Source: a bacterium (GTDB lineage: Bacteria > Patescibacteriota > Minisyncoccia > UBA6257 > MFKM01). Taken from it: a stretch of DNA of 64,000 nt. Below the pieces are notes generated by a model. The model did no database searches. It was not told the origin of the DNA and worked only from the letters and a program-made list of their open reading frames with translations. The position numbers were made by a program, and so were the translations under genes. The stretch covers positions 134,618 through 198,617 of the forward strand of contig JAUYAV010000019.1 in NCBI GenBank assembly GCA_030693325.1. The letters run 5' to 3'. Of the stretch, positions 1-64,000 are shown in pieces. Within the stretch, counting starts at the first letter, position 1; every line of letters starts with the position of its first letter.

Positions 1-1
1 A

Positions 2-1711
2 AATACTCCAAAATTAAAAAAACTTATAATCGGCGAGGGCTTGATTAGCGCCGAGGAATTTGATGTTTTAGCCGTTGAAGCCGATAGAAAGAAACAGAAT
101 CTGGTTGACCTTTTGATTTCCCGGGGCTTTATAACCTTGGATTATTTTTATACGCTTTTATCAAAATCTTTAACAATAAACCGGATTGATTTAAAAGCCC
201 AAAAAATTGATGAAACAATTTTGAATCTTTTACCGCAGGATTTAGCCCAGTCGCGCCGGGTTATTATTTTTAACCGCGAAGCCGACGGCACTTTGGACGC
301 GGCTATGGAAGACCCCACTAATTTAAATATTTTGGATTTTTTACAGCGCCGTCTTGAAGCTAAGATAAAACCGTTTTTGGTTACCGACGCCGAACTTGAT
401 TGGGGATTTTCTTTATATGAAGCGCGTTTAGCCCAGGATTTCAGAAAAATAATTGAAGAAAACGTTGAGGCCTCTCTGCGCTCCCATCTTCGCAAGGAAG
501 AAGAACTGGCCGTAGCCGCCGGCGAACTGCCCATTATCGCTATTGTGAATAATCTTTTGGCTTATGCGGCTTCTGTCCAGGCTTCCGATATCCATCTGGA
601 AATTTCTGAAGATAATGTCGTGGTTCGTTTCCGCATTGACGGTATTCTTCATGAAATCATCAGAATTCCCAAGGCGGCTCAGCCGGCGATTGTCGCCCGG
701 ATTAAGCTTTTGTCCGGCTTAAGAGTTGACGAACATTCCCGGCCTCAGGACGGCCGTTTTCGTTTTGAGAGCAGTAAGCAATTCATTGATATCCGGGTTT
801 CGGTGATGCCTACTTTTTACGGCGAAAAACTGGAAATGCGGCTGTTGTCCGCCGCCCAAAAACCTCTTTCTTTTGCCGAGTTGGGGATGCTTAAAGACGA
901 TATTAAAATTTTGGAAGAAAATATCAAAAAAACTTTCGGAATGCTTTTAGTTTGCGGGCCGACCGGTTCCGGGAAAACCACCACGCTGTATTCGGTTTTA
1001 AATACCCTAAATCGTCCCGAAGTCAATATCGTCACTATTGAAGACCCGATAGAATACAACATCCGTTATGTCAACCAGACCCAGGTTAATCCCGCGGCGG
1101 ATATCACTTTCGCCAACGGCTTGAGGGCGATTTTGCGGCAAGACCCGAATATTATTATGGTCGGTGAAATTCGGGATGTCGAAACAGCGGAAATAGCCGT
1201 TCAATCTGCTCTTACCGGCCACTTGGTTCTATCAAGCTTGCACACTAATGACGCGCCGACCGCTGTTCCACGATTGATGGATATGAAAATTCCTCCTTTT
1301 TTGGTAGCCGCCGTTTTAAATGTGATTGTGTCTCAGCGTTTGGTTCGGCAGATCCACCGCGACTGCATTGAATCTTATATTCCGGAGAAAGAAATTTTAG
1401 AGGCTATCCGCAAACAATTGATTGATTTGGGTTTTAGCTCGGAAAATATTAAACTTCCAAAAGCTTTTTATCGCGGTCGGGGATGCCCGGCTTGCAATTC
1501 TACCGGTTATTCGGGCAGAATGGCTATTTTTGAAATACTTAATGTCACCGATGAAATAAGGAAGTTGATTGTCAGTCCGGATTTCTCGCTTGACGCCATC
1601 AGCGGAATGGCTCATAAAGAGGGAATGGTTTCTATGTTTGAAGATGGACTTAAGAAAATTGAATTAGGAATTACGACAGTTGAAGAATTAATGAGGGTAA
1701 TCCGCGAGTAA
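2..1711 (+). CDS. pilB: Type IV pilus assembly ATPase PilB / GspE family. It is 5'-partial: the reading frame is open to the window edge and the ORF track starts at a TTG at 41.
   Basis: Walker A GPTGSGKTT; GspE N-terminal domain; C-terminal CxxC…CxxC typical of PilB/GspE; followed by pilC. Confidence 0.85.
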   Translation, partial: NTPKLKKLIIGEGLISAEEFDVLAVEADRKKQNLVDLLISRGFITLDYFYTLLSKSLTINRIDLKAQKIDETILNLLPQDLAQSRRVIIFNREADGTLDAAMEDPTNLNILDFLQRRLEAKIKPFLVTDAELDWGFSLYEARLAQDFRKIIEENVEASLRSHLRKEEELAVAAGELPIIAIVNNLLAYAASVQASDIHLEISEDNVVVRFRIDGILHEIIRIPKAAQPAIVARIKLLSGLRVDEHSRPQDGRFRFESSKQFIDIRVSVMPTFYGEKLEMRLLSAAQKPLSFAELGMLKDDIKILEENIKKTFGMLLVCGPTGSGKTTTLYSVLNTLNRPEVNIVTIEDPIEYNIRYVNQTQVNPAADITFANGLRAILRQDPNIIMVGEIRDVETAEIAVQSALTGHLVLSSLHTNDAPTAVPRLMDMKIPPFLVAAVLNVIVSQRLVRQIHRDCIESYIPEKEILEAIRKQLIDLGFSSENIKLPKAFYRGRGCPACNSTGYSGRMAIFEILNVTDEIRKLIVSPDFSLDAISGMAHKEGMVSMFEDGLKKIELGITTVEELMRVIRE

Positions 1712-1825
1712 TATTTTTCTCTATATTTATCTTTTTTATCAACATTTATCTTATGGTCAAACAGATAAAAATAGAGATAATAATAGATAAACATAGATAA
1801 AATTAAGAAATAAAAATAATTAACC

Positions 1826-3034
1826 ATGAGATTTTCCTACATAGCCAGCGAGCCTTCCGGAAAAATTGTTGAAGGCGAAATGGAAGCCCAGGGAGTGGCG
1901 GAGGTTTTGGAATTTTTAGCCGGCAAAGGATTGAAACCGGTCAGTGTCAAAATTGTCAAGGGAGTCAAGACGGGCGGCGGAGGTTTTTTGAGCGCCACGA
2001 TTACCGAAACCGATAAAATTTTCATTACCAAATATTTGGGGTTGATGTTGAAGGTAGGCACTGATCTTTTGCAGGCCATTGAGGTTCTGATAACGGATTT
2101 TGACAAGCCGGTTGTCAAGATGTTTTTGAGCGAGGTGCGAGCAAACTTGAAAAAAGGCCAGCCCTTTTATCTTTCTTTCGCTAAATATCCGAGATTTTTT
2201 AATAAGGTTTTTGTCAATTTGATAAAAGCGGGGGAGGCCTCTGGAAATCTGGATAAAGTTTTGGAAGATATGAGCGTCACTTTGGAAAAACAGCAGGATA
2301 TTAAAAATCGCATCAAGGGGGTTTTGATTTATCCGATTTTTCTTCTGGCGACTTCGTTTTTCATCCTATTTTTTTTGGTTACCTTCGCTCTTCCGAAAAT
2401 TGCCAATGTTTTTGTGGGAGGCGGGTTTAAGCCGCCGCTATTTTCAAGGATTGTTTTCGCCGTAGGAGGATTTTTCGGAAAATATGCTTTATTTTTATTG
2501 TTCTTTTTGATTATCGGAGGAATCGCCGCTTTTTATTTTTATAAAACCTCCGTTGCCTTTCGGCGCTACGTTTTTAATCTTTTAAATTATTTTCCCGGAG
2601 TTCGCGATGTTATTAACAAGATAGCTCTCCAGCGATTTGCCGCGACCCTGGCTTCTTTAATTGAAGCCGGCTTGCCCCTGACTCAAGGGATAGAACTTAC
2701 GGCCCAGGCGGTTGGCAACGAAGAAATGGCAGAAGCGCTTTTAAGAATTTCCAGGGAAGGCATAACTAAAGGTTTGAGCGTGAGTGATTCTTTCCGGAGA
2801 GAAGCGATTTTCCCGCGGGTGGTTGTTAATCTAATCGCGATTTCAGAAAAAGCCGGTCATATTGAAAATGTTTTAAAAACCCTAAGTCATTTTTATGAAA
2901 ACGAAACTGACACATCCATCAAGTTTATGGTTTCCATGCTTGAACCGGCTCTTTTGATGGGTATGGGTGTCGTTGTCGGAACGATTGCCCTTTCTATAAT
3001 TGTTCCTATATATCAGTTGACAACCAAATTTTAA
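1826..3034 (+). CDS. pilC: Type IV pilus inner-membrane platform protein PilC/GspF
   Basis: 402 aa; two GspF-like repeats with TM segments; immediately downstream of pilB. Confidence 0.85.
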   Translation: MRFSYIASEPSGKIVEGEMEAQGVAEVLEFLAGKGLKPVSVKIVKGVKTGGGGFLSATITETDKIFITKYLGLMLKVGTDLLQAIEVLITDFDKPVVKMFLSEVRANLKKGQPFYLSFAKYPRFFNKVFVNLIKAGEASGNLDKVLEDMSVTLEKQQDIKNRIKGVLIYPIFLLATSFFILFFLVTFALPKIANVFVGGGFKPPLFSRIVFAVGGFFGKYALFLLFFLIIGGIAAFYFYKTSVAFRRYVFNLLNYFPGVRDVINKIALQRFAATLASLIEAGLPLTQGIELTAQAVGNEEMAEALLRISREGITKGLSVSDSFRREAIFPRVVVNLIAISEKAGHIENVLKTLSHFYENETDTSIKFMVSMLEPALLMGMGVVVGTIALSIIVPIYQLTTKF

Positions 3035-3036
3035 TC

Positions 3037-3528
3037 ATGGAACATAAAACATTCCAAGATTCAAAAAAAAGCGGCTTTACTTTAATTGAGCTTTTAATAA
3101 CAATAGCCATTTTGACGACCCTCGCGGTTATTGGCGGCGTTAATCTTTTTAGTTATTCCAGCCGTCAAAGTTTAACCTCGGCCGCCGATGAAATTGTCGC
3201 CATTCTCAGGCAGGCCCAAACTAGTTCCATAAGTCAGGAAAGCGGAGACCAATGGGGTGTTCATTTTTTAAATGCGACAACGACCCAGGGTTTGATTCAG
3301 CTTTTTCACGGGTCCAGCTTTGCCGCCGGCACCTTGGTTAACAGCCAGGTTTTGCCTTCCGGCGTTCAATTTATTAATCCCGTTTCTGGTACTTCCACGG
3401 ATGTTATTTTTTCAAAAGTGACTGGTTATCCGAATGCCTCCGCGTCTATCAAGTTGGCTCTTATAATTGATTCTAATACGTCTTCCACTATTACTATCAG
3501 CGCCATAGGTAAGGTGTCTAGATTTTAG
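3037..3528 (+). CDS. Prepilin-type N-terminal cleavage/methylation domain protein (pilin/pseudopilin)
   Basis: N-terminus KKSGFTLIELLITIAIL: class III signal G|FTLIE followed by a hydrophobic helix. Confidence 0.8.
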   Translation: MEHKTFQDSKKSGFTLIELLITIAILTTLAVIGGVNLFSYSSRQSLTSAADEIVAILRQAQTSSISQESGDQWGVHFLNATTTQGLIQLFHGSSFAAGTLVNSQVLPSGVQFINPVSGTSTDVIFSKVTGYPNASASIKLALIIDSNTSSTITISAIGKVSRF

Positions 3529-3583
3529 CGGCGATTAGAATTTTGTTTAATGATTTTTTATTGTTAAAATAATTTTATGAAGA

Positions 3584-4210
3584 ATGCGCATTAAAAATAA
3601 CAAAGGCCAGGCCCTGATAGAAATTCTTGTCGGTTTGGCTGTGGGCGCTATTTTAATAGGCGGGGCGACTGCGGCGATAGTGGCAATTTTGCGTTCCAAT
3701 TTGGAAAGTAAAAATTTTCAAGCCGCTTCTTCTCTGAGTCAGGAATTATTAGACGATGCCAAAACGATGGCCGAAGCCGACTGGCATAATATTTATAATT
3801 TAAGCAAGGGTTCCGGCACCCAATATTACGTGGCGGCTTCCGGTACAGTCTTGGCTGTTTTTTCCGGTACCACCACAACTCTGGTTGGAAATATCACTTA
3901 TACCAAATTTTTTTCCATAGAGGATGTCGGCCGTGATTCCTCCAATACTATCGTGGCCAGTGGCGGCACTGATGACCCCTCTACTCAAAAAATCACCAGC
4001 CATGCCCAGTGGCCAAGCGCCGGTAAAACATCGGATGTGCCTCTTATTGTTTATTTGACGCGCTGGCGAAATATAATTTCTCAACAGACCAATTGGTCGG
4101 GAGGGGTTGGTCAGACGGAGCCAGTTCTTGAATTCAGCAATCAATTCGCCAGCTCCACGGGTATTGATTATTCCTCCAGTACCGGCTCAATCATTATTCA
4201 GGGATTTTAA
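3584..4210 (+). CDS. Prepilin-type protein (second pilin/pseudopilin)
   Basis: N-terminus NKGQALIEILVGLAVGAIL: G|QALIE prepilin motif. Confidence 0.75.
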   Translation: MRIKNNKGQALIEILVGLAVGAILIGGATAAIVAILRSNLESKNFQAASSLSQELLDDAKTMAEADWHNIYNLSKGSGTQYYVAASGTVLAVFSGTTTTLVGNITYTKFFSIEDVGRDSSNTIVASGGTDDPSTQKITSHAQWPSAGKTSDVPLIVYLTRWRNIISQQTNWSGGVGQTEPVLEFSNQFASSTGIDYSSSTGSIIIQGF

Positions 4211-4212
4211 GA

Positions 4213-4394
4213 GCAAACCAAACTTGCCCTCGAAAATCCCGACTTCGTCGAGGATCCTCGATTTATCGGGACCAGAATAATTTTGCTCCAGCGACAAAAT
4301 TTTCTTTTCCCTCGTTCCGCTGGCTCTCCGCTTCGCTCCGAGGCCAAGCCCAGCGGAACTGCGGGATATTTTCTCAGACAAGTTTGGTTTGCTC
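4213..4394. repeat. GC-rich ~180-bp segment bounded by a 16-bp inverted repeat (gagcaaaccaaacttg / caagtttggtttgctc)
   Basis: Perfect terminal inverted repeats seen directly; internal palindromes (tcgaggatcctcga); no convincing ORF. Confidence 0.5.
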
Positions 4395-4423
4395 TAAGAA
4401 AGAGTTTTTTCCTAAAGGAAGTT

Positions 4424-4461
4424 TACTATTGTAATTCCACGATCGTGGAATTACAATAGTA
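4424..4461. repeat. 38-bp perfect palindrome TACTATTGTAATTCCACGATCGTGGAATTACAATAGTA (copy 1 of 3)
   Basis: Identical copies at ~55180 and ~62817; here it sits just upstream of the grpE promoter. Confidence 0.9.
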
Positions 4462-4475
4462 GGTGAATTTTATAG

Positions 4476-4503
4476 TTGACTTTGATTTTTTTGAAATTAT
4501 AAT
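4476..4503 (+). promoter_or_regulatory. Sigma70-like promoter for grpE-dnaK (TTGACT-N16-TATAAT)
   Basis: Near-consensus -35 and -10 hexamers 18 nt upstream of the grpE start. Confidence 0.55.
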
Positions 4504-4520
4504 TTATAGTTCATTTTGAT

Positions 4521-5078
4521 ATGGAAGAACAAACAACTCAACCAGAAGAAATTAAACCCGCCTCCGCTGACTCGGCCTCCATAGCCGAAGCTACTTCGGC
4601 GAAGGAGGCAGCTTCGGCGGGCAAGGAAGAAAAAACAGAGGACGAATTATCAAAATGCCAAAAAGAAAAGGATGAATATCTTGACGGCTGGAAACGCGCC
4701 AAAGCCGAACTTATCAATTATAAAAAAGATGAGGCTAAGCGGTTTGAAATAGTGATAAAGCTGGCTAATGAAGGACTGATTAAAGAATTATTATTGGTTT
4801 TGGACAGTTTTGATTTGGGATTGGCATCTTCGGAAAAAGAAGGTTCGGCGCAAAAAGGGATGTACTTGATTCGTTCGCAACTCAAGGATATTCTTAAATC
4901 TTACGGCTTGGAGGAAATAGAAACTTCGCCCGGCGAAAAATTTGATATAAATATTCATGAAGCAGTGGCAGAAATAGAATCAGATCAGCCGTCTGGAACT
5001 GTGATTGAAGAAGTTGAAAAGGGTTATTTATTAAACGGCCGGGTCATCAGGCCGGTTAGAGTAAGAATTTCTAAATAA
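4521..5078 (+). CDS. grpE: Nucleotide exchange factor GrpE
   Basis: 185 aa; acidic N-terminus, coiled coil and a GrpE-like C-terminal region; directly upstream of dnaK. Confidence 0.8.
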   Translation: MEEQTTQPEEIKPASADSASIAEATSAKEAASAGKEEKTEDELSKCQKEKDEYLDGWKRAKAELINYKKDEAKRFEIVIKLANEGLIKELLLVLDSFDLGLASSEKEGSAQKGMYLIRSQLKDILKSYGLEEIETSPGEKFDINIHEAVAEIESDQPSGTVIEEVEKGYLLNGRVIRPVRVRISK

Positions 5079-5086
5079 AATAAAAT

Positions 5087-6889
5087 ATGGCAAAAATTTT
5101 AGGCATTGATTTAGGGACAACATATTCGGCGATGGCGGTTATTGAAGCGGGGGAGCCGAAAATAATTGAAAACGCCGAGGGCAACCGGACGACGCCTTCC
5201 GTTGTATCTTTGAGCAAAAACGAGGAACGGCTGGTGGGTTTGCTGGCGAAACGGCAATCAGTCACCAACCCCAAAAACACTATTTTTTCAGTGAAACGTT
5301 TAATTGGCCGGAGGTTCACCGACAAAACCGTCCAATATGATAAGACCTGGTTTTCGTATGAAATTAAGGAGGGAGCTAACGGCGGCGTGGAAATAAAAAT
5401 GGGCGACCGTTGGTATAAGCCCGAGGAAATTTCGGCGATGATTTTGCAAAAATTCAAAGCGGATGCCGAAGCCAAACTGGGAGAAAAAATTGATGAAGCG
5501 GTTATCACCGTGCCGGCTTATTTTGACGACAGTCAGCGCCAAGCGACCAAAAACGCCGGAGAAATCGCCGGATTTAAAGTGCGGCTTATTCTTAACGAGC
5601 CGACAGCCGCGGCTTTGGCTTATGGTTTGAATAAAAATAAAAACGAACAGATTATTGTCTATGATTTCGGCGGCGGCACTTTTGATATTTCCATTCTGGA
5701 AGTCAGCGAAGATGTCATTGAAGTAAAAGGAACCGGCGGCGACACCCATTTGGGCGGCGATGATTTTGATAAAAGAATAATTGATTATTTGGTTTCCGAA
5801 TATAAAAAACAGGAAGGGGCTGACATTTCCAAAGACCCGTTGGCTTTACAGCGCTTAAAAGAAGCGGCTGAACGTGCCAAGCACGAACTTTCTACCGCTT
5901 TAGAAACCGAAATTAATCTTCCTTATATTACGACCGATGCTTCCGGTCCCAAACATTTCCTGATGAAATTAACCCGGGCTAAACTGGAAGAATTAGTCGG
6001 CGATTTGATTGAGCGCTCCATAAAATTAGTTGATGAAACTTTAAAAGAAGCGAACTTCAAACCCGCGGACATTGAGCAAATAGTTTTGGTCGGCGGCCAG
6101 ACGAGAATGCCGGCGATTCAGGAAGCGGTCAAAAAATTTTTCGGCAAAGAACCGCATAAAGATGTCAATCCGGATGAAGTGGTAGCGGCCGGAGCGGCTA
6201 TTCAGGCCGGAATTCTTCAGGGCGAAGTAAAAGATATTCTGCTTTTGGATGTTTCGCCTTTAGGCCTAAGTATTGAAACTATGGGCGGAATCGCGACCCC
6301 GATGATTCCGAAAAACACCACCATCCCAACGGCTAAAACCCAGGTTTTTTCCACGGCGGCTGACAGCCAGACGGCGGTGGAAGTTCATGTGCTTCAGGGA
6401 GAGCGGGAAATGGCGGCTGACAATAAAACTTTGGGCAAATTTTTTCTTGACGGAATTCCGCCGGCGTCTCGGGGCGTGCCCCAAATTGAAGTCACTTTTG
6501 ACATTGATGCTAACGGCATTTTGAATGTTTCCGCTAAAGATAAAGCCAGCGGCAAAACCCAGTCAATCAGAATTGAGGCGACCACTTCATTAAATAAAGA
6601 AGAAGTGGAGAGGTTGAAACAGGAAGCGGCGCTTCACGCCGAAGAAGATAAGAAAAAGAAAGAGTTAGTGGAAGCGAAAAATCAGGCGGAGTCATTGATT
6701 TATCTGGCGGAAAAAACGCTGAAAGAAAACGGCGAAAAAATCGGCCAGGAAGCCAAAGATTCCTTAACGGCAAAAATAGAAAAAATAAAATCAACCAAAG
6801 AAAGCGATAATACAGAAGAAATCCAAGCGGCGGTCAACGAACTTTCTCAAGCTCTTCAAGACATCGGCAAAGGATTGTATAATAAATAA
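5087..6889 (+). CDS. dnaK: Molecular chaperone DnaK (Hsp70)
   Basis: [18 protein letters not shown]; DLGGGTFD; full Hsp70 ATPase and substrate-binding domains. Confidence 0.97.
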
Positions 6890-6892
6890 ATA

Positions 6893-7879
6893 ATGGCTGA
6901 TTTAATTTCTAAAGAAAGCGGCGGTTTTAATCAATCGTCTGTTAAAATTATCCCTCTTTTATTTTTGGAGATTGTTTCGGCTTTTTTGATGAGTTTTTAC
7001 TTTCGGCAGCTGATGACCGGTTTTAGCGTCCTGAATTTAATTTGGTTTTCAGCTGGGCTCGCTTTGTTTGTTATTATTTCTTTCCTAGCCGCTTTGTTTG
7101 TGAATGAATTACTATGGTCAAGTTTGGCGGCCGGTTTGTCGGTGATAGTCAGCCTGGCGGTTTTTTACGATTATTTTTCAGTGGTTTTGTTGGGATTCGG
7201 GTTTTTGATTTTTTTGATTTTGGTTTGGGGCATATCCAGATTAAAGACAGATTCAGATAATACCTTAAAGATTAATTTTTCTCACTTATCAAAAATATTT
7301 CTGTCTAAAATAACTTTAGCAACGGCGATTTTGCTTTGTCTTTTTGCTTATTTTTTGTTTTCTGCCAAGGGCGGTTTCCCGATTTCTTTTGAAAGTTTCC
7401 GGGTTTTCATACTGAAACCCAATGAAGGAATAATTAGTATTTTCGTTCCTAATTTTAAATTTCAGGAACCATTACAAAAGGTTTTGGCCGGCGTTCTGGA
7501 AAATCAATTATCCCAAAGTATCCCAAATTTTAAAAATTTACCGGCTTCAGTCAAAGAAACGGTTATCGCCTCGGCCGTTGATCAGGAATTCGGCGTTAGT
7601 TTGACCAAAGCTCTCGGTTATCAGGTCAATCTTAAGGACTCGGTTGACAAGGTTGTTTATGATTCTTTGGTGATAAAATTTGACCAGCTTGACCCAACGG
7701 CTAAAAATTGGATATATATCGGAGTTTTTGTTGCTTTGTTTTTTACCATCAGGTTTTTATTCATCCCGATAAATTGGGTGCTTTCTATTTTAATGTTTTT
7801 AATCTATCAATTACTGTTGGCGGTCAAGTTTGTCAGCATTAAATCGGAATCAAGAAGCAAGGAAGTTTTCAGTATATAA
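6893..7879 (+). CDS. Hypothetical polytopic membrane protein inserted between dnaK and dnaJ
   Basis: 328 aa, multiple hydrophobic helices, no recognisable motif. Confidence 0.5.
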   Translation: MADLISKESGGFNQSSVKIIPLLFLEIVSAFLMSFYFRQLMTGFSVLNLIWFSAGLALFVIISFLAALFVNELLWSSLAAGLSVIVSLAVFYDYFSVVLLGFGFLIFLILVWGISRLKTDSDNTLKINFSHLSKIFLSKITLATAILLCLFAYFLFSAKGGFPISFESFRVFILKPNEGIISIFVPNFKFQEPLQKVLAGVLENQLSQSIPNFKNLPASVKETVIASAVDQEFGVSLTKALGYQVNLKDSVDKVVYDSLVIKFDQLDPTAKNWIYIGVFVALFFTIRFLFIPINWVLSILMFLIYQLLLAVKFVSIKSESRSKEVFSI

Positions 7880-7900
7880 AAAATTTTCTCTAAATTTGGC

Positions 7901-9034
7901 ATGAGCAAGGATTACTATAAAATTTTAGGAGTGGAACGCAGCTCCTCGGCCGAGGAAATCAAAAAAGCTTTTTATAAGCTGGCTCATTTGTATCATCCTC
8001 ATAAAGCCGGCAAGGACGAAAAAAAATTCAAAGAATTAAACGAAAAATTCAAGGAAATCAACGAGGCCTATCAGGTGCTTTCCGACAAAAGCAAACGGGA
8101 ACAATATGACCGTTTTGGAAAAGTTTTTGAAGGAGCGTCGGCGGGCGGCGGGGAATGGCCTTCCGGGTTTGAACAGGGGTTTGGTTCATCAGGTGGCGGC
8201 CCTGGTTTTGATTTTGAAGGAGATTTGGGCGACCTCGGCGATTTGGGGGAATTTTTTGAGACTTTTTTCGGAGGAATGAGCGGGCGCCAGCCCAGACGCA
8301 CTTATCGCCGCGGGTCGGATATGGAAATAGTTCAGGAAATAAGTTTGGAAGAATCTTTTTCCGGGGTTCGGCGGCATTTGGAATATAAAACTTTTATCAC
8401 TTGCGATAAATGTAAAGGTTTGGGCTACGATAAAAAAGAAGGGAAAAGCGTTTGCTCAACTTGCGCCGGTCGCGGGGAAATCAAGGAAAACCGCCAGACC
8501 TTTTTCGGAAATTTTTCCCAGAATCGGGTTTGCTCCCAGTGCCATGGTATGGGCGAAGTGCCCAATAAAATTTGCCTGGAATGCAAAGGTTCCGGCCAGA
8601 AGTCCAGCATCAGGGAAGTGGATATTGATATTATCCCGGGCGTGGCTGACGGCCAGATTATAAAAATAAAAGGCATGGGCGAGGCGGGCGAGCGGGGCAG
8701 TGAAACCGGGGATTTATATGTCCGGATTAAAGAAAAACCCCATCCGCTTTTCCGCCGGGAAGGAGATGATTTGTATATGTCCCAGGATTTGAAATTCACC
8801 GAGGCCTTGCTGGGCAAAAAAATAAAAATAAATGATTTAAGCGGCGAATACCTGAATATTGAATTACCGGCCGGGTTTAATTTCAAAGAAAAATTGAAAG
8901 TTGGCGGCAAAGGGATGCCGCACTTGCATGGCATGGGCCGGGGTAATCTTTATATGGAATTTGACCTTAAACTGCCGAAACATCTTTCCGAAAAAGCCAA
9001 AAAAATAATTGAGGATTTAGACAAGGAGATATAA
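7901..9034 (+). CDS. dnaJ: Chaperone DnaJ. The J-domain, G/F region and four CxxCxGxG zinc-finger repeats are present, but the J-domain carries HPH instead of the HPD tripeptide.
   Basis: DYYKILGV…LYHPHK; [24 protein letters not shown] and CLECKGSG repeats. Confidence 0.9.
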
Positions 9035-9165
9035 AGGGTTTTCTGCAGCCCAGTACATAACGCTTTATGTATGGGCTAGTTAGCAAACTTTTACCCCGCC
9101 GATGGCGGGGTGCTCAAATTTATGATAAAATTTATTTCACTAAGGGGTCATAAATTTTAATAAAT

Positions 9166-10218
9166 TTGGCAATGGAAATCATTTTTTTAATCGTTATTTT
9201 ATTGGTTTTATTGGGCGGCTTGGCGCTGATTTTTTGGTTTTTGAAAAATCGTTTAGCAGTGCCGAAAAATGACGAGCAATCTTTGCTGATGATTCAAAAC
9301 CAGATTGGTGAAATTACCAAAACTCTTGATAATAAACTTGGTGAGTCAACTAAAAGTATGCAAAGCCAGTTTGACAGCAGTAGCCGGTTAATCAAAGAAA
9401 TCACCCAGGAACTTACTAAAGTCGGTGAAGGGCAAAAGCAGGTGGTGGATGTCGCAAGGCAGTTGGAGGACCTTCAGGATATTTTAAAGAATCCGAAACA
9501 ACGGGGAAATTTGGGCGAATACTCCCTGGAACTGTTATTGCAGAATTTTTTTCCTCATAATTACGAATCCCAGTATGAATTTAAAGACGGCACGAAAGTT
9601 GATTTTATAATCCGCATTAAGGATAAAATTATCCCGATTGATTCTAAATTCAGTTTGGAAAATTATCAGAGAATTTCAGAAGCTAATGACGAAAACCAAA
9701 AGCAGAAACTGGAAGAAGCTTTTAAAAGCGATATCAAAAAACGCATTGATGAAACGGCTAAATATATCAAGCCGGAAGAAAATACGATGGATTTCGCTTT
9801 TATGTTTATTCCAAGCGAAGCGATTTATTATGACCTTTTAGTTAATAAAATCGGCGCTTTGAAAGTTAATACCCGCGATTTGATAGAGTATGCCACGAGA
9901 GAAAAGAAAGTGATTATCGTTTCGCCAACGTCATTTATAGCTTATCTTCAAACCGTTCTTCAGGGCCTGAAAGCCATGCATATAGAAGAAGAAACGAAGA
10001 CAATTATTAAAAACGTAGAAGAATTAAGACGGCATTTGATCGGTTATGCCGATTTTTCTAAAAAAATAGGAGTGCATCTGGGCACGACCGTTAATATGTA
10101 TAATCAATCACAAAAGGAATTCAAGAAAATAGATAAAGACGTTTTGAGAATTACGGGCAAGGTAGTGGGAGTAGAGCCCTTGAATTTAGAAAGTCCGGAA
10201 AATGAAGACGGAGAATAA
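9166..10218 (+). CDS. rmuC: DNA recombination protein RmuC-like
   Basis: N-terminal TM segment, long coiled coil and an RmuC-type C-terminal domain. Confidence 0.6.
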   Translation: MAMEIIFLIVILLVLLGGLALIFWFLKNRLAVPKNDEQSLLMIQNQIGEITKTLDNKLGESTKSMQSQFDSSSRLIKEITQELTKVGEGQKQVVDVARQLEDLQDILKNPKQRGNLGEYSLELLLQNFFPHNYESQYEFKDGTKVDFIIRIKDKIIPIDSKFSLENYQRISEANDENQKQKLEEAFKSDIKKRIDETAKYIKPEENTMDFAFMFIPSEAIYYDLLVNKIGALKVNTRDLIEYATREKKVIIVSPTSFIAYLQTVLQGLKAMHIEEETKTIIKNVEELRRHLIGYADFSKKIGVHLGTTVNMYNQSQKEFKKIDKDVLRITGKVVGVEPLNLESPENEDGE

Positions 10219-11098
10219 AGTTGAGAAATTTTACGAGCGGCTTGGCAGGCCGTCTGGTGATTTTTCTTTGAAAAGACGCCAGCAGGACGTTCTTTTTGAC
10301 AAAAAGTGGCTGCGGTTTCTGAAACTATCGCATTTTTTCAGGCATTTGCCTTTTATAGATTTTATTTTAGGAGCCGGGTCAATGGCGCTGGGGAATGTCC
10401 ACCAAGATTCGGATTTTGATGTTATTGTTGGAGCAAAATCCGGCAGAATTTTTACGGCCAGATTTTTTTGTATTTTAATGTTCGGTTTATTGGGCCGGCG
10501 CCGCCACGCTAAGCGTGGCTATCTGCCCCGCTCAGCGGGGCGCCAAAAACTTTCACATCGGGAAGCCGCCAGTAATAAAATTTGTTTTAATCATTTTGTC
10601 ACTCCGCGGAGTTATTGCCTGAAACCGCCCCACAATATTTATTGGCGGGAACTTTATCAGAATTTGGTTCCGATTTACGGCCGAAAAGAAAAAATCAGGG
10701 AATTTTTTGAAGCCAATAATTGGATGGGGGAGCGGATTTACCCCGTTAGAAGTTCAGCTAAGTTTTCGGGTTTTTCAACGAACGAAAGCGAATTCGCCTG
10801 CGGCTCCAATTTTTCAAAGAAAAAAGCTTTGTTGAAAACTTCTAACGGGGTTTATTCCGATGACTTGCGCCATGGATTTTATGAGCCGAGTTTTATTGCT
10901 TCTATTTTGGAAAAAATGTTAAGCGGCCGGTTTGGTGATTTTATAGAACGAATATTGAAACAAATTCAAATTAAAAGAATTAAAAAAAGCCCGAAAGACA
11001 GTTTGGGATTTGAGCCGCGAATGGTTTTCAATAATGATGAACTGGAGTTTCATCCCGACACCTTGAGAATCCATAAATTGCTGTCCGATGAAAAGTAA
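10202..11098 (+). CDS. Hypothetical protein with a Pol-beta-like nucleotidyltransferase motif (GS…DSDFDV). It hosts a copy of the GC-rich in-frame element.
   Basis: GAGSMALGNVHQDSDFDVIV; GC-rich palindromic insert at 10498-10545. Confidence 0.4.
   Translation: MKTENKVEKFYERLGRPSGDFSLKRRQQDVLFDKKWLRFLKLSHFFRHLPFIDFILGAGSMALGNVHQDSDFDVIVGAKSGRIFTARFFCILMFGLLGRRRHAKRGYLPRSAGRQKLSHREAASNKICFNHFVTPRSYCLKPPHNIYWRELYQNLVPIYGRKEKIREFFEANNWMGERIYPVRSSAKFSGFSTNESEFACGSNFSKKKALLKTSNGVYSDDLRHGFYEPSFIASILEKMLSGRFGDFIERILKQIQIKRIKKSPKDSLGFEPRMVFNNDELEFHPDTLRIHKLLSDEK
10498..10545. repeat. GC-rich ~48-bp double-hairpin element (GGCGCC-GCCACGCTAAGCGTGGC-TATCT-GCCCCGCTCAGCGGGGC-GCC), in-frame inside the CDS
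   Basis: Near-identical to the reverse complement of 18810-18855 inside fusA. Confidence 0.85.
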
Positions 11099-11942
11099 AT
11101 CCATTATTCTTGTTGTTGTTCTGCTTTTGGCTCTTGATCTTCTGGTTTGGCGGACAATTATTCTCATCAATCCTTCGGATGATCTGACGATCTATTTTTT
11201 ATCCGTCGGTCAGGGCGACAGCGAATTGGTTATTTTGCCCGGTGGTGTCAAGGTTCTAATAGACGGCGGACCAAACAATGAAGTGCTTACTGATTTGGCC
11301 GCGATTTTGCCTCAGACCGACAGATATATTGATTTGGTGATTAATTCTCATCCGGAAATTGACCATTTTCTCGGCTTGATTGACGTTTTGAAAAATTATC
11401 GGGTCGGGACTTTCATTTCCAACGGTCGCGAGGGGACAGCCGATTCTTGGCAGGCCTTGGTTGAAGTTTTGAAGAATAGCAAAATTCCCGCCGTGAGCTT
11501 GGCGGCCGGCGACCGAATTCGCTATCGGGAAAATTACTTTGACATTCTTTCCCCGGATAAAAATTTTATCAATAATAAAGATTTAAATGATACAAGCTTG
11601 GTGGTGCTTCTTAAAAGCCAAAATCTCAAAGCTCTATTTGTCGGAGACATCGGAGTCAAGCCGGAAAAATATTTAGCCGCTAAATTTGACATCAGCGCCG
11701 ATATTTTGAAAGTCGGCCATCATGGTTCAAAATATTCATCCATCGCAGATTTTTTAAAAGCCGTGTCACCGAAGATTGCGGTTACTGAAGTCGGGAAAAA
11801 TACTTACGGCCATCCGACCAAAGAAGTTTTGGACAGATTGGCTTCAATCGGCGCTCAAATTTACCGGACGGACAATAATGGGACCGTAAAAATTGTGGTG
11901 GCGAAAGATTCTTCTCAAATTCAAGTTTTTAAAGAAAAATGA
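11088..11942 (+). CDS. MBL-fold metallo-hydrolase (resembles the ComEC C-terminal domain) with an N-terminal TM anchor
   Basis: HPEIDH (HxHxDH) motif and a later GHHGS motif. Confidence 0.65.
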   Translation: MKSKSIILVVVLLLALDLLVWRTIILINPSDDLTIYFLSVGQGDSELVILPGGVKVLIDGGPNNEVLTDLAAILPQTDRYIDLVINSHPEIDHFLGLIDVLKNYRVGTFISNGREGTADSWQALVEVLKNSKIPAVSLAAGDRIRYRENYFDILSPDKNFINNKDLNDTSLVVLLKSQNLKALFVGDIGVKPEKYLAAKFDISADILKVGHHGSKYSSIADFLKAVSPKIAVTEVGKNTYGHPTKEVLDRLASIGAQIYRTDNNGTVKIVVAKDSSQIQVFKEK

Positions 11943-11976
11943 TAGAATTTTACTAGTGGCTAGCGACTAAAACAAT

Positions 11977-13386
11977 ATGGAAAGAATATATATAAAAGAT
12001 CTCAAAAATTATATTGGCCAGGAAATAACCATAAAAGGCTGGGTTGATGTTCGTCGGGACCAGGGCAAGCTTATCTTTTTTGATTTTCGGGATATGTCCG
12101 GTAAGGTGCAGGGTGTTGTTTTGCCAAACGCTTCCAAAGCTCACGAAGTAGGATCAAAATTAAGAACAGAATGGGTTGTTGAGGTGCGAGGGAAAGTAAA
12201 CCAACGGCCAGAAAGAGCTGTGCAAAAAGACAAGCAGAATGGCGATATTGAGTTGGAAATTCTTGAAATATCTGTGCTCAATAAAGCCGAGACGCCGCCT
12301 TTTGATATTTCCGGAGATGGGAAAGAAATTAACGAAGAAGCGCGTCTTCGTTATCGCTATATTGACCTGCGACGAAGCAGAATGCAAAAAAATATACGAA
12401 ATAGAGATAAATTAATTTCCTTTTTTAGAGATTATATGCACAAAGAAGGTTTTGTTGAGATAGAAACTCCCATTATGATGAAAGGGACCCCGGAAGGATC
12501 TCGTGAATATGTTGTGCCCTCAAGACTTGAGAACGGAAAATTTTATGTATTACCGCAATCACCGCAACAATTTAAACAGTTGAGTATGGTTGCTGGTTTT
12601 GAGAAATATTTTCAAATTGCAAGATGTTTTAGAGACGAAGACACGAGAGGCGACAGACAACCGGAATTTACTCAACTTGATTATGAAATGTCATTTGTTG
12701 ACCAAGAAGATATCCTTCAATTAACAGAAAAAATGTTTATTGAAATGGTCACGAAATTGTATCCCCAAAAACATATTACTCAGATTCCATTTCCAAGAAT
12801 TACATATAAGGAATCAACGGAAAAATTTGGATCAGATAAGCCGGATATGAGAAAAAACAAGGAGGATAAAGACGAGCTATCATTTACTTGGGTTATTGAT
12901 TTCCCTATGTTTGAGAAAGGAGAAGATGGTAAGTTGTCGGCAACACATCATCCATTCTGTTCTGTAAATGACGAAGATTTGAAAAACTTTATGGAAGGTA
13001 AAGAGTTGCTCTCAGTTAGAGCAAAAGCATATGATCTTGTTTTAAATCAATACGAATTAAGCTCAGGAAGTGTAAGAATTCATAAATCCGATGTGCAGAA
13101 GAAAATGTTTGACTATCTTGGTATCGGCGAGGAAGATCAACAAAAAAGATTTGGTCATATGCTTGAGGCATTTAAATACGGTACTCCTCCACACGCCGGA
13201 TTTGCTCCCGGTATAGATAGAATCGTTATGATAATGGAAAATGAGCCGAATATTCGCGAAGTTATTGCATTTCCTAAAACCGGCGACGGCCGAGATTTGA
13301 TGATGAATGCGCCGTCTGAGATAACAAATGAACAGTTACGAGAGTTGGGAATTAAAATTGAAAAAAATAATATACCTAAAAAATAG
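11977..13386 (+). CDS. aspS: Aspartyl-tRNA synthetase. It is compact (469 aa) and lacks the bacterial GAD insertion domain.
   Basis: N-terminal OB fold; class II motifs FQIARCFRDED and GTPPHAGFAPGIDR. Confidence 0.8.
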   Translation: MERIYIKDLKNYIGQEITIKGWVDVRRDQGKLIFFDFRDMSGKVQGVVLPNASKAHEVGSKLRTEWVVEVRGKVNQRPERAVQKDKQNGDIELEILEISVLNKAETPPFDISGDGKEINEEARLRYRYIDLRRSRMQKNIRNRDKLISFFRDYMHKEGFVEIETPIMMKGTPEGSREYVVPSRLENGKFYVLPQSPQQFKQLSMVAGFEKYFQIARCFRDEDTRGDRQPEFTQLDYEMSFVDQEDILQLTEKMFIEMVTKLYPQKHITQIPFPRITYKESTEKFGSDKPDMRKNKEDKDELSFTWVIDFPMFEKGEDGKLSATHHPFCSVNDEDLKNFMEGKELLSVRAKAYDLVLNQYELSSGSVRIHKSDVQKKMFDYLGIGEEDQQKRFGHMLEAFKYGTPPHAGFAPGIDRIVMIMENEPNIREVIAFPKTGDGRDLMMNAPSEITNEQLRELGIKIEKNNIPKK

Positions 13387-13463
13387 GCTTTATTGTGGTA
13401 TATTTATTATTGAAGTAAGACATCATAAGAATCGCACCTTAAAATAATTTTATAAAAAAGGAG

Positions 13464-13865
13464 GTGGATATGTATTATGATTGGCTGAACGGTTTTATCA
13501 CGCCTTTAATAAAGATATTTGAGAAAGAGTTAAGAAAGGGTTTTGTTTACGATTTAAGGATGGCTGAAATGGCGGCTAAGCACAGCGATGCGATGAGAAA
13601 ATATAATGTGGATTATTCTTATCATGCTCCGAAAGAATTTTGGGATACAGCGTTTGCCGAATTAGTGGGTGATCCTTATTATGTTTTTTATGATGATTGG
13701 GCGATCAGGCAAGCAATGGAAGAAATTGCTTACAAGTTTTTGAATTCGCCCGCTGGCCATCGAAGCGCTTTAGAAAAATATCCAGTTATAGGCGGCGGGA
13801 TAGCTCTCAACCAGATTGGAAACGGCTGGGTAAAGGTTTATACAACCTTGAGATTAAGATACTAA
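13464..13865 (+). CDS. Small hypothetical protein, paralog 1 of a tandem pair
   Basis: Strong SD AAGGAGGTG; shares YYDW, IGgGIAL and TLRLR motifs with 14013..14426; has its own terminator. Confidence 0.55.
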   Translation: MDMYYDWLNGFITPLIKIFEKELRKGFVYDLRMAEMAAKHSDAMRKYNVDYSYHAPKEFWDTAFAELVGDPYYVFYDDWAIRQAMEEIAYKFLNSPAGHRSALEKYPVIGGGIALNQIGNGWVKVYTTLRLRY

Positions 13866-13868
13866 TTT

Positions 13869-13900
13869 TAAAAGAGCTCTGATAAGCCAGAGCTCTTTTC
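13869..13900 (+). terminator. Rho-independent terminator hairpin (aaaagagctctg…cagagctctttt)
   Basis: 12-bp GC-containing stem followed by a T-run. Confidence 0.7.
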
Positions 13901-14012
13901 ATTTAGAAAATAATCTCTTTACAAGAGGGGTTTGTTAGAGTTTAATATTAGAGTCTTAAACTAAATAATTTAAGAAAACCGCATTTTAAAAATTTAAAAA
14001 GGGAGGTGGATT

Positions 14013-14426
14013 ATGGATGCCGTTGCCGCTTATTACGACTGGATACGCAGGTTGGTTAATTTTTTTATCATAGAACTGGAAGAAATATACGGGACAAAAT
14101 TTGACAGAGATGAGGAGATGACTTTAGGCGCGACTGACCACAGCAAGCAGATGATGCTCAAAGGTTATCCTTATAAGATTATTGGCGAATTTACGGGACC
14201 GATACTTTTTGAAAAAATTGAATTTGTGCAGGACGGAATAGCTTTTTATAATCAGTCGTCAATTGAACAAACCTTGAAGAGAATGCTTTATGATATTCTG
14301 AATTCAATTAGTCCGAACTTTCGTCCCTGTATAAAGAATTACCGTTTTATCGGCGTGGGGATAGCTTTAAGAGAACTGCATGGTGAAATATTCCTTTACG
14401 CCACCCTAAGGTTAAGATTAGAATAA
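14013..14426 (+). CDS. Small hypothetical protein, paralog 2 of the tandem pair
   Basis: Strong SD GGGAGGTG; shares motifs with 13464..13865. Confidence 0.55.
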   Translation: MDAVAAYYDWIRRLVNFFIIELEEIYGTKFDRDEEMTLGATDHSKQMMLKGYPYKIIGEFTGPILFEKIEFVQDGIAFYNQSSIEQTLKRMLYDILNSISPNFRPCIKNYRFIGVGIALRELHGEIFLYATLRLRLE

Positions 14427-14435
14427 ATAATAAAT

Positions 14436-14474
14436 CAAAAAAGAGTTCCGATTAATCGGAACTCTTTTTCTTTT
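14436..14474 (+). terminator. Rho-independent terminator (aaaaaagagttccgattaatcggaactctttttt)
   Basis: Perfect hairpin followed by a T-run. Confidence 0.7.
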
Positions 14475-14659
14475 GAATCAAACAAAAACCTCGCCTTGTA
14501 TAAAATCCTGATAAAAAATCAGGTGGGTGGACTCAGTTTTAGCCCAAGGGCTAAAACGATTCGTCCTCCCGTTTAAAAATTTATTGTGCAGGATTTTAAC
14601 TTAGCGAGGATAATATCATTATAGCATAAAGTGAATGTCGGAAACAGGTATTTCAAGAC

Positions 14660-15490
14660 CTAAAGTCCGAATAATCTAATAGCGTTTTGATAAGTTTGCT
14701 CCGCCACTTTTTCCAAGGAAAGACCGCAAATTTCGGCTATTTTTTGAGCCGTGTACTTGACATAAAGCGGTTCGTTTCTTTGGCCACGGTAGGGGACAGG
14801 CGCCAAATAAGGGCAGTCGGTTTCAATCAATATTTTTTCCAGCGGCATATCTCTGATAATGTCGTCATAGTCGGAAGAATAGGTGATTATTCCTGTAAAC
14901 CCGAGATACAAACCTAAATCCAAATATTGTTTCGCCTGTTGACTATTGCCCGAAAAACAATGGACTACGCCTTTAAATTGATATTCGGTATTTTTCAATT
15001 CTTTGATGAGTTCATCATAAGCTTCACGGCAATGGATGATAAGCGGTTTATCTAATTCTTGAGCTAATTTTAAATGGTTTAAAAATAATTCTTTTTGTTT
15101 GATTCTTAGTTGCGGATCGGTTGTCCGATAATAATCCAGGCCGGTTTCGCCGACAGCCACAACCTTATCAGAACTTTTTGCTAAAGCTAAATATTTTTGG
15201 TAATCAAAATTTTCATCTCCGACATGGGTAGGGTGGAGCCCGATAGCCGCCCAAACTCCTTTTTCGTAATTTCCGGCGATAGCCACCGCTTTTTCGCTGG
15301 TATCATATCTAGAGCCGACATTAATCAGCCAAAGATTTTCATCAAGGCATTTTTTGATGATTTTCGGATAGTCGTCATTAAAGGCCTTGAAATTAAGATG
15401 GCTGTGGGAATCAAAAAATTTCATAATAAATTTATAACGCATTTTATCTATAAGAGCAACTGGATTTCGCATTTGCGAGTTATAAAACAA
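14660..15490 (-). CDS. tatD: TatD-family metal-dependent hydrolase/DNase (TTG start)
   Basis: FDSHSHLN motif; conserved TatD His/Asp/Glu residues. Confidence 0.85.
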   Translation of the reverse strand: MFYNSQMRNPVALIDKMRYKFIMKFFDSHSHLNFKAFNDDYPKIIKKCLDENLWLINVGSRYDTSEKAVAIAGNYEKGVWAAIGLHPTHVGDENFDYQKYLALAKSSDKVVAVGETGLDYYRTTDPQLRIKQKELFLNHLKLAQELDKPLIIHCREAYDELIKELKNTEYQFKGVVHCFSGNSQQAKQYLDLGLYLGFTGIITYSSDYDDIIRDMPLEKILIETDCPYLAPVPYRGQRNEPLYVKYTAQKIAEICGLSLEKVAEQTYQNAIRLFGL

Positions 15491-15655
15491 AAACCTTCGT
15501 GAAAACGAAGGTTATATAAAAAGTTTAACTTGGTCGCAATTACTGAACGAAGCTCGAACCTTTTTCGAGCGGAAATCGCTCGAATGATTTCGCTCCGCGT
15601 TTCCGCCCGCCGAACTTCGGCGAGCAAAGCAAAACAATTTTCAAAATGTCTGAAA

Positions 15656-15729
15656 TGGTCGGGCTGCCGGGAATCGAACCCGGGCTAAATCTACCCCATA
15701 GACTCGTGCTACCATTACACCACAACCCG
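15656..15729 (-). tRNA. tRNA-Pro (anticodon GGG), CCA encoded
   Basis: Manual fold: acceptor CGGGUUG/CAGCCCG; anticodon loop AUGGGGU; T-loop GGTTCGATTCC. Confidence 0.75.
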
Positions 15730-15753
15730 TTTCTTGTATAATATAATTTAAGA

Positions 15754-16515
15754 ATGAGAAAAGCAAAACATCGGAATGGTGTGCGATATTCTCTATGGGT
15801 AAAAGAAAAGACAGTCGCGTTACGGCAGGAGGGAAAAACTCATCGTGAGATTGTGAAAGAATTGGGCATTAGTCTCGGCTCTGCTGATTTATGGACGAAG
15901 GGGATAGCGTTGTCGCGCGAACAGAAAATTGCGATACAAAGAAGGCGTAATAAGCATATCTTTACGCCCAAAGAAAGAAAATTAATATCAGAGAGATTGA
16001 GGCCATTTCAATATCAATTGCAATATCGCAATGAAGATCTGATTGATAAAATAAGAAAATTTTATGCGGAAAACGGGAGAATTCCTCTCAAGCGCGAGTT
16101 TAATTCCCTCAGAATTTTTAGAGAACGTTTTGGTAGCTGGAATAATGCAATTAAATTAGCCGGATTTGAACCAAATCAAGTTATATTCTCAAAGAAATTC
16201 ATCGCTAAAGACGGACATATTTGTGATTCATTTGCGGAAAAAATCGTAGATGATTGGTTATCCTACTACCGCATTAAACATGAGAGAAACTTTCCTTATG
16301 AAAACACAAAAATGACCGCTGATTTTAAGACGGGCAATTTTTTGATAGAATATTTTGGCCTTGCCGGAGAAATAAAAGTTTATGATCAATTAATCAAAAA
16401 GAAAAGAATTTTAGCCAGAGATAGAAAAATGAGCCTTATTGAAATTTATCCCAAAAATTTATTTTCAAAAGATTATAAAACTTTTTTAAGAAAAATATTC
16501 AAACCGCTATCTTAG
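15754..16515 (+). CDS. Hypothetical protein with an N-terminal HTH, an HNH-endonuclease-associated repeat (GSWNNAIKLAGF) and a possible C-terminal nuclease-like domain
   Basis: REIVKELGIS HTH; FRERFGSWNNAIKLAGFEP matches the HNH-associated repeat; adjacent to tRNA-Pro. Confidence 0.4.
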   Translation: MRKAKHRNGVRYSLWVKEKTVALRQEGKTHREIVKELGISLGSADLWTKGIALSREQKIAIQRRRNKHIFTPKERKLISERLRPFQYQLQYRNEDLIDKIRKFYAENGRIPLKREFNSLRIFRERFGSWNNAIKLAGFEPNQVIFSKKFIAKDGHICDSFAEKIVDDWLSYYRIKHERNFPYENTKMTADFKTGNFLIEYFGLAGEIKVYDQLIKKKRILARDRKMSLIEIYPKNLFSKDYKTFLRKIFKPLS

Positions 16516-16525
16516 AAAAAGTATT

Positions 16526-16708
16526 CTATTTTTCCCTTGCCTGAGTTCTAACGCATTTCGTGCAGGCTTTCACTCTTTTGCCTGAAGCCGATTTAGTCCA
16601 CTGGAGGTTGGGATGTTTTCTGGTTTTTTCGGTGGGATTATATTTGCCGCGAAGTTTTTTACGGCTTCTCCCCATGATGGATATTTTTTCGCAAAAATAA
16701 CATTTCAT
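16526..16708 (-). CDS. rpmB: 50S ribosomal protein L28
   Basis: 60 aa; NPNLQ-like (HPNLQW) motif and CTKC zinc ribbon. Confidence 0.7.
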   Translation of the reverse strand: MKCYFCEKISIMGRSRKKLRGKYNPTEKTRKHPNLQWTKSASGKRVKACTKCVRTQAREK

Positions 16709-16777
16709 AATACCCTTTATATTAAAAGGTTGTTATAATAAAATCAATCCCTTGATAGATTCGGGATTAAATTATTT

Positions 16778-17404
16778 ATGTCTGACATTTCCATCACAAT
16801 TTTTCAGCTGATTGTTTTATATGCCTCAATGGTCATTCATGAAGTTTCTCATGGACTGACCGCTTATAAATTGGGCGACCCGACGCCGAAGTTGGCCGGC
16901 CGGCTGACTTTCAACCCCTTAAAACACATTGACCCGTTCGGCACGGTGCTTCTGCCTATGTTTCTTATCTTATTTCATAGTCCTTTTGTGATTTGTTATG
17001 CCAAACCGGTTCCTTTCAATCCCGATAATTTCCGGAACGTTAAAAAAGGAATTATACTTACGGGATTGGCCGGGCCGCTTTCTAATATTTCTCTGGCGGT
17101 TATTTTTTCTATATTGATAAGATTACTGGGTTTTTTCGGAATTTTATCTTCTTCGCTTTTGACTTTTTTGTTTATCGTCGTTTTTTTGAATCTTTTATTC
17201 GCTTTTTTCAATCTGGCTCCTTTTCCGCCTTTTGACGGGCATCATATCTTTTTCTCGCTTTTGCCGGATAAATTTTATGGGATTAAAAATTTTTTGACGG
17301 GAAATTATTTTTTCCTGATGCTGATTTGGGTTTTTCTTGCTTTTCCGTATTTAATTGTTCCGTTGGCTTATCGGCTTTCCCTGATTTTTATCGGAAGTGC
17401 TTAA
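16778..17404 (+). CDS. Membrane zinc metalloprotease, peptidase M50 (site-2 protease) family
   Basis: HEVSHG (HExxH) within a TM helix; polytopic. Confidence 0.7.
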   Translation: MSDISITIFQLIVLYASMVIHEVSHGLTAYKLGDPTPKLAGRLTFNPLKHIDPFGTVLLPMFLILFHSPFVICYAKPVPFNPDNFRNVKKGIILTGLAGPLSNISLAVIFSILIRLLGFFGILSSSLLTFLFIVVFLNLLFAFFNLAPFPPFDGHHIFFSLLPDKFYGIKNFLTGNYFFLMLIWVFLAFPYLIVPLAYRLSLIFIGSA

Positions 17405-17412
17405 CAAAAGGG

Positions 17413-17551
17413 TTGACCCCGTTAGAAGCCTGACGAATCCTAAATTAAGCAACAATCAACAAAGTCCTGTTTAAAATAAAAATTTAATTCAATCTAGAAA
17501 CAGAAAAATTTAATAAATTTTTCTGTTTTAGGGCTTCTAACGGGGTTGACA
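17413..17551. repeat. Family-A palindromic MITE-like element, copy 1 (TIR ACCCCGTTAGAAGCC…GGCTTCTAACGGGGT). Its right end carries a TTGACA -35 box for rpsL.
   Basis: 15-bp terminal inverted repeats and internal hairpin acagaaaaattt…aaatttttctgt; homologous copies at ~22583 and ~58841. Confidence 0.85.
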
Positions 17552-17573
17552 ATCCTTTTGATTCCAGTATTAT
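17546..17573 (+). promoter_or_regulatory. Putative promoter of the rpsL-rpsG-fusA operon (TTGACA-N16-TATTAT)
   Basis: The -35 lies inside the right terminus of the family-A element. Confidence 0.5.
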
Positions 17574-17633
17574 TTAGAAATTATCTGCCAGAGACGGATT
17601 TGTCTTCGGCGGAAAGATTAAAATTTTAGCGAT

Positions 17634-18053
17634 ATGCCTACGATCAGACAATTAATTAAAAAAGGAAGAAAGAAAACGAGCGCTAAAAAGAAAACCCCGG
17701 CTTTAGGGCGTTATTTCAATTATCTTAAAAATCGCCCAACTAATTCCGTTTCGCCTTTCAAGCGGGGAGTTTGCCTGAAAGTTTTCACCACCACTCCTAA
17801 AAAACCGAATTCCGCTTTGAGAAAAGTGGCCCGGGTGCGTTTGAGCAACGGGATGGAAGTGACGGCTTATATTCCCGGTGAAGGACATCTTCTTCAGGAG
17901 CATTCGGTGGTTTTAATTCGCGGCGGCCGGGTGAAAGATTTGCCGGGCGTGAGATATCACATTGTCCGTGGGATTTTGGATACCACCGGCGTGGAAAACC
18001 GGAAACAACAGCGCTCGAAATACGGAGCTAAAAGACCTAAAGTAAATGCGTAA
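17634..18053 (+). CDS. rpsL: 30S ribosomal protein S12
   Basis: [13 protein letters not shown]…[16 protein letters not shown]. Confidence 0.97.
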
Positions 18054-18519
18054 AAAACAAATTTATAAAAACAGAAAATTGCGCCAGCCCGATATTAAAT
18101 TCAACAGTTTAGTTGTTGGCCGATTTATCAATTATTTGATGTTTGAAGGGAAAAAATCTTTAGCGGAGAAAATAGTTTATCAGGCCTTTGAACAAATAGA
18201 GAAAACAACCAAAGAAGACCCGATGAAAGTTTTTGAAAAGGCCTTGGAAAATGTCAGTCCGCTGGTGGCTGTGGCCTCCCGGAGAGTCGGAGGCGCTAAT
18301 TATCAGGTGCCGATGGAAGTGAGGCCGGAAAGAAAATTCTTCCTGGCTGGTCATTGGATTATCGCGGCCGCCCGAGCGCGGAAAGGAAGAACCATGGTTG
18401 AAAACTTGGCGGAAGAAATTATCGCCGCTTCCAAAAACGAAGGAACGGCCGTTAAAAAGAAACAGGACATGCATCGAGTAGCGGAAGCTAACCGAGCGTT
18501 CGCCCATTTTGCGAGATAA
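18046..18519 (+). CDS. rpsG: 30S ribosomal protein S7
   Basis: S7 family, 157 aa. Confidence 0.95.
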
Positions 18520-18521
18520 AA

Positions 18522-18575
18522 GTAATTACTGTAATTACAGTAATTACAGCAATTACAGCAATTACCGTAATTACT
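18522..18575. repeat. Six tandem 9-bp repeats GTAATTACN in the rpsG–fusA spacer
   Basis: gtaattact gtaattaca gtaattaca gcaattaca gcaattacc gtaattact. Confidence 0.9.
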
Positions 18576-18584
18576 ATTTTTTTT

Positions 18585-20711
18585 ATGCGTCAATATCCTT
18601 TAGAAAAATATCGTGATATCGGCATCATTGCCCACATTGATGCTGGGAAAACAACCGTTTCCGAACGGATTCTTTTTTACACCGGAATTTCCCATAAAAT
18701 CGGCGAGGTTCATACCGGCGATACCGTTATGGACTGGATGGAGCAGGAAAGAGAAAGAGGAATTACGATTACGGCGGCGGCCACGACTTGCTACTGGACC
18801 CCGACTTACGGCGCCCCGCTGAGCGGGGTAGATAGCCACGCTGAGCGTGGCGGCGACGAATACAGAATCAATATTATTGACACTCCGGGCCATATTGATT
18901 TTACCGTTGAAGTTCAGCGTTCACTGAGGGTGCTTGACGGCGGAGTGGTTGTTTTTGACGGCGTGGCGGGAGTGGAGCCGCAGTCGGAAACGGTCTGGCG
19001 TCAGGCGGACAAATACAAAGTGCCGCGGATTTGTTTTGTGAACAAGCTTGACAGGATGGGAGCTGATTTTGAAAAAACTTTACGGTCCATCAGAGAGCGC
19101 TTGCACCCGAAACCGGCAGTGCTTCAGTGGCCTATCGGCCTTGAAGAAAAATTTGAAGGCGTTATTGATTTGTTAAAACGGCAGGCCTTTTATTTTGAAG
19201 GGGATCATGGTGAAAAAATAATTGCTAAAGAAATCCCGGAAAATTTTAAAAAAACGGCTGAAGAAAAAAGAGAAAAATTAGTGGAGATGATTGCCGAAAC
19301 CGATGACAATTTATTACATCGCTATCTTGAAGGCCAGGAAATCAGCCAAGAGGATTTGAAAAAGACGCTAAGAGTTGCCTCCTTAAAAGGAGAATTAATT
19401 CCTGTGCTTTGCGGCAGCGCTTTGAAAAATAAAGGCGTTCAGCTTCTCTTGGACGCGGTTGTTGATTATTTGCCTTCGCCGCTTGATTTGCCGCCGGTAA
19501 AAGGCATTAACCCGGATAATCAAAAAGAAGAAGAAAGGTCAGCTAAAGACGGGCAGCCGTTTGCCGCTCTGGCTTTTAAAATCGCAACCGATCCGTTTGT
19601 GGGCTCGCTGACTTTTTTCCGGGTTTATTCCGGGGTGCTTCAAAAAGGGACTTATGTTTTAAACGTTTCCAAAAATTCTCAGGAAAGAATCGGCCGGATT
19701 TTGCGAATGCACGCCAATCACCGGGAAGAAGTGGATGAAGTTTGCGCGGGCGACCTTGGGGCTTTTGTGGGTTTAAAAAACACCACGACCGGAGATACTC
19801 TTTGCGACCCCGAGCACCCGATTATTTTGGAAAAAATTGTTTTCCCCGAGCCGGTCATTTCTATTCGGATTGAACCGAAAACCAAAGTTGACCAGGAAAA
19901 AATGTCTATGGCTTTGCATAGGCTTTTAGAGGAAGATCCGACTTTCAAAGTGATTGGCGACCCCGATACCGGCGAAACTATTATTTGGGGGATGGGGGAG
20001 CTTCATTTGGAAATTATTGTTGACCGGATGAAACGGGAATTCAGCGTTGAATGCAGTGTCGGCCGGCCTCAAGTGGCTTACAAGGAAACCATAGTTGGAA
20101 CGGCTGAAGCCGAAGGCAAATACATTCGCCAATCCGGCGGTCGCGGTCAATACGGTCATGTCTTTTTGAGAGTGGAACCCTTGGAACGAGGGAAGGGCTT
20201 TGAATTTGTTAATGCTATTAAAGGAGGCACTATTCCCTCGGAATTTATTCCGGCCGCGGAAAAAGGAGTTAAAGAAGCGATGGACAAAGGCGTTTTGGCC
20301 GGCTATCCTTTTGTTGACACCAAAGTCACGCTTTATGACGGTTCTTACCACGATGTTGATTCTTCGGAAGCGGCTTTCAAAATCGCCGGGTCTATCGCTT
20401 TCCAGGAAGCGGTAAAAAGAGCCAAAATGGTTTTACTGGAGCCGATGATGAAAGTTCAGGTGATTACCCCGCCGAATTTCTTGGGCGATGTCACTGGCGA
20501 CCTTAACGCCCGCCGGGGCAAGATTGAGGCCATGACCGAAAGAATTGGAATTAATGTCATTGACGTGAAAGTTCCTTTGTCGGAAATGTTCGGTTATGCC
20601 ACTAATATAAGGTCAATGACCCAGGGCCGCGGCAGTTTCACGATGGAATTTAACAGCTATGAAGAAGTGCCCAATAATATTACTCAGCGGATTGCCGAGG
20701 GCAAAAAATAA
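18585..20711 (+). CDS. fusA: Elongation factor G. It carries a ~12-aa insertion, encoded by the GC-rich element, just before the [11 protein letters not shown]3 motif.
   Basis: [14 protein letters not shown] and full EF-G domains. Confidence 0.97.
18810..18855. repeat. GC-rich double-hairpin element inside fusA, in reverse orientation relative to the copy at 10498
   Basis: ggcgcc-ccgctgagcgggg-tagata-gccacgctgagcgtggc-ggcg encodes [18 protein letters not shown]. Confidence 0.85.
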
Positions 20712-20719
20712 AAAGGCGC

Positions 20720-20886
20720 GGGGTTGACCCCCACACCAATTAAGTTTTTGTCCATCTAAATTTTCAAAGAAAATTTAGATGGACTAGATTTATCCAAATA
20801 AAATTTTTCATTGTTTTGCTCAGATTTTCTTTCTAAGAAAATTATCCAGTAATATTAAACTTGATTGGTGTGGGGGTTGACATAAA
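20720..20886. repeat. Family-B palindromic element (TIR GGTTGACCCCCACACCAAT…ATTGGTGTGGGGGTTGAC) between fusA and tuf
   Basis: 19-bp inverted termini and an internal perfect hairpin gtccatctaaatttt…aaaatttagatggac. Confidence 0.8.
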
Positions 20887-20903
20887 AAAAAATTCACTAT
20901 AAA
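20877..20903 (+). promoter_or_regulatory. Putative tuf promoter (TTGACA-N15-TATAAA) formed by the right end of the family-B element
   Basis: Hexamers read directly; 50 nt upstream of tuf. Confidence 0.45.
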
Positions 20904-20955
20904 CTAAACAAGTCGTTTTATTATTAAAAAATCAAAATAAAAATTTAAATTAAAT

Positions 20956-22155
20956 ATGGCAGAAAAAGCAAAATTCGTCAGATCAAAACCCCACGTTAAC
21001 GTCGGGACTGTCGGTCACATTGACCACGGCAAGACGACTTTAACGGCGGCGATAATGAATGTTCTTAAATTAAAAGGTCTTATTCAAAAAGCCGAAGGCG
21101 TGGATCAGATTGACAATGCGCCCGAAGAAAAAGCTCGGGGGATTACGATTGCCATTCACCACTCGGAATACGAAACCGAGAAAAGACACTATGCCCACAT
21201 TGATTGTCCGGGGCACGCCGACTATATCAAAAACATGATTACGGGTTCCGCCCAGATGGACGGCGCGATTTTGGTGGTTTCCGCGGCTGACGGCCCGATG
21301 CCTCAAACCCGAGAGCATATTATTTTGGCCCGTCAGGTTGGAGTTCCTTATATTGTTGTCTTTTTGAACAAAGTTGACCAGGTTGACGATAAGGAATTAA
21401 TTGATTTAGTTGAGTCCGAAGTGAGAGAGCTTTTGAAAAAATATGAATTTCCTGGCGATGAGATTCCGGTTATTCGCGGTTCAGCCCTTAAGGCCTTGGA
21501 AGCCAAATCAGTTGACGATGAATGGTGCAAACCGATTCTTGAATTAGCCAAAGCGCTTGATGAATATATTCCTGACCCGATTAGAGAAACCGACAAGCCT
21601 TTTCTTATGCCGGTTGAGGATATTTTTAGCATTGAAGGTCGCGGCACGGTGGTTACCGGAAGAGTTGAGCGGGGAGTAGTCAAAGTCAACGAAGAGGTTG
21701 AACTGGTTGGCTTGAAACCCACGAGCAAAGTGGTAGTCACGGGCATTGAAATGTTTAATAAGGTATTAGATGAAGGTCGCGCTGGAGAAAACGTTGGTAT
21801 TTTGCTTCGGGGTTCTAAAAAAGAGGACGTGGAGCGCGGTCAGGTTATCGCTAAAACCGGCAGTGTTACGCCGCACACTGAATTTGAAGCCAGTGCTTAT
21901 ATTTTGAGTAAAGAAGAAGGTGGCCGTCATACGCCGTTCTTCACCGGTTATAAACCCCAATTTTACATTCGGACCTGTGATATCACCGGCGAAGCGACTC
22001 TTCCTGCCGGAACGGAAATGGTAATGCCCGGCGATACCGTCAATCTTAGTATCAAACTTATTGCTCCGGTGGCTTTGGAAGAAAAACAACGTTTCGCTAT
22101 TCGCGAAGGAGGCAAAACGGTAGGCGCTGGCGCCATAACTAAGATAATAAAGTAA
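20956..22155 (+). CDS. tuf: Elongation factor Tu
   Basis: [14 protein letters not shown] and NKVD motifs; 399 aa. Confidence 0.98.
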
Positions 22156-22161
22156 GAGTTT

Positions 22162-22503
22162 ATGGCGAAAGTTTCTAAAAAAGTTGCCGAAGTGGAAGAA
22201 AAGGAAAGAGTAAGATTGAAAATCAAGGCTTACGACCATAAACTGATTGACAATTCTTGTCGGCAAATAATTGAAGTCATAGAACGTCAGGGCGGAGAAG
22301 TAGTTGGCCCTGTTCCTCTACCGACTGAATTTCACCGTTATACCGTCAATCGTTCAACCTTTATCCATAAAGATTCACGCGAGCAATTTGAAATGAGAGT
22401 GCACAAACGCTTGATAGATATCATCAATCCCAGCCAGAAAATAATTGCTTCGCTGGATAATCTTAATTTGCCGGCAGGGGTTGATATTGAAGTGAAGCTA
22501 TAG
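22162..22503 (+). CDS. rpsJ: 30S ribosomal protein S10
   Basis: [13 protein letters not shown] signature. Confidence 0.95.
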
Positions 22504-22548
22504 TAATATTTGGGGTAAGAAATAAAGGATTTAGCCAAAAAAAATAAT

Positions 22549-22585
22549 CAAAACTGCCGAGGCTAAACCTGGGCAGTTTTGATTT
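22549..22585 (+). terminator. Hairpin plus T-run after rpsJ (aaaactgccgagg…cctgggcagttttgattt)
   Basis: ~13-bp stem with one mismatch followed by TTTTGATTT; a terminator inside the S10 operon is unusual. Confidence 0.5.
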
Positions 22586-22708
22586 ACCCCGTTAGAAGTC
22601 ATGACGAATTCCAAGCTAAATAATTATTAACGGGAATGGAAATTTAATTTATTTTCCAAAAACAGAAAAAATTTTAAAATTTTTTCTGGCCAAGACTTCT
22701 AACGGGGT
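22583..22708. repeat. Family-A palindromic element, copy 2, inserted between rpsJ and rplC
   Basis: CCCCGTTAGAAGTC…GACTTCTAACGGGG with the same internal acagaaaaa/tttttctg hairpin. Confidence 0.85.
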
Positions 22709-22719
22709 TTAAAACAAAT

Positions 22720-23169
22720 ATGAGTTTAATAACAGGAAAAAAATTACAAATGAGCCAGATTTTCAAAGACGGAAAAGTAATTCCGGTTACCCCGATTAAG
22801 GTTGCCGATATTTCGGTTTTTAATGAAGGCGAATTGCTCAAGATAACCGGAATAAGCCGCGGTATAGGATTTCAGGGCGTAGTCAAACGCTGGGGTTTCC
22901 ATGGCGGACCGAAAAGTCATGGGGGTAAACACAGCTTGCGGGCTCCAGGCTCAATCGGCTCAACCGCGCCTCAGCGGGTGTTAAAAGGCAGGAAAATGGC
23001 CGGTCGAACCGGCGGCCGCCAAAAAACCATCGGAAATCTTGAAGTAGTTTCTTTAAATAAAGAAAATGCCGTTTTAATGGTGAAAGGAGCGATACCCGGC
23101 TATAAAAATTCAGAAATTAAAATTCAGAAAGACGCCAGTCATAAAGCATTAAAAAAGAAATTACGGTAA
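22720..23169 (+). CDS. rplC: 50S ribosomal protein L3 (short, 149 aa)
   Basis: L3 N-terminal KKLQMSQIF…GFQGVVKRWGF. Confidence 0.9.
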   Translation: MSLITGKKLQMSQIFKDGKVIPVTPIKVADISVFNEGELLKITGISRGIGFQGVVKRWGFHGGPKSHGGKHSLRAPGSIGSTAPQRVLKGRKMAGRTGGRQKTIGNLEVVSLNKENAVLMVKGAIPGYKNSEIKIQKDASHKALKKKLR

Positions 23170-23199
23170 TTGCCGTAATTACTGTAATTACAGTAATTT
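23170..23199. repeat. Three tandem TTAC[AT]GTAA 9-mers in the rplC–rplD spacer
   Basis: ttgccgtaattactgtaattacagtaattta. Confidence 0.85.
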
Positions 23200-23202
23200 A
23201 AT

Positions 23203-23841
23203 ATGAAAGCGGATTTATTCAATCAAAAAAACGAAAAAATTGGAACAGTGGAATTACCCGAAGCCGTTTTTGGCGTTAAATTTAATTCGGACTTGGTTCA
23301 TCAAGTATTGACGGTCCAGGTCGCTAATCGCCGAAGAACCTTAGCCGACACAAAAGACAGAGGCGAAGTCAGAGGCGGCGGTAAGAAGCCCTGGAAGCAA
23401 AAAGGCACGGGCCGGTCAAGGCAGGGTTCAAGCCGTTCACCTTTATGGAAAGGCGGCGGGGTCACTTTTGGTCCTCAAAAAGAAAGAAATTTTTCCAGAA
23501 GTATAAATCAAAAAATGAAGCAATTGGCGATTTTCGGAATTTTTTCCAAAAAATTAGCCGATCAGGAAATTAAAATTATTGACACTTTGAATTTGGAAGA
23601 CCGCAAGACCAAAAAATTAGCCGAGCTGTTGAAAAAATTTATTACGCCCAAGGAAAGCGTTTTATTGATTCCCGCCAACGAAAACAAAATTATTTATTTG
23701 GCCGGGCGAAATTTGCCCAAAGTCGGCGTTATGAGTCCCGAGTCGCTCAATGTTTACGATTTGCTGAAATATAGAAAAATTCTTTTGGACCAAACCGCCG
23801 TTGAATCAATAGTTAAACATTATAAATTAATCAGTAATTAA
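23203..23841 (+). CDS. rplD: 50S ribosomal protein L4
   Basis: L4 family; position in the operon. Confidence 0.93.
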   Translation: MKADLFNQKNEKIGTVELPEAVFGVKFNSDLVHQVLTVQVANRRRTLADTKDRGEVRGGGKKPWKQKGTGRSRQGSSRSPLWKGGGVTFGPQKERNFSRSINQKMKQLAIFGIFSKKLADQEIKIIDTLNLEDRKTKKLAELLKKFITPKESVLLIPANENKIIYLAGRNLPKVGVMSPESLNVYDLLKYRKILLDQTAVESIVKHYKLISN

Positions 23842-23859
23842 GTAATTACAGTAATTACA
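23842..23859. repeat. Two tandem GTAATTACA 9-mers in the rplD–rplW spacer
   Basis: gtaattacagtaattaca. Confidence 0.8.
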
Positions 23860-23867
23860 AAAAAACT

Positions 23868-24143
23868 ATGAGAATGATAATTAAAAAACCAATAATCAGC
23901 GAGAAGACAATGGACTTGAGTAATATCAACAAGTATGTTTTTTCGGTTGACCGGGAAGCCAGTTCTTGCGAAATCAAGAAAGGGATAGAATCTATTTATA
24001 AAGTGAAAGTGGAGTCGGTGAATATTATCAACAAAAAAGGAAAAGTTAAAAGATTGGGCCGCAGTCTCGGCCGCCGGCCGGCCTCTAAAAAAGCTATTGT
24101 TACCATAAAAAAGGGACAGGTGATTGATGTTTTGCCAAAATAA
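23868..24143 (+). CDS. rplW: 50S ribosomal protein L23
   Basis: L23 family; order in the operon. Confidence 0.9.
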   Translation: MRMIIKKPIISEKTMDLSNINKYVFSVDREASSCEIKKGIESIYKVKVESVNIINKKGKVKRLGRSLGRRPASKKAIVTIKKGQVIDVLPK

Positions 24144-24147
24144 AAAA

Positions 24148-24891
24148 ATGAGCGCCAAATTAATCAAAAAAATAAAAAATTCAGCCGGGAGAAATTCCTC
24201 GGGAAGAATAACGGTTCGCCATCAGGGCGGCGGCCATAAGCAATTATACCGCTTGGTTGATTTTAAGCAGGACAAATTTGGCATTGTTGGCCGGATTGAA
24301 TCACTGGAATACGATCCTTATCGTAGCGGTCTTATCGCTTTAGTGGTTTATACCGACGGCGAAAGGCGGTATATTTTGGCATCTTTGGAAATGAAAGTGG
24401 GCGATAAAATTATCTCTTCAGCCGATGCTCCTTTAAAGCCGGGTAATCGCACTCAATTGAAACGTATGCCGGTGGGAATTTTCGTGTATAATGTTGAAAT
24501 CTTCCCCGGTAAGGGCGGACAATTAGCTCGCTCAGCGGGTTTAGTTGCCCAGGTTCTGGCCAATGAAGACGGATATACTCAACTGAAATTAGCTTCCGGA
24601 GAAGTCAGAAAATTTTTATGGGATTGTTATGCTACTATTGGCCGGGTTTCTTACCCGGAGCATAATTTGGAAGTAATCGGGAAAGCCGGCCGTTCGCGCT
24701 GGCTGGGTATCAGACCGACAGTCAGGGGTACTGCAATGAATCCCCGCGATCATCCGTACGGAGGCGGCGAAGGCCGTCAACCTCGGGGAACTCGCCGGCC
24801 AAAAACCAAATGGGGAAAAATTACCGGCGGTCATAGAACCCGGAATAAAAAGAAATGGTCAAATAAATTAATAATAAAACGGAGAAAATAA
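24148..24891 (+). CDS. rplB: 50S ribosomal protein L2 (the start is more likely MSAKLIKK than the track's 24124)
   Basis: GRNSSGRITVRHQGGGHK; C-terminal GGGEGRQPRG. Confidence 0.95.
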   Translation: MSAKLIKKIKNSAGRNSSGRITVRHQGGGHKQLYRLVDFKQDKFGIVGRIESLEYDPYRSGLIALVVYTDGERRYILASLEMKVGDKIISSADAPLKPGNRTQLKRMPVGIFVYNVEIFPGKGGQLARSAGLVAQVLANEDGYTQLKLASGEVRKFLWDCYATIGRVSYPEHNLEVIGKAGRSRWLGIRPTVRGTAMNPRDHPYGGGEGRQPRGTRRPKTKWGKITGGHRTRNKKKWSNKLIIKRRK

Positions 24892-24898
24892 ATTTTTT

Positions 24899-25222
24899 AT
24901 GTCAAGAAGCAGTAAAAAAGGCCCATACGTTTACCAGAAGTTATTGGAAAAAATAGCTAAATTAAAGCCGGGCGATTTGACGCCGATTAAAACCTGGGCC
25001 AGAGATTCGGAAATTTCTCCGGAAATGGTTGATTATACTTTTGGCGTTCATAACGGCAAAAATTTCATAACCGTGAGGATAAGCGAGGAAATGGTTGGTC
25101 ATCGGTTGGGTGAATTCTCGCTGACCCGAAAATTCGTCAAGCACGGCGGTAAGATTCAAAAAGAATTGGAACAGAAGAAAGAGCAGGATCAAGCCAAAGC
25201 GTCAACGCCGCCTGCCAAATAA
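24899..25222 (+). CDS. rpsS: 30S ribosomal protein S19
   Basis: S19 family. Confidence 0.93.
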   Translation: MSRSSKKGPYVYQKLLEKIAKLKPGDLTPIKTWARDSEISPEMVDYTFGVHNGKNFITVRISEEMVGHRLGEFSLTRKFVKHGGKIQKELEQKKEQDQAKASTPPAK

Positions 25223-25232
25223 TAATTAAAAT

Positions 25233-25778
25233 ATGAAAACCCAAACGGCAAAATTAAAATATTTGAAAATTAGTCCGCGAAAAACTCGGCTGGTTGCTGA
25301 TTTAATAAAAGGACTGCGGGCTAATGAAGCTGAAGCTCAGCTTTTGTTTTTGCCGAACAGGGCGAGTAAGCCGATTTTGAAATTATTGCGTTCGGCGATG
25401 GCTAACGCCAAAAATAACCAGCAGTTAAACGTTGAAAAACTTTTAGTAAAGGAAATCAGGGTGGATATCGGTCCCAGCCAAAAACGTTGGCGAACCAGAG
25501 CCCGGGGCGCAATGAGTCCGATCGCAAAAAAAAGTTGCCATATTTCTTTGGTTTTAGAAGAGTCGGATAAAGAGATCCCTTTGAAATATAAATTTATTCC
25601 CAAACCCAAAAAAGCCAAAAAGGAAAAATCTAAAAAAAGAAATACCGAAAAAGCCTTATCAGCGGAAAAACAGGAAAAGTCAGAAAATGTGAAATCGGAA
25701 AAACAACGGATAGTCCGGGAAGCCAAACCTGAAAAAGTCGGGGCTTTTAGAAAATTTTTCAGAAGAAAAGCGATATAA
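25233..25778 (+). CDS. rplV: 50S ribosomal protein L22 with a Lys-rich C-terminal extension
   Basis: L22 core plus K/E-rich tail. Confidence 0.9.
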   Translation: MKTQTAKLKYLKISPRKTRLVADLIKGLRANEAEAQLLFLPNRASKPILKLLRSAMANAKNNQQLNVEKLLVKEIRVDIGPSQKRWRTRARGAMSPIAKKSCHISLVLEESDKEIPLKYKFIPKPKKAKKEKSKKRNTEKALSAEKQEKSENVKSEKQRIVREAKPEKVGAFRKFFRRKAI

Positions 25779-25787
25779 AATAAATTT

Positions 25788-26474
25788 ATGGCTCAAAAAA
25801 TCAACCCATATTCTTTAAGATTAGGCATTATCAAAAATTGGCAGAATCGCTGGTTTTTGAAGAAGAGCCTGAATTACTTATTGGAAGAAGATTATCTGAT
25901 AAGAAAGGAAGTTTTGAAAATAGTCATCAAGGCTGGGATAGCCGGAATTGAAATTGAGCGGGCGGGAAATCTTTGTAAGATTTTTATCAAAGCGGCCCGG
26001 CCGGGATTGATTATCGGCAAAGGCGGCAAGGGAATAGAAGATCTAAAGAAAGTTGTTGAAAAAATAATCGCGGATTTTCGGCGCCGGAAAAAAATCAAAG
26101 AAATTCCGGAACTTAATCTTAATATTGAAGAATTAAAACGAACCGAGATTTCGGCCCAGGTAGAGGCCCAAGCCATCGCTTTTGATTTAGAAAGAAGGTT
26201 GCGTTTTCGAAGGGTGATGAAACAGCATTTAGACGCCATTATGCAGAATAGAACAGCTAAAGGAGCTAAAATACATTTGGCAGGCCGGCTGGATGGAGCG
26301 GAAATTGCCCGGAAAGAATGGTTGGAGGCCCGCGGCGGAAGAATGCCCTTGACTAATCTCAGGGCTGATATTGATTACGGCGAAGCCACGGCCTTCACTA
26401 CTTTTGGAACCATCGGCGTCAAGACCTGGATTTATAAAGGAGAAATATTCGGCGGTAAGACGCCTAAAAATTAA
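25788..26474 (+). CDS. rpsC: 30S ribosomal protein S3
   Basis: KH domain and S3 C-terminal domain. Confidence 0.95.
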   Translation: MAQKINPYSLRLGIIKNWQNRWFLKKSLNYLLEEDYLIRKEVLKIVIKAGIAGIEIERAGNLCKIFIKAARPGLIIGKGGKGIEDLKKVVEKIIADFRRRKKIKEIPELNLNIEELKRTEISAQVEAQAIAFDLERRLRFRRVMKQHLDAIMQNRTAKGAKIHLAGRLDGAEIARKEWLEARGGRMPLTNLRADIDYGEATAFTTFGTIGVKTWIYKGEIFGGKTPKN

Positions 26475-26483
26475 ACTTTTATC

Positions 26484-26894
26484 ATGCTTGAACCAAAAAA
26501 AATAAAACATCGGAAGTGGCATAAAGGCCGCTCCAAAAAAAGATTAACGGAAAGCCGGGGCACGCGCTTGGCTTTCGGCAGTTTTGGATTGCAAGCCCTG
26601 ACGCCGTATTGGGTGACCGGCCGCCAGATTGAAGCTGTCCGTAAAACCATTAGCCATTCCCTAAAAAGTCGTGGTAGAATTTGGATTAGGATTTTTCCCG
26701 ACAAACCTATCACTAAAATGCCGCCGGAAGTTACTTTGGGCGGCGGGAAAGGCGAGGTTGATCATTATGTTTTTCCGGTTAAGCCCGGACGGATTATGTT
26801 TGAAGTTGATGGTGTGGAAGCGGCGGTGGCTTTGCACGCTCTTAAAATGGGAGGCCGAAAATTACCGTTAAAATCAAGAATTATCAGCAAATAA
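26484..26894 (+). CDS. rplP: 50S ribosomal protein L16
   Basis: L16 family. Confidence 0.95.
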   Translation: MLEPKKIKHRKWHKGRSKKRLTESRGTRLAFGSFGLQALTPYWVTGRQIEAVRKTISHSLKSRGRIWIRIFPDKPITKMPPEVTLGGGKGEVDHYVFPVKPGRIMFEVDGVEAAVALHALKMGGRKLPLKSRIISK

Positions 26895-26897
26895 AAT

Positions 26898-27089
26898 ATG
26901 AAAAAGAAAATTTTTCAAGAAACAAAAAATAAATCAGCGGTTGAACTTCAGAAAGATTTAGTCGGACATCGGGAACGCTTAAGAGTTTTGAAATTTGACT
27001 TAGCGGCGGGAAAAGTGAAGAATATCAAAGAAATCCAGGGGGTTAAAAAGACGATTGCCCAGATTTTAACGATTTTAAAAATTAAATAA
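26898..27089 (+). CDS. rpmC: 50S ribosomal protein L29
   Basis: 63 aa; position in the operon. Confidence 0.85.
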
Positions 27090-27099
27090 TAATTTTATC

Positions 27100-27342
27100 A
27101 TGACCAGAAAATTAAAAGGAAAAATAGTTTCCGATAAAATGCAAAAAACGCGGGTGGTAGCCGTGACGAGATTAACATTGCATCCGAAATATAAAAAATA
27201 TTACAAAATAACCCGGCGGTTCAAAGCCCATGACGAAAATAACGAATATAAGGTCGGCGAAGAAGTCATTATGGAAGAGACAAGGCCGTTGAGCAAAGAT
27301 AAAAGATGGCGGATTATTAGCAGAATAACCGCTAGCGGCTAG
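27100..27342 (+). CDS. rpsQ: 30S ribosomal protein S17
   Basis: S17 family. Confidence 0.9.
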
Positions 27343-27360
27343 TCGTTAGTTACTAAATTT

Positions 27361-27729
27361 ATGATTCAAGAACGAACAATATTAAAAACGGCTGATAATT
27401 CTGGAGCGAAGATAATTCGCTGTTTTCGGATTTTAGGCGGAACGGGGCGGCGTTATGCCCGAATCGGGGATATTATTATCGCGTCCGTGCAAACCGCCGA
27501 ACCCAGAAAAGCTGTTAAAAAGAAGGAAATTGTAAGAGCGGTTGTTGTCAGACAGCGCCAGCCGTTGCGCCGGCCTGACGGTTCTTATGTTCGTTTTGAT
27601 GAAAATGCCGCTGTTTTAATTGATGACAAAAATGAGCCCCGGGGAACGAGAGTTTTCGGCCCGATTCCTCAAGAATTGAAAGAAAAAGGTTTTGAAAAAA
27701 TTATAACCATGGCTGAAGAAATTGTATAA
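27361..27729 (+). CDS. rplN: 50S ribosomal protein L14
   Basis: MIQERTILKTADNSGAK. Confidence 0.97.
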   Translation: MIQERTILKTADNSGAKIIRCFRILGGTGRRYARIGDIIIASVQTAEPRKAVKKKEIVRAVVVRQRQPLRRPDGSYVRFDENAAVLIDDKNEPRGTRVFGPIPQELKEKGFEKIITMAEEIV

Positions 27730-27731
27730 AT

Positions 27732-28037
27732 ATGAAAATCAAAAAAAACGACACAGTTAAAATATTAACGGGCAAAGATCGCGGAAAAACCGGGAAAGTG
27801 ATTAAGGTAAATTTAAAAACCCGGAAATTAATGGTTGAAGGACTTAATCTTTATAAAAAACACATGCGGCCAAAGAAGCAGGGCGAAAAAGGCGAAATCA
27901 TTCAAATTAGCCGGCCGATGAATGTTTCCAATTTAATGATTGTCTGTCCTAATTGTAAATTGGCAGCCCGGGTCGGTTTTCGTTTTGAGAAAGATAATAA
28001 ATTTAGATATTGTAAAAAATGCCAAAGCCGAATTTAA
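27732..28037 (+). CDS. rplX: 50S ribosomal protein L24 with a C-terminal CxxC…CxxC zinc-ribbon extension. It overlaps the rplE start by 19 nt.
   Basis: KOW region KKNDTVKILTGKDRGKTGKV; CPNCK…CKKC. Confidence 0.9.
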   Translation: MKIKKNDTVKILTGKDRGKTGKVIKVNLKTRKLMVEGLNLYKKHMRPKKQGEKGEIIQISRPMNVSNLMIVCPNCKLAARVGFRFEKDNKFRYCKKCQSRI

Positions 28038-28516
28038 TAAAAAATAACATAGAAAAAATTGTGGTGAATATCGGAGTGGGGAAACTGAGACAGCAGGGGC
28101 AATTTGAAGAAAAAATTCTTCCGGAAATTATCAGGGAGATGTCTTTAATTACGGGTCAAAAACCCCTTACCCGGCCCGCTAAAAAAGCTATTGCCGGTTT
28201 TAAAACCAGATTGGGCGATATTGTCGGTTTGAAAGTTACTCTTCGCGGCAAAAGAATGTTTGATTTTTTCACCCGTTTTGTTAATGTAGTGTTGCCTCGG
28301 ATTAAAGATTTTCGGGGATTGGAGCTGGGAATCGTTGACGCTTCAGGCAATCTTTCGGTTGGCGTTGAAGACCAATTGGTCTTTCCGGAAATTGACGCTG
28401 ATAGCACCAAAGTGGATTTTGGTTTGGAGATAACCATCGTCCCCAGAATTAAAATCCGGGAGAAAGCGATGGAATTATACAAAACATTGGGCGTTCCGCT
28501 GAAATATCAAAAATAA
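28019..28516 (+). CDS. rplE: 50S ribosomal protein L5
   Basis: L5 family. Confidence 0.93.
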
Positions 28517-28520
28517 AATT

Positions 28521-28706
28521 ATGGCAAAGAAATCAGTCATAGCGAGGTCGCAAAAACCTCCGAAATACAGCACCAGAGTCGTCAGACGCTGTTTTCGTTG
28601 CGGCCGGAAAAGAGGTTATATGGGAGATTTCAATCTTTGCCGGATATGTTTCAGAGAATTAGCAAGTCGGGGCGAAATTCCCGGAGTTAAAAAATCATCT
28701 TGGTAA
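28521..28706 (+). CDS. rpsN: 30S ribosomal protein S14 type Z (zinc-binding)
   Basis: 61 aa; CFRCGRKRG…CRICFRE. Confidence 0.93.
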
Positions 28707-28709
28707 TAT

Positions 28710-29081
28710 ATGTATATTAATTTACTGATTAACATAAAAAATAATCAAGAAGCCGGAAAGAATTTTTTCAAAATTCCTTTCTCTAAAATGGACTTGGCAA
28801 TTGCCGAGTTGCTTTTAAAGCAGGGTTATTTAAAAAGCGTTGAAGCCGAAGGAAAAGCGGTCAAGAAGGTGATTGAAATAACTCTTAAAGAAGGAAAGGC
28901 CGTCAAGGGAATTAAATTTGTCAGCAAGCCGTCAAGAAGAATGTATGCCGGTTATAAGGAAATCAGGTCGGTGAAAAGCGGCTACGGGATGGAAGTGATT
29001 TCCACTCCCAAAGGAATTATGAGCGATAAAGAAGCCCGGAAACAAAAATTAGGCGGCCAGTTGCTTTTTAAAATTTGGTAA
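28710..29081 (+). CDS. rpsH: 30S ribosomal protein S8
   Basis: S8 family. Confidence 0.9.
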   Translation: MYINLLINIKNNQEAGKNFFKIPFSKMDLAIAELLLKQGYLKSVEAEGKAVKKVIEITLKEGKAVKGIKFVSKPSRRMYAGYKEIRSVKSGYGMEVISTPKGIMSDKEARKQKLGGQLLFKIW

Positions 29082-29671
29082 TTTTACGAAATACGAATAT
29101 GTCTAAAATCGGCAAAAAAATAATCATTATCCCGGACGGCATAAAAACCGAAATTAAGGATAATAAAATCAGTTTTCAAAACGCTAAAAGCGAGATTATT
29201 GAGCTTGAGATTTTGCCCGGAGTTTCGGCTTCTCTCCAAGACAAAATTTTGTCTTTCACTATTGAAAACGAAAATCGGGAGAGCCGGACCAATTGGGGGA
29301 CAGTGAGATCTTTGGCGAATAATGCCGTCATCGGCCTCTCTCAGGGATTTGTCAAAACCCTGGAGATTGAAGGTGTTGGGTATAAAGTTGAAAAAGACGG
29401 GGAAAATTTAGTGTTCAAGCTTGGATTTTCTCATCTCATTCGTTTATCTATACCAGCCGGGATTAAAGCCGAGATTTCCAAAAATATTATTAAAATTTCC
29501 GGAGTTGACAAAACTTTGGTAGGTAAAATTGCGGCTGAGATCAGAGATTTTAAAAAACCGGAGCCTTACAAAGGGAAAGGCATAAAATACCAGGGAGAAA
29601 TTATTAAAAGAAAAACCGGCAAGAAAGTTGAAGCTACGACCGGAGGAGCGGGAGCCGCAAAAGCAAAATAA
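29075..29671 (+). CDS. rplF: 50S ribosomal protein L6
   Basis: L6 two-domain repeat. Confidence 0.93.
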
Positions 29672-29673
29672 AT

Positions 29674-30021
29674 ATGAAAGAACAAATAAATAAAATCAGG
29701 GAAAGAAGAGAAAGGCGGGTGCGAGCCGGCATTCGCGGCACCGCGGAAAGGCCGCGGCTTAGCGTTTTCCGAAGCCATCGCTCTATTTATGCTCAATTAA
29801 TTGATGATTCTGTCAGCCGGACTTTGGCCGCCGCCGCCAGCAAGGAGCTTAAAAAAACCGGAGATAAAAAAAATCAAGCCAAAGCTGTGGGAGAATTACT
29901 CGCCAAGAAAGCTAAAGAGATAGGAATAAAATCGGCGATTTTTGACAGAGGGGCATATCAATATCACGGTCGGGTGAAGGCCTTAGCCGAGGCCTTTAAA
30001 GAAAGCGGGCTGAAATTATAA
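29674..30021 (+). CDS. rplR: 50S ribosomal protein L18
   Basis: L18 family. Confidence 0.93.
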
Positions 30022-30031
30022 TTACAATAAT

Positions 30032-30475
30032 ATGATTCCACAAAAAAAATCAGAATTCACGGAAAAAGTTTTAGACATTGCTCGGGTTACCCGGGTGGTG
30101 GCCGGAGGCAAAAGATTTCGTTTTCGGGCGACTATGGTTATCGGCGATAAAAAAGGGAGAATCGGCGTTGGTTTGGGCAAGGGGCTGGATGTCGCTCAAT
30201 CCGTGGAAAAGGCAAAACGTGACGCCTTAAAAAATTTAATGACCATAAAATTAAAAGATGGCCGTACCATTCCGTATGAAGTGGAAGCGAAATACAGCGC
30301 GGCTCGGGTTCGCTTGAAACCCGCCAAAGCCGGGCACGGCTTGATTGCCGGCGGCGCCTGCCGGGTAGTTTTGGAACTGGCGGGTGTCAAAGATATTTCG
30401 GCTAAGATTTTGGGCCGGACTTCCAATAAATTAACCAATGCCTTAGCGACTATTGAAGCGTTAAAACAAATTTAA
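30032..30475 (+). CDS. rpsE: 30S ribosomal protein S5, followed directly by L15 with no L30 gene
   Basis: S5 family. Confidence 0.95.
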   Translation: MIPQKKSEFTEKVLDIARVTRVVAGGKRFRFRATMVIGDKKGRIGVGLGKGLDVAQSVEKAKRDALKNLMTIKLKDGRTIPYEVEAKYSAARVRLKPAKAGHGLIAGGACRVVLELAGVKDISAKILGRTSNKLTNALATIEALKQI

Positions 30476-30510
30476 AATTAATTTCGCATTTTACGTTATA
30501 AATTTTTACT

Positions 30511-30933
30511 ATGCAATTACATCAAATACAACCGAGACATAAAAATGAAAATAAGAAACGGATTGCCCGCGGCGGAAAACGTGGCACTTATTCCGGCCGG
30601 GGACAAAAAGGACAGTCATCACGCGCCGGCGCCAAATTCCTTCCGGCCGAACGAGTTTTGATAATCAGAATCCCAAAACGGCGGGGATTCAAGAATAAAC
30701 CTTTGGCCCCAAAACCTATTATTTTGAAATTAAATGATTTGGAGAAAAAATTTGATAATAATCAAACAATTAATATAAAAGTTTTATTGGAAAAAGGTTT
30801 TATTAAAAATGAGAACCAGCGGGTGAAAATTCTGGACGGGGGAGAAGTCAAAAAAACTTTTGAAATTGAGGGTTTGGAAGTATCAGTAAAAGCCGCGGAG
30901 AAAATAAAATCCGCCGGCGGTAAAATTAAATAA
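30511..30933 (+). CDS. rplO: 50S ribosomal protein L15
   Basis: Gly/Arg-rich N-terminus typical of L15. Confidence 0.9.
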   Translation: MQLHQIQPRHKNENKKRIARGGKRGTYSGRGQKGQSSRAGAKFLPAERVLIIRIPKRRGFKNKPLAPKPIILKLNDLEKKFDNNQTINIKVLLEKGFIKNENQRVKILDGGEVKKTFEIEGLEVSVKAAEKIKSAGGKIK

Positions 30934-30990
30934 ACTCAACTAGAGTTAGTTCCCTAATGGAATAAAGTGCTGTAAAATACGGAATAAGAC

Positions 30991-32262
30991 ATGAACAAAT
31001 TTCTTCAGCTATTTAAAATCAAAGACCTGCGCAACAAAATCTTAATGGTGGTTTTTTTGCTTCTGGTTTTCAGATTGATGGCGGCGATTCCCATTCCTGG
31101 CGTTGACCCTGGAAAATTGCGGGAATTTTTTGCCTCCAACCAACTATTCGGCCTTATGAACATATTTTCGGGCGGCGCTTTGTCCAGTTTATCTATTATG
31201 ATGTTGGGCGTGGGGCCGTACATCACTGCGACCATTATTCTTCAGTTGTTGATGATAATTTTTCCGCGGCTCAAAGAAGTTTATTACGAAGAAGGAACGG
31301 CCGGCCGGGCCAAATTTAATCGATATTCACGTTATCTGACCGTGCCTTTAGCCGCTGTCAGCGCTTACGGATTTTTAAATTTATTGAAAGCCCAGCAGGT
31401 AATCACTGCCTTGACCCCGTTCAATCTCTTGATGAACGTTATCGTGATAACAGCCGGCTCTATCCTCTTGATGTGGATAGGCGAGCTAATCAGCGAATAC
31501 AAAATCGGCAATGGCGTTTCTTTGATTATTTTTGCCGGAATTGTCAGCGGTTTGCCGGCCGGCCTTCGTTCCATACTTTTCTCTTTTAATGCGGCGGCTC
31601 TACCCTCTTATGTGATTTTTGCGATTTTGGCCGTAGTAGTTATTGCCGGGGTGACTTTTATTAATGAAGGAGAAAGAAAAATTCCGGTTTCTTATGCCAA
31701 ACGCGTGCGGGGAACAAAACTTTACGGCGGAGCGGCGAGTTATCTGCCTTTAAAAGCCAATCAAGCCGGCGTTATCCCGATTATCTTCGCTATTTCGGTT
31801 TTGCTTTTTCCGCAGTTTATCGCCCAGGCCGTTTCCATTTTTTCAGTGGACCTTTCTTTAAAATTAAATTCCTTGGTCACGAATTTTCTCAACAATACCT
31901 GGACTTACAGCATAATATATTTTCTTTTGGTTGTAGTTTTCACCTATTTTTACACCGCCATTACTTTTGATCCCAAAGAAATCGCCAAAAATCTTCAGCA
32001 GAACGGCGGCTTTATTCCGGGTTTACGGCCTGGTTTGCCGACAAGCGATTTCATCGCCAAAATCGTTACCCGGATTACTCTTTTCGGCTCATTATTCTTG
32101 GGGCTGATAGCTGTTCTTCCTAATATCACGAGGATTGCGATGGGTGTTTCGGCTATGACTATCGGAGGAACGGCTTTGCTGATTGTGGTGGCAGTGGCTT
32201 TGGAAACAATGAAACAAATAGATTCTCAATTGGTAACCCGAGAATATGAAGGAATCTTTTAG
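30991..32262 (+). CDS. secY: Preprotein translocase subunit SecY
   Basis: 423 aa, 10 TM helices, SecY signature. Confidence 0.95.
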   Translation: MNKFLQLFKIKDLRNKILMVVFLLLVFRLMAAIPIPGVDPGKLREFFASNQLFGLMNIFSGGALSSLSIMMLGVGPYITATIILQLLMIIFPRLKEVYYEEGTAGRAKFNRYSRYLTVPLAAVSAYGFLNLLKAQQVITALTPFNLLMNVIVITAGSILLMWIGELISEYKIGNGVSLIIFAGIVSGLPAGLRSILFSFNAAALPSYVIFAILAVVVIAGVTFINEGERKIPVSYAKRVRGTKLYGGAASYLPLKANQAGVIPIIFAISVLLFPQFIAQAVSIFSVDLSLKLNSLVTNFLNNTWTYSIIYFLLVVVFTYFYTAITFDPKEIAKNLQQNGGFIPGLRPGLPTSDFIAKIVTRITLFGSLFLGLIAVLPNITRIAMGVSAMTIGGTALLIVVAVALETMKQIDSQLVTREYEGIF

Positions 32263-32947
32263 CGGCAATAAGGCAATTATCCTTTACGGACCCCCTGGTT
32301 CGGGGAAGGGAACGCTGGCAAATCTTTTATCTAAAAATTTCGGTTTTGTTAATTTTGACACCGGTCAGCATTTAAGAGAGATGCTTTACGACCCTAAGTT
32401 TCAAAAAAACAAAACGATTCAAAAAGAAAAATTATTGAATCAATCGGGCAAGCTTAACACTCCGTCTTTCGTTCTGAAATTAGTTTCAGCGGCGACAAAA
32501 AAAATAGCGTCAGTGGATTGTAGTGTTATTTTCACAGGTTCTCCGAGAACTATTTTTGAAGCTTTTGGCGACAAAAAAAATAATGGCTTGATGGGGGTTT
32601 TGGAAAAACTTTATGGCCGGAAGAATATTTTTATTTTTGAATTAAGGGTAAGTCCTGAAATTTCAATAAAAAGAAATTCGCATCGGGTAATTTGCGCCAT
32701 TTGCGGCCAGCCGTCTTTATTTTTATATACGGGTAAAACTCCTTGCTGCGCTGTTTGCGCCGGGCCTTTTGAAAAAAGAATAGATGACAATCCCGAGATT
32801 TTTGAAACCCGCTTGGCGGAATATCAAAATAGAACCCAGCCTATTTTTGGAAGATTAAAAGAAAAGGATTATAAAATATTTTCTTTAGACGGCGCACCCG
32901 CGCCTTATATAGTTTTTGAGAAAATAGTTTCCAAGCTTAAGCTTTAA
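32246..32947 (+). CDS. adk: Adenylate kinase with a zinc-binding LID (divergent)
   Basis: GPPGSGKGT P-loop; CAICG…CCAVCAG. Confidence 0.8.
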   Translation: MKESFSGNKAIILYGPPGSGKGTLANLLSKNFGFVNFDTGQHLREMLYDPKFQKNKTIQKEKLLNQSGKLNTPSFVLKLVSAATKKIASVDCSVIFTGSPRTIFEAFGDKKNNGLMGVLEKLYGRKNIFIFELRVSPEISIKRNSHRVICAICGQPSLFLYTGKTPCCAVCAGPFEKRIDDNPEIFETRLAEYQNRTQPIFGRLKEKDYKIFSLDGAPAPYIVFEKIVSKLKL

Positions 32948-32948
32948 A

Positions 32949-33707
32949 ATGATTAAATTAAAAACCGGGCGCGATATTGAAATGATTGCCGAATCGGGCC
33001 GGATTCTGGCTGAAGTTCTGGAAAAAATTTCCCGGGAAGCCAGGGTCGGCGTTGCTCTTGATTCTTTGGAAAATTCGGCCAGGCGTTTAATCAAAACAGC
33101 CGGCGCTAAGCCGGCTTTCCTGGGCTATCGTCCGTCAAGCAGCGATAAGCCGTTTCCGGCGGCGCTTTGCCTATCCTTAAACGAACAGGTGGTCCACGGC
33201 TTACCGTCGCCTTATAAATTGCGTTCCGGCGATTTGCTGAAAATTGATTTGGGGGTGGATTATAAGGGCTATATCAGCGATGCCGCGGTTAGTTTGGGGA
33301 TCGGGAAGATTTCGCTGGTTGCTCAAAAATTAATTGAAGCCGTCAAAAAATCGCTGGAAGCCGCCGTTAACGAAGCCCGGCCGGGGAAATATCTGGGCGA
33401 CTTGGGATATGTTATTGAAACAATTATTAAAAAATCCGGTTTCAGCGTCATTAAAGGATTGACCGGACACGGCGTTGGTTTTAAACTTCATGAAGATCCG
33501 ACCATTTTTAATTACGGAAATAAAGGCGAAGGATTGGCCTTAAAATCGGGCATGGTTTTGGCGATTGAGCCGATGGCTTGCCTTGGCAAAGAGAGGATAG
33601 TCCAGAGGTCAGATGACAGTTTCGCCACCGCTGACGGCAGTTTAACGGCTCATTTTGAGCATACGGTAGCGATTACGGAAAACGGCCCGCGGATTCTAAC
33701 GCTTTGA
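32949..33707 (+). CDS. map: Methionine aminopeptidase type I
   Basis: M24 pita-bread fold; conserved metal-ligand positions. Confidence 0.9.
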   Translation: MIKLKTGRDIEMIAESGRILAEVLEKISREARVGVALDSLENSARRLIKTAGAKPAFLGYRPSSSDKPFPAALCLSLNEQVVHGLPSPYKLRSGDLLKIDLGVDYKGYISDAAVSLGIGKISLVAQKLIEAVKKSLEAAVNEARPGKYLGDLGYVIETIIKKSGFSVIKGLTGHGVGFKLHEDPTIFNYGNKGEGLALKSGMVLAIEPMACLGKERIVQRSDDSFATADGSLTAHFEHTVAITENGPRILTL

Positions 33708-33790
33708 CCAAATTCCTAAAATATGCTATTATTATAGGTATGAAAGCTCTTTAAAATAACCAGTAAATTTTAGAAAGGAGGTGATATGAG

Positions 33791-34300
33791 ATGTTTTCAG
33801 ACGAAGTGGTATTCGGTACTGACTTGGACGGAGTTGTCAGTTTGCTGCCTTTTAACCTGAAACCGGCTAAGCTGAATTCGGCCAACGAAAGAAGTCTTTA
33901 CCGCTTGCAGGAATCTTGGATTATGCAAAGAGGTTTTAACTTCTTGATTCGCAAGCCGAACCTGGAAATAAAAAATCTGATGGACGAGCTGCGGCTGAAG
34001 GGAATCCGGTTGGTGATTATTTCAGCTTCCAATGTTAGTTACCGGGAAGAACTGAAGATATGGCTGAAGTTTCATAATTTTTCTGTTGACGATCTGATAC
34101 TGAAAGAAAGTTTTTACGAAGAAGGCGTTGATTACAAAGCAAGGGTTGTTCCGGGCATTTGCAATTTCTATATTGACGATAAAGAAGAAATAGTCCGGGC
34201 TATCAATAACGCCAGCAACGGAAAATGCCGAGCCATTCTCTACCAGCCAGGCCAGACAAGCAAAGATTTGCTCAAAGAACTCCTTCCGGTTTTTGTTTGA
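33791..34300 (+). CDS. HAD-superfamily hydrolase (small, 5'-nucleotidase-like)
   Basis: TDLDGVV motif I and a later IDDK motif; strong SD GGAGGTG. Confidence 0.6.
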   Translation: MFSDEVVFGTDLDGVVSLLPFNLKPAKLNSANERSLYRLQESWIMQRGFNFLIRKPNLEIKNLMDELRLKGIRLVIISASNVSYREELKIWLKFHNFSVDDLILKESFYEEGVDYKARVVPGICNFYIDDKEEIVRAINNASNGKCRAILYQPGQTSKDLLKELLPVFV

Positions 34301-34324
34301 AACCGTTCCGATATTCATCGGAAC
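34291..34324. terminator. Bidirectional terminator hairpin between the convergent HAD gene and topA
   Basis: aaaccgttccgatattcatcggaacggttttttc. Confidence 0.65.
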
Positions 34325-34334
34325 GGTTTTTTCT

Positions 34335-36506
34335 TTAAGATTTTATTTTGTGCGGATTGTGATTGGGGCAGATTTTATTACTGCATCGTTCCGGGATTGT
34401 TTTCGTGCCTTCCATCATAAGCGAACCGCAATCTTTGCAGATATTTCCCGTGGGTTTGGTTTTCATAATATATTTGCAGTTCGGATATTCCGAACAGCCG
34501 TAAAATATCCCAAACCGGCCTCGCTTCTCAACCAGAACTCCTTTTTTACAGATAGGGCAGGTTACATTGGTTCTTTTCGCCGCCTCGGCGGCTTCGTCTT
34601 TTTTAATATAACGGCATTTCGGATATCTGTTGCAGGATATGAATTTGCCGAATTTTCCCTCGCGTTCAATGAGTTTGCCTTCTTTACATTTCGGACAGGC
34701 CTCTCCGGTTTCTTTGGGCGGTTCCATCGCTTTGCCGTCAATTGTGCGGGCGCCGGCGCAATCGGGGAATCGCGAACAACTCAAGAATTTTCCCTTGCGG
34801 CCAAGCTTAATGACCATATTGCCGCCGCATTCCGGGCAGACAATGCTTTTATCCGCTTCGCCCAGGGTGGTTATTTTTTCGGCGCTACTTTTTTCTTTAA
34901 CCTGTTCCGAAAAGGGTTTATAAAAATCGCCCAGTGTTTTTGCGTATTCTCTTTTCCCTGCCGCGATTTCGTCAAGCTCATCTTCCATTTTAGCCGTGAA
35001 AGAGTCGGCAATGATGTTGCCGAAATTTTTTTCCAGAAAGTCGCTGACAACTTCGCCGGTGTCGGTAGGGTGAAGTGTTTTTTGAATTTTTTCCACGTAG
35101 CCGCGGTCCTGGATTGTTTTGATGATTGTCGCGTAAGTGCTTGGTCTGCCGATGCCGCGTTTTTCCAGTTCCTTGACCAATCCGGCCTCGGTATATCTTG
35201 ACAACGGCATGGTTTCTTTTTTCTCTGATTCAATTTTTTCCAGAGCCAGAGCATCACCTTCGTTGGTTTTGGGGAGTTCTATTTCTTTGCCGCTTGCTTC
35301 CGGGTCAACCGCGAGCCAGCCGTCAAAGAGCGTCCGCGAACCGGTCACGGTAAAGTCGGGGATATCTTTGCTTTTTATATTGGCGGAAATTTTTGTTTTC
35401 AGTATTTTTGAGTCGCTCATTTGGGAAGCCACGGCCCGTTTCCAGATTAATTTATAAAGTTTTTCTTCTTCCTCGGTATTACCGGCTGATTCCACGGAAA
35501 AATTGCTTGGCCGGACGGCTTCGTGCGCTTCCTGGGCATTTTTGCTTTGGGTTTTATAAACCCTGTTTTCCAGATAATTTTTCCCCAGTTTTTTTAATAT
35601 GGTTTTTGATATTTCTTCAATCGCTTTTGTCGCCATATTCAAACTGTCGGTTCGCATATAAGTGATATGTCCCGCTTCGTAAAGTCTTTGAGCAAAATAC
35701 ATTGTTCGTGACGGCGAGAAGCCCAGCCGGGAGCTCGCGGTTTGCTGTAAAGTGGATGTGATAAACGGCGGCAAAGGCGAGCGTTTGGTTTCTTTTTCTT
35801 CAACGCCGATTACAGACCAGCCTTCTTTTTTTCCTTTTTCAAGAATTTCATTTACATCTTTTTCACTGCGCGGTTCCTTAGAACACACCAGCGAGAGCGT
35901 TTCTTTTTTATCGTTTTTAAAGTCAGCCGTTATAGTCCAATAATTTTCCGGCTTAAACGCGCGGATTTCCCGCTCGCGCTCCATAATAATGCGGAGGGCG
36001 GGGGATTGGACGCGGCCGGCCGAAAGCCCGTATCTGACTTTTTTCCAGATAAGGCCGCTTAAATCGTAGCCGACCAGCCGGTCTAAGACCCGGCGGGCTT
36101 CCTGCGCTTTTCTTAAATTTTCATCAATTTTCCGCGGATGTTGCAGCGCTTCTTCCACTGCTTCTTGCGTGATTTCATGAAAAGATATTCTTTTTATTTT
36201 TTTTCCTTTAAGGCCTAAGGCCTCGGCGATGTGCCAGGCGATGGCTTCGCCTTCGCGGTCAGGGTCGGTTGCGAGGATAACTTCGTCTGATTTGTCGGCA
36301 AGTTTTTTAAGTTCGGAAACAATTCCTTCTTTCCCTTTAATGATTTCATAGCGGGGTTTAAATTCGTGCTCAATATCAATCGCTTTTTTGTTGTTTTTCG
36401 GCAAATCGCGGATGTGCCCGACCGAAGATTTCACGGTGTAATTTTTGCCGAGATATTTTGAGATGGTTTTTGTTTTGGTCGGGGACTCAACGATGACTAA
36501 ATTCAT
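34335..36506 (-). CDS. topA: DNA topoisomerase I with C-terminal zinc ribbons
   Basis: TOPRIM N-terminus, catalytic Tyr region, several CxxC…CxxC ribbons. Confidence 0.95.
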   Translation of the reverse strand: MNLVIVESPTKTKTISKYLGKNYTVKSSVGHIRDLPKNNKKAIDIEHEFKPRYEIIKGKEGIVSELKKLADKSDEVILATDPDREGEAIAWHIAEALGLKGKKIKRISFHEITQEAVEEALQHPRKIDENLRKAQEARRVLDRLVGYDLSGLIWKKVRYGLSAGRVQSPALRIIMEREREIRAFKPENYWTITADFKNDKKETLSLVCSKEPRSEKDVNEILEKGKKEGWSVIGVEEKETKRSPLPPFITSTLQQTASSRLGFSPSRTMYFAQRLYEAGHITYMRTDSLNMATKAIEEISKTILKKLGKNYLENRVYKTQSKNAQEAHEAVRPSNFSVESAGNTEEEEKLYKLIWKRAVASQMSDSKILKTKISANIKSKDIPDFTVTGSRTLFDGWLAVDPEASGKEIELPKTNEGDALALEKIESEKKETMPLSRYTEAGLVKELEKRGIGRPSTYATIIKTIQDRGYVEKIQKTLHPTDTGEVVSDFLEKNFGNIIADSFTAKMEDELDEIAAGKREYAKTLGDFYKPFSEQVKEKSSAEKITTLGEADKSIVCPECGGNMVIKLGRKGKFLSCSRFPDCAGARTIDGKAMEPPKETGEACPKCKEGKLIEREGKFGKFISCNRYPKCRYIKKDEAAEAAKRTNVTCPICKKGVLVEKRGRFGIFYGCSEYPNCKYIMKTKPTGNICKDCGSLMMEGTKTIPERCSNKICPNHNPHKIKS

Positions 36507-36507
36507 A

Positions 36508-37365
36508 TTATTTTAAATTATACCGTCCTAAATTTTCTTTGATTATACCTTTAATAACTAAGAAAGCGATGGTTTTATTAACGACTTGCGAGTCCAGTTT
36601 AGTTAATTCAATAATTTTGTCAATAGAAAGTGATTTTTTATTTTTCGGAAATATTTTTAAAATCAATTCTTCTTCGGGGCTGAAATTTTCTTTTGAGGTT
36701 ATCGGTTTGATATTTAAATCGTCTAAAATATCTTTAGCGGAAATAGCCAAGCGCGCTCCTTCCCGGATTAACCGGTGCGAACCGGCATAATTATAATGAT
36801 TGGCCGGGCCGGGCACTATAAAAACTTCCCGGTTTTGCTCCAGAGCCAGCCGGGCGGTTACTAATGAACCGGAGCGTTCCGGGGCTTCCACTACGATGGT
36901 CGCCAGGCATAAGCCACTGACAATCCGATTGCGAGCTAAAAAGTTGGAAGGAAAAGCGGGTTCATCGGGGGCATATTCGGAAATTATCGCTCCGTCCAAT
37001 TCTAAAATTTTTTCAGCCAGATTTTTGTTCTGGCTGGGATAAATTTTATTCAAGCCATTGCCTAAAACCGCCAGAGTTTTCCCCTTAGCCGCCACCACGC
37101 CTTCATGAGCCGCGGTGTCAATTCCCATCGCCAAGCCGCTGACGATAACGCAGCCGGCCTCGCTTAACTCTCTGGCTAAGGTTCTGGCGATTAAACAGCC
37201 GTTTGGCGTGGCCTTGCGGGTGCCGACAATGGCGAGGTGAGGGAGTTTTTCGTTTGACAGATTTCCTAAGATATATAAGTTCGCCGGCGGGTCCGAAATT
37301 TGTTTTAAAAGAAAAGGATAGCTGGAATCCTTTGAAGTTATTTTTCTAATTTTTTTATTGTTCAA
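36508..37365 (-). CDS. dprA: DNA processing protein DprA (Smf)
   Basis: GLAMGIDTAAHEGV Rossmann-like DprA motif; conserved dprA-topA pair. Confidence 0.9.
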   Translation of the reverse strand: MNNKKIRKITSKDSSYPFLLKQISDPPANLYILGNLSNEKLPHLAIVGTRKATPNGCLIARTLARELSEAGCVIVSGLAMGIDTAAHEGVVAAKGKTLAVLGNGLNKIYPSQNKNLAEKILELDGAIISEYAPDEPAFPSNFLARNRIVSGLCLATIVVEAPERSGSLVTARLALEQNREVFIVPGPANHYNYAGSHRLIREGARLAISAKDILDDLNIKPITSKENFSPEEELILKIFPKNKKSLSIDKIIELTKLDSQVVNKTIAFLVIKGIIKENLGRYNLK

Positions 37366-37900
37366 ATTGGATTATTTTGTTATTATAAGAGCAATGACTA
37401 ATTTTAAGCAAGAATTGATGAAAAAATTGTCATTTGTTTTATTGATATTAATAATACCAGTTACGGGTCTGGTTTTTTTGGGTACAGACATCGGGCACCG
37501 AGCTGAAACGACCAAGACACAGCGGCAAAGCTTAGCGGATCACTCTGAAAGCTTGTCGCTCTATGCGAAGTTGCAAAGCCAATCTGTTGAAGCTGAACCC
37601 TATATCAGTGTTTTACAGAATGTGCTTCCAATCAGAGACCGTCTTCTTGATTTTCAAAAAGAGATGGAACGGTTGGCGACTCAATCGGGAGTGGGTTTCG
37701 GATTTAATTTTATGGCAGAGACGCCATCAACCGCCACTGCGGCGGGCCGGATGGGATTTACTATGGTCAGTCAGGGCTCAATTTCCAAAATTTTTAACTT
37801 TATTAAATTAATGGAAAACAGCCGGTTCTTGGTGAGTTTCAGTAATTTTGATTTCACCGGTTCAACGGCAAATATCAACGGTGAAGTTTTATTCCATTAA
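37358..37900 (+). CDS. Hypothetical protein with an N-terminal TM anchor (the start is probably internal, MTNFKQEL)
   Basis: ORF only. Confidence 0.35.
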   Translation: MFKLDYFVIIRAMTNFKQELMKKLSFVLLILIIPVTGLVFLGTDIGHRAETTKTQRQSLADHSESLSLYAKLQSQSVEAEPYISVLQNVLPIRDRLLDFQKEMERLATQSGVGFGFNFMAETPSTATAAGRMGFTMVSQGSISKIFNFIKLMENSRFLVSFSNFDFTGSTANINGEVLFH

Positions 37901-37911
37901 ACTTATAAATT

Positions 37912-38130
37912 ATGCCGAAAACAAAACAAGTAAAATCCAACCAGGAATTGACTTTTTTGATAGTAGCGGTTTTAATGTTAATTATCCTTATTACTGTCAT
38001 ATCTTGGAATTTGGGTTTTCTGGCTAAAAATTTGAATATGGCCTTGAATCCCAATGTTTTGAAAGAGCCAACGGTTGACCAATTTAACATTGATGGGTTC
38101 AAAGCATTGGGCCTGACAAAATCTTTATAG
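37912..38130 (+). CDS. Small hypothetical membrane protein
   Basis: One TM helix. Confidence 0.3.
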   Translation: MPKTKQVKSNQELTFLIVAVLMLIILITVISWNLGFLAKNLNMALNPNVLKEPTVDQFNIDGFKALGLTKSL

Positions 38131-38147
38131 CAGTAATTTTGGCGTGG

Positions 38148-38219
38148 GGGTGTGTAGTTCAGTGGTAGAACGCTGTCCTGATAAGACAGAGGTCGGAGGT
38201 TCGATCCCTCCCACACCCA
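38148..38219 (+). tRNA. tRNA-Ile (anticodon GAT)
   Basis: Manual fold: acceptor GGGUGUG/CACACCC; anticodon loop CUGAUAA; T-loop GGTTCGATCC; no encoded CCA. Confidence 0.75.
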
Positions 38220-38261
38220 CTGGAAGAGTTCATTAATAATTCAGTTAAAAAGGAGGAAAGG

Positions 38262-38867
38262 ATGAAACGGATTAGAGCTTATTTTTACGCGGGAATAATT
38301 TTAGTTTTGCCTTTGGGGTTATTGCTGTTTATTTTATCCTGTTTGGTAAAGATTTTTAAAAATATTTCTTCGGCAATCGGTTTAAAGACGGTCATTTTCA
38401 GCTTGGTAGCAAAATTGCCGTTGCCTTCGTTTTTATTGGCAACCGGAGAATGGTTAGAATGGTTGTTGATTGCCGTTAGTATCGCGGCAATTCTGATATT
38501 TTTGGGATGGTTCAGTTCAAAAATAGGGAAAAGAATAATTGAGTTTTTAGAAAGGGCGATTAAAAAAATTCCGCTGATTGGCTCTCTCTATTTTACTTTT
38601 AGAGAAACGGCGAAACTCACTCTTAAAGAAAAAAAGGCCTTTAGGGAGGTAGTCAAGGTGCAAGTTATTGAGGGAATCCAGAGTATCGGGTTTGTGGTCC
38701 AGAGAAAGGATACAAAGGTAGTTGTTTTTATTCCTTTTGTTCCAAATCCCTTAACTGGCATCACGATTATTGTTGATAGTAGTCTGGTTATTCCTACAGG
38801 TTTAAGCGTTGAAGAAGGAATGAGATGGATGATCAGTTTTGGCGCCTCTCCTGATTTATTATCCTGA
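38262..38867 (+). CDS. Membrane protein (DUF502-like)
   Basis: Two N-terminal TM helices plus a soluble domain; strong SD AAGGAGGA. Confidence 0.4.
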   Translation: MKRIRAYFYAGIILVLPLGLLLFILSCLVKIFKNISSAIGLKTVIFSLVAKLPLPSFLLATGEWLEWLLIAVSIAAILIFLGWFSSKIGKRIIEFLERAIKKIPLIGSLYFTFRETAKLTLKEKKAFREVVKVQVIEGIQSIGFVVQRKDTKVVVFIPFVPNPLTGITIIVDSSLVIPTGLSVEEGMRWMISFGASPDLLS

Positions 38868-38932
38868 TATATCAAGCGAATCCCGCCAGTTCATGATGGA
38901 CTGGTGGGATTTTTTATTTTAAAATTATATCT

Positions 38933-39415
38933 ATGATTCTTTTCGCCCACGTTGTTTTCGCCGATGCCGTCAGTTCCGCGGGAAATTTTCCTTGGCCGAT
39001 GGCTTTTTTGTTCGGTTTAATATCCCATCATTTGTTGGATTTCATTCCTCATCTTGACGCCGGTTGTGTCTGGCCGGAAAAAGACAGAGATGCCGGCACA
39101 ATGCCCAAAGCAGTTGTAATTTTTATTGCCGCTGACGCTTTATTGACATTGGGGTTTTTAATTTGGTGCGCTTTTTTTCTGAAAATAAATTGGGCTATTT
39201 TGTTCTGGGCGAGTTTTGGCGCGGCTTTGCCGGATTTAATCGTCACCGGCTTTCCTTTTTTCATTCCTAAAATTAAATCTTGGCCATGGGTGAAAAAATA
39301 TGAAAAATTCCACTATAGCCTTTTTGACCACTTAGGCATTTCCACTAATTGGATTTTTGGCATTTTTAGCACTATATTGATAATCGGAGTTTCTTTTTGG
39401 TTGTTGCTGAAATAA
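38933..39415 (+). CDS. Hypothetical polytopic membrane protein
   Basis: Four or five hydrophobic helices. Confidence 0.4.
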   Translation: MILFAHVVFADAVSSAGNFPWPMAFLFGLISHHLLDFIPHLDAGCVWPEKDRDAGTMPKAVVIFIAADALLTLGFLIWCAFFLKINWAILFWASFGAALPDLIVTGFPFFIPKIKSWPWVKKYEKFHYSLFDHLGISTNWIFGIFSTILIIGVSFWLLLK

Positions 39416-39419
39416 ACAG

Positions 39420-39491
39420 GGGCCCGTAGTTCAGTGGTAGAACGCCTCATTTGCAATGAGGAGATCAGCGGTTCGATCCCGCTCGGGTCCA
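39420..39491 (+). tRNA. tRNA-Ala (anticodon TGC) with the G3:U70 identity pair
   Basis: Manual fold: GGGCCCG…CGGGUCC acceptor with G3·U70; anticodon loop UUUGCAA. Confidence 0.8.
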
Positions 39492-39602
39492 CAGGAACAA
39501 AGATTATTTCTTCCCAATTTTATGCTGTGGATAACTTGCTTTGGACTTTCTATTTACTTTCTAGTATACTGAAGCTGATAGTGAAAAGTTAATCCACACA
39601 TT

Positions 39603-41078
39603 ATGCTTACTAAACGCCAAAAACAAATTCTCGATTTTATTACCGACTATCAAAAACGAAAAAGGTATGCCCCCACTCTTGAAGATATATGCAAAAAATT
39701 TAAACTTGCATCGGTTTCAACGGCTCATTTTCATATTTCCAAACTTCGTGATTTGGGATATTTAACGAAGGAAGAAAACAAGCCTCGTTCCATCTCTGTT
39801 TCGAAACACGAGCAAATGGTTAAAATCCCTCTTTTGGGGACCATTGCCGCCGGACAACCAATTGAAGCAATCCAAAACAAAGAAATGATTGCGGTTCCCA
39901 AAAGTATGCTTCCACGTTCGTCGGAAGTATACGCGCTCCGCGTTGTTGGAAATAGTATGATTGACGAGAATATCAACGACGGCGATATCGTTTTAGTAAG
40001 ACAACAAGAAACAGCGGAGAATGGGCAAAAGGTCGTGGCGCTTATTGATAACCACGAAGCAACGCTCAAAAAGTATTATCAAGAGCGAGGACATATTCGC
40101 CTACAACCAGCTAATAAAAATATGGAGCCGATCATATTGCGAAATGGTCGGGATATTTCCATACAAGGAATAGTGCTTGATGTGATCAGAGATGCTGGCA
40201 CAGCTACTCTTAAGAAAGAACAAGTGAAAATGTATTCCGATACAAAACTATTAAAAAATACGCTTATATCTAAACCATATTATGAAAAACCAAAATTCAA
40301 ACTTTACCAAGCAAACTGCTTGGACATTCTTGCCAAACTTTCTGAAAATTCTGTTGATATGATTTTTGCCGATCCCCCCTATAATCTTTCAAACGGAGGC
40401 ATTACCGTTCACGCTGGACGAATGGTTAGCGTCAATAAAGGAGATTGGGACAAGAGCAAGGGATTCAAAGATGATTACGATTTTCATTACAAATGGATAG
40501 ATGCCTGTCGGAGAGTTTTAAAACCCCATGGTACACTTTGGGTTAGTGGCACTTACCATTCAATTTATCAATGCGGTTATGCTTTGCAGTCACTTGGATA
40601 CCAAATTCTAAACGATGTCGCTTGGTTCAAACCAAACGCATCGCCGAATTTAAGTTGCCGATATTTTACGGCAAGCCATGAAACTTTACTTTGGGCGAGA
40701 AAGGATAAAAAGGCAAAACATATTTTCAATTATGCTTTAATGAAAAATGGCAACTGGCCGGAAGATCAGCTAAAAAAACCAGGGCTTCAAATGCGTTCGG
40801 TTTGGGCGATGGGAACACCGAAAACAATTGAAAAAAGATTTGGAAAACATCCTACGCAAAAACCGGAAGATTTACTAAAACGAATCGTGCTTGCCTCAAC
40901 TAACAAGGGCGATTTAGTTGTTGATCCATTCACTGGAAGTTCAACAACTGGAATTGCCGCCTATCTTTTGGGACGGCACTTTATCGGTGTTGATACTGAA
41001 CCAAAGTATTTGGATGTATCAATAAAGCGATTTGAGGAATTGGATCGCAATCTAAAAAATAAATACAAAAAAGTATGA
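39603..41078 (+). CDS. Fusion protein: a full LexA-like repressor (wHTH, Ala-Gly cleavage site, S24 Ser/Lys peptidase) joined to a beta-class N6-adenine (DPPY) DNA methyltransferase
   Basis: LexA part: LGTIAAGQP, VVGNSM and ATLKKY. MTase part: IFADPPYNLS (motif IV) followed by VVDPFTGSSTTG (motif I). Confidence 0.8.
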   Translation: MLTKRQKQILDFITDYQKRKRYAPTLEDICKKFKLASVSTAHFHISKLRDLGYLTKEENKPRSISVSKHEQMVKIPLLGTIAAGQPIEAIQNKEMIAVPKSMLPRSSEVYALRVVGNSMIDENINDGDIVLVRQQETAENGQKVVALIDNHEATLKKYYQERGHIRLQPANKNMEPIILRNGRDISIQGIVLDVIRDAGTATLKKEQVKMYSDTKLLKNTLISKPYYEKPKFKLYQANCLDILAKLSENSVDMIFADPPYNLSNGGITVHAGRMVSVNKGDWDKSKGFKDDYDFHYKWIDACRRVLKPHGTLWVSGTYHSIYQCGYALQSLGYQILNDVAWFKPNASPNLSCRYFTASHETLLWARKDKKAKHIFNYALMKNGNWPEDQLKKPGLQMRSVWAMGTPKTIEKRFGKHPTQKPEDLLKRIVLASTNKGDLVVDPFTGSSTTGIAAYLLGRHFIGVDTEPKYLDVSIKRFEELDRNLKNKYKKV

Positions 41079-41590
41079 AAACAAAAGGAATAGGCGGAGG
41101 CAATACGATAACAGGGCTCAACTTTGAGAAAGAACGCGATATCTTGGCAATTCTTAAGAAAGCGAAAGATTATTCCGTAAAAGGCAATGTCATTTACTAT
41201 CAAGGAAAAGAAGTAGCTAGAAGTTATCGCAAGCAAGGTTTATATAAATTCTTAACAGGGGAGGGCGTTGATTGGCGAAAACTTATTTCAAAGCGTCTTT
41301 TACCGGACGAAGCCTTGTATGTGATTGCGAATAACACTCTTTTTATTATTGAGATGAAATTTCAAAAAGTCGCGGGTTCGGTTGATGAAAAGTTACAAAC
41401 CTGCGATTTTAAGAAGAAGCAGTACCGCAAACTTATGGCACCGCTGAATATTGAGGTTGAATATATCTATATTCTCAATGATTGGTTTAAAAATCCATCA
41501 TACAAGGATACTCTTGATTATGTTATTTCGGTCGGGTGCCAATACTATTTCAACTATCTCCCTCTTAAAAAATTAGGATTGCCGGTATAA
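41075..41590 (+). CDS. Putative type II restriction endonuclease (PD-(D/E)xK), translationally coupled to the methyltransferase through an ATGA overlap
   Basis: LPDEALYVI…IIEMKFQK gives a P-D…E-x-K arrangement. Confidence 0.5.
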   Translation: MKTKGIGGGNTITGLNFEKERDILAILKKAKDYSVKGNVIYYQGKEVARSYRKQGLYKFLTGEGVDWRKLISKRLLPDEALYVIANNTLFIIEMKFQKVAGSVDEKLQTCDFKKKQYRKLMAPLNIEVEYIYILNDWFKNPSYKDTLDYVISVGCQYYFNYLPLKKLGLPV

Positions 41591-41606
41591 AGTTTTCTAA
41601 ACTATT

Positions 41607-41807
41607 ATGAAATTTAATCAAGAATGGGATTTTATAACTACCGAAGTCCACGGCGAAAAACCAAGCAAAACAAACCTGTCCAAAAGAGAAATATTATTTG
41701 CTCTGCAAATTCTGCTAACCAAAATTGGGCGAACAACCGAAATAAGCAAAATGCATTTTTTAAGAGAAAATTATTTCAGCTTAAAAGAGGCATACTTTCT
41801 CGCATAG
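41607..41807 (+). CDS. Small hypothetical protein (uncertain; overlaps an alternative-frame ORF)
   Basis: ORF only. Confidence 0.2.
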   Translation: MKFNQEWDFITTEVHGEKPSKTNLSKREILFALQILLTKIGRTTEISKMHFLRENYFSLKEAYFLA

Positions 41808-41943
41808 AACCAAAGGACTTTGGCGATAAAGAAACATATCCTCAATTTCAATTATGGTATGTTTAGCAAAAAAGATTTTTGAAACTAGAGAACAAGTAGT
41901 GTAAAATTAACCCCAAAGGCATACTTCAATTAAAATAATCCAA

Positions 41944-42129
41944 TTGGAGATAACATTTATGGCAATCTTAATTATCTATATAGCAATTTCTCTGGCGATG
42001 GGTGTGAATATAGAAAAATCGATAAATTCCTCAAATTATAAACGTCCATTAGCGGTGAGAATCGGCTTATATATTACAGCGATAATGCTACTTATACTTT
42101 TAGCCAAAATACTGAAAATAAATTTATGA
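41944..42129 (+). CDS. Small membrane protein
   Basis: Two TM helices. Confidence 0.35.
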   Translation: MEITFMAILIIYIAISLAMGVNIEKSINSSNYKRPLAVRIGLYITAIMLLILLAKILKINL

Positions 42130-42192
42130 ATACAAGGGGAATAATTAAAGATTTTTTAATAAAATATAAATAGGTTAAATATATTTAAAATT

Positions 42193-42384
42193 ATGAACAT
42201 TCAAGTGATATTTACTCTGGCCGTGGTAATTATTTTAATAGTAGCAGCTCTTTACTTTAAGCCACTAAGAAAAGCGATAGGTTTATTGCTTGTCATTTTA
42301 GGTACGCTTGTGAGCTTGACGGTTATTGGTTTAGTCTTAGGTATACCAACGATAATTATTGGTGGTCTTTTATTATTTATTTAA
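42193..42384 (+). CDS. Small membrane protein
   Basis: Two TM helices. Confidence 0.35.
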   Translation: MNIQVIFTLAVVIILIVAALYFKPLRKAIGLLLVILGTLVSLTVIGLVLGIPTIIIGGLLLFI

Positions 42385-42614
42385 TGAATAAAATTAAAGA
42401 ATATAAGTGGATTATTTTAATAACACTTCTAATTTTAGGGTTTAGTTTTTATTGGTTTTCGTGGAGACCAAGTGAAATCCGCAAAGATTGTTTTCAAAAA
42501 GAGTATAGCTATGTTTACTACCCAACATCTGAAAGCAACCGGCTTGTAGGAAATGCATTGGACTTTAATTACGAGTATCTAAAATGTGTTCGTTTTTTCG
42601 GGTTACCAAATTAA
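42384..42614 (+). CDS. Small protein with an N-terminal TM anchor
   Basis: ORF overlaps the previous stop (ATGA). Confidence 0.35.
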   Translation: MNKIKEYKWIILITLLILGFSFYWFSWRPSEIRKDCFQKEYSYVYYPTSESNRLVGNALDFNYEYLKCVRFFGLPN

Positions 42615-42880
42615 TTATGGATTTTTGTCATTTTAATTGTCAATTTAGAGGAGAGGTAAAAAAAATTAATAACCATTTTTATATTTTAAAAAATAGGTAT
42701 GCTTTGCCACCGCTGACTAAAATGCCCAAGTTAAATCCCTTACCAGTTATTTCTATACCAGCTCCTCAATCAAATATTCCTCCAATTACTCTTAGTATTG
42801 AGTCGGTAGATGGTTTTTAGGTATTGACTAATCTTGGCCATGCGGCCTTAAGTTGTAATAAATTTTTTGTAAGGAAGGAT

Positions 42881-42918
42881 AAAAGCGCCCGCCTATCAGT
42901 AGGCGGTTTTTTATTTTT
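42881..42918 (+). terminator. Rho-independent terminator at the end of the island
   Basis: aaaagcgcccgcctatcagtaggcggttttttattttt. Confidence 0.65.
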
Positions 42919-42929
42919 TGCTAAAGAAA

Positions 42930-42992
42930 ATGCCCTTGGATTTGGAAAAACTTAATAAAGAGCAAAAAGGAGTAGCGAAAGCTAGGGTATAG
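42930..42992 (+). pseudogene. 5' fragment of the UvrD-like helicase gene (MPLDLEKLNKEQKGVAKARV*), ~42 nt near-identical to 44216-44257
   Basis: Direct comparison shows 3 mismatches over 42 nt, followed by divergence and an in-frame stop. Confidence 0.6.
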
Positions 42993-43088
42993 CGAAAAAC
43001 AAGTACTTCAATAACTGATTGAGGTATTTTTATTAATTCCACCGAGCAAGCTCCATAATCCAAAAATTCGTGGTAAAATGATAAAAAT

Positions 43089-44216
43089 ATGGAGCCGTTA
43101 GCATCAAAAATAAGACCGAAAATTTTGGAAGAATTTGTCGGTCAGGAGCATTTAGTCGGAGAAGGAAAGCCTTTTAATATAGCTATAAAACAAAAGCATT
43201 TGTTTTCTTTTATTTTATGGGGGCCTCCTGGAACCGGAAAAACTACTTTGGCCAAGATATATGCCAATAGTCTGAACGCAAAAATTTATGAATTGTCCGC
43301 GGTTTCGGCCGGAAAAGCGGATATCAGAAAAATACTAGAAGAAGACTCGGACGGAGTTCCTAAAGTTTTATTTTTAGACGAAATACATCGCTTTAATAAA
43401 TCCCAGCAGGACTTTCTGCTTCCTTATGTTGAAAGAGGGGAGATAATTTTGATTGGCGCCACTACCGAAAATCCGAGTTTTGAAGTGATATCGGCTTTGC
43501 TTTCCCGATGCCGAGTTTTCGTTTTAAATGAACTTTCAGAAAATAACATAAAGGCCATTATTAAAAGAACCGGAATGAAAATGGATGAAGCGGCGGAAGA
43601 TTGGCTGGTAAATGCGGCCAATGGCGATGCCAGACAAGTAATAACTTTGTTGGAAAACACCAGCGAACTTTATAAAAAGATTACGGTGGAAAATTTAAAA
43701 AACGTTCTCCAATCAAAGTTTTTGAGATACGACAAAGTCGGGGAAGAACATTACAACACTATTTCCGCCTTTATCAAAAGCATGAGAGCGAGCCAGCCTG
43801 ATGCGGCTTTGTATTATTTGGCTCGGATGATTGATTCCGGCGAAGACCCAAAATTTATAGCCAGAAGAATGGTTATTTTTGCTTCCGAGGATATTGGTTT
43901 GGCTCAGCCCACAGCCTTAGTAGTGGCTAATGATGTTTTTCGGGCCGTGGAAATAATCGGTCTGCCCGAATGCGGTATTAATTTGGCTCACGGAGTAGCT
44001 CATCTGTGCCAGTGTAAAAAAGACAGAAGAGCCCATGATGCTTATATGGAAGCGATGGAAGACGTAAAAAATTTCGGCAATCTTCCTATCCCTTTAAGTT
44101 TGCGGAATCCTGAGACAAAATTAATGAAAGATTTAAATTACGGCAAAGGATACGAAAAATATTCCAAGGAATCTTTTCTGCCCGAAAAATTAAAAGGAAA
44201 AAAATATTTAAAATAA
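43089..44216 (+). CDS. rarA: Replication-associated recombination protein RarA/MgsA (AAA+)
   Basis: WGPPGTGKTTLA; FLDEIHRFNKSQQD; MgsA C-terminal helical domain. Confidence 0.9.
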   Translation: MEPLASKIRPKILEEFVGQEHLVGEGKPFNIAIKQKHLFSFILWGPPGTGKTTLAKIYANSLNAKIYELSAVSAGKADIRKILEEDSDGVPKVLFLDEIHRFNKSQQDFLLPYVERGEIILIGATTENPSFEVISALLSRCRVFVLNELSENNIKAIIKRTGMKMDEAAEDWLVNAANGDARQVITLLENTSELYKKITVENLKNVLQSKFLRYDKVGEEHYNTISAFIKSMRASQPDAALYYLARMIDSGEDPKFIARRMVIFASEDIGLAQPTALVVANDVFRAVEIIGLPECGINLAHGVAHLCQCKKDRRAHDAYMEAMEDVKNFGNLPIPLSLRNPETKLMKDLNYGKGYEKYSKESFLPEKLKGKKYLK

Positions 44217-47200
44217 TGCCCCTGAATCTGGAAAAACTTAATAAAGAGCAAAAAGAAGCCGTGGTTCATGGCCAGGGGCCGCTTTTGATTGTGGCCGGAG
44301 CCGGAACCGGCAAAACGACGGTTATCACCCAGAGAATAGTTAATTTAATTGAAAAGGAGAAAGTTAAACCTGAAGAAATATTGGCCGTCACTTTTACCGA
44401 AAAGGCGGCCGCGGAAATGGAAGAAAGGGTTGATATTCTTTTGCCTTATGGCTATGTGGATTTGTGGATTTCCACTTTCCATTCTTTCTGCGAAAGGGTC
44501 TTGCGCGATTACGCTTTGGATATCGGCTTGCCGGCGGATTTTAAGATTTTAGACAACACGGCCGGCTGGCTTTTGGTTTATCGCAATCTGGAAAAATTCA
44601 ATCTCGATTATTACAAACCCCTGGGGAATCCGACCAAATTTATCCAGGCCCTGATTTCTCATTTTTCCCATTGCAAAGACCAGGCGATTTATCCCGAAGA
44701 TTATTTAAAATACGCCGAAAAGCTGAAAACCCGGGATGACGCGCCGGAAGAAAATGAAACCGAGAGGATAAAAGAAGTGGCGAACGCTTACCATGTTTAT
44801 CAGCGTTTGCTTTTGGAGAACAGTTCTCTGGATTTTGGCGATTTGATAAATTATTGTTTGAAATTGTTTCAGAAAAGGCCGCTGATTTTGAAAAAATATC
44901 GGGAAAAATTCAAATACATTTTAGTTGACGAATTTCAGGACACCAACTGGGCGCAATACGAGCTTATAAAAATCTTAGCGGCGCCGAAAAATAATCTGAC
45001 CGTCTGTGCCGACGATGACCAATGTTTGCCGGGCAATTCAAAAATAGAGATTTTTGAGAACGATAAAATCAAAATAAAGGAAATTAAAAAAATTGAAATA
45101 GGCGATAAAGCATTAACAGCCGTAGGAAAAGGTCATATAGGGGTTGCTAATGTGAATAATGTTTTCGTCAAAAACAAGAGGGCAAAGATATTAACCGTTA
45201 AAACAGAAGGCGGCTATTCAGTAAGCGTGACAGATAATCATAAAATGTTTTGCTGTGTTCCAAGAACTGCTCGGCAGAATTATCATTATGTTTATTTGAT
45301 GTTTAGAAAAAATTTGGGGTGGAGGATAGGGGTAACTGATGATTTAATTTTGCGGCTTAGGATAGAGCGTTCGGCAGATAAAATTTTGGCAATAAGGGCC
45401 TTTAACACTGATTCTGAAGCGAGATATCACGAAACATTGTGGTCGTTGAAGTACGGCATACCCACTTGTTGTTTTAAAAGCAGGGAAGGCATCGTTATCA
45501 AAGAAAATGAGTTGGCTAAATTATATAAGGAAATTAATACCGAAGATAATATACGGAAATTAGCTCAAGATTTAAATATTGACTTAGATTCGCCCCATTA
45601 TTGTCTAGATGCCGTTAACAGGGGAAGAAGCGTCAGGATAATCATCAATTTGCAAATGTGCTACAGAAATTACCGAAGCAAGGAACACGTCAGAAGCGAG
45701 AAAACTCTGCTTTTGAATGGCTTGACAAGGCACAGGCTTTATTTGGAAACGTCAGACAAGCAAACAATTAAGAAGCTAAAAACAGCAGGATATATTCTTT
45801 ATAAAGCGAGGAAAGGAATGAAATTAAACATAGAAGGAGGCGATGTAAAAGATCTTGAAGGAAAAGCAAGAGCGATAGAAAAAATTACAGGCGGATTCAT
45901 AGAATATAAATTTAATGTTGCGAGCAAATACAGCAAGCCGTCAGGCACGGCACGAAATTATATGTCTTTGATTATGCCCGCAAAAAATTTAGTTTTAGGA
46001 CACTATCTTCCGGTAAAAAAAGGCGCTGAGATAATTTACGATAAAATAATTTCAATTAAAGAAGTTGATAAAAAAATAAAAGTATATGATTTGGAAATCG
46101 ACAAAACCCATAATTTTATAGCCAACGGAATAGTGGTCCACAATTCTGTTTATAGGTGGAGAGGGGCATCTTATAGCAACATAGTCCAATTCAATAAAGA
46201 TTTCCCGAAAGCCGAGCAAATTTCTTTGGTTAAAAATTACCGGTCCGGCCAGAATATTTTGGATTTGGCTTATAAATTCATAAAAGCCAATAATCCCGAC
46301 CGCCTTGAATACGTAAATAAAATAAACAAGGAATTAATCGCCCAGGAAAAAGGTGAAGGCAAAATAGAGCATATTTTGGCGAAGAACCTGGAAGAAGAAG
46401 TTGATAAAACAATAAAGAAGATCTTAGGGATTCTTAAAAAAGACAAAGACGCCGGTTATAACGATTTTGCGATTTTAGTCAGAGCCAATGACGCGGCCAA
46501 TCCTTTTATTAAGGCCCTGGAGCGCGCGGGCTTGCCTTATCAATTTTTGGCTTCAAGAGGGCTTTATTCAAAGCCGGTTATTTTGGACGTAATCTCATAT
46601 TTCAAACTTTTGGATAATTACCACGAGAGCCCGGCGGTTTACCGGATCTTGAATATGCCATTTTTGGAAATCCCGCCCGCGGATATTATGAAGCTTACTC
46701 AATACAGCCACAAAAAAACAAAGTCGCTTTATGAGGCGATGGAAGAGCTTCCTCTAATTCCGGGAATTTCTCCGGAAGTTCAGGAAAAAATCCTTTTCGT
46801 TTTGAGCTTGATTAAAAAACACGCCATTTTTGCCAAAGAAAAATCGGTCTCGGAAATAATGATTGCATTTCTTAAAGAGTCGGGATATATAAAATATTTA
46901 ACGAAAAAAGACGACAAAGAACAGTTTGATTTACTCAATCAATTCCATAAAAAAGTGAAGAATTTTGAGAGTGCGGCAATAGAGCCGACTTTAGGCAATT
47001 TTATGCGGGAAATAAATCTTGAGATAGAATCCGGCGAAGAAGGAAAGCTTGAATTTGACCCCGAGCAAGGCCCGGACATGATAAAAATAATGACTATCCA
47101 CGGAGCTAAGGGCTTGGAATTCAAATATGTTTTTTTGGTTAATATGGTGGATAAAAGATTTCCGACAATGGAAAGAAAGGATTTAATTGAGCTACCCGAA

Positions 47201-48298
47201 GATTTAATCAAAGACATAAAGCCAACTGGGGATGTTCATTTGCAGGAAGAAAGGCGCATTTGCTATGTGGCCATTACCAGAGCCAAGAAAGATATTTATT
47301 TCACTTCGGCTGAAGATTATGGCGGGGTGAGAAAAAAGAAATTGTCTCGCTTTCTGATTGAAATGGGATACCAGGAAAAAACTGAAAAACCGAAAAACTT
47401 AAAAACTCAAAACGAAATGCTCGCGGAGAAACCGATTTCGGTCGGGACAAAAAACAAGCCGATGCCGGATTATCTGCCGAAACATTTTTCGTATTCGCAA
47501 TTGGCGGCTTTTGACAAGTGTCCGTTGCAGTATAAATTCGCTTTTATTCTGAAGGTTCCGACCAGAGGCAAGGCCGTGTTTTCTTTCGGGAAGACGATGC
47601 ATAATACTTTTTATGAATTTTTAAAATACGCCAACGAAGGCAGCGCGAGCAATCAAACAAATTTGTTCGGGTTTGAAGAAAAAACAATTAAGGCCGGTAA
47701 AAAAGCCCTGTCTGCCGGCAGGCATGAAAAATCTTTAGATTTAGACGATTTAACGGAAATTTATGAGAAAAACTGGATTGACGAATGGTATGAGAGTAAA
47801 AAACAAAAAGAGGATTATCGCAAGCTCGGCAGGAAAATAATTAAAGATTTTTATGATGAATTTGTAAAAAATCCGCCGAAAGTTTTAAAAATCAATAATG
47901 CCTTTGCTTTGGAAATGCCGTTTAACCTGAAAATAGGGGGATATGCCTTATACGGCGTGGTGGACAGAATTGATGAAGAGGATGGTGGCGTGACCATCAT
48001 TGATTACAAAACAGGAAATTCTAAAGACAAGCTGTATCCGGGCGATAAAGAACAATTGTTGATTTATCAGATAGCGGCTGAAGAGATATTCAAACTAAAG
48101 CCCCAAAAATTGGCTTATCATTATTTAACCGACGGCAAGAAAGCGTCTTTTCTCGGAACGGAAAAAGAGAAAGAACAGCTGAAAGAAAAAATAATCCAAG
48201 AGATTGAAGAAATAAAAGGCAGTGATTTCAAGGCGAAGCCGAGTCAGCTTTGCGCTTTCTGCGATTTCAAGGATATTTGCGATTCCGCTCAGAGATAG
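44216..48298 (+). CDS. UvrD/PcrA-family helicase fused to a C-terminal RecB/Cas4-like PD-(D/E)xK nuclease (AddA-like). It is interrupted by an intein in helicase motif III.
   Basis: AGAGTGKTT; DEFQDTN; …CADDDQ|C…HN|SVYRWRGAS; C-terminal IIDYKTG and CAFCDFKDICD. Confidence 0.9.
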   Translation: MPLNLEKLNKEQKEAVVHGQGPLLIVAGAGTGKTTVITQRIVNLIEKEKVKPEEILAVTFTEKAAAEMEERVDILLPYGYVDLWISTFHSFCERVLRDYALDIGLPADFKILDNTAGWLLVYRNLEKFNLDYYKPLGNPTKFIQALISHFSHCKDQAIYPEDYLKYAEKLKTRDDAPEENETERIKEVANAYHVYQRLLLENSSLDFGDLINYCLKLFQKRPLILKKYREKFKYILVDEFQDTNWAQYELIKILAAPKNNLTVCADDDQCLPGNSKIEIFENDKIKIKEIKKIEIGDKALTAVGKGHIGVANVNNVFVKNKRAKILTVKTEGGYSVSVTDNHKMFCCVPRTARQNYHYVYLMFRKNLGWRIGVTDDLILRLRIERSADKILAIRAFNTDSEARYHETLWSLKYGIPTCCFKSREGIVIKENELAKLYKEINTEDNIRKLAQDLNIDLDSPHYCLDAVNRGRSVRIIINLQMCYRNYRSKEHVRSEKTLLLNGLTRHRLYLETSDKQTIKKLKTAGYILYKARKGMKLNIEGGDVKDLEGKARAIEKITGGFIEYKFNVASKYSKPSGTARNYMSLIMPAKNLVLGHYLPVKKGAEIIYDKIISIKEVDKKIKVYDLEIDKTHNFIANGIVVHNSVYRWRGASYSNIVQFNKDFPKAEQISLVKNYRSGQNILDLAYKFIKANNPDRLEYVNKINKELIAQEKGEGKIEHILAKNLEEEVDKTIKKILGILKKDKDAGYNDFAILVRANDAANPFIKALERAGLPYQFLASRGLYSKPVILDVISYFKLLDNYHESPAVYRILNMPFLEIPPADIMKLTQYSHKKTKSLYEAMEELPLIPGISPEVQEKILFVLSLIKKHAIFAKEKSVSEIMIAFLKESGYIKYLTKKDDKEQFDLLNQFHKKVKNFESAAIEPTLGNFMREINLEIESGEEGKLEFDPEQGPDMIKIMTIHGAKGLEFKYVFLVNMVDKRFPTMERKDLIELPEDLIKDIKPTGDVHLQEERRICYVAITRAKKDIYFTSAEDYGGVRKKKLSRFLIEMGYQEKTEKPKNLKTQNEMLAEKPISVGTKNKPMPDYLPKHFSYSQLAAFDKCPLQYKFAFILKVPTRGKAVFSFGKTMHNTFYEFLKYANEGSASNQTNLFGFEEKTIKAGKKALSAGRHEKSLDLDDLTEIYEKNWIDEWYESKKQKEDYRKLGRKIIKDFYDEFVKNPPKVLKINNAFALEMPFNLKIGGYALYGVVDRIDEEDGGVTIIDYKTGNSKDKLYPGDKEQLLIYQIAAEEIFKLKPQKLAYHYLTDGKKASFLGTEKEKEQLKEKIIQEIEEIKGSDFKAKPSQLCAFCDFKDICDSAQR
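45023..46144 (+). mobile_element. Intein (~374 aa) with a putative, degenerate homing-endonuclease core
   Basis: Cys1 (CLPGNSKI); block B TDNHKM; C-terminal VVHN followed by Ser+1; the extein motif III DDDQ/SVYRWRGA is restored on excision. Confidence 0.8.
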
Positions 48299-48313
48299 GT
48301 AATAATAAATAAT

Positions 48314-48517
48314 ATGAACGGGCAAAACAGAGAAGACGTAAAAATCGGTTCGAGAGTGGAAGTCGTACTAAAGGCGGATCAAAAAACAGGAACGCTTACC
48401 TCGGGAACAGTGGCGGAAATTTTGACCAATTCCGGTTTTCATCCGCATGGGATTAAAGTGCGTCTGGAAGACGGGCAAGTCGGTCGGGTGCAAAACATCG
48501 TGTCGCCCGCAAATTAA
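48314..48517 (+). CDS. Small YwbE/DUF2196-like protein
   Basis: HPHGIKVRLEDGQVGRV. Confidence 0.45.
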   Translation: MNGQNREDVKIGSRVEVVLKADQKTGTLTSGTVAEILTNSGFHPHGIKVRLEDGQVGRVQNIVSPAN

Positions 48518-48540
48518 CCATTTTTCAGCCAATTTATAAA

Positions 48541-49281
48541 ATGATTTCTTTAATTTATGAAACTAAGGATTTTATCGCGGTTAATAAACCGTCCGGAGTT
48601 TTGGTTCATCCGATTGAAAGCCAAAAAGAGCAAACTGAATTAACATTGGTTGATTGGGTTTTGGAAAGATACCCCGAAGTAAAAAATGTCGGAGATGACC
48701 CGATAATTCGGCCGGGAATCGTTCATCGGCTGGATCGCGACACTTCCGGAGTGATTATAATCTGCCGCAACCAGCAGTTTTTTGAATATCTGAAAAATCT
48801 TTTCAAAACTCACCAGATTAAAAAGACATATCTGGCCTTAGTTTGGGGGAAACTGGAACCGAAATCCGGCGAAATAAACGCCCCAATCGGCATTAAAAGC
48901 GGAACAATAAAAAGAACCGTCTGCCAGAGAAAAGCTAAAGACATAAAGGAGGCGATAACAGAATATAAAGTTTTAAATTATTATCAGTATAAATCAGATT
49001 TAAATCAGCATGAATCAGCGACTTTCAGCTTGCTGAAAGTAACTCCTAAAACCGGTCGGACGCATCAGATTAGAATTCATTTGGCGTCAGTCAATCATTC
49101 GGTGGTGGGAGACAAGCTTTATGGTTTTAAAAAACTGAAAATACCGTTTGATTTAAACCGGCAATTCCTTCATGCTACTTCTTTGGAGTTTAGTTCGGCT
49201 GACGGGCATCGTATTAAACTTGAAGCTGAATTGCCGGAAGAACTCAGAAGGATTATTGACACGCTTGACGAAAAAAGTTAA
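48541..49281 (+). CDS. RluA-family pseudouridine synthase
   Basis: HRLDRDTSGVII catalytic Asp motif. Confidence 0.85.
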   Translation: MISLIYETKDFIAVNKPSGVLVHPIESQKEQTELTLVDWVLERYPEVKNVGDDPIIRPGIVHRLDRDTSGVIIICRNQQFFEYLKNLFKTHQIKKTYLALVWGKLEPKSGEINAPIGIKSGTIKRTVCQRKAKDIKEAITEYKVLNYYQYKSDLNQHESATFSLLKVTPKTGRTHQIRIHLASVNHSVVGDKLYGFKKLKIPFDLNRQFLHATSLEFSSADGHRIKLEAELPEELRRIIDTLDEKS

Positions 49282-49292
49282 GCTAAATAACT

Positions 49293-49691
49293 ATGGAAAA
49301 AGAGATTTTGGAAAAAATAAAACCTGGCGTTACTATCCGGGTTCATGAAAAATTCAAGGAAGGGGAAAAAACCCGGACTAGTCTTTTTGAAGGAACGATT
49401 CTTGCCCGCAAGCACGGCTCGGAAATCGGGGCGACTTTCACTGTCCGAAGAGTGAGCCAGGGAGTAGGCATGGAAAAGATTTTCCCGATTCATTCACCGA
49501 ATATTTATAAAATAGAAATTTTAAGAAGCCCTAAGGTGAGGCGGGCGAAACTTTATTATCTGCGGAGAGAATCCGAAAAAGAAGTCCGGCGAAAACTTAA
49601 AAAAGAAATGGTCAAAACCGTGGCCGCCAAGAAAACAGAATTAACCGAGGAACCGGTGGAAGTTCAAATCAACGAAAATTCGGTAAAATAA
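49293..49691 (+). CDS. rplS: 50S ribosomal protein L19
   Basis: [22 protein letters not shown]…[11 protein letters not shown]. Confidence 0.9.
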
Positions 49692-49701
49692 AAACCCAAA
49701 A

Positions 49702-49783
49702 GCCCAGGTGGCGGAACTGGTATACGCGTGCGTTCGAGGGGCGCATGCCGCAAGGATTGAGGGTTCAAATCCCTCCCTGGGCA
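49702..49783 (+). tRNA. Type II (long variable arm) tRNA with a Leu-like body (A73, GCGG…CGCG D-arm). The anticodon reading is ambiguous: GAG (Leu) or CGA.
   Basis: Manual fold: acceptor GCCCAGG/CCUGGGC; T-arm GAGGGTTCAAATCCCTC; anticodon region GUGCGUUCGAGGGGCGCA. Confidence 0.7.
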
Positions 49784-49855
49784 CATTATCCTTGCTTAAT
49801 AATCGGTTTTTTGTTAATATTAAAATACCCAAGCGGGTATTTTAATTTTGTCTAT

Positions 49856-51841
49856 ATGGCTAAAAAACAGGGAAAAATTAAGGAAAAATCAATAAAAAAA
49901 GGAACCGCTGAAGCTACTCCGGCTAAAGAGAAGGAGGTTTCTTACGAAGCCAAGGATATCTATGTTTTGGAAGGGCTGGAACCGGTCAGAAAACGTCCGG
50001 CGATGTATATCGGCTCAACCGGCGTTGACGGGCTTCATCATTTAATTTGGGAAGTAGTGGACAACTGCATTGACGAGGCGATGGGCGGTTACGCCAAAAA
50101 TATCAAAGTGGAATTGTTTAAAGATAACCGGGTGGCGGTGGCTGATGACGGCCGCGGCATTCCGGTAGATATTCATCCTCACACTAAAAAATCGGCCTTG
50201 GAAACCGTGTTGTGCACTTTGCATGCAGGTGGAAAATTCGGGGGCGAATCATACAAAGTGGCAGGCGGGCTTCATGGTGTCGGCGTTTCGGTGGTCAACG
50301 CTTTATCAAGATGGCTGCGGGTTGAGGTTTGTCGAAACGGCAATCTTTATTCGCAGGAATACAAAGAAGGCAAGCCGCAATACAAAGTCAGAAAAGAAGG
50401 GAAATGCGGGCAGACGGGGACTAAAGTAATTTTTGAACCTGATACGAAGATTTTTCAAGCGGTTGAATTTGATTTGAAAAAAATAATCGGCCATCTCCGA
50501 CAGCAGGCCTATTTGACGCCGAAGTTAAGAATAGAAATTATTGACAATCGTTCGGAACAGACCGAGGCCTATGGTTTTTATTTTGAAGGAGGACTTAAAT
50601 CTTTTGTTAAATATTTAATCGGGAACAAAGAACCGATTCAAAATCAAATTTTTCATCAAAGCCGGAGTTACGAAAAAATTTTGGTGGAATCGGCTTTTAC
50701 TTACACCAACGACATTGAAGTTCAGGAAATAAGTTTCGCTAATAATATTTATACCCCCGATGGCGGGATGCATTCAACCGGTTTTCGGTCGGCTTTGACC
50801 AGAACTATTAATGATTTCGGCCGCCGCGAGGGCTATCTTAAAGAATCCGAGGAAAATTTAATCGGCGAGGATGTCCGCGAAGGTTTGGTGGCGGCGGTGT
50901 CGGTAAAATTAGGGGAACCTCAATTTGAGGGGCAAACCAAAGCCCGGTTGGGCAATCCGGAAGCCCGAACTGCGGTGGAAACCGTAGTCAATGAAGCACT
51001 TAAGGAATTTTTTGAGCGTTATCCATCTGACGGCCGAAGGATTGTTGAAAAATGTCTTTTGACGGCTAAAGCGCGGCAGGCGGCCAAAGCGGCCAAAGAA
51101 ACGGTTTTGAGAAAAGGGGCTTTAGAAGGAATGACTTTACCGGGAAAATTAGCTGATTGCAGTTCTCGCAGTCCCGAAGAATCAGAGCTGTTCATCGTTG
51201 AGGGCGATTCGGCCGGCGGAAGCGCCAAGCAGGGCCGCGATAGGCGGACTCAGGCCATCTTGCCTTTGCGGGGCAAAATTCTTAATGTGGAAAAATCAAG
51301 AATGGACAAGATGCTGATGAACCAGGAAATAAGGAACTTGGTTATCGCCATCGGCACGGCTATTGGTGAAGCCTTTGATCTTTCAAAACTTCGCTATCAT
51401 AAGGTGATTATTATGACTGATGCCGATACTGACGGCGCTCACATCCGGACCTTGTTGTTGACTCTTTTTTACCGCTATCTTGTGCCTATAATTGAAAACG
51501 GGCATCTTTTTATCGCCCAGCCGCCGCTTTTCCGTCTTCAGAAAGGCAAGGAAGTCCATTATGCTTACAAAGAAGCGGAACGGGACCGTATTCTTAAATT
51601 ATTTTCTGACGATGGGAAAACCGGCGTGACTATCCAACGCTATAAAGGTTTGGGAGAAATGAATCCCGAACAACTCTGGGAAACAACGATGAATTCCGAT
51701 TCCCGCCAGTTGAAACAGGTGATGATAGAAGATGCGGTTGAAGCCGACCGGCTTTTTGATATTCTCATGGGGGAGGAAGTGGAGCCCCGGAAGAATTTCA
51801 TCCAGGCGCATGCCACCGCCGTTAAAAATTTGGATATTTGA
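49856..51841 (+). CDS. gyrB: DNA gyrase subunit B (or topoisomerase IV subunit B). The true start is MAKKQG; the track's N-terminal extension overlaps the tRNA.
   Basis: GHKL ATPase, TOPRIM (EGDSAGG) and [11 protein letters not shown] motifs. Confidence 0.85.
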
Positions 51842-51884
51842 TTCTTCATTTACAAATTCCAATTTTAATATATAATCTTAAATT

Positions 51885-52073
51885 ATGCTCACTAAGATCA
51901 AAAATTTTCTGCAGGAAGCCATACAGGAATTCAAAAGAATCAATTGGCCTTCACGCCAAGAAGCTACCCGTTACACTTTATTTGTGATTGTTTTTTCTTT
52001 GGCAACGGCGGCATTCTTAGGATTAATTGATTTCATTTTTCTTTTTCTGTTAAATAAATTTTTTATAAAATAA
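51885..52073 (+). CDS. secE: Preprotein translocase subunit SecE
   Basis: 62 aa, single C-terminal TM helix; upstream of nusG. Confidence 0.8.
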   Translation: MLTKIKNFLQEAIQEFKRINWPSRQEATRYTLFVIVFSLATAAFLGLIDFIFLFLLNKFFIK

Positions 52074-52074
52074 A

Positions 52075-52623
52075 ATGCCCAAACAAGCGCCAAAACAAGA
52101 ACGCCATTGGTATGCCATTCACACTTATTCCGGCTATGAAGATGCCGTAGTTCGCTATTTAAAACAGAGATTAGAATCTTTGGAAATGCAGGAAAAAATT
52201 TTTGAGGTATTAGTTCCAAAGGAGAAAAAAATTAAAATAAAAAACGGTAAGCGTCAGCAAATTGAAGAAAAAATTTATCCCGGATATGTCTTGGTTGATA
52301 TGATTTTGGACGATGATTCCTGGTATGTGGTCAGAAATACGCCAAGGGTAACCGGTTTTGTCGGGGCGGAAAGCACCAAGCCGACCCCGCTTTCTAAAGA
52401 AGAAATTGAAAGTTTGATGGCGAAGATGGGCGAGAAGGAAGCGAAATTCAATATTGACTTTAAGGTGGGAGAAATGGTAAAAATTGTTGATGGCCCCTTC
52501 AGAGACCATGACGGCAAAATAGCGGAAATTATAGAAGAGCACGGCAAGGTTAAAGTGAAGGTTCCTATTTTCAGCCGTGAAACCATAATTGAATTAGATA
52601 TGTTGCAGGTAAAAAAATTATAA
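52075..52623 (+). CDS. nusG: Transcription antitermination factor NusG
   Basis: NGN domain [11 protein letters not shown] plus a C-terminal KOW. Confidence 0.93.
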
Positions 52624-52624
52624 T

Positions 52625-53047
52625 ATGGCAAAACTAATAAAAATAATTACAAAATTGCAGATTCAGGCCGGCAAGGCCAATCCGGCGCCTCCGGTGGGCA
52701 CGGCCTTAGGCCCGCATGGAGTTAATATCGGGCAATTCTGCTCTCAATTCAATGAAGCAACCAAGGAAATGAGTGATGTTATTCCGGTTGTGATTACCAT
52801 TTATCAGGACCGAAGTTTTGAATTTAAGCTGAAAACCCCGCCGGTTTCGGCTTTGCTTAAAAAAGCCGCTGGTTTGGAAAAAGGCTCCGGTGATCCGTTG
52901 AAAACCAAAGTGGGGAAAGTAACCAAGGAAGATGTCCGCAAAATTGTTGAAAGGAAAATGGTGGATTTGAACACCGACAGCATAGAATCGGCCGAGAAAA
53001 TTGTAGCAGGAACGGCGAGAAGCATGGGGATTGAGATAGAAAAGTAG
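52625..53047 (+). CDS. rplK: 50S ribosomal protein L11 (no rplA follows)
   Basis: [21 protein letters not shown]. Confidence 0.95.
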
Positions 53048-53065
53048 AAAGATAAATTGACCCCT

Positions 53066-53109
53066 AAGGCCTTCTGATTTAGAATCAAATCAGAAGGCCT
53101 TTTTATTTT
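53066..53109 (+). terminator. Strong rho-independent terminator after rplK
   Basis: aaggccttctgattt-agaatc-aaatcagaaggcctttttatttt. Confidence 0.8.
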
Positions 53110-53110
53110 A

Positions 53111-53719
53111 ATGCGCAAAAATCCCTATAAAGGAAAATTTATTGTTTTTGAAGGATTGGATGGTTCCGGGAAAAGCGTTCAGATGGAGCTTTTAGATAGA
53201 TTCTTAAAAAAAGGTGGATTTGACGTTGTTTTGACAAAAGAACCAACGATGGATTCGCGCGCCGGCAAAACGATTCGTCTTGTTTTGGAAAGAAAGAAAA
53301 AAATTTCGCCTAAAAAACTTCAGGCGTTGTATAGCCAGGATAGAAAAGCCCATCTAACCGGGCTTATTATGCCTAATCTCAAAAAAGGTAAAGTTGTTAT
53401 TTCTGACAGATATTGTTTTTCGTCTTTTGCCTATGGAAGCATGGGAGTGCCGTTAAGCTATCTTCTAAAAATTAATGATAAATTTTTATTGCCTGATTTG
53501 GTTTATTTTATAAATACCAACCCGGAAACCTGTATTTCACGGATAGAAAAAAGAGGGAAGAAGAAAACTCTGTTTGAGTATAAAGAAAAATTGGAAAATG
53601 TTTATCAAAATTATAAAAAAATTCTCAAGAAATTCAAAAATGTTATCATAATTGACGGAGAGAAAAGCATCAAAGAAACACACCGGCAGATAATTAAAAA
53701 GATTATAAATTATGTATAA
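53111..53719 (+). CDS. tmk: Thymidylate kinase
   Basis: FIVFEGLDGSGKS P-loop. Confidence 0.85.
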   Translation: MRKNPYKGKFIVFEGLDGSGKSVQMELLDRFLKKGGFDVVLTKEPTMDSRAGKTIRLVLERKKKISPKKLQALYSQDRKAHLTGLIMPNLKKGKVVISDRYCFSSFAYGSMGVPLSYLLKINDKFLLPDLVYFINTNPETCISRIEKRGKKKTLFEYKEKLENVYQNYKKILKKFKNVIIIDGEKSIKETHRQIIKKIINYV

Positions 53720-55169
53720 ACCCACTATTGGTTTGGAAATTCACTCTGAATTAAAGACCAGAAGCAAAATGTTTTGTGCTAGTCCGAATAACCCCGATGA
53801 AACCCGGCCTAATTTCAATGTTTGCCCGATTTGCCTGGGGCATCCCGGAACCCTGCCGGTTATTAACGAAGAAGCCGTAAAATCAGTTATCAAGCTGGGC
53901 TTGGCTGTTGCCGGGAAAATTCCTTTAGTTTCCCGTTTTGACCGCAAAAGTTATTTTTATCCCGACTTGCCCAAAGGTTATCAGATTTCCCAATATAAAC
54001 AGCCGTTGGTGGAGGGCGGAACTTTGAACGGCGTTAAAATCACCAGAGTCCATTTAGAAGAAGATACTGGCACGCTTTCTCATGATAAAGAAAATCACAG
54101 TTTGGTGGATTTCAACCGCGCCGGCGTTCCTTTAATGGAATTAGTTACCGAGCCGGATATCAGAAGCGGTGAAGAAGCGGTGGCTTTTGCCAAAGAATTA
54201 CAGCTTATTTTACGGTATCTGGATATTTCCGAGGCCAATATGGAAAAAGGGCAAATGCGGGTGGAGGTAAATATTTCGCTTCGTGAAATCGCGGATATCA
54301 GCATGAATCAGTTTGATAATCAGCATGAATCAGCGTCTACCTTAGGAACTAAGGTAGAAGTAAAAAATTTAAATTCTTTTAAGTCGGTGAAAGAGGCGGT
54401 TGATTATGAAATAAAAAGACAGACTGAAATTTTAGAGGAGGGGAAGCAGGTGATACATGAAACCCGCGGCTGGGATGACGTAAAAAGAATAACAGTCAGT
54501 CAGCGCAGTAAGGAAAAAGCCCATGATTATCGTTATTTTCCGGAACCGGATTTGCCGCCGCTGGATTTAGTCAAATTTAATATTAAAGAATTGAAAGATT
54601 CGCTTCCGGAATTGCCGGCGGCAAAAAGAAATCGTTTTGAAAAAGAATATGGCCTGACGCTGGCCCAGGCGGAAATTCTCATTGAAGATAATTATATCGC
54701 CGGATATTTTGAAAAGGCCGTGAAGGAACTTAAACTTCTGGCTTCAGATTATAAACCCCAAGTTTTGTTTAATTATTTAACTTCAGACTTTTTTGGCTTG
54801 ATAACCGAACAGGGGATTTCTTTAAAAGAATCAAAAATCAATCCGCGGCAGTTAGCCGAACTAACGGGTTTGATTATTGAAAATAAAATTTCCAGCCGAA
54901 TCGCCAAGGATGTTCTGGGAGAAATGTTTTTATCCGGCTTAAACCCGCGGCAGATTATCCAGGAAAAAGGATTAAGTCAGATTTCTGATGAAGCGATAAT
55001 TAAAAAAACTATAGAGGAGGTGATAATGGAAAATTCGGCGGCCTTGTCTGATTATAGAAAAGGCAAAGCCAATGCCTTGCAATTTTTAATCGGTCAGGCG
55101 ATGAAAAAGCTCAAAGGCCAAGCCAACCCTGAAATCCTGAAAAATCTTTTTGAAGAATCTTTACGATAA
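53712..55169 (+). CDS. gatB: Asp/Glu-tRNA(Asn/Gln) amidotransferase subunit B. It contains the in-frame AATCAGC mini-repeat.
   Basis: PTIGLEIHSELKT; full GatB/YqeY domains. Confidence 0.92.
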   Translation: MYKPTIGLEIHSELKTRSKMFCASPNNPDETRPNFNVCPICLGHPGTLPVINEEAVKSVIKLGLAVAGKIPLVSRFDRKSYFYPDLPKGYQISQYKQPLVEGGTLNGVKITRVHLEEDTGTLSHDKENHSLVDFNRAGVPLMELVTEPDIRSGEEAVAFAKELQLILRYLDISEANMEKGQMRVEVNISLREIADISMNQFDNQHESASTLGTKVEVKNLNSFKSVKEAVDYEIKRQTEILEEGKQVIHETRGWDDVKRITVSQRSKEKAHDYRYFPEPDLPPLDLVKFNIKELKDSLPELPAAKRNRFEKEYGLTLAQAEILIEDNYIAGYFEKAVKELKLLASDYKPQVLFNYLTSDFFGLITEQGISLKESKINPRQLAELTGLIIENKISSRIAKDVLGEMFLSGLNPRQIIQEKGLSQISDEAIIKKTIEEVIMENSAALSDYRKGKANALQFLIGQAMKKLKGQANPEILKNLFEESLR

Positions 55170-55179
55170 TCAAAAGATT

Positions 55180-55217
55180 TACTATTGTAATTCCACGATC
55201 GTGGAATTACAATAGTA
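55180..55217. repeat. 38-bp perfect palindrome, copy 2, between the convergent gatB and miaA genes; it overlaps the last miaA codons
   Basis: Identical to 4424-4461. Confidence 0.9.
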
Positions 55218-56142
55218 AAAATTTATTTGCCATTGAACGGGCCTGATTTTCCGTCTTAATCCAAATAATACTTTTATCCCTTTTAAACCAGGTTATCTGG
55301 CGTTTGGCGTAGCGGTAAATTTCTTTTTTCATTTGCTCGGTCATTTCTTCATAAGAAATCAAACCGCGCAGATAATCGGCGGCCAGCCGGTATTCCAAGC
55401 CCAATTCCCCAAACCGTTTCCAGTTTAGTCCTTTTTTGTGGAGTTTTTCTATTTCTTCAATCAGACCTTTTTTCAGCGTTTTTTCCAATCTTTGATTGAT
55501 TAACTGCCGAAGTTCGTTTGGTGTTTTTTTGATGCCTATTTTTAATACCGCAAACGCGGTCGCTGATTTCCGCTGATTCCGCTGATTTACGCTGATAGCA
55601 TTTCGCTCTAACGGCGGTACGGGAGATCCGGTTGTGATAACGATTTCCAGGGCCCTGACTAATCTTCTTCGGTTGCAAGGGTCAATATTAGCCGCTCTTT
55701 TGGGATCAAATTTCTGAAGCATCCGGAAAAGTTCTTCTAATGATTTTTTTTCAAGCCGTTTTCGCAAACCTTTCTGAGGAGCCACGGCCGGCAATTTATA
55801 ATCATAAATCAAAGCGTCAATGTAAAATCCGCTGCCGCCGACTATTATTGGAAATTTATTTTTTTTAAAAATTCCATTCAGGATTTTTTTGGCCGCTTTT
55901 TGATATTGGACCACAGTATAAGTTTTTTGCGGCTTAACAATGTCAATCATATGATGTTTGACGCCTTTCATTTCTTTTTTGGTTATTTTTTCCGTGCCGA
56001 TATTCAGTCCTTTATAAATCTGGCGGGAGTCAGCCGAAATTATTTCGCCGTTAAATTTCTTGGCGATTTTAATGGCCAATTGCGATTTCCCGGAAGCCGT
56101 CGGCCCGAGAATGACGATGATTTTATTATTTATATTTTTCAT
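55207..56142 (-). CDS. miaA: tRNA dimethylallyltransferase
   Basis: GPTASGKS P-loop; IISADSRQIY. Confidence 0.9.
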   Translation of the reverse strand: MKNINNKIIVILGPTASGKSQLAIKIAKKFNGEIISADSRQIYKGLNIGTEKITKKEMKGVKHHMIDIVKPQKTYTVVQYQKAAKKILNGIFKKNKFPIIVGGSGFYIDALIYDYKLPAVAPQKGLRKRLEKKSLEELFRMLQKFDPKRAANIDPCNRRRLVRALEIVITTGSPVPPLERNAISVNQRNQRKSATAFAVLKIGIKKTPNELRQLINQRLEKTLKKGLIEEIEKLHKKGLNWKRFGELGLEYRLAADYLRGLISYEEMTEQMKKEIYRYAKRQITWFKRDKSIIWIKTENQARSMANKFLLL

Positions 56143-56228
56143 TTATTTCATTATAAACCATTTTGGTTGATTTTTTTAAAAAAAAGTGTCCCGATAGTTA
56201 TCGGGACACTGTGCTATAAGGAGGTGAA

Positions 56229-56732
56229 TTAAATATTGGGGATTTTTATCAGGAATCCGACTGGTAGCGCTCTGACTTGATCGGGGCAAGAACCAAGATT
56301 GTTAAGCCAAGCGGTATGTTTCCAATTTTTTCCGGCCAATTTGAACAAGGTATCGCCCGGCATAATTTTGTGTATGTACCCGGGGAATTTAATTATTCTA
56401 CCCGCTTGCAGATTGTCGGCGTCTTTAATATGGTTGAATTTAGCGACTTTTAACGCATTTATTCCCCCAAAGAGACTATATAGAGTGTCTCCGGTTTTTA
56501 CTTTATAGCTCAAGAGCGGGCGGTTTTCCGCGGTTTTGAGTTTTCTGGAAAGCAAAGAAACTTTCTGGGAAAGGTGGCCTATCTGAACTTCTTTTTTCTG
56601 TATTTGCTGTTTCGCGAGCGCAACTGTCTGCTGCGACTGGGAAAGCTGATTATTCTTGGAGTTAAATGCGAATGCCAAGCCGACTATCAAAACCAGGCTA
56701 ATCAGTCCGATTATCACATTAGATATTTTCAT
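56229..56732 (-). CDS. LysM-domain peptidoglycan-binding protein with an N-terminal TM anchor and two LysM repeats
   Basis: YKVKTGDTLYSLFG and HKIMPGDTLFKLAG. Confidence 0.8.
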   Translation of the reverse strand: MKISNVIIGLISLVLIVGLAFAFNSKNNQLSQSQQTVALAKQQIQKKEVQIGHLSQKVSLLSRKLKTAENRPLLSYKVKTGDTLYSLFGGINALKVAKFNHIKDADNLQAGRIIKFPGYIHKIMPGDTLFKLAGKNWKHTAWLNNLGSCPDQVRALPVGFLIKIPNI

Positions 56733-56744
56733 TGCGTTCCCTCC

Positions 56745-56850
56745 TTCTGTAAAACGTCCTGCGCTGCCGGCAATCCGGCCAGGATTGCTTTGGACGGCCC
56801 TTCCTTACGGGCGTTGGTCACCGCGCCAAAATTAGCACGGGGGACTTGTC
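56745..56850 (-). ncRNA. GC-rich (~65%) structured RNA candidate in the LysM leader, closed by CCUGCGC…GCGCAGG with nested GC hairpins. Riboswitch or other cis-regulatory RNA; identity not established.
   Basis: Compositional island and nested complementary segments read on the minus strand; a GUAA tetraloop is followed by GGAAGGGC. Confidence 0.4.
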
Positions 56851-56878
56851 GGTGCGCAGGGTATTGGTTAATAAATTA

Positions 56879-56965
56879 ATGGAAATAAACAGGCAGTTTA
56901 AGGTCGTGCCCGCGACCGCGTACAACAGCCTTCTTTGCAATGAGCGACCGATCTAATCAGCCAGC
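56879..56965 (-). CDS. Candidate 28-aa Cys-containing uORF peptide (MARNNIRWLIRSVAHCKEGCCTRSRARP) with a perfect SD AAAGGAGGTG
   Basis: Read manually on the minus strand; not in the ORF track because it is shorter than 60 aa. Confidence 0.3.
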
Positions 56966-57082
56966 GAATATTGTTTCTTGCCATTTTTACACCTCCTTTT
57001 AGTTAGATTTTTATGTTAAAAAGCTTTTTAAAGCAAAGCAAAGTTTTAACTTTATGTCAAGACGTTTGCGGAAATTCTGTCG

Positions 57083-58834
57083 TTAAATGGTTTTGTCCGC
57101 GATCTCTTTTTTGATTTGCTCAAGAAGTTTTTCCAGTTTGATTTCTCCTTCCTGGCCGCGGCGGTAGTGGCGGATATTAACGGTATCGTTTTGAAGTTCT
57201 TTGTCGCCGACAACCAGAACATAGGGAATTTTTTGGATTTCGGCTTCGCGGATGCGTTTGGAAACCGTCAGGTTTTCGTCGCTAAGAGAAACGCGGATGC
57301 CGTTTGCTGATAGCTGTGAATTAATTTCTTGAGCGTAAGTTATATGGGCGGCTCCGATATTGATTATTTGCGCTTGGACAGGGGATAGCCAAAGCGGCAA
57401 GGCGCCGGCGTAATGCTCCAGCAACATTCCGAAAAATCTTTCCAGCGAGCCCATCAGCGCGCGGTGAATCATATATGGCCGGTGGGTTTTGCCGTCTTTA
57501 TCAACGAATTCCATTTTGAATTTTTCGGGCATATTGAAATCAAACTGGATGGTGGAGCATTGCCATTCGCGGCCAAGGGCGTCTTTTATTTTAATGTCTA
57601 TTTTTGGGCCGTAAAAAGCGCCGCCGCCTTCGTCAACGGAATAATCAAGTTTGGAATCTTTTAAGGTTTTTTCAAGGGCGAGGGTGGCTTCCTCCCACAT
57701 TTTTTTACTGCCGACTGATTTTTTTTTGGGCTTGGTGGAAAGATAAATATGAAAATCATTAAAGCCGAAACTTTTCAAAATATAAAAACAGAAATCCAGA
57801 ACTTTTTTGATTTCAAAAGGCATTTGTTCGGGGGTGCAGATTAAATGGGCATCATCCTGAGTGAAACCGCGGACGCGCAAAAGTCCATGGAGAACTCCGG
57901 CTTTTTCGTAGCGGTAAACTGTTCCAAGTTCCGCCCAACGCATCGGCAAATCCCGATAAGAGCGGATGCGGTTTTTGTAAATTAAAATATGGAACGGGCA
58001 GTTCATCGGTTTGATATAATATTCGTTTTCGTCTATTTCCATCGGGCTGTACATATTTTCTTTGTAAAAATCCAAATGGCCGCTGGTTTCCCAGAGGGTT
58101 GATTTGCCGATGTGCGGTGTGAAAACGATTTCGTAGCCGTTTTGATAATGAGCCTGGCGCCAAAAATCTTCTATTATTACCCGGATGCGGCCGGCCTTGG
58201 GGTGCCAGTAGATTAAGCCGGGCCCGCCCATGCTTTCGTGAATACTGAATAAATCCAAATCCTGGCCTAAGCGGCGGTGGTCGCGTTTCTGGGCTTCGGC
58301 GATTGTACTGATATAGCCGTCTAATTCTTTTTTGGTTTCAAAAGCCAGGCCGTAAATCCGGGTGAGCATCGGATTTTTTTCATCGCCTTTCCAGTAAGCT
58401 CCGGCAATTTTTATCAAATTAAAAGCTTCTGGGTCTATTTCTTTGGTGTTTTTAATATGAGGTCCGGCGCATAAATCAACAAATTCTCCATTTTGATAAA
58501 CGGTGATTTGTTTAGAAGGCAGATCTTTTAATAGTTCTAATTTATATGGCTGGTTTTTGAATATTTTTTTGGCTTCGGCTTTGGAAACTAATTTTCTTTT
58601 GAAAGAAATATTCTGCTTTATCAATTCTTTCATCCGCTTTTCTATTTTCGGCAAATTTTCGGGAGACAACCCGCCTTCGCCAGAGGCTTTGGCGGGCAAG
58701 TCAAAATCATAATAAAAGCCGTTTTCAATGGCCGGCCCGATGCCGAATTTTACGCCAGGAAAAATTTCGCCGACCGCTGCGGCCATAATATGGGATAAAG
58801 AATGGCGGATTTTATTTAATTGGATATCAGGCAT
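57083..58834 (-). CDS. thrS: Threonyl-tRNA synthetase. The start is revised to MPDIQL, because the track's upstream ATG lies inside the palindromic element.
   Basis: Class II core, HxxxH editing motif and anticodon-binding domain. Confidence 0.9.
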   Translation of the reverse strand: MPDIQLNKIRHSLSHIMAAAVGEIFPGVKFGIGPAIENGFYYDFDLPAKASGEGGLSPENLPKIEKRMKELIKQNISFKRKLVSKAEAKKIFKNQPYKLELLKDLPSKQITVYQNGEFVDLCAGPHIKNTKEIDPEAFNLIKIAGAYWKGDEKNPMLTRIYGLAFETKKELDGYISTIAEAQKRDHRRLGQDLDLFSIHESMGGPGLIYWHPKAGRIRVIIEDFWRQAHYQNGYEIVFTPHIGKSTLWETSGHLDFYKENMYSPMEIDENEYYIKPMNCPFHILIYKNRIRSYRDLPMRWAELGTVYRYEKAGVLHGLLRVRGFTQDDAHLICTPEQMPFEIKKVLDFCFYILKSFGFNDFHIYLSTKPKKKSVGSKKMWEEATLALEKTLKDSKLDYSVDEGGGAFYGPKIDIKIKDALGREWQCSTIQFDFNMPEKFKMEFVDKDGKTHRPYMIHRALMGSLERFFGMLLEHYAGALPLWLSPVQAQIINIGAAHITYAQEINSQLSANGIRVSLSDENLTVSKRIREAEIQKIPYVLVVGDKELQNDTVNIRHYRRGQEGEIKLEKLLEQIKKEIADKTI

Positions 58835-58840
58835 GATTTT

Positions 58841-58973
58841 CACCCCGTTAGAAGTCTGGTTCATGTTTAATAATGATTATTATTTTAATTAAAAATTCAT
58901 ATTTGATTAACCTATCTGTTATGACAGAAAAATTTCTATAGAAATTTTTCTGTTCAAGACTTCTAATGGGGTT
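58841..58973. repeat. Family-A palindromic element, copy 3, filling the gap between the dnaE stop and the thrS start
   Basis: CCCCGTTAGAAGTC…GACTTCTAATGGGG with the internal acagaaaaattt…aaatttttctgt hairpin. Confidence 0.85.
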
Positions 58974-61900
58974 CATAATTCTCTTGCTTCGTTGCAGATA
59001 ACTTTAGTTTCTCCGTTTCTTAGGGAAAGCTGGCCGTTTATCATCAAGATATTATTTTCTTTCCAAAGATTGGGATTTTTGGAAAAAGTTTCGGAGAAAA
59101 CAATGACTTCCAAATTATCGCTTAAATCTTCAATTTTGACAAACAGCATCGGTTGGCCCCTCTTGGTTATAATTCTCTGGATACTGGAAACCACACCGGC
59201 CACTTTAAGCCGGGCCCGGTCTTTGAGCCCGCCATTCATTGTCTCTTTTATCGGCTGGACGCGATTTTCTTTGAGTTGATTGGTATATCTTTTAAGGGGA
59301 TGGTCGGAAATATAAAGTCCCAAAAGTTCTTTTTCCCAGGATAATTTCGTTTTGGCATCGGCGGCTTCAACCTGATTCAGTTTAAGTGAAGTTAATTTTG
59401 GCTGGTAATTGAAAAGGCTGTTCTGGTTGCTTAATTTATTTTTTTTACTCAAAGAATTAAATTTCAATAATTCTTCGCTGTTTGATAGGGCGGCCTGTCT
59501 TTCAATGCCCATTGAATCAAGGCAGCCGCTTTTTATCAAACTTTCCAGGGATTTTTTATTAAGGTCGCGGTGGTTAACCCGGTTGAGAAAATCCGGCAAA
59601 CTTTCAAACGGTCCGCCCCGGCCGCGTTCTTCAATCATTATAGAAACGATATTGGCGCCGATGTTTTTAACGGCTAAAAGTCCGAAACGGATATTGTTGG
59701 AATTTTCCGGAGCGAAATCGGTATAACTTTTATTGATGTCAGGCGGTAGGACGATAATATTTGCTTTTCGGGCCTCATTAACCAGAAAGGCGATGCGTTC
59801 AATGTCATCGGTGTTGGCGTTTAATAAGCTGCTAAAAAATTCCACCGGATAATGAGCTTTGAGATAAGCGGTTTGATAACCGATAAGGGCGTAGCAGGTG
59901 GCATGGCTTTTATTAAATCCGTATTGGGCAAATGGTTCAAACCATTGCCAGATTTTTCGGGCGGTTTTTTCTTCAATGCCGTTTTTGATCATGCCTTCAA
60001 TCATTTTTTCGGCCTGGGCCTGAAGCAGGGATTTTATTTTTTTACCTACCGCCTTTCTCAAAATATCGGCTTCGGTCAGAGAAAAACCAGCGAGGTCGCG
60101 GGCGATGGTCATTAGTTGTTCCTGATAAATGGCAACACCATAAGTTTTGGCCAAAATTGGCTCCAACCGCGGATGAAGATAAGTGATTTCTTCCTGGCCG
60201 TGTTTCCGGCGGATATATTGGGGGATCAATTCCATCGGCCCCGGCCGGTATAAAGAAACCATGGCGATAATATCCTCAATTTCACTCGGTTTTAATTGTT
60301 TTAAGTAGCCGCGCATACCAGAACCTTCCAGCTGAAAAATTCCGGTGGTTTCGGCGGCGCGCAGAAGTTCAAAAGTTTTTTTATCATCAAGAGGAATTTT
60401 ATTGATGTCAATTTCTTTTTGATAAATGTCTTTTATTAATTTCAAAGTGTTTTCAATAATGGTCAGGTTGCGGAGGCCCAGAAAGTCCATTTTCAGAAGT
60501 CCTAAATCTTCAATGCTGTGCATTTCAAACTGGGTAATGATGATATCTTTGTTTTGCGGCGCATATTGAAGCGGCAAATAATTAGTAAGAGCTTCTTTTG
60601 AAATCACCAGGCCGCAGGCATGGACCGAGGCGTGACGGGCAACACCTTCCATTTTTTTCGCTGAGTCAATTAATTTTTTGGCGTTGGCATCGTGCTCATA
60701 AAGGTCGCGCAGTTCGGTTACTTCTTCAAGCGCTTTCTCTAAGTTAAATTGAAAAGGAATCATTTTGGCGGTTTGGTCGCAAAAGCCGTAGGCGAAACCT
60801 AAAGCCCGGCCGGAATCGCGAATCGCCGCCCGAGCCGCCATTGTTCCGAAAGTGATAATTTGCGCCACCCGGTCGGTGCCGTATTTTTCCCGGACATAAG
60901 CCACCACTTCATCGCGCCGGACATCGGTAAAATCAATGTCAATATCGGGCATCTGAATACGGTCGGCGTTCAAAAATCTTTCAAAAAGCAGGTCGTATTT
61001 TAAGGGATTAATATTGGTTATGTCTAAAACATAAGAAACCAGACTGCCGGCGGCCGAGCCCCGGCCGGGCCCGACAACGATGCCCCGCTGTTTTGCCCAG
61101 GCAATAATATCCCGAACAATCAGGAAATAATCGGCAAAGCCGGTTTTTTCAATCACAGAAAGCTCGTAATCAAGCCGTTTTTTTATTTCCTCGGTGATTT
61201 CGGAAAAACGACTGGCTAATTTTTCATTAACAAGATTGCGGAGATAAGAATTAGAGGTTTGGCCTTCGGGAACGGGGAAGTCCGGCATGAGAATTTTTCC
61301 CAATTCAATTTCCAAATTACAGCGGTCTGCAATTTTAATAGTGTTAGTAATCGCTTCCGGAGTTTCTTTGAAAAATTCGGCCATTTGTTCCGGAGAGCGC
61401 ATAGAGAAATCGTCAGTGAAAGTGAGCCGGCCGGGATCATCTACCGTATTGCCTGTTTGGATTGCCAGAAGAATTTCATGATAAGGCGCGTCTTCTGATT
61501 TAAGATAATGAATGTCCTGAGTGGCTACTAAAGGCGCTCCGGTTTCTTTTGAGAGTTCAATGATAGCTTGATTAATTTTTTCGGAATCTTTTATTCCGGG
61601 GTGATGGCCGATTTCCAAAAAGAAATTTTCCGGGCCGAAAATGTTTTGATATTCAAGAATTTTTTCTTTGGCCACCGAAATTTTTTCCGCCGCAATCAGC
61701 CGCGAAATTTCTCCGGACAGGCAAGCTGAGGTCGCAATAATTCCCTCATGGTGTTGCGCTAAAAGTTCCTTATCAATTCTTGGCTTATAATAAAATCCTT
61801 CCAAATTTGATTTGGTCACTAATTGGAGAAGATTTAGCCAGCCAGTTTTATTCTGGGCCAGAAGAATTAAATGATAGGGCCGGTCGTCAATTCGGGAACG

Positions 61901-62131
61901 CTTATCAAATCGGCTTTGGGACGCTAAATACGCTTCCACGCCGATAATCGGTTTGATTCCGGCTTTTTTTGCCTTTTGGTAGAACTCAATCGCCCCATAA
62001 AGATTTCCATGGTCGGTTATCGCCAGAGCCTCCATGCCTAATTCTTTGGCGCGGTTAATTAAATCGTCAATTTTCGCCAAGCCGTCAAGCAAGGAATAAT
62101 GGGAATGAGTATGGAGATGGACGAATTTCAT
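58973..62131 (-). CDS. dnaE: DNA polymerase III alpha subunit (the start is probably MKFVHLHTHSHYS)
   Basis: PHP domain HTHSHYSLLDG, polymerase core and OB fold. Confidence 0.93.
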   Translation of the reverse strand: MKFVHLHTHSHYSLLDGLAKIDDLINRAKELGMEALAITDHGNLYGAIEFYQKAKKAGIKPIIGVEAYLASQSRFDKRSRIDDRPYHLILLAQNKTGWLNLLQLVTKSNLEGFYYKPRIDKELLAQHHEGIIATSACLSGEISRLIAAEKISVAKEKILEYQNIFGPENFFLEIGHHPGIKDSEKINQAIIELSKETGAPLVATQDIHYLKSEDAPYHEILLAIQTGNTVDDPGRLTFTDDFSMRSPEQMAEFFKETPEAITNTIKIADRCNLEIELGKILMPDFPVPEGQTSNSYLRNLVNEKLASRFSEITEEIKKRLDYELSVIEKTGFADYFLIVRDIIAWAKQRGIVVGPGRGSAAGSLVSYVLDITNINPLKYDLLFERFLNADRIQMPDIDIDFTDVRRDEVVAYVREKYGTDRVAQIITFGTMAARAAIRDSGRALGFAYGFCDQTAKMIPFQFNLEKALEEVTELRDLYEHDANAKKLIDSAKKMEGVARHASVHACGLVISKEALTNYLPLQYAPQNKDIIITQFEMHSIEDLGLLKMDFLGLRNLTIIENTLKLIKDIYQKEIDINKIPLDDKKTFELLRAAETTGIFQLEGSGMRGYLKQLKPSEIEDIIAMVSLYRPGPMELIPQYIRRKHGQEEITYLHPRLEPILAKTYGVAIYQEQLMTIARDLAGFSLTEADILRKAVGKKIKSLLQAQAEKMIEGMIKNGIEEKTARKIWQWFEPFAQYGFNKSHATCYALIGYQTAYLKAHYPVEFFSSLLNANTDDIERIAFLVNEARKANIIVLPPDINKSYTDFAPENSNNIRFGLLAVKNIGANIVSIMIEERGRGGPFESLPDFLNRVNHRDLNKKSLESLIKSGCLDSMGIERQAALSNSEELLKFNSLSKKNKLSNQNSLFNYQPKLTSLKLNQVEAADAKTKLSWEKELLGLYISDHPLKRYTNQLKENRVQPIKETMNGGLKDRARLKVAGVVSSIQRIITKRGQPMLFVKIEDLSDNLEVIVFSETFSKNPNLWKENNILMINGQLSLRNGETKVICNEAREL

Positions 62132-62299
62132 TTTGATATTAACATCATAATTCTTTTGCCAAAAAAACAAAACCCCCACGCCATGTGAGGGTAAAAGATC
62201 ACTTCGAAATTTCGGAGTGGTTTGACAGGCATGTTTTATTATTATTAAATAATGTGAAGTCAAACAGCAAATTAACAAATTAATATAAGGAGGTGGAAG

Positions 62300-62485
62300 A
62301 TGAATTTAAGACAGCATATTAATATGGCAAGGGGATTGGGGATTGCTCATGCAACCGCAGTTATAGTTAATTTTAAGATGGGATTGAGAAGCGGCGACCC
62401 TAAAGAAACAGATATCAGTCAATTAACTAAGGAGGAAAAACAGATTCTGATTAATGCGGGTTTGCTGAAAAAAATGAGGAGGTGA
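62300..62485 (+). CDS. Small hypothetical protein
   Basis: Strong SD AAGGAGGTG. Confidence 0.4.
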   Translation: MNLRQHINMARGLGIAHATAVIVNFKMGLRSGDPKETDISQLTKEEKQILINAGLLKKMRR

Positions 62486-62721
62486 AAAAAATGGCGAGAG
62501 GATGTCCTGAATGTGGCAGTGAAAAAATTGTAAATGAAAATACCGGCAAAGATTTAAAGATCAAGCTTTTTGGGGAAATTTTTTATATTTGTAAAGATTG
62601 CGATTGCGAATGGACGCATTGTTATGCTGTCGGTTTCAAGGTCACTCGCCATGGAAAATTCTTCAAAAAGAAAAACAAGATTCAAATCCAAGTCCGAAAA
62701 AGAGGATTAATTGTCTCTTAA
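62482..62721 (+). CDS. Small zinc-ribbon protein (CPECG…CKDCDC)
   Basis: Strong SD GAGGAGGTG; overlaps the previous stop. Confidence 0.45.
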   Translation: MKKMARGCPECGSEKIVNENTGKDLKIKLFGEIFYICKDCDCEWTHCYAVGFKVTRHGKFFKKKNKIQIQVRKRGLIVS

Positions 62722-62745
62722 AAAGTAAAGTTAGATATTTATTCC

Positions 62746-62783
62746 AAAAGCCCTGAGTTTTTACTCAGGGCTTTTTATTTATT
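62746..62783 (+). terminator. Rho-independent terminator
   Basis: aaaagccctgagtttttactcagggctttttattt. Confidence 0.75.
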
Positions 62784-62816
62784 TCCACAACACAATTTAA
62801 ATTACTAAATTCAATT

Positions 62817-62854
62817 ACTATTGTAATTCCACGATCGTGGAATTACAATAGTAA
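62817..62854. repeat. 38-bp perfect palindrome, copy 3
   Basis: Identical to 4424-4461. Confidence 0.9.
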
Positions 62855-62967
62855 AATTGGAGTTGAACTTCTTTTGCCGGGTTTGACCTTTTTTTAGAAA
62901 TATCATAAGATTAATTATTATTAATTGTATTTAGTGTGAGTAATTTGTAGTTAGGAATAAATTTTTC

Positions 62968-62996
62968 GTTTCTAATTACTAATTACTCAATTACTA
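62968..62996. repeat. Four tandem TAATTAC 7-mers upstream of rpmF
   Basis: taattactaattactcaattactaattac. Confidence 0.8.
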
Positions 62997-63028
62997 ATTA
63001 CTTAAATTTTGAGCAAAGCGAAAAATTT

Positions 63029-63178
63029 ATGGGTGGCGTACCAACAAAACATCATTCAAAATCAAAAGTCGGCCGGAGACGGTCTCAACTCTTTTTAAAG
63101 AAAGGCAAATTTGCGGTTTGTCCGGTTTGCGGCGGCCCGAAATTGTCTCATTGTTCTTGTCCGCAGTGCAAGAAATAA
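63029..63178 (+). CDS. rpmF: 50S ribosomal protein L32 (49 aa, zinc ribbon)
   Basis: Manual translation MGGVPTKHHSKSKVGRRRSQ…CPVCGGPKLSHCSCPQCKK; shorter than the ORF-track cutoff. Confidence 0.75.
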   Translation: MGGVPTKHHSKSKVGRRRSQLFLKKGKFAVCPVCGGPKLSHCSCPQCKK

Positions 63179-63242
63179 AGAGTTTGCCATAGATTTTTTT
63201 ATCCGCCTTGCCCGGCGGATTTAAAATTTATATAATAATGGT

Positions 63243-63689
63243 ATGGCATCTCGTCAATTAGCTCGCTCAATAGTTTTACAATCGCTTTACGAATGGGATT
63301 TTTACGGCCAAAAGGCCGACCTTATAAAAATTATTGAACGCAACTTAAAAGAGTTTGCGCCGGGTTTGGACGAACCGGAATTTGTCTGGCGCTTAACGCA
63401 AGGCGTGATTGACCACAAAGACGAATTGGACAAAATAATCGTGAGCGCGGCTCCCGAATGGCCGTTAAACCAGATTTCCATTGTTGACCGCAATGCTTTA
63501 AGAATTGGCCTTTATGAATTGCTTTACGCCGATAAAAAAGAAGTGCCGGATAAGGTGGCGATTAACGAAGCCATTGAAATAGCAAAAAATTTCGGCGGTC
63601 CCACTTCGGGAAAATTCATCAACGGCGTTTTGGGAACGGTTTATAAAGAAATAGAAAAATCAAGAAAGCAGACAGCCGCTATCGGCTAG
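63243..63689 (+). CDS. nusB: Transcription antitermination factor NusB
   Basis: [14 protein letters not shown]. Confidence 0.9.
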
Positions 63690-63703
63690 TTATTTTAATT
63701 TAT

Positions 63704-64000
63704 ATGGATTCTTCAAAATTAGAAAAAGAAATAGGAGTTGAGTTTAAAAATAAAAATTTACTCAAAGAGGCATTAACCCATCGCTCCTATCTTAATGAAA
63801 ATCCCAGTTGGGGACAGCACAATGAACGGATGGAATTTTTGGGCGATTCGGTTTTGGAATTAATCACTTCAGATTTTCTTTACAAAAAATATCCCGGCCG
63901 GAACGAAGGGGATCTTACTGTTTTACGGGCCGCTTTGATAAATTATCAGATGCTGGCTCAGGTGGCCCGGGAAATTGATTTGGAAAATTACATTCTTCTT
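63704..64000 (+). CDS. rnc: Ribonuclease III (3'-truncated by the window edge)
   Basis: ERMEFLGDSVLEL signature. Confidence 0.85.
   Translation, partial: MDSSKLEKEIGVEFKNKNLLKEALTHRSYLNENPSWGQHNERMEFLGDSVLELITSDFLYKKYPGRNEGDLTVLRAALINYQMLAQVAREIDLENYILL

Follow-up and report, generated by a model that had tools for sequence, protein, structure and literature searches.

Introduction

How does a GC-rich, palindromic stretch of DNA come to lie inside the G domain of elongation factor G (EF-G), and what becomes of it when this essential GTPase is made? The question is raised by the fusA gene of an uncultured bacterium of the CPR (Patescibacteria), in which the insert falls between switch I and switch II. 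A sequence-only reading of this locus considered the insert to be either a tolerated surface loop or an element that is removed at the RNA or protein level. In this study, the insert, its host gene and related elements were investigated in the window, which is the whole 64,000-nt stretch of DNA that was analysed, as well as in other genomes and metagenomes. Our data suggest that the insert is very probably a small selfish or neutral repeat, which is translated and tolerated in EF-G. In the literature searched, no paper directly relevant to intragenic palindromic repeats of the CPR was found.

The host gene and its genomic setting

The product of the host gene (Table 1) is a full-length EF-G with 100% identity to a protein named elongation factor G. 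The Pfam domains GTP_EFTU, EF-G_D2/GTP_EFTU_D2, EFG_III, EFG_IV and EFG_C were detected in it, representing the five-domain architecture with the G domain of a translational GTPase. Its N-terminal 172 aa matched solved EF-Gs with E-values of ~1e-70, its G motifs, NKLD included, are intact, and the genes around it follow the canonical str-operon order rpsL-rpsG-fusA-tuf-rpsJ. The closest EF-Gs are annotated as belonging to Patescibacteria, Jorgensenbacteria, Brennerbacteria and Harrisonbacteria.

Table 1. Features of the two insertion loci (positions refer to the window)
Feature	Position	Strand	Basis
fusA, elongation factor G, 708 aa, host of the insert	18585..20711	+	ORF, protein identity, Pfam, gene order
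39-nt double-hairpin element, in frame, residues 77-89 of EF-G	18813..18851	+	repeat and filled/empty site comparison
Hairpin 1, GCCCCGC-TGA-GCGGGGT, last pair G-T (G-U in RNA)	18813..18829	+	folding
Hairpin 2, GCCACGC-TGA-GCGTGGC	18835..18851	+	folding
GGCG direct repeat, left copy; the target heptamer GGCGGCG is split here	18810..18813	+	filled versus empty sites
GGCG direct repeat, right copy	18849..18852	+	filled versus empty sites
Second copy of the element, 37/39 identical, in frame, 13 residues	10503..10541	-	repeat search, homologue alignment
Host of the second copy, conserved CPR hypothetical protein, no Pfam match	10202..11098	+	ORF, alignment, Pfam

Structure of the 39-nt element

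The element in fusA reads GCCCCGCTGAGCGGGGTAGATAGCCACGCTGAGCGTGGC and consists of two tandem hairpins, each with a 7-bp GC-rich stem and a TGA loop. The GC-rich palindromic insert that had been described next to the G3 motif was thus found again, with the same sequence and coordinates, and it is in frame. As RNA, the first hairpin is predicted to fold at -12.3 kcal/mol, and none of 200 shuffles folded equally well, while the second is predicted at -11.4 kcal/mol, again with no shuffle folding as well. The two hairpins differ at one compensated base pair, which is C-G in the first and A-T in the second. Since the halves of the element are near-identical palindromes, an alternative fold is possible, in which the 46-nt region forms a single long imperfect hairpin. 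The ends of the element can slide by up to 4 nt because the GGCG direct repeat brackets it, and the 39 added nucleotides are accounted for by the two hairpins with their short spacer plus an additional GGCG target repeat.

The GC content of the local loop is 68%, against 47% for fusA overall. In its forward orientation, the EF-G copy has a single open frame out of three, and this is the frame being used; the peptide encoded by its 13 codons contains many Gly, Ser, Pro and charged residues. A scan with Rfam of the window and of seven element-bearing loci matched only tRNAs, indicating that the element is not a known RNA family.

Filled and empty sites in fusA

Comparison with orthologous loci gives the state of the site without the element. 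The window reads TAC GGC, then the 39 nt, then GGC GAC, whereas six orthologous loci, whose EF-Gs are 86-90% identical, read TAY GGY GGC GA and lack the element. GGCG occurs once at the junction of the empty sites and twice at the filled fusA site, and the empty site in the orientation of the element is TATGGCG^GCGAC, the caret marking the junction. At the protein level, the nearest EF-Gs (86-90% identity, 695-696 aa) harbor CYW(T/K)PTYGG(D/E/A)E(H/Y)R, which corresponds to the product minus the 13 codons. The claim that the extra residues are exactly the GC-rich element therefore stands, as the insert comprises 13 codons and the relatives display the empty site.

The search for the same insertion in close relatives, which the earlier reading had proposed, recovered the insert peptide only from the identical protein among the 120 closest EF-Gs; these residues are unique to this genome and are not conserved across CPR EF-Gs. 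The conservation that the earlier reading had named as a refutation was thus not observed. A 41-aa loop query for EF-Gs with the same insert returned one irrelevant match from four candidates, and was uninformative either way. Judged from these sequence comparisons, the fusA element is a precise and recent insertion, which took place after the split from the closest sequenced relatives.

The second copy

A second match to the 39-mer, with two mismatches, was disclosed in the window, and since 0.00 such matches were expected in 100 shuffles, it is not a chance repeat. Exactly its 13 residues are missing from 15 of the 18 aligned homologues of the host protein, the carriers being the window protein, its truncated duplicate record and one protein of a Paceibacterota MAG (L003). 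A clean difference of 39 nt was confirmed by the DNA of an insert-free homologue (L123/L124), whose empty site GGCGC^CGCC is GGCG^GCG in the orientation of the element; with more of the flanks and in the same orientation, the empty site is TTTTGGCG^GCGCC. The target common to both window insertions is (T)GGCG^GCG, and GGCG brackets both of them. The window contains four more TGGCGGCG sites, none of which holds the element. The second copies of the window and of L003 are identical at 39/39 positions, but their flanks are already 89-98% identical, and the EF-G loci compared for dating both insertions include none from the L003 MAG.

As a separate observation, a second family of repeats was noticed in the same genome. 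It is classical MITE-like, with terminal inverted repeats of 14 bp, and one of its copies also lies in frame inside the gene that hosts the second 39-nt copy. With a MITE-like copy as well as a 39-nt copy residing in genes, the in-frame colonisation of genes by small repeats is a recurrent event in this lineage.

The wider element family

During a pattern scan of one genome per species, seven intact double hairpins were detected, all of them in CPR MAGs distributed across Saccharibacteria, Amesbacteria, Staskawiczbacteria and Paceibacterota. In the genome of a close relative, only one intact copy was found. A looser pattern scan of JGI metagenomes disclosed 102 stretches, with ~80 metagenome loci. 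The idea of phage as a vector was dropped, as a scan of IMG/VR gave only a single match.

The copies of this family are mostly intergenic. Several adjoin tRNA genes, namely the 3' ends of tRNA-Asn and tRNA-Met and the 5' end of tRNA-Cys, and share the CCA/TGG of the hairpin with them. A few copies are in frame within real genes, and the clearest of these lies in the catalytic domain of an arginyl-tRNA synthetase (L032; Pfam Arg_tRNA_synt_N, tRNA-synt_1d and DALR_1), where the 39-nt unit encodes DPAKRGKSHAERG and aligns to a 13-residue gap relative to the solved arginyl-tRNA synthetase 3fnr.

Perfect direct repeats of 4-6 nt with the form (T)GGCNN were observed in 18 of 33 distinct C-type/A-type elements, in which the repeat unit measures 38-39 nt. 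Across these 33 elements the mean direct-repeat length was 2.88, compared with 1.05 in 2000 flank shuffles (shuffle maximum 1.94). The direct repeat varies in length between elements, and some of its bases belong to the stem of hairpin 2. At the variable stem position, family-wide, C-G was recorded 135 times, A-T 40 times and a mismatch 4 times, in a count whose search pattern admitted all four base combinations. This covariation shows the dyad symmetry to be maintained, and would fit a single-strand hairpin or a palindromic duplex site alike.

Position of the insert in EF-G

The insert follows the end of strand beta2 (...AATTCYW) and precedes the strand leading into the G3 motif. From ITITAAATT to the G3-side strand, 25 residues were counted here against ~13 in solved gamma-proteobacterial EF-Gs. 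The segment is therefore longer in this protein, as the sequence-only reading held, though its values of about 22 and about 10 residues were both too low. Over the N-terminal ~170 residues, solved bacterial EF-Gs lack 12-19 residues relative to this protein, and the gap falls exactly at the insert.

High diversity was observed at this site. Within the set of the 120 closest EF-Gs, the stretch from GITI to DTPGH measures 26-55 residues, the loops of CPR EF-Gs at the site vary from ~6 to ~35 residues, and yeast eEF2 harbors 22 residues there. Sister lineages with EF-Gs of 88-89% identity carry unrelated inserts at the same codon position. The EF-G insert of P0007 contains four ACGCAGA direct repeats and that of P0002 a CGCGC...GCGCG hairpin, and other hairpin-rich inserts occupy the loop position in more distant CPR EF-Gs. 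The natural length variation of the EF-G/EF2 loop, as in yeast eEF2 and in the CPR EF-Gs with ~6 to ~35 residues, consists of lineage-conserved protein features, whereas the fusA insert is a recent insertion of a DNA element.

In an AlphaFold2 model (42 EF-Gs), which is of moderate quality overall (mean pLDDT 72.8, pTM 0.56), residues 66-71 and 93-100 form strands, and residues 78-89 have a pLDDT <50. The modelling of the loop thus yielded an unstructured, low-confidence segment between two strands. In a Ras-like G domain, the DxxG motif at the nucleotide follows on beta3, so that the beta2-beta3 turn comes to lie at the end of the sheet that is remote from the GTP pocket. On this general topology, the insert is predicted to sit at the distal tip of the beta2-beta3 (interswitch) hairpin, away from the GTP pocket. 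The position appears to be structurally permissive, as it is hypervariable, coincides with a gap in solved EF-Gs and is modelled with a pLDDT <50. The location at the beta2-beta3 tip, the variation of 26-55 residues and the low-confidence AlphaFold loop all support the first option of the earlier reading, a tolerated surface loop.

Discussion

The best explanation of these data, which we hold with good confidence, is that a small selfish or neutral repeat has been translated and tolerated in EF-G. A small repeated element would have entered fusA after the lineage split from its closest sequenced relatives, and would since have been transcribed and translated with the gene, adding 13 residues at the beta2-beta3 turn. 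Translation with the gene is expected because the insert is 13 codons long and stands in its only stop-free frame, and we infer from the DNA that the 13 residues are present in the EF-G protein. Tolerance is expected because the length of the loop already varies widely in EF-G and EF2. The best reading is that the insert is neutral or slightly deleterious rather than functional.

With regard to its spread, the element would have been mobilised in trans, at present or in the past, by an enzyme recognising the hairpins together with a TGGC-type target. We consider transposition in trans as the route of spread a tentative proposal, at somewhat less than even chances. The direct repeat could also stem from microhomology-templated insertion and not from transposition. 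Among 30 ORFs of the window, a Pfam scan revealed no transposase and no match of the Y1_Tnp type. Similarly tentative, with chances again somewhat under one half, is the proposal that these copies represent an undescribed ultra-small mobile family, made up of a ~33-34 bp core and a 5-6-bp TGGC-type target duplication that completes hairpin 2, which would be CPR-specific and would target the CCA ends of tRNAs and GGC-rich codons.

The main alternative is that the insert is functional, either as a loop that tunes the interaction of EF-G with the ribosome, or through its mRNA hairpins as a pause, RNA-stability or processing site in the str operon. Long conserved loops are indeed kept at this position by some CPR EF-G clades, such as the 713-aa class with ...EKQKIRQ..., and the related copies situated right after tRNA genes or gene ends might represent RNA 3'-end structures. 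The stem pairing is also strongly maintained across the element family, but this covariation is equally explained by the needs of the mobilising machinery or of a palindrome-binding protein. Moreover, one genome alone carries the insert and every close relative lacks it, so that nothing points to its retention by selection, and in the unrelated gene at 10202..11098 the element lies in the opposite orientation and encodes a different peptide. No terminator-like site or U-tract was detected at the fusA element, for which reason a role as terminator was dropped. A functional insert is therefore regarded as unlikely, although its place between switch I and switch II of an essential GTPase would leave room for some effect.

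Compared with this, programmed translational bypass or another form of removal from the RNA, which would restore the ancestral ...TYGGDEY..., is distinctly less probable. Take-off would occur at the GGC before hairpin 1 and landing at the GGC that ends hairpin 2. The arrangement recalls the gap of T4 gene 60 and the mitochondrial byps, which are likewise short hairpin inserts in essential genes with matching flanking codons, gene 60 using matched Gly take-off and landing codons together with a take-off hairpin (PMC5462505). In fusA, the 39 nt lie between matching GGC codons, the first of which is directly followed on its 3' side by a stable hairpin, and the second copy is likewise flanked by matching codons, in this case CGC. 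Such matches, however, follow automatically from a 4-nt direct repeat at the element ends. For bypass in gene 60, the take-off codon must be followed directly by a stop, and a signal from the nascent peptide is required; in gene 60 and the byp elements alike, the gap is left untranslated, take-off is followed by a stop or by a codon that cannot be decoded, and the length may or may not be a multiple of three (PMC5462505). In fusA, by contrast, an ordinary GCC codon follows the putative take-off site, and all 13 codons of the gap form an open frame in phase with the gene.

Further points against removal come from the related elements and from the RNA itself. None of 75 related elements, which were checked without bias, splits a gene or adds a stop within one. 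The two split-gene candidates among the 75 were rejected, as both are intergenic, L005 lying between secA and the downstream gene and L038 being a hairpin cluster past the end of a gene. The argument from open frames is biased as far as the intragenic metagenome copies are concerned, which were found through the ORFs spanning them, and both window copies would be open by chance with p ~0.22, which is weak evidence only. As to removal from the RNA, group I and group II introns are much larger than 39 nt, and no bulge-helix-bulge shape is seen in the predicted fold. A bypass cassette in the strict sense, in which peptidyl-tRNA(Gly) would leave GGC at 18810-18812, slide over the hairpins and re-pair with GGC at 18849-18851, so that wild-type EF-G would be made fully or partly, is marginally less probable still than RNA-level removal in general. 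If bypass were true, such elements could colonise essential genes in CPR bacteria. The second option of the earlier reading, removal at the RNA or protein level, thus finds no support: the length of the insert is a multiple of three and its frame is open, no stop comes after the presumed take-off codon, intein features are absent, and there is no split gene among the 75 elements.

That no insertion took place at all, the loop being ancestral and lost in the relatives or an artefact of assembly or sequencing, is extremely improbable. Chimeric joins are possible in MAG-derived sequence, but the Logan assembly of run SRR13727537, which is independent, is identical to the window across 15,120 nt with the insert included, so that the insert is not an assembly artefact, and the orthologue of the second copy was found in another MAG. 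Further points against these readings are the same short site in relatives at several distances and the presence of the 39-mer in an unrelated gene as well (37/39). Intein-like splicing of the 13 residues has hardly any probability left: the only point for it is that the UvrD/AddA-like gene at 44216..48298 of the window contains an intein, whereas an intein comprises a Hint fold of no less than ~130 aa with Cys/Ser at its N-terminus, His-Asn at its C-terminus and a nucleophile at +1, and the 13 residues are about a tenth of the smallest inteins, begin with Ala rather than Cys/Ser, end with Gly without a C-terminal His-Asn, are followed by Gly rather than Cys/Ser/Thr at +1, and belong to an EF-G with no Hint or intein match in Pfam.

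Comparison with known systems

With the translated and tolerated repeat as the preferred explanation, the closest parallel is offered by the Rickettsia palindromic elements (RPEs; Ogata et al. 2000, 2002, summarised in PMC10969869), which form Rickettsia-specific families of ~100-150 bp. RPEs are selfish palindromic repeats that have entered unrelated housekeeping genes in frame, are translated as an extra peptide at positions compatible with the fold, and are missing from the orthologues of relatives (PMC10969869), and in all of these respects the 39-nt element is similar. It differs in measuring 39 bp and 13 aa, in consisting of two hairpins with 7-bp stems, in its CPR host, and in its (T)GGC target with a short direct repeat. 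The element behaves like an RPE, but it is not a member of RPE-1 to RPE-10, given its size, its host and its unrelated sequence.

REP/BIME sequences and REPINs are GC-rich imperfect palindromes of 20-40 nt, often paired, and are mobilised by RAYT, an IS200/IS605-like Y1 enzyme; REPs are typically extragenic, present in high copy number and marked by a conserved GTAG-type tetranucleotide. The present element resembles REPs, REPINs and IS200/IS605 elements in its size, in the conservation of the hairpin over the primary sequence and in a sequence-specific target beside the foot of the hairpin, and its wider family is mostly extragenic, as are REP and IS200/IS605-derived elements. In contrast to the REP/RAYT system, only two copies were detected in 64 kb, both of them intragenic, and the window ORFs scanned include no Y1 transposase. 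Transposition of IS200/IS605 makes no direct repeat, whereas the insertions described here create or retain one of 4-6 nt.

Very small dispersed repeats of cyanobacteria have reportedly been described as 'nanoMITEs' by Elhai et al. in 2008. Like these, the present element is a mobile-looking hairpin repeat of a few tens of bases that occurs within genes, nanoMITEs being found within genes and other repeats; it differs from them in the host phylum and in sequence. MITEs in general are marked by terminal inverted repeats and a target-site duplication, and are related to an autonomous IS encoding the transposase; the present element can pair over its full length as one imperfect inverted repeat and often has a direct repeat of 4-6 nt, but this repeat is of variable length and overlaps hairpin 2, and the 30 window ORFs scanned revealed no transposase.

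Conclusions

This study indicates that, in the reduced genomes of the CPR, tiny hairpin repeats colonise genes in frame, and that an essential translation factor is not spared even in its G domain. The same phenomenon was first seen with RPEs, which are about three times as long. A natural permissive site in EF-G is its beta2-beta3 loop, which different repeats have struck independently in sister lineages, and which would be useful for the engineering of tags into this protein. The target (T)GGCGGCG shared by the insertions, together with the copies at tRNA ends, provides a handle for finding a candidate mobilising enzyme. Short lineage-specific loops in CPR proteins may be derived from repeats, and not be adaptive.

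Double hairpins beside tRNA genes, and hairpin arrays

In other CPR and metagenome genomes, it was observed that the double hairpin, the 39-nt GC-rich element with two 7-bp stems, adjoins tRNA genes, touching the 3' end of tRNA-Asn, the 3' end of tRNA-Met or the 5' end of tRNA-Cys. Hairpin 2, its 3' half, and the direct repeat each include the CCA or the initial bases of the tRNA, and in L004 a 12-nt stretch from the 3' end of tRNA-Asn recurs beside a second double-hairpin copy on the same contig. The element's hairpin motifs (CCCCGCTNAGCGGGG or CCACGCTNAGCGTGG) were also noticed lined up head to tail in metagenome contigs, where they repeat every 19, 20 or 24 nt.

Coordinates of the repeats, inserts and genes described in this section
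Feature	Sequence	Position	Remark
Double hairpin adjoining tRNA gene	L001	7021-7128
	L074	10349-10456
	L002	6852-6958
	L027	8358-8463
	L066	866-971
Head-to-tail hairpin array	L043	193-306
	L049	656-708
	L065	11224-11286
	L077	11702-11787
	L094	5166-5228
14-bp-inverted-repeat family	Window	10741-10850	within ORF 10202..11098
	Window	17417-17545, 22587-22707, 58843-58971
AGTAATTAC tandem arrays	Window	18521-18574, 23159-23198, 23832-23859, also 62972-63002
Inverted repeat TTCCGCTGG ... CCAGCGGAA	Window	4309-4365	directly following the pilin-like genes
UvrD/AddA-like protein with intein	Window	44216-48298	1360 aa
LexA/Peptidase_S24/N6_N4 ORF	Window	39603-41078
tRNA-Ile(GAT) to tRNA-Ala(TGC)	Window	38148-39492	1.2 kb apart
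EF-G gene with loop insert	L112	1574-3694
	L111	3001-5130
	L114, L115, L116

Other repeats and genes of the window

A second repeat family of about 110-130 bp, showing no kinship to the double hairpin, is bounded by 14-bp terminal inverted repeats, perfect or nearly so (CCCCGTTAGAAGTY...), whose arms gave 8 matches against 0.48 expected. Three of its copies occupy spacers of the ribosomal-protein region or a gene end, while the copy within ORF 10202..11098, the conserved hypothetical CPR gene that also hosts the second copy of the double hairpin, amounts with its TTTA duplication to 114 nt and adds an in-frame 38 aa (YPVRSS...SNGV) common to one homologue only, P0122. Several further short lineage-specific inserts were seen in the alignment of this ORF's homologues (P0127, P0129, P0130, P0132 and P0133), resembling translated GC-rich palindromes (PACRTGRASAGK, GLRHAEAGSGLAKA and GFDHAER), and small repeats seem to land often in this gene family.

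Within the str/S10 ribosomal operons, a 9-nt AT-rich palindromic unit, AGTAATTAC, is repeated in tandem at 3-6 copies in several intergenic spacers, with one array directly between rpsG and fusA. The GC-rich inverted repeat near the pilin-like genes could be either a terminator or one more small element of the palindromic kind.

The same window as fusA also carries a genuine protein-splicing insert, an intein at residues about 264-643 of a UvrD/AddA-like helicase-nuclease (Pfam Intein_splicing, Hint). An unusual fusion joins LexA DNA-binding, Peptidase_S24 and N6_N4 DNA methyltransferase domains in one ORF. The genes for tRNA-Ile(GAT) and tRNA-Ala(TGC), usually located in the rRNA spacer, are separated by two protein ORFs, and no rRNA was found across the entire window (Rfam, gathering thresholds).

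Inserts in the EF-G loop of other lineages

Other CPR EF-G genes were observed to harbor differing short repeat or hairpin inserts in the same loop, the beta2-beta3 turn of the G domain, as the insert of the window fusA. Among them are ACGCAGA in four direct repeats (QINADLDADQRRK), a hairpin with CGCGC/GCGCG arms, a GCCCTTCGACAAGCTCAGGGC-like element encoding the peptide GPSTSSGQA, and GGCTCC/GGAGCC hairpins. Since different inserts occur there across CPR lineages, our data suggest that the EF-G loop either acts as a hot spot for insertions or is uniquely permissive.

Follow-up and report, generated by a model that had tools for sequence, protein, structure and literature searches.

A probably stranded helicase start and a variable cassette slot beside tRNA-Ala in a CPR genome

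The window analysed here, a stretch of 64,000 nucleotides from a metagenome-assembled, Nealsonbacteria-like genome of the CPR (Patescibacteria), contains two copies of the start of a single helicase gene. With a probability of about 0.8, the terminator-like hairpin at 42881–42918 and the copy at 42930–42971 represent the original upstream region and the first 14 codons of this gene, stranded by a 1.24-kb segment composed of a spacer and rarA. The stranded helicase start and a cassette slot beside tRNA-Ala are both real, fairly ordinary rearrangement scars, and neither of them changes a paradigm.

The duplicated helicase start

Genus-level relatives for the comparison were L167/L168 and L169 (TopA identity 86–87%), a set of only three or four contigs, all of them metagenome assemblies. 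Genome contigs related through the helicase (80–90% helicase identity) showed a gene order too fluid to decide, and the comparison was resolved by using TopA as the anchor. Synteny agreed with the original prediction: L167/L168 and L169 keep the flanks, in the order topA-dprA-tRNA-Ile-…-tRNA-Ala-(short variable stretch)-hairpin-helicase-DUF2196, and rarA and the restriction-modification (RM) genes are absent from their tRNA-Ala/helicase site. tRNA-Ala and the start of the helicase gene lie 500 nt apart in L167/L168 and 963 nt apart in L169, as compared to 4724 nt in the window. Homology between the window and L167 extends up to 39493, is found again at 42881–42972, and again from 44215 through the whole helicase gene. 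Since it is broken twice, the alignment indicates two separate extra segments, A (39493–42880) and B (42973–44215). The features of the site are as follows.

39420–39492, + strand: tRNA-Ala(tgc), left edge of the variable slot (ARAGORN; Rfam tRNA, 72 bits)
39493–42880, + strand: extra segment A, variable cassette slot (RM module and small ORFs), with no homology to L167, L168 or L169 from tRNA-Ala to the hairpin
42881–42918, + strand: terminator-like hairpin and T-run (stem 42889–42906)
42930–42992, + strand: orphaned helicase start, codons 1–14 (42930–42971) and then unrelated sequence; 20-codon pseudo-ORF with TAG at 42990–42992
42973–43088, + strand: 116-nt spacer, with an extended -10-like TGGTAAAAT at 43071–43079, 9 nt before the rarA ATG
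43089–44216, + strand: rarA/mgsA, 375 aa, intact (Pfam MgsA_C, AAA_assoc_2, AAA, RuvB_N)
44216–48298, + strand: UvrD-type helicase with C-terminal PD-(D/E)XK nuclease, intact (Pfam UvrD-helicase, UvrD_C, PDDEXK_1, Intein_splicing)

The original prediction of a copy of about 42 nt of the helicase start, with the two copies bracketing rarA (43089–44216), was borne out. Positions 42930–42969 and 44216–44255 show 3 mismatches in 40 nt, and a second match arose in 0 of 100 dinucleotide shuffles. With its flanks, the repeat spans 49 nt at 88% identity (42924–42972 and 44210–44258), the part of the second copy within the helicase gene being 44216–44258. The upstream copy reads MPLDLEKLNKEQK, and the helicase reads MPLNLEKLNKEQKEAV…; their likeness ends abruptly at 42972, where the copy leaves the helicase sequence, and its frame stops after 20 codons. 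The hairpin, rightly described before as terminator-like, turned out to be an ancestral element before the helicase gene; its extended structure has a minimum free energy of -17.9 kcal/mol (z = -2.4). Its 29-nt hairpin and T-run sequence CCGCCTATCAGTAGGCGGTTTTTTATTTT is identical in L167, where it stands directly before the intact helicase gene, and a hairpin with a T-run also occurs 20–60 nt before the helicase ATG in the distant relatives L001, L003, L010, L012 and L027. The 5' region of the L167 helicase gene is the orthologue of positions 42881–42972 (84% over 98 nt), and the window from 44215 on aligns to the same L167 helicase start (93% over 72 nt). Since the left copy and the hairpin have their orthologue in the sequence natively preceding the L167 helicase gene, the copy probably is the ancestral start and, as had been suspected, a scar of rearrangement by recombination. 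A -10-like ATACTATA is located between the T-run and the ATG in L167; the stub in the window lacks it. Among 80 helicase and 80 rarA loci, two copies of the helicase N-terminus are present in this genome alone.

Relative to L167, three derived bases are common to the fragment and the resident helicase gene and therefore place their common source closer to this genome than L167 is. Identity of the copies as a clock or source marker was uninformative. The fragment differs at 3 of 40 positions from its own helicase gene and likewise at 3 of 40 from that of L027, to which 31 nt of it are identical, and the 5' sequence of the helicase gene is so highly conserved across lineages that copy identity cannot date or source the event. 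The polarity of the rearrangement was assigned by parsimony; recombination between the 42-nt repeats would restore the state seen in L167.

Segment B consists of the spacer and rarA. On its right side the junction is tidy, the rarA stop overlapping the helicase ATG (TAATG); the left junction is raw. The GC content of rarA is normal (0.39), and full-length RarA matches in relatives show 81–92% identity; a look-up of the exact RarA sequence returned no record. The closest RarA, that of L085 (92% identical), has another gene context on a contig which ends within rarA. Among 80 rarA relatives on metagenome contigs, neither a nearby helicase gene (0/80) nor a stub (0/80) was found. In the wider family, rarA directly precedes the helicase gene in L002 (14-nt spacer after the stop) and L021, and lies downstream of it in five members (L004, L010, L005, L009, L040), so both arrangements circulate. 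Searches of 178 loci and the rest of the window revealed no homologue of the 116-nt spacer. Its TGGTAAAAT was discarded as support for a rarA promoter because the motif is not enriched in the window and is a consensus match only. The helicase gene, which contains an intein at about 45029–46144, shares 84–97% nucleotide identity with L167 along its whole length outside the intein, and sliding-window comparison with L167 and L169 detected no mosaic break.

As the most likely origin, we infer an illegitimate join at 42972/42973 between the arrangements "…hairpin-helicase" and "…spacer-rarA-helicase" of close relatives, with a second crossover within homologous sequence. The 1.24-kb segment (116-nt spacer and rarA) would thus have been placed between the old start and the full-length helicase gene, leaving a rarA-helicase pair and turning the old start into a dead 20-codon stub behind its own terminator. 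Such a process would amount to homology-facilitated illegitimate recombination after DNA uptake, a term defined in PMC3240628. This mechanism and template switching are the main candidates. In favour of the former are the two gene orders of rarA and the helicase gene in the family and the contrast between a tidy right and a raw left junction. The anatomy of the site, set against homology-facilitated illegitimate recombination, comprises homology that ends abruptly at 42972 and a continuous helicase gene; no donor haplotype for scoring microhomology was found. The partner arrangement, with the same 116-nt spacer followed by rarA and the helicase gene, occurred in none of the genomes searched. 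Two further observations speak against this origin, namely the helicase gene free of a mosaic break relative to L167 and the different context of the closest RarA (L085).

If the helicase start was stranded as proposed, the site offers a base-resolved example of gene-order change in the small, reduced genomes of CPR bacteria. Housekeeping rarA before a helicase-nuclease gene represents a new gene pair, the two genes of which are probably transcribed together, with the old start left over as a scar.

Competing origins of the repeat

A single intragenomic template switch during replication (MMBIR/FoSTeS-like duplicative insertion) is possible, if on balance unlikely. Synthesis would have proceeded through helicase codons 1–14, moved to the rarA locus, copied the spacer and rarA, and returned to the helicase ATG, which would have duplicated the first 42 nt; loss of the original rarA would have followed. 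One event would suffice, and no donor would be needed. The native-like RarA, with its 92% identity to L085 and GC content of 0.39, is in line with this course, as are the mutually closest relation of the fragment and the resident helicase gene over 40 nt, with their three derived bases in common, and a helicase gene without mosaicism. However, a raw return junction would hardly be expected to place the rarA TAA exactly over the helicase ATG, and the 64 kb contain no second rarA or remnant of it.

Far less credit is due to a tandem duplication of a helicase-rarA (or rarA-helicase) pair with subsequent random loss of most of the first helicase gene and of the second rarA. Both gene orders do exist in the wider family, but rarA adjoins the helicase gene on neither side in L167/L168, L169, L001, L003, L082 and L083, and the 116-nt spacer resembles neither the helicase 3' end nor the helicase-rarA spacers of L004 and L010. 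Moreover, no rarA remnant follows the helicase gene, DUF2196 starting 16 nt past it as in L167. Synteny and the missing remnants led us to reject this scheme. Retention of the upstream copy for a function, be it as a leader peptide that is translated or in regulation of the rarA-helicase operon, is similarly improbable. Its ATG and 13 further codons are preserved, and of its three differences from the helicase copy two are synonymous, but three substitutions do not suffice to demonstrate selection, the copy sits behind a terminator with the L167-type -10-like element deleted, and none of about 160 other related loci has a second copy.

The original prediction had also considered an att-like direct repeat; the copies would then come from site-specific integration of a mobile element beside tRNA-Ala. 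A tRNA gene is indeed close by, the direct repeat of about 42 nt lies in a compositionally deviant region, and a relative of the RM module, L165, adjoins a large serine recombinase gene. Nevertheless, this origin is hardly credible. The deviant RM segment lies outside the repeat, which encloses only the spacer and rarA, a housekeeping gene of normal composition, and has its left copy embedded in the native helicase upstream context. An integrase or recombinase was detected neither among the gene calls with Pfam matches at 34216–55205 nor in the island ORFs, the best match to tRNA-Ala within 39493–44300 comprised just 12 nt (92% identity, E = 3.7), and about 160 other loci lacked a second copy. 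Target-site duplications of transposons measure 2–14 bp and are accompanied by terminal inverted repeats and a transposase; an origin of this kind was rejected, the repeat being 42–49 nt long, the enclosed DNA encoding RarA alone, and inverted repeats being absent at 42973/44215. That the two-copy structure is an assembly artefact or chimeric contig is next to negligible even for a metagenome-assembled genome, considering that the Logan assembly of run SRR13727537 (a second assembler giving the same structure, probably from reads shared with the first assembly) is 100% identical across the 21 kb of 34216–55205, that a 42-nt repeat with copies 92% identical lacks the length and similarity to provoke mis-joining, and that the flanking genes are all intact and syntenic with relatives.

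The tRNA-Ala slot and its restriction-modification module

The predicted island boundary at tRNA-Ala was confirmed insofar as L167 and L169 are homologous up to 39493, the 3' end of the tRNA gene, where the variable segment begins. Extra DNA does follow the tRNA gene, but the repeat does not delimit the RM island: the ancestral stretch 42881–42972 separates segments A and B. Judged by the relatives, 39493–42880 is a cassette slot with contents that change from lineage to lineage, independently of the helicase scar. The same slot contains an N-terminal DpnI remnant of 39 aa in L167/L168 (PDB 4esj, 6.5e-6) and an unrelated gene of 223 aa in L169. Such different cargo in each relative argues for replacement rather than insertion and excision, and since neither an integrase nor an att site was found at the slot, exchange via the conserved flanks is the likely route. 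The only Rfam families matched at 37500–45000 were those of two tRNAs.

The GC content of segment A is 0.353, versus 0.408 for the window. By k-mer composition, 39493–42920 is the top tetranucleotide outlier, ranking first in distance among 303 3.4-kb windows of the 64 kb, and its GC content falls within the lowest 1.4%. Most of the deviation comes from 41591–42880 (GC 0.305, 0.2 percentile), the lowest-GC part of the window. The GC skew showed no shift at the island. Segment A contains the following features.

39526–39534, + strand: TGTGGATAA, reverse complement of TTATCCACA, kept upstream of the LexA-methyltransferase gene
39603–41078, + strand: LexA (wHTH and S24 peptidase) fused to a beta-class N6/N4 DNA methyltransferase (CcrM/DpnA-like), 491 aa (Pfam LexA_DNA_bind, Peptidase_S24, N6_N4_Mtase)
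41075–41590, + strand: 171-aa PD-(D/E)XK nuclease, its start overlapping the methyltransferase stop
41607–41807, 41959–42129, 42193–42384, 42384–42614 and 42584–42820, + strand: five small ORFs (ORF lists, gene calls)

Three small membrane-protein genes had been proposed here; hydropathy supports transmembrane-like segments in the middle three of the five small predicted ORFs, and family searches with all five (41607–42820) gave no match.

The module fits a type II RM system, as judged from a methyltransferase with catalytic and AdoMet motifs and an adjacent, recurring predicted endonuclease. The LexA part of the fusion (residues 2–197) scores 194.5 bits against TIGR00498 lexA (cutoff 110.95), and the methyltransferase domain matches N6_N4_Mtase (6.6e-59) and PADLOC MTase_II (7.7e-98). 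Among PDB entries, the fusion matches CcrM (3e-56) and LexA (1e-35). The family comprises more than 120 full-length clusters, and A83-G84, S118, K156, DPPY and motif I (D-P-F-x-G-S-S-T) are invariant across 42 fusion sequences. We take A83-G84 to be the Ala-Gly cleavage site and S118/K156 the Ser/Lys dyad, by reference to E. coli LexA. The LexA domain thus appears complete and self-cleaving, and the invariance of site and dyad would imply control by DNA damage. LexA repressors recognize a palindromic SOS box and undergo cleavage when RecA is activated. The only conserved motif found upstream of the fusion gene is the non-palindromic TGTGGATAA, present in six of six distinct locus types examined and in a single copy in the 64 kb; its reverse complement TTATCCACA matches the DnaA-box consensus. 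Searchable literature yielded no description of a LexA-methyltransferase fusion.

The 171-aa nuclease probably is the restriction endonuclease. Its family, with 823 representative clusters in the library, has invariant P77, D78 and E93 and a nearly invariant K95, and PDDEXK_11 is matched by 36 of 42 members. Homologues are encoded downstream of the LexA-methyltransferase in L175–178 (89% identity), convergently to it in L171–174 (53% identity), and beside a methyltransferase-only gene on a viral contig. A single-sequence AlphaFold model had a pLDDT of 41, too low for use. Hints at GATC as the recognition sequence come from MutH-family partner nucleases in relatives, from P0392, a Dam/DpnM-type methyltransferase fused to a nuclease domain of the 171-aa type, and from a GATC frequency of 0.33 of expectation. 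However, the methyltransferase, although related to DpnA, has its best match in CcrM, a GANTC enzyme. With its size, conservation, intact self-cleavage residues and invariant upstream TGTGGATAA, the LexA-methyltransferase family is a better lead for experiments than the scar.

Comparison with known systems

Scars of homology-facilitated illegitimate recombination in naturally transformable bacteria likewise combine one raw, non-homologous junction with a homologous one, but competence of the organism studied here is only inferred. The same process was proposed for the displacement of T6SS effectors and for orphaned Rhs fragments in PMC5361080, which cites de Vries & Wackernagel 2002, Prudhomme et al. 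2002 and Meier & Wackernagel 2003. As with orphan Rhs scars, a truncated orphan of a conserved gene lies beside newly placed DNA and the functional gene is intact; unlike them, the orphan is the 5' stub of a housekeeping helicase gene, and rarA was placed instead of a toxin/immunity module.

RM systems can be controlled through a DNA-binding domain, either by C proteins or by an N-terminal HTH on the methyltransferase, as in M.SsoII and M.EcoRII. The window module resembles them in having a DNA-binding domain on the RM methyltransferase and a conserved sequence before the operon promoter, but its domain is a complete LexA predicted to cleave itself. With tRNA-linked genomic islands, integrated by tyrosine or serine recombinases, segment A shares deviant, variable DNA that starts exactly at the tRNA 3' end and is missing in relatives. 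In contrast to such islands, it is only 3.4 kb long, has neither an integrase nor a duplicated tRNA 3' end, and its cargo differs in each relative. Defence genes appear to turn over at this slot without an integrase, which accords with gene exchange by recombination in organisms presumed to rely on taking up DNA.

Alternative restriction cassettes, DpnI and DpnII, occupy one chromosomal slot between conserved flanks in pneumococci (PMC3573125, PMC3812788; Lacks et al. 1986, as cited therein). Similarly, a methyltransferase and endonuclease module in the window, a DpnI remnant in L167/L168 and an unrelated gene in L169 share one slot, the window methyltransferase is related to DpnA, and partner nucleases of relatives point to GATC. 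Differences are the fusion to LexA, the best match to CcrM (GANTC) with GATC specificity only hinted at, the reduction of the L167 DpnI gene to a mere 39-aa remnant, and the putative nature of exchange by transformation. By this analogy, it is conceivable, though rather doubtful, that the tRNA-Ala/helicase slot is the CPR counterpart of the dpn locus, in which RM cassettes would be swapped between lineages by transformation, among them a LexA-methyltransferase that is cleavable upon DNA damage and has a conserved DnaA-box-like site at its promoter, with the helicase stub as the footprint of an imprecise swap. If so, recombination would be anchored by the tRNA gene and the unusually conserved 5' end of the helicase gene, and the fusion would tie the levels of restriction and modification to the SOS response, perhaps also to the initiation of replication.

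Layout of the region and its counterpart in close relatives

The region starts at a tRNA-Ala gene and runs through a restriction-modification (RM) module, small ORFs, a hairpin and rarA into a large helicase gene. The Logan assembly of SRR13727537 is the same as the window over 21 kb, with no differences.

Features of the region (window positions)
39420–39492, + strand: tRNA-Ala(tgc)
39603–41078, + strand: 491-aa protein with LexA_DNA_bind, Peptidase_S24 and N6_N4_Mtase domain matches
41075–41590, + strand: 171-aa ORF, start overlapping the preceding stop; weak PDDEXK_11 match
41607–42820, + strand: five small ORFs, three with TM-like segments, none with a family match
42889–42906, + strand: stem of a hairpin followed by a T-run
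43089–44216, + strand: rarA
44216–48298, + strand: 1360-aa UvrD-type helicase with C-terminal PD-(D/E)XK nuclease and an intein

A search with TopA retrieved a tight group of relatives (83–89% identity), all of them metagenome contigs whose relatedness is judged by TopA and helicase identity alone. L167 and L168, which are one sequence from two samples, show 86% (TopA) and about 88% (helicase) identity to the window, and L169 shows 87% (TopA). The order …secY-adk-map-topA-dprA-ORF-tRNA-Ile-…-ORF-tRNA-Ala, variable stretch, helicase-DUF2196 is common to the window and these relatives; in L167 it continues with rluA, rplS, tRNA-Leu and gyrB. The tRNA-Ile(gat) gene (38148–38220) lies 1.2 kb from tRNA-Ala(tgc) (39420–39492); two membrane-protein genes separate them, there is no rRNA in the vicinity, and L167–L169 have the same layout. 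Together, tRNA-Ile and tRNA-Ala are the usual pair of rRNA operon spacers.

The stretch from tRNA-Ala to the helicase start measures 4724 nt in the window, 963 nt in L169, where it holds one unrelated 223-aa gene, and 500 nt in L167/L168, where the only content is a DpnI remnant. Neither rarA nor a methyltransferase is present in this slot in L167/L168 or L169. Nucleotide identity between the window and L167 extends through tRNA-Ala and ends at 39493, resumes at 42881–42972 (84% over 98 nt), and resumes again from 44215 through the whole helicase (first 72 nt, 93%; 150-nt windows, 84–97%), with no mosaic break in the helicase at the 150-nt scale. The island edge that the original prediction had placed at tRNA-Ala is thus supported, both by this end of homology and by the differing slot content of the relatives. 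Three pieces follow from the alignment.

Pieces of the variable stretch (window positions, + strand)
39493–42880: extra segment A, RM genes and small ORFs
42881–42972: ancestral piece, the helicase's own terminator/leader region and first 14 codons
42973–44215: extra segment B, a 116-nt spacer and rarA, which overlaps the complete helicase gene at TAATG

With this anatomy the repeated helicase start flanks segment B only, the RM segment being a difference in its own right. In tetranucleotide usage segment A deviates more than any other part of the 64 kb; its GC content falls within the lowest 1.4%, the small-ORF part being the window minimum (0.305). Both rarA and the helicase, at 0.39 each, lie near the window average of 0.41. 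No change in GC skew accompanies the island.

The helicase fragment and the placement of rarA

The copy of the helicase 5' end near 42930 is real: positions 42930–42969 differ from 44216–44255 by 3 mismatches in 40 nt, a second match was obtained in 0 of 100 shuffles, and extension into the flanks gives 49 nt at 88% identity. This stub codes for MPLDLEKLNKEQK, then departs from the helicase and reaches a stop after 20 codons. The window is the only one of 80 helicase loci with a second helicase N-terminus copy, and none was found in 80 metagenome rarA loci. The 29-nt hairpin and T-run preceding the stub, CCGCCTATCAGTAGGCGGTTTTTTATTTT, is identical in L167, where it continues directly into helicase codons 1–14. 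A hairpin and T-run 20–60 nt before the helicase ATG is found in many relatives; in the window this context is present at the short copy and absent at the intact helicase. The suspected rearrangement scar is borne out by this orthology of 42881–42972 with the L167 hairpin and helicase start, and sequence comparison shows the stub to be the ancestral helicase start, left stranded when rarA was placed. The repeat does bracket rarA, as first noted, but the scar is tied to the placement of rarA and not to the RM island. A -10-like ATACTATA between T-run and helicase ATG in L167 is missing from the stub, which is consistent with the start being dead. The rarA ATG is preceded, at a distance of 9 nt, by an extended -10-like TGGTAAAAT; since the motif is not enriched within the window, it is regarded as a consensus match only.

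The top helicase matches came from Nealsonbacteria and related Patescibacteria. In the window, L002 and L021 the rarA gene is located directly 5' of the helicase; in L004, L010, L005, L009 and L040 it is directly or closely 3' of it. Most other helicase loci, including those of the closest helicase relatives L001, L003, L082 and L083, have no rarA nearby, and this helicase was near rarA in 0 of 80 rarA-anchored metagenome loci. The linkage seems recurrent but confined to certain lineages. Counting either order and distances of up to 6 kb, it was seen in 8 of the 80 helicase loci. In L088 (4787–6148), the DUF2196 gene, which follows the helicase in the window, is directly upstream of rarA. The intein (45029–46144, aa ~272–643; Intein_splicing/Hint matches) is missing from L167–L169 and most other loci; L007, L008, L038, L039, L082 and L083 have one at the same site.

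As to the mechanism behind the scar, two arrangements, "…hairpin-helicase" and "…rarA-helicase", circulate in the family, and we infer that they most likely recombined, with one crossover in homology and an illegitimate join at 42972/42973. Such homology-facilitated illegitimate recombination, as PMC3240628 defines it, has been invoked for orphaned gene fragments (PMC5361080). It is the favoured reading because the tidy stop/start overlap of rarA and helicase, of the kind an established pair would show, differs from the raw left junction. Either rarA with the helicase 5' end would have entered a hairpin-helicase genome, or the RM cassette, hairpin and truncated helicase 5' end would have entered a rarA-helicase genome. 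The partner haplotype and the source of the spacer were not found among the loci compared; the relatives are all metagenome contigs. Recombination between stub and helicase would remove rarA and lead back to the L167 state, so that the polarity rests on the many hairpin-helicase outgroups.

A single template-switch event inside the genome is the second, less favoured reading. In the 40-nt stretch, stub and resident helicase have three derived bases in common relative to L167. The two copies disagree at three positions, at two of which the functional copy has changed synonymously; this pattern fits either recombination or template switching. Copy identity cannot date the event, because the helicase 5' end is strongly conserved, 31 nt of the stub being identical in a Staskawiczbacteria helicase (L027). 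Tandem duplication followed by random loss is unlikely: the closest relatives lack rarA beside the helicase, the spacer is unlike both the helicase 3' end and the sequences that separate helicase and rarA in other genomes, and DUF2196 directly follows the helicase, as in L167. Site-specific integration, and with it the att-like direct repeat considered earlier, is also unlikely, given that 34216–55205 contains no integrase, that there is no tRNA-derived repeat and that the gene enclosed by the two copies is a housekeeping one.

The LexA-methyltransferase fusion and the cassette slot

The ORF at 39603–41078 joins a complete LexA (wHTH and S24), scoring above the TIGR00498 cutoff, in frame with a DNA methyltransferase nearest CcrM and DpnA; L164–L166 and L171–L178 also encode it. 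The same three-domain architecture occurs in more than 120 protein clusters (62–85% identity) from Parcubacteria, Woesebacteria and others. A83-G84, S118, K156, DPPY and the AdoMet motif are invariant in 42 aligned members; by analogy with E. coli LexA, we take A83-G84 to be the cleavage site and S118/K156 the catalytic dyad. The fusion is genuine and forms a large, widespread CPR family; no description of it was found in the searchable literature. The 9-mer TGTGGATAA (39526–39534), present once in the 64-kb window, precedes the fusion start by 40–86 nt in each of the six distinct locus types (window, L164, L165, L166, L171–174, L175–178), within otherwise unconserved sequence. Read on the opposite strand it gives the DnaA-box consensus TTATCCACA, and it could be a site for DnaA or an operator for the fusion itself.

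The 171-aa partner is a member of a PD-(D/E)XK family that has no name and comprises about 823 representative clusters at 50% identity, P77, D78 and E93 being invariant and K95 nearly so; 36 of 42 members match PDDEXK_11. The neighbours of the fusion vary by locus. Members of the 171-aa family accompany it in the Woesebacteria-labelled L175–178 (89% identity) and, in convergent orientation, in L171–174 (53%), and a predicted viral contig carries a methyltransferase-only version with the same nuclease family. A MutH-family nuclease takes this place in L165 and L166, L165 also having a large serine recombinase nearby, and a 142-aa protein with no assigned family in L164. Between the Woesebacteria-labelled contigs and the window, the nuclease shares 89% identity and the adjoining methyltransferase only 76%, which suggests that lateral transfer took place recently and that modules were shuffled. 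The MutH-family partners, the protein P0392 (489 aa), in which a DpnM/Dam-type methyltransferase is fused to the nuclease domain of the 171-aa family, and the scarcity of GATC in the window (0.33 of the expected frequency) hint at a GATC specificity of the RM module. Relative to base composition, other four-base palindromes of the whole window are strongly depleted too: CTAG (0.09), GTAC (0.11), TCGA (0.11) and ACGT (0.20). CCGG (4.0) and GGCC (2.75) are enriched.

The DpnI remnant of L167 (6868–6987, − strand; same in L168) is a 39-aa ORF corresponding to DpnI residues 4–31 (PDB 4esj, E = 6.5e-6), and is all that is left of a methyl-dependent restriction gene. Events of both kinds, a gene-fragment scar probably left by illegitimate recombination and an integrase-free cassette slot, are already known, and the window adds a further case. 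The slot, which holds a DpnI remnant in L167/L168 and an RM module in the window, resembles the alternative-cassette locus for DpnI and DpnII of pneumococci (PMC3573125, PMC3812788).

Follow-up and report, generated by a model that had tools for sequence, protein, structure and literature searches.

A host LexA repressor fused in frame to a putative type II restriction–modification methyltransferase in Patescibacteria

In an ultra-small bacterium of the Patescibacteria, lexA and a DNA methyltransferase gene form one protein-coding sequence (ORF1, 491 amino acids), which is followed by a gene for a putative restriction endonuclease (ORF2, 171 amino acids). The two genes lie within a stretch of 64 kb, referred to here as the window, that was analyzed as a whole. 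With moderate confidence, we explain the arrangement as a host lexA that gained the methylase from a type II restriction–modification (RM) cassette, with ORF2 as the endonuclease of that cassette, the two together forming a self-repressing, damage-responsive operon. The features of the two reading frames are as follows.

39603–41078, + strand: ORF1, lexA and methylase in one reading frame
39603–40193, + strand: LexA module of ORF1, residues 1–197 (Pfam, NCBIfam, and structure matches)
39849–39854, + strand: Ala83–Gly84 cleavage site (TIAA/GQP; sequence motif)
39954–39956, + strand: Ser118 (GNSM) of the S24 domain (sequence motif)
40068–40070, + strand: Lys156 (TLKK) of the S24 domain (sequence motif)
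40194–40277, + strand: variable linker, residues 198–225, where homology between cassette alleles breaks
40278–41078, + strand: beta-class N6-adenine (or N4-cytosine) methyltransferase module, residues 226–491 (PF01555, E = 7e-59)
40371–40382, + strand: DPPY, residues 257–260 (sequence motif)
40923–40952, + strand: SAM motif DPFTGSSTTG, residues 441–450 (sequence motif)
41075–41590, + strand: ORF2, 171 amino acids, putative cognate restriction endonuclease (PD-(D/E)xK motif)
41303–41308, + strand: P77-D78 of ORF2 (PD motif)
41351–41359, + strand: E93-x-K95 of ORF2 (ExK motif)

Inspection of the reading frame of ORF1 revealed neither an internal stop nor a frameshift. Pfam searches assigned three successive domains, namely LexA_DNA_bind, a winged helix-turn-helix (HTH) domain (PF01726, residues 2–62, E = 1e-13), Peptidase_S24 (PF00717, residues 76–191, E = 8e-32), and N6_N4_Mtase (PF01555, residues 251–473, E = 7e-59), the last covering 219 of the 221 model positions. 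An earlier, sequence-only reading of this DNA had proposed a LexA-type winged HTH at the N terminus and a frame running on into a beta-class methyltransferase, and both are borne out by these matches. The Ala-Gly site and Ser/Lys dyad that it had named lie where it placed them; Ala83–Gly84, Ser118, and Lys156, together with DPPY and DPFTGSSTTG, were invariant on alignment with 15 relatives of 62–86% identity. Assignment to the beta class rests on DPPY preceding the SAM motif. The earlier reading had this order right, but its motif I reads FxGxS rather than the FxGxG it gave, a trivial difference. When proteins from NCBI, JGI, ENA, and Logan were clustered at 90% identity, more than 120 clusters showed the same three-domain architecture. 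The linker was the sole poorly conserved stretch in the 15-member family alignment, with a pLDDT of 26–36, and structure prediction of the full-length fusion gave a mean pLDDT of 63 and a pTM of 0.49, values too weak for any statement on domain packing.

The N-terminal half was compared with known LexA proteins. ORF1 scored 194.5 bits against the NCBIfam lexA equivalog TIGR00498 (cutoff 110.95), the match spanning residues 2–197 on a 203-position model. The same residues were matched by the structure of Thermotoga maritima LexA (3k2z, E = 1e-35) and by Escherichia coli LexA structures (E ~ 1e-22), while UmuD' and UmuD structures matched residues 96–198 (E ~ 1e-10). The cleavage site and the dyad were also invariant in 18 mostly unfused relatives. 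Unfused LexA proteins of 205–220 amino acids, annotated as LexA in Uhrbacteria, Liptonbacteria, and Berkelbacteria, were 65–85% identical to the fused LexA, and the unfused lexA genes examined carried the same promoter elements; on these grounds, the LexA half of ORF1 appears to be the ordinary LexA of the lineage and not an add-on RM regulator. No second copy of lexA or of the methylase was found within the 64-kb window. An origin from a phage repressor was rejected, a scan of viral contigs having returned methylase-only relatives and no fused form. Among the collected loci, recA was seen in one copy, which was truncated.

The start codon of ORF2 sits in the ATGA that contains the ORF1 stop, an overlap already pointed out in the earlier reading, and through it ORF2 appears to be translationally coupled to ORF1. 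The PD…E-x-K signature attributed to this 171-amino acid protein also held up, P77-D78…E93-x-K95 being invariant in 28 ORF2 homologs. The fold match of ORF2 was weak and nuclease-dominated, comparison of its sequence with solved structures gave a single marginal and uninformative match, and it does not belong to PF04556; it is likely a PD-(D/E)xK nuclease. Standalone orthologs of the window methylase (~270 amino acids, 73–93% identical) were followed by genes of the DpnII family, the MutH/Sau3AI family, or the ORF2 family, and a DpnII-family nuclease (PF04556, E = 3.5e-89) was present in seven related loci. The DpnII and MutH partners of these close orthologs point to GATC as the recognition site, and the window methylase is probably GATC-specific and DpnA-like. 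GATC occurred 75 times in the window against 219 expected (ratio 0.34), which makes it the second most avoided 4-bp palindrome. The nuclease-family partners of related methylases, the depletion of GATC, and the invariant motif of ORF2 all support the type II RM pair put forward in the sequence-only reading.

A search of other genomes, which that reading had called for, recovered the fusion not only in the clusters above but also in metagenomes. A sample of 80 metagenome loci contained 63 complete lexA ORFs, of which 60 were fusions with lengths of 443–613 amino acids. Their C-terminal modules fell into eleven clusters, which amount to ten distinct methylase types because one cluster (CT7) is the window type with an extra C-terminal domain; PF01555 was confirmed in representatives of all nine non-window types. 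Methylase clusters paired one-to-one with their own partner clusters, whose families include TaqI, BglII, BsaWI, PvuII, HNH, and His-Me/EndoVII as well as DpnII and MutH; TaqI recognizes TCGA and BglII AGATCT. The arrangement is found widely among the Patescibacteria and is modular: behind lexA, and in frame with it, stand at least ten unrelated beta-class methylases, each accompanied by a nuclease of its own.

LexA domains that are 95–97% identical carry unrelated methylases. Between lexA alleles, DNA homology begins at about −55, is lost at codon ~197, and returns immediately past the nuclease gene, and from this pattern methylase and nuclease were taken to be exchangeable cassettes. When the window was compared with lexA-DpnI and lexA-NmeDI_C loci, homology restarted inside ORF2 remnants. 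The rare unfused lexA alleles carry either a methylation-dependent DpnI-type nuclease, 6–8 bp after lexA, or an NmeDI_C-domain nuclease, along with truncated ORF2 remnants. At most related loci the nuclease gene is convergent, on the opposite strand, behind a small HTH_3 gene of its own; this 73-amino acid protein is encoded upstream of the convergent nuclease in ~28 related loci, at a distance of 10 bp or less in most of them, and no homolog of it was found in the 64-kb window. By these comparisons, the site is polymorphic across a Patescibacteria clade, and the window carries one of its alleles.

Sharp breakpoints that the loci have in common, such as those seen at codon ~197 and beyond the nuclease gene, would also be produced by a selfish lock-in, in which a single ancestral fusion had later cassettes swapped in downstream of the linker and carries no regulatory meaning. 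Splitting the fusion would then silence the methylase beside an active nuclease, which would be lethal, and the lexA promoter would be no more than a convenient constitutive, self-limiting one. RM systems are known as addiction modules (PMC3874152), and a similar linker motif, I/L-x-F/L-P-E-Y-K, recurs in several methylase modules that are not otherwise related, a hint that their junctions descend from a common ancestor. However, the cleavage site and the catalytic dyad were invariant in all fused forms, as expected if selection keeps the fused protein able to be cleaved, and separate, divergent S24/HTH genes were found directly upstream of standalone methylases in two loci (L050 and L069), pointing to an independent functional tie of S24 repressors to this RM family. 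We therefore regard a fusion devoid of regulatory meaning as unlikely; in structural terms it does not conflict with our explanation, from which it departs only over adaptive value.

The region upstream of ORF1 was examined for control elements, and the following were located.

39526–39535, + strand: DnaA-box-like decamer TGTGGATAAC, immediately 5' of the −35, reading TTATCCACA on the complementary strand
39541–39570, + strand: putative lexA promoter, read from the sequence
39541–39546, + strand: −35 TTGGAC, 18-nt spacer to the −10
39545–39562, + strand: putative LexA operator ACTTTCT-ATTT-ACTTTCT, a direct repeat of period 11 bp in the −35/−10 spacer
39565–39570, + strand: −10 TATACT, read from the sequence
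39588–39598, + strand: imperfect inverted DnaA-box-like copy GTTAATCCACA, between the −10 and the start codon, read from the sequence

The −10 follows directly after the second repeat unit, a position that is kept across lexA loci. A period-11 repeat was present upstream of all 19 fusion genes from genome loci (18 by script, with the GCTCGG variant of L012 read by eye) and of none of ~68 standalone methylases. The type of repeat followed the recognition helix of the LexA encoded downstream, H-F-H occurring with TTTC(T/G)A in 48 loci and H-(Q/E)-H with TTTCGG in 17, so that co-variation held in 65 of 65 loci without exception. In the 2.0 Mb of collected sequence, 89 of the 98 matches to the repeat pattern lay at lexA promoters. 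Given this perfect co-variation with the helix and the near-exclusive occurrence at lexA promoters, the direct repeat is probably an autoregulatory LexA operator, and it is from this operator that we infer repression of the operon by LexA. A wider LexA regulon in the window was considered and rejected: scans for the period-11 repeat returned a few additional matches, and the two followed up sit within the ThrRS and EF-G coding sequences and were taken as chance. The decamer TGTGGATAAC, with one mismatch at most, was found upstream of 19 of 19 fusion genes (genome loci) and three of three unfused lexA genes examined, compared with six of ~68 standalone-methylase promoters. It is the sole copy in the window and marks the left edge of DNA homology, which starts at 39522–39526 in comparisons with five of nine further lexA loci. 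An inverted DnaA-like box near the start codon was also noted in some other loci (L143 and L153).

The course of events that we infer from this arrangement would begin with the 3' end of lexA capturing the methylase of a DpnII/DpnA-kind cassette, the methylase and nuclease block being swapped as a unit between conserved flanks. The lexA promoter would drive both ORF1 and ORF2 and, because the LexA operator lies in this shared promoter, the fusion protein would repress the production of both itself and the nuclease. In an undamaged cell, negative autoregulation would keep the methylase, and here also the nuclease, at a low, fixed level; if the repressor were absent, as for a newly arrived cassette, the operon would be de-repressed. 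RecA on single-stranded DNA would bring about cleavage at Ala83–Gly84, releasing the DNA-binding domain, de-repressing the operon, and leaving an S24-domain::methylase fragment. The most likely outcome would be extra modification while repair, recombination, and DNA uptake create unmethylated sites, i.e. an SOS-linked form of restriction alleviation. In known systems, unmodified sites from repair and recombination are protected by damage-induced restriction alleviation (PMC3874165). In the window, methylase and nuclease would rise together on de-repression, for which reason the net effect, restriction or protection, is not predictable from sequence.

With the co-directional layout of the window, nuclease de-repression is plausible as the local logic, and it could be carried as far as suicide triggered by damage or infection, in line with the abortive-infection-like example given in the sequence-only reading: the cleaved S24::methylase fragment would be degraded as E. 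coli LexA fragments are, the nuclease would be de-repressed, and own or invader DNA would be restricted. The window nuclease is indeed placed under the lexA promoter by its predicted translational coupling to lexA::M, and the DpnI-type nuclease of unfused alleles, lying so close behind lexA, would also be LexA-controlled. The N-terminal fragment, which would end in TIAA, resembles the ClpX-recognized end of cleaved E. coli LexA, which was counted in favor of suicide as well. At most fusion loci, however, the nuclease is outside the lexA transcript, on the opposite strand and with its own HTH_3 gene, so nuclease de-repression is not the general logic, and self-restriction at each SOS episode would be very costly where RecA is presumably in routine use. 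A suicide function is in our judgment quite improbable, and extra modification remains the preferred outcome.

The methylase module was also weighed as an orphan, CcrM-like cell-cycle or epigenetic enzyme to which ORF2 is unrelated. CcrM, of the CcrM/M.HinfI family (GANTC), is its best solved-structure match (6pbd, E = 3e-56), the methylase family is unusually conserved (73–93% across many Patescibacteria lineages), and a DnaA-box-like element lies in the promoter. The likeness to CcrM is nevertheless confined to the catalytic domain: ORF1 lacks the CcrM C-terminal domain, the alignment to 6pbd stops at residue 257 of 366, and the score against the NCBIfam CcrM model NF050803 was 250 bits (model positions 5–255 of 350) with a cutoff of 830. 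Specificity for GANTC, as suggested by the CcrM match, was rejected, since depletion affects GATC and not GANTC (179 observed versus 206 expected in the window) and the partners of close orthologs are DpnII and MutH. Moreover, nearly every family member is tightly linked to a nuclease-family partner, and flanks are unrelated from one genome to the next, as expected for a mobile cassette. We give an orphan role very little credence, and an assembly or frameshift artefact uniting separate lexA and methylase genes practically none, because the fusion recurs, with an identical protein on a separately assembled Logan contig, the same architecture in the more than 120 distinct clusters, and 60 further complete fusions, with other methylases, from metagenomes of many sites. 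The doubt that the sequence-only reading had itself raised over the junction is thereby removed.

No LexA–methylase fusion was found described in the searchable literature, in line with the earlier statement that no characterized RM system was known whose methyltransferase carries a full LexA. RM systems need tight regulation, as the host is otherwise killed, and the known forms of control rely on dedicated regulators of small size, namely C proteins, HTH-methylases, and promoter methylation. In the fusion, the protective enzyme and a global stress regulator are covalently joined in one protein, and many RM systems are exchanged at a single chromosomal gene. Fusion proteins are currently labeled "modification methylase" or "LexA, partial," so surveys of SOS regulators and of RM systems in Patescibacteria may miscount both. 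If our explanation is true, the SOS signal is linked directly, at the molecular level, to self-protection of the genome, in what would be a type II counterpart of restriction alleviation. It would then also show how DNA uptake is reconciled with defense in bacteria that have reduced genomes, depend on a host, and are probably naturally competent, and it would predict population-level methylation polymorphism at one locus. More tentatively, as a possibility that we would not ourselves count on, lexA may be a docking and control platform for type II RM cassettes in a large Patescibacteria clade. The RecA/single-stranded DNA sensor would then lie within the methylase, damage or DNA uptake (via the competence machinery on which these epibionts depend) would directly reprogram modification versus restriction, and cassette swapping, including that between DpnI-type and GATC-methylase alleles, would make the host-range barriers within a population more diverse. 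Such a platform would be a LexA-based counterpart of the pneumococcal DpnA protection of incoming DNA.

Among known systems, the S24 repressors of mobile elements (lambda CI and SXT SetR) and UmuD share with ORF1 what is predicted to be the same self-cleaving chemistry responsive to activated RecA. What sets ORF1 apart from the mobile-element repressors is its score above the LexA equivalog cutoff and its grouping with LexA proteins of Patescibacteria chromosomes. LexA-repressed toxin–antitoxin modules (symE, tisB, dinJ-yafQ, and yafNO; PMC3874152) likewise tie a potentially lethal two-gene module to the SOS repressor. In those modules LexA acts in trans, whereas in the fusion the protective component is part of LexA and the module lies inside the lexA operon. 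In C-protein RM systems an HTH regulator times the nuclease, and the ~28 related loci with an HTH_3 gene resemble such a C-R operon. The window cassette differs in being without a C gene and in having its nuclease coupled to lexA::M; at the related loci, the C-like gene belongs to the conserved flank common to different cassettes and does not travel with one cassette.

ORF1 also bears a likeness in regulatory logic to the HTH-methylase autoregulators, examples of which are M.SsoII, M.EcoRII, M.MspI, and M.Ecl18kI. Repression of a methylase promoter by the N-terminal HTH of the methylase itself is, like control by C proteins, a known means of RM regulation (PMC3874152). As in the SsoII-like enzymes, ORF1 has an N-terminal DNA-binding domain and a putative operator overlapping the methylase promoter, and the modification enzyme would limit its own expression and set the methylase/nuclease balance. 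The HTH of that class is small and cassette-specific, whereas ORF1 carries a complete LexA of ~200 residues with an S24 self-cleaving domain and its Ala-Gly site; this LexA is probably the host SOS repressor and stays constant while the methylase is exchanged. ORF1 would work like the HTH-methylase class but is not a member of it.

DpnA, to which the window methylase was likened above, is a beta-class methylase, as is the window enzyme. The pneumococcal DpnI/DpnII locus is a cassette locus with a competence-induced DpnA (PMC3812788, PMC3573125), which in the DpnII system protects incoming DNA (PMC3812788). Like the lexA site, it holds mutually exclusive cassettes, a methyl-GATC-dependent DpnI-type nuclease on the one hand and a GATC methylase with a nuclease for unmethylated GATC on the other, and places the methylase under a stress or DNA-uptake regulon. 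Compared with the DpnII system (dpnM-dpnA-dpnB), the window has no alpha-class DpnM and no second methylase, and the lexA site, unlike the pneumococcal locus, hosts many non-GATC cassettes. The pneumococcal signal is ComX; at the lexA site it would be RecA/LexA, with the methylase covalently fused to the regulator.

The sequence-only reading had described one uninterrupted LexA–methylase frame with a complete LexA module, a beta-class order of methylase motifs and a 171-aa ORF overlapping the methylase stop by ATGA. All of these features stood on analysis of the fusion gene (ORF1) and the following gene for a putative PD-(D/E)xK restriction nuclease (ORF2), and Pfam matched all three expected domains in ORF1.

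39603–41078 (+): ORF1, 491 codons in one open frame, by sequence reading
41075–41590 (+): ORF2, starting at the ATG within the ATGA that holds the ORF1 stop
ORF1 residues 2–62: LexA_DNA_bind domain (Pfam)
ORF1 residues 76–191: Peptidase_S24 domain (Pfam)
ORF1 residues 251–473: N6_N4_Mtase domain (Pfam)

The NCBIfam lexA equivalog model TIGR00498 scored 194.5 bits (cutoff 110.95) over ORF1 residues 2–197, which could also be aligned to solved LexA structures; the best solved-structure alignment of the methylase half was to the CcrM catalytic domain. Across 15 family members (62–86% identity to the window protein), the scissile Ala83-Gly84, Ser118, Lys156, DPPY (257–260) and, behind it, the SAM motif (441–450) were invariant, and the linker (residues 198–225) was the sole poorly conserved segment. 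A weak structural model of the full-length fusion (mean pLDDT 63, linker 26–36) suggests separately folded LexA and methylase modules, flexibly joined, and says no more than that. The data support a protein that holds everything a LexA needs, encoded behind a LexA-type putative operator, co-transcribed with a probable restriction nuclease and, in the window, translationally coupled to ORF2. No second lexA was found in the 64 kb of the window. Positions 44216–48298 (+) hold a 1360-aa UvrD/AddB-like helicase–nuclease gene with an intein (PF14890, Intein_splicing) between its UvrD-helicase and UvrD_C domains.

A frameshift or assembly artefact at the LexA–methylase junction could be rejected: a protein identical to ORF1 is encoded on a contig from an independent assembly, and among 5.8 billion proteins searched, more than 120 clusters combined the three ORF1 domains, at 62–100% identity. 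These came from NCBI, JGI, ENA and Logan assemblies and bore names from Parcubacteria and Woesebacteria; the fused form was absent from the viral contigs scanned. The components are all of known kinds. As the sequence-only reading had supposed for their combination, no report of it was found in the literature searched, including a 2026 CPR methyltransferase preprint and a 2024 Patescibacteria perspective; the 2017 study of the SOS network in Patescibacteria lay outside this scope.

With ORF1 residues 1–199 alone as query, many unfused proteins of 205–220 aa were retrieved at 65–85% identity, annotated at source as LexA from Uhrbacteria, Liptonbacteria, Berkelbacteria and others. Their identity to the window LexA is as high as that of the fusions to each other, and by this comparison the LexA half is the ordinary LexA of the lineage. 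One promoter layout was common to 19/19 fusion genes in genome loci and to the three unfused lexA genes examined; in the window it reads as follows.

39526–39535: perfect DnaA-box-like decamer TGTGGATAAC (DnaA-box consensus in reverse complement), close upstream of the lexA -35
39545–39562: 11-bp-period direct repeat ACTTTCT-ATTT-ACTTTCT, putative LexA operator, in the -35/-10 spacer and abutting the -10
39565–39570: -10 TATACT, following the direct repeat
39588–39598: imperfect inverted copy of the decamer, GTTAATCCACA, ahead of the start codon

The direct repeat is probably the LexA operator, because it lies in the spacer, is specific to lexA promoters and co-varies with the recognition helix. 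In 2.0 Mb of locus sequence, 89 of 98 matches to the repeat pattern fell at lexA promoters, and the period-11 repeat was absent from all of about 68 standalone methylase promoters checked. A recognition helix reading ...H-F-H... always accompanied TTTC(T/G)A repeats (48 loci) and one reading ...H-(Q/E)-H... always accompanied TTTCGG repeats (17 loci), with zero exceptions in either class. The repeat resembles the alphaproteobacterial LexA box, GTTC-N7-GTTC. According to a published summary that cites a Patescibacteria study among its sources (PMC7739468), direct-repeat recognition by LexA arose independently in several lineages.

Nearly every lexA promoter of the clade keeps the DnaA-box-like decamer, in one orientation or the other, and it marks the start of homology with five of nine other loci compared; DnaA may thus have an input into expression of the fusion. 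It occurs as a single perfect copy in the window, and therefore not as an origin cluster. In many lexA promoters (L009, L091, L096 and many others; -12 to -1 counted from the lexA start) a TATAAT box ends 6–7 nt ahead of the ATG, implying a lexA–methylase mRNA with no leader or almost none; the window leader is longer (~30 nt), with no obvious Shine–Dalgarno sequence. A tRNA-Ala(TGC) gene (39420–39492) ends ~30 bp ahead of the window promoter unit, and a tRNA-Ile(GAT) gene (38148–38220) lies 1.2 kb further upstream, a context not common to other lexA loci.

For the methylase half, a one-genome-per-species scan gave at least 580 relatives, the best 80 of which were kept. These were mostly standalone methylases of ~270 aa, 73–93% identical to the window methylase half, with about 20 LexA fusions among them. 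Upstream flanks were unrelated between genomes; nearly all loci had a tightly linked partner gene, which bears out the restriction–modification reading originally proposed. The partners belong to several unrelated families: among the best 80, the ORF2 family, in tandem, in convergent orientation or lying upstream (31 loci), MutH/Sau3AI-like (PF02976; 29 loci), the DpnII family (PF04556, E=3.5e-89; 7 loci), DUF6996/DUF6997 (7 loci) and two small families that matched nothing in Pfam (3 and 2 loci). DpnII- and MutH/Sau3AI-type enzymes cut GATC. This site is depleted in the window (75 observed, 219 expected under a Markov model, ratio 0.34); no such depletion is seen for the CcrM/HinfI site GANTC (179 observed, 206 expected). 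The CcrM equivalog model fell far under its cutoff on ORF1, which resembles CcrM in its catalytic domain but lacks the CcrM C-terminal domain; a CcrM-like orphan role was rejected on these grounds. Because the partners are GATC-type, GATC rather than GANTC is depleted and the CcrM model scores so low, the window methylase is probably DpnA-like with GATC specificity, and ORF2 probably one of several alternative cognate nucleases. This half probably belongs to a mobile GATC-type restriction–modification cassette.

Six of the 75 GATC sites lie in ORF1 (40130–41043), about 3.5 times the background density in this 1.5-kb gene, one of them within the codons for DPPY; no GATC occurs in ORF2. The excess may reflect recent cassette acquisition or constraint by conserved codons. 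TCGA, the site of TaqI-family nucleases, is the most avoided 4-bp palindrome in the window (25 observed, 165 expected, ratio 0.15), followed by GATC and CTAG (0.38). TaqI-family nucleases partner LexA–methylase fusions in related genomes, and a TCGA system may thus also be acting on this genome, or have done so in the past. Some window-type methylases carry an extra, conserved C-terminal domain of ~120 aa without a Pfam match (...SIPAYV..WTDK.FHQSA...LLDTT.L..E.KRQLGYDY...), found at L009 8001–9821, L011 5427–7268, L095 and L131, and in standalone form at L023, L027 and L061. Divergent HTH+S24 genes (LexA-like, 27–32% identical) sit directly upstream of a standalone window-type methylase and ORF2-type nuclease at L050 (7731–8408) and L069 (7965–8531); this unfused association may be independent of the fusion. 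Methylases of this Patescibacteria type (73–92% identity) also occur in nine genome records (L012, L020, L033, L036, L037, L042, L055, L081, L086) named for Legionellaceae, Gammaproteobacteria, Methylomirabilis, Pseudomonadales, Rubritalea, Udaeobacter, Omnitrophota and Lutibacter. Mis-binning is suggested, since about half of these contigs are only 2.7–6.3 kb; two large contigs, of 234 kb and 593 kb, make real transfer conceivable.

When metagenomes were scanned with an alignment of LexA alone, 80 loci were retrieved, their LexA 70–86% identical to that of the window. Of the complete ORFs, 60/63 were fusions (443–613 aa), and at least 12 of 17 ORFs cut by contig ends were already longer than LexA. 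Most carried methylases other than the window's. At 45% identity their fused C-terminal modules, pooled with those of 11 fusions from genome loci, fell into eleven clusters, 21–38% identical to the window methylase; one, CT7, is the window type plus an extra C-terminal domain, leaving ten distinct methylase types. PF01555 was confirmed for representatives of all nine types other than the window's. Each methylase cluster was paired with its own partner cluster, with recognised families including TaqI (E=5e-36), BglII (E=1e-20), BsaWI, PvuII, HNH and His-Me finger/endonuclease VII. Unrelated methylases lay behind LexA domains 95–97% identical. Such alleles shared DNA homology from ~55 bp ahead of the start codon as far as codon ~197 and none across methylase and nuclease; it returned precisely beyond the nuclease gene. 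Methylase and nuclease are therefore swapped together, as one block, and the flanks on either side are conserved. At about 28 loci a conserved HTH_3 gene of 73 aa precedes a convergent nuclease, in most cases no more than 10 bp away, for example:

L096 5302–5520 (-): 73-aa HTH_3 gene upstream of a convergent nuclease
L100 6000–6218: the same
L102 6239–6457: the same

This layout is like that of controller-protein/nuclease operons, but the HTH_3 gene belongs to the flank common to different cassettes; none was found in the window. Unrelated LexA-fused methylases frequently end in ...LF (KLF, TLF, SLFE; L096, L103, L145, L102, L138, L171), which may be a shared peptide motif; the window protein lacks it. 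The original observation is confirmed and its core interpretation supported, and what had appeared as one odd operon is a widespread modular arrangement, an SOS repressor gene hosting interchangeable cassettes as in-frame fusions.

Behind two of the three unfused lexA genes, at a distance of 6–8 bp, lay a gene for a DpnI-family nuclease (PF06044 with PF17726), and behind the third one for an NmeDI_C-domain protein; two further lexA–DpnI loci were present in the metagenome sample. DpnI enzymes depend on methyl-GATC (PMC3812788). Further downstream, three of these loci keep progressively 5'-truncated pieces of ORF2.

L089 6593–7024: ORF2 residues 28–171
L127 5602–5934: ORF2 residues 62–171, with an internal stop
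L091 6745–6978: ORF2 residues 94–171

Because window homology ends at the LexA end and restarts inside these pieces, the simplest reading is that a methylation-dependent nuclease overwrote a window-type allele and un-fused LexA; the pieces look like scars of cassette replacement, and the unfused alleles look secondary.

We infer that the fusion protein represses its own operon and that RecA, activated by DNA damage or incoming single strands, would trigger cleavage at Ala83-Gly84, freeing the DNA-binding domain, de-repressing the operon and leaving an S24–methylase fragment. In the outcome we favour, de-repression would raise the capacity for modification at times when unmodified sites arise through repair or recombination; a methylase-first burst would be expected when the cassette enters a repressor-free cell. 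Simple lock-in of an ancestral fusion through the addictive nature of the nuclease is a less likely explanation. Suicide or abortive infection, which would follow if the S24–methylase fragment were unstable, is slightly less likely again. The proposed mechanism of added modification is open to direct testing and bears on how genome-reduced bacteria reconcile defence, DNA repair and DNA uptake. Its proposed end, guarding unmodified sites after repair or recombination, is the one that type I systems reach through restriction alleviation (PMC3874165), and its methylase-first burst would be like that given in a new cell by HTH-methylases and C proteins (PMC3874152). As at the lexA site, DpnI-type and GATC-methylase alleles are alternatives at the pneumococcal DpnI/DpnII locus, whose DpnA methylase is induced in competence and shields incoming DNA (PMC3812788).

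Follow-up and report, generated by a model that had tools for sequence, protein, structure and literature searches.

The UvrD protein is a listed intein host (PMC4760082), and a described counterpart of the element presented here is encoded by Escherichia coli phage PaulScherrer (MZ501100, bas60_0082) as an "intein-containing UvrD/Rep family helicase precursor"; the phage records label it only as an intein, without endonuclease class. Most typically the intein endonuclease is of the LAGLIDADG type, which was found in 712 of 784 actinobacteriophage inteins (bioRxiv 10.1101/2025.01.02.630785). The homing endonucleases of the GIY-YIG type are known from group I introns or as free-standing genes and were stated to be absent from inteins (PMC1564403; PMC2677866), and the 2025 survey of non-canonical intein endonucleases contains no in-frame GIY-YIG (10.1101/2025.01.02.630785). 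No described GIY-YIG intein was found in the literature searched, the coverage of which was limited.

The whole stretch of DNA analysed, 64,000 nt in length, is further called the window, and all coordinates are positions within it on the forward (+) strand. The intein found in the window shares with that of the PaulScherrer phage the HINT domain, the class-1 residues, and the insertion point in helicase motif III (the phage junction reads GDEFQ/C...SHN/CIYQFRG, with slashes at the splice sites), and the homology between the two inteins extends over their full length, core included (26% identity, E 1e-22). The differences are in the +1 residue, which is Ser in the window and Cys in the phage, and in the host, which is a cellular helicase-nuclease fusion of Patescibacteria here and a phage helicase there. 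With good though not full confidence the element is explained as a class-1 intein in motif III (DDDQ/SIYxWRGA) of a Patescibacteria UvrD/PcrA helicase-nuclease, which carries a divergent GIY-YIG-fold nuclease together with a likely DNA-recognition module and is a probable homing endonuclease.

Host gene and splicing domain

The host open reading frame codes without interruption for 1360 aa, the intein included, which leaves 986 aa (1360 minus 374) in the spliced protein (Table 1). Both helicase domains are present, UvrD-helicase (PF00580, 257 bits, E 2.7e-76) and UvrD_C (PF13361, 174 bits, E 8.5e-51), and with motif III of the GDxxQSIYxFRGA type, which across the spliced junction reads CADDDQSVYRWRGAS, they place the protein among the UvrD/PcrA/Rep SF1 helicases. 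The C-terminal nuclease domain (PF12705, 119 bits versus the cut-off of 22, E 4.4e-34) reached 51.5 bits with the cas4 model TIGR00372, under its cut-off of 65. Read directly from the sequence, it shows the motifs IIDYKTG, QLLIYQ, and Cys...CxxCx5C (FDKC ... CAFCDFKDIC), the four cysteines of which form a putative Fe-S cluster pattern, and by the Pfam model and these motifs the domain is assigned to the RecB/AddB/Cas4-type nucleases. The three Pfam models confirm the helicase-nuclease fusion proposed in an earlier sequence-only reading of this DNA.

Table 1. Features of the intein-containing helicase-nuclease gene; coordinates refer to the 64,000-nt window
Feature	Position	Strand	Basis and details
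Host gene: UvrD/PcrA-type SF1 helicase with C-terminal PD-(D/E)XK nuclease, precursor	44216..48298	+	Intact ORF; PF00580, PF13361, and PF12705 above cut-offs; 80 orthologous loci (Patescibacteria MAGs)
N-extein, aa 1-269, ending ...CADDDQ: motifs I to II of the helicase plus the first half of motif III	44216..45022	+	Domain models; intein-free orthologues aligned across the junction
Intein, 374 aa, class 1 (Cys1 ... His373-Asn374)	45023..46144	+	Translation, intein models, orthologue alignment
HINT splicing domain, N-terminal half, intein aa 1-83: block A Cys1, block B T70-D-N-H73 (nt 45230-45241)	45023..45271	+	Conserved residues; TIGR01445 spans aa 1-76
GIY-YIG-like nuclease subdomain, intein aa 86-155	45278..45487	+	Strand 88-95 (YVY91LM), strand 99-105 (GW-R101-I-G103-VT), helix 108-114 (R111, E115), strand 120-127, helix 130-144 (E137)
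Second core part, intein aa 159-312: two-helix hairpin (161-184), then alpha/beta module (198-297)	45497..45958	+	AF2 pLDDT mostly 86-98 outside loops 221-230 and 301-310
HINT domain, C-terminal half, intein aa 313-374: block F (VYD356LEI), block G (IVVH373-N374)	45959..46144	+	TIGR01443, conserved residues, PDB intein matches over aa 319-374
Ser+1 codon (TCT): C-extein nucleophile and conserved motif III Ser (DDDQ-S-IY)	46145..46147	+	Junction alignment
C-extein: rest of motif III (SVYRWRGAS), helicase domains 1B/2A/2B, nuclease	46145..48298	+	PF13361 at protein aa 669-1033
PD-(D/E)XK (RecB/AddB/Cas4-like) nuclease domain, protein aa 1090-1356	47483..48283	+	PF12705; motifs read from sequence

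Translation of the insert gives exactly 374 aa, from CLPGNSKI (Cys1 codon at 45023-45025) to IVVHN, flanked by ...LTVCADDDQ on the N-terminal side and by SVYRWRGAS on the C-terminal side, which places the intein at the Q/S boundary in UvrD motif III (DDDQ/S). All curated intein models scored above their cut-offs, namely, Pfam Intein_splicing (73.3 versus 35.8 bits, E 2.5e-20), TIGR01445 for the N-terminal region (35.2 versus 24.5), and TIGR01443 for the C-terminal region (40.7 versus 15.6 bits). In 41 relatives C1, H73, H373, and N374 are invariant and T70 and D356 are at least 90% conserved, while the +1 residue is Ser, Cys, or Thr in all intein-bearing relatives with defined junctions but one. 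The GC content is 35.4% in the intein versus 40.0% in the extein. The block A nucleophile, the TxxH, the terminal HN with Ser+1, the HINT domain recognised by curated models, and the contiguous host protein restored upon removal confirm the insert as a genuine class-1 intein, which is predicted to splice.

In Patescibacteria MAGs 80 orthologous host loci were found, and all 79 close orthologues that could be aligned are intein-free, with motif III contiguous as DDDQ[A/S]IY[RK][WF]RGAS and with Ala at the +1 position in 50 of them. The intein-less site, as it stands after splicing, consists of AATCTGACCGTCTGTGCCGACGATGACCAA followed directly by TCTGTTTATAGGTGGAGAGGGGCATCTTAT. The intein-free orthologues examined are 974-1012 aa long, as compared with 986 aa of the spliced host. 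The nearest exteins, in which the best-aligned segment is up to 87% identical, are without intein, only one close relative with an intein was found (L001), and comparison with five close intein-free orthologues revealed no clear dip in extein identity near the junction that would indicate a co-conversion tract. The boundaries, the split of motif III, and the splicing residues (Cys1, block B TxxH, terminal HN, and Ser+1) given in the sequence-only reading are therefore confirmed by two of the checks that it had proposed, the intein models and the alignment with intein-free orthologues.

Besides the host frame, no open reading frame of at least 80 aa is present inside 45023-46144 in another frame or antisense, and an out-of-frame or antisense endonuclease gene within the intein was rejected on this ground. 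The family HMMs, run on the six-frame translation, revealed no further intein in the window (e.g., in DnaE, GyrB, or TopA).

Fold and conservation of the intein core

The AF2 model of the intein has a pLDDT of 92.5 and a pTM of 0.90 (the AlphaFold model computed without alignment has a pLDDT of 32), and at aa 88-144 it shows the beta-beta-alpha-beta-alpha order and the three-stranded sheet with flanking helices that are characteristic of the GIY-YIG fold. The sequence-only reading described the core as endonuclease-like with weak LAGLIDADG-like segments, of which the first part stands while the second fails, since no LAGLIDADG model matched the window copy or 41 relatives; the segment LGWRIGVTDD, which it had cited, is rather the second beta-strand of a GIY-YIG-like fold, equivalent to "YIG."

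Across 83 family members the N-terminal subdomain of the core keeps Y91, G103, and E137 in 83/83 and R101, R111, and E115 in 82/83, P147 being also invariant or nearly so, and all of these residues are retained in the window copy. The "GIY" motif is represented on strand 1 by Y-V-Y91-L-M, in which the Tyr pairs with that of YhbQ "FLY" and BH0048 "YVY," and the helix 1 Arg (R111) and the metal-binding helix 2 Glu (E137) are in register in both hhalign and HMMER alignments. The second Tyr of the "YIG" motif on strand 2 is absent; this element reads [YWF]-R101-I-G103 with the Gly invariant, and because the Tyr position holds Arg in 82/83 members and Lys in 1/83, the family is GIY-YIG-like, not canonical. 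The usual His one helical turn past the Arg is also replaced, by Glu, and therefore the domain may have a different chemistry or be limited to DNA binding. Y91, R101, R111, E115, and E137 are the probable active-site residues, and the GIY-YIG-like core is predicted to cut DNA.

Direct scans of the window's own core gave no match in Pfam, NCBIfam, PHROGs, or PDB sequences, nuclease models included. When the 83 N-terminal subdomains were scanned one by one with 24,736 Pfam models, 19 matched PF01541 (GIY-YIG), all weakly (best E 2.6e-4), T5orf172 and MUG113 appeared once each, and other families never more than twice. The family consensus aligned with positions 1-69 of the 78 of PF01541 at E 0.029 and 15.1 bits, below the gathering score of 22.6, and gave nothing useful in the PHROGs scan. 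In hhalign the subdomain aligned with a narrow YhbQ profile (local P 8e-4, probability 24%), pairing Y91 with Tyr, R111 with Arg, and E115 with His, which lends modest support to the GIY-YIG homology predicted for the core; with a 10-sequence profile of the I-TevI clade the result was not significant (probability at most 2%), although the motifs were aligned.

The rest of the core, aa 159-312, had no relative by Pfam, PHROG, or PDB sequence match, and no NUMOD, zinc-finger, or HTH match was obtained after the GIY-YIG-like part. This part of about 150 aa, helical and alpha/beta, always co-occurs with the GIY-YIG-like part within the HINT halves and is most likely the DNA-recognition module.

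Distribution of the family and rival explanations

A word-index homologue search with the core returned one fragment (P0001), and the family was revealed by an exhaustive HMMER search, in which the core relatives comprised 366 representative protein clusters (50% identity). Among 151 relatives examined, the core lies within the HINT halves in every protein that is complete around it, and in more than 80 it occupies the same helicase site, E. coli phage helicases among them. The intein distribution is patchy, and in several pairs the intein identity is higher than that of the extein (e.g., 41% versus 27% for P0018), a mismatch which suggests transfer. Whether all this amounts to a large undescribed family with an in-frame divergent GIY-YIG ("GIY-RIG") nuclease and a new DNA-recognition module, specialised in SF1 helicase motif III and in some helicases in a second site about 40 aa upstream, and moving among phages, candidate-phyla-radiation and other bacteria, is in our estimate an evenly balanced question.

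It can also be considered that the intein splices while its core is a degenerate relic or only binds DNA, without homing and with vertical inheritance until loss, and the silence of the nuclease HMMs on the window copy, the two changed canonical positions (Tyr to Arg101 and His to Glu115), the lack of a co-conversion signal beside the junction, and the single close intein-bearing relative are in line with such decay. However, the seven residues from Y91 to P147 listed above persist, in the window copy too, through 83 inteins whose overall identity is only 25-50%, and conservation of this degree points to a specific site under selection rather than to decay. The family length is also kept at about 355-365 aa, whereas decaying inteins normally shrink toward mini-inteins, and the disagreement of intein and extein identities speaks for transfer, so that the relic explanation is rather unlikely. 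A LAGLIDADG-type (or HNH-type) homing endonuclease diverged past sequence recognition would be the default for an endonuclease-sized core, LAGLIDADG being by far the commonest in inteins, but it is contradicted by model searches, structure alignment, and topology, and its probability is close to nil. Even with E values up to 1 allowed, Pfam yielded neither type for the window copy or for 41 relatives, and the HNH/beta-beta-alpha-metal motif had no Pfam, NCBIfam, or PHROG match; the solved inteins PI-PkoII, PI-PfuI, PI-SceI, and TliVMA can be aligned with the model only in the HINT part, over about 140 residues; the DOD-type viral inteins reach a TMq of about 0.27 versus 0.56-0.72 for three inteins of the same architecture; and the predicted topology is not the alpha-beta-beta-alpha-beta-beta-alpha of LAGLIDADG.

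The insert may instead be a permanent non-splicing domain, that is, a domesticated HINT and nuclease module kept in the mature protein, for which nothing direct speaks except that bacterial intein-like domains (non-splicing HINT relatives) are among the structural matches. Such a domain would separate Q from S in the invariant motif III, and an insert retained there is incompatible with SF1 helicase function; moreover, C1, TxxH, HN, and the +1 nucleophile are all intact and conserved, and 79 orthologues do without the insert, which makes this explanation very improbable. Hardly more credible is a conditional switch, in which splicing answers to the redox state, DNA damage, or ssDNA and gates the helicase-nuclease, the nuclease-like core being secondary. 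In proteins of repair and replication, inteins do accumulate at ATPase and functional motifs, a pattern that was read as possibly regulatory (PMC4760082; PMC5874633), and Cys1 is redox-sensitive in principle, but a conserved-motif site is equally expected of a homing element, because homing needs a conserved DNA target, and the closest orthologues are without intein.

According to the preferred explanation, a splicing intein with a GIY-YIG-like homing nuclease, an N-S acyl shift at Cys1 would be followed by trans-esterification to Ser+1, Asn374 cyclisation, and an O-N shift, by which the 374-aa intein would be freed and motif III rebuilt in an active 986-aa helicase-nuclease. The excised intein would most likely function as a homing endonuclease that binds and cuts the intein-less motif III coding sequence, and recombinational repair would then copy the intein into the cut site together with the Ser+1 codon required for splicing. 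Such homing is probably still ongoing.

Significance and comparison with known systems

If true, the assignment gives a third in-frame intein endonuclease class beside LAGLIDADG and HNH; inteins would have recruited the GIY-YIG fold too, in a widespread family of compact single-chain nucleases, whose built-in new DNA-recognition module would be directed at a strongly conserved part of the helicase-coding sequence. This would bear on the evolution of homing endonucleases and possibly on engineering. Phage annotators would gain a label for the unexplained central portion of the "intein-containing UvrD" proteins, and an active-looking mobile element is documented in the reduced genomes of Patescibacteria. 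Should the assignment not hold, the finding reduces to an ordinary intein in a host already known to carry inteins.

With the LAGLIDADG (DOD) inteins PI-SceI, PI-PfuI, and PI-PkoII the window intein shares the design, in which the endonuclease is placed in the same HINT loop between blocks B and F, and the presumed life cycle of splicing and homing, while the endonuclease fold is unrelated and the superposition is limited to the HINT part. From the GIY-YIG superfamily (I-TevI catalytic domain, UvrC N-terminal domain, Slx1, YhbQ/UPF0213, and T4 EndoII) the core differs by "RIG," with Arg for the second Tyr, by Glu for His, by a sequence similarity under the Pfam threshold, and by its position in frame within an intein. 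The fractured genes described by Dassa et al. 2009 (PMC2677866), in which a free-standing GIY-YIG or Vsr-like gene lies between the halves of a split intein, likewise bring a GIY-YIG-type homing endonuclease together with an intein in a single locus, helicase genes included; however, there the intein is split and the endonuclease has a separate open reading frame, whereas the window intein is one polypeptide in one reading frame.

Intein, host gene and genomic surroundings

The helicase-nuclease gene is one uninterrupted reading frame, in which the translated intein stands between the flanks ...LTVCADDDQ and SVYRWRGAS. The sequence-only reading had called here a 374-residue intein starting with Cys and ending with HN in a fusion of a UvrD helicase and a RecB/Cas4-type nuclease, and these statements agree with the translation and with the Pfam domains UvrD-helicase, UvrD_C and PDDEXK_1. 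Besides Pfam Intein_splicing, the N-terminal and C-terminal intein models of NCBIfam both exceeded their cut-offs in the host protein, and both ends of the insert align with mini-intein PDB sequences; the insert is a genuine intein, far beyond chance.

A search of one genome per species, with the N-terminal 679 aa of the spliced extein as query, gave 80 orthologous loci (identity 54–87%). All belong to MAGs of Patescibacteria/Parcubacteria, with labels such as Nealsonbacteria, Staskawiczbacteria and Paceibacterota, and the intein was absent from all 80. In the 79 loci with an alignable junction motif III is unbroken (typically NLTVCADDDQAIYRWRGASF), and full-length orthologues of 974–1012 aa agree in size with the 986-aa spliced product; the gene is thus an ordinary, conserved one apart from the exactly 374 codons that the insert adds, in line with the earlier claim that its removal restores motif III.

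The only close relative with the intein (L001; ENA ERZ25039515 contig_55084, 1614-6387 and 6387-10173) has a helicase gene broken by many frameshifts, in intein and exteins alike, which suggests probable long-read sequencing errors rather than decay. In this locus rarA and the helicase are also separated by ~4.7 kb of additional genes, without counterpart in the window, which include a DUF3800 protein and a restriction endonuclease of the Mrr type.

Features of the window, the host protein and the intein
Feature	Position	Strand	Basis or remark
Host helicase-nuclease ORF, uninterrupted, 1360 aa	44216..48298	+	ORF translation
Intein, 374 residues	45023-46144	+	Translation; first residue Cys, last two His-Asn
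Ser codon at +1	46145-46147		
UvrD-helicase domain	host aa 8-270		Pfam
Intein_splicing	host aa 280-643		Pfam, 68-73 bits vs gathering score 35.8
UvrD_C domain	host aa 669-1033		Pfam
PDDEXK_1 domain	host aa 1090-1356		Pfam
Strand	intein aa 88-95		AlphaFold model
Strand	intein aa 99-105		AlphaFold model
Helix	intein aa 108-114		AlphaFold model
Strand	intein aa 120-127		AlphaFold model
Helix	intein aa 130-144		AlphaFold model
Helical hairpin, after GIY-YIG-like part	intein aa 161-184		AlphaFold model
Alpha/beta module	intein aa 198-297		AlphaFold model
TopA, intein-free	34335-36506	-	
tRNA-Ile(gat) and tRNA-Ala(tgc)	38148-39492		1.2 kb apart
ORFs between these tRNAs	38262-38867; 38933-39415		
LexA-type repressor/DNA methyltransferase fusion ORF, 491 aa	39603-41078	+	Pfam
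tRNA-Leu(gag)	49702-49784		Overlaps first 40 nt of mechanically called gyrB ORF
GyrB, intein-free	49745-51841	+	
DnaE, intein-free	58973-62278	-	

The 64-kb window has no intein besides that of the helicase: TopA is intein-free, and so are GyrB and DnaE, both listed as intein hosts (PMC4760082; PMC5874633); the true GyrB start is probably a downstream Met at about 49856 (MAKKQGK...). The LexA-type repressor/methyltransferase fusion, an unusual architecture, combines LexA DNA-binding (aa 2-62), Peptidase S24 self-cleavage (76-191) and N6/N4 DNA methylase (251-473) domains, all well above Pfam cut-offs. The pair of tRNA-Ile and tRNA-Ala usually occupies rRNA operon spacers; no rRNA was found anywhere in the window.

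The putative endonuclease core

The ~250 aa between the splicing blocks matched nothing in Pfam, NCBIfam, PHROG families or PDB sequences, and a scan of 41 relatives gave HINT-type families only, without LAGLIDADG or HNH. The segment LGWRIGVTDD, previously read as LAGLIDADG-like, is thus unsupported; apart from the endonuclease class, the sequence-only reading was right.

AlphaFold gave a pLDDT of 32 from the single sequence, and 92.5 with a pTM of 0.90 from a 41-sequence alignment.

Core fold comparison (columns unlabelled)
33	Slx1 (6seh_C)	6.2
34	At-HIGLE (7wme)	6.0
35	PD-T4-3 (9u75)	5.8
36	Slx1 (7cq2)	5.6
37	I-TevI catalytic domain (1ln0)	5.5
38	UvrC N-terminal domain (1ycz)	5.2
39	UPF0213 (1ywl)	4.8
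40	T4 EndoII (2wsh)	4.8

The family consensus matched positions 1-69 of the 78-position GIY-YIG model of Pfam (E 0.029), the Pfam threshold not being reached. When the N-subdomains (aa 86-155 in our intein) of 83 members were scanned singly against 24,736 models, GIY-YIG was matched in 19 of 83 (best E 2.6e-4), T5orf172 and MUG113 once each, and no other model more than twice. The GIY-YIG protein BH0048 ranked second in a PDB profile search, in register, and hhalign placed the N-subdomain in register with a YhbQ profile (P 8e-4), the comparison with an I-TevI-clade profile being not significant. Weak in each case alone, this sequence evidence agrees with the fold.

Among the 83 inteins, otherwise only 25–50% identical, four residues are invariant: Y91 (Tyr of 'GIY'), G103 (Gly of 'YIG'), E137 (metal-binding Glu on helix 2) and P147, to which no canonical equivalent is assigned. 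Three more are present in 82 of 83, namely R111 (Arg on helix 1), E115, which substitutes the His one turn past this Arg, and R101 in place of the second Tyr of 'YIG', a defining motif residue. According to the model and the sequence comparisons, the N-subdomain is GIY-YIG-like. In GIY-YIG homing endonucleases the catalytic domain is N-terminal and the DNA-binding domain C-terminal (PMC2677866); by analogy, the downstream module would serve target recognition.

Family distribution and proposed mobility

With the core by itself as query, an exhaustive HMMER search gave 366 representative clusters that reach E <= 1e-3, of which 92 reach E <= 1e-10. HINT halves flank the core in all 151 proteins examined (complete hintN-coreN-coreC-hintC in 111, the others being truncated gene calls), and none of them is a free-standing core. 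In more than 80 the boundaries, GDxxQ before the initial C and HN before [S/C/T]IYxFRGA, mark the same motif III site of UvrD/PcrA/Rep-like helicases; family intein length is steady at ~355–365 aa. One clustered protein, of a Terrabacteria MAG, bears the name PcrA. By tblastn the same intein was found at the same site in helicases of Justusliebigvirus and related E. coli phages, aligning end to end with that of the window (26% identity, E 1e-22), and one phage protein carries the annotation 'intein-containing UvrD / Rep family helicase precursor', the endonuclease class not being stated.

Five large helicase-like proteins (P0046, P0055, P0089, P0122, P0130) each contain two inteins that share the GIY-YIG-like core, with the second insertion point ~40 aa upstream of motif III (in P0046 and P0055, ...SHN followed by CQH[LM][ML]FGLIS); P0046 and several others have an additional intein without this core. 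In BFVD the whole architecture occurs in only three viral proteins, two of them helicases or helicase-sized. The third, A0A8S5TZY8 (782 aa), named 'Adenine specific DNA methyltransferase', matched the whole intein model (TMq 0.58), and on this structural match the same architecture may also sit in a non-helicase host.

Because its splicing residues are intact and invariant, the intein is predicted to splice by standard class-1 chemistry, which would rebuild motif III and release the 374-aa intein. The released intein would bind and cut the motif III coding sequence that lacks the insert, after which recombinational repair would copy in the intein with the adjacent Ser codon. Mobility has indirect support in the absence of the intein from the closest exteins, in intein identities exceeding those of exteins in several pairs (41% vs 27% with P0018, 40% vs 30% with P0016, 45% vs 36% with P0003), in the sharing of the family by phages and unrelated bacteria, and in GC content (intein 35.4%, extein 40.0%). 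No co-conversion footprint was found near the junction when the extein was compared with five close intein-free orthologues.

The +1 residue is Ser in the window and in L001. Of the 79 empty alleles with an alignable junction among loci L004-L083, 50 have Ala at this position, 28 have Ser and 1 has Met. Splicing needs Ser, not Ala, at this position, so an Ala allele could not splice unless the Ser codon were co-converted, and Ala may therefore mark alleles on which intein invasion would be lethal.

Relation to known inteins and endonucleases

Since inteins are already recognised in UvrD/PcrA helicases (PMC4760082; PMC5874633; PMC8785237), the intein as such adds a member to a known kind, and the unusual part is its endonuclease class. 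According to Dunin-Horkawicz et al. in 2006 (PMC1564403), no GIY-YIG member was known from inteins, a statement also made by Dassa et al. (PMC2677866). The non-canonical intein endonucleases listed in a 2025 preprint are HNH in frame, LAGLIDADG and VSR-like types in antisense, and EndoVII-like types out of frame, in-frame GIY-YIG being absent from this list (10.1101/2025.01.02.630785). No description of a GIY-YIG intein was found in the limited literature covered, which is no proof of novelty. The predicted core has the fold and most catalytic positions in common with canonical GIY-YIG enzymes, yet it differs from them at the second Tyr and the His, and together with the Pfam score the missing Tyr is the reason for the label 'GIY-YIG-like'.
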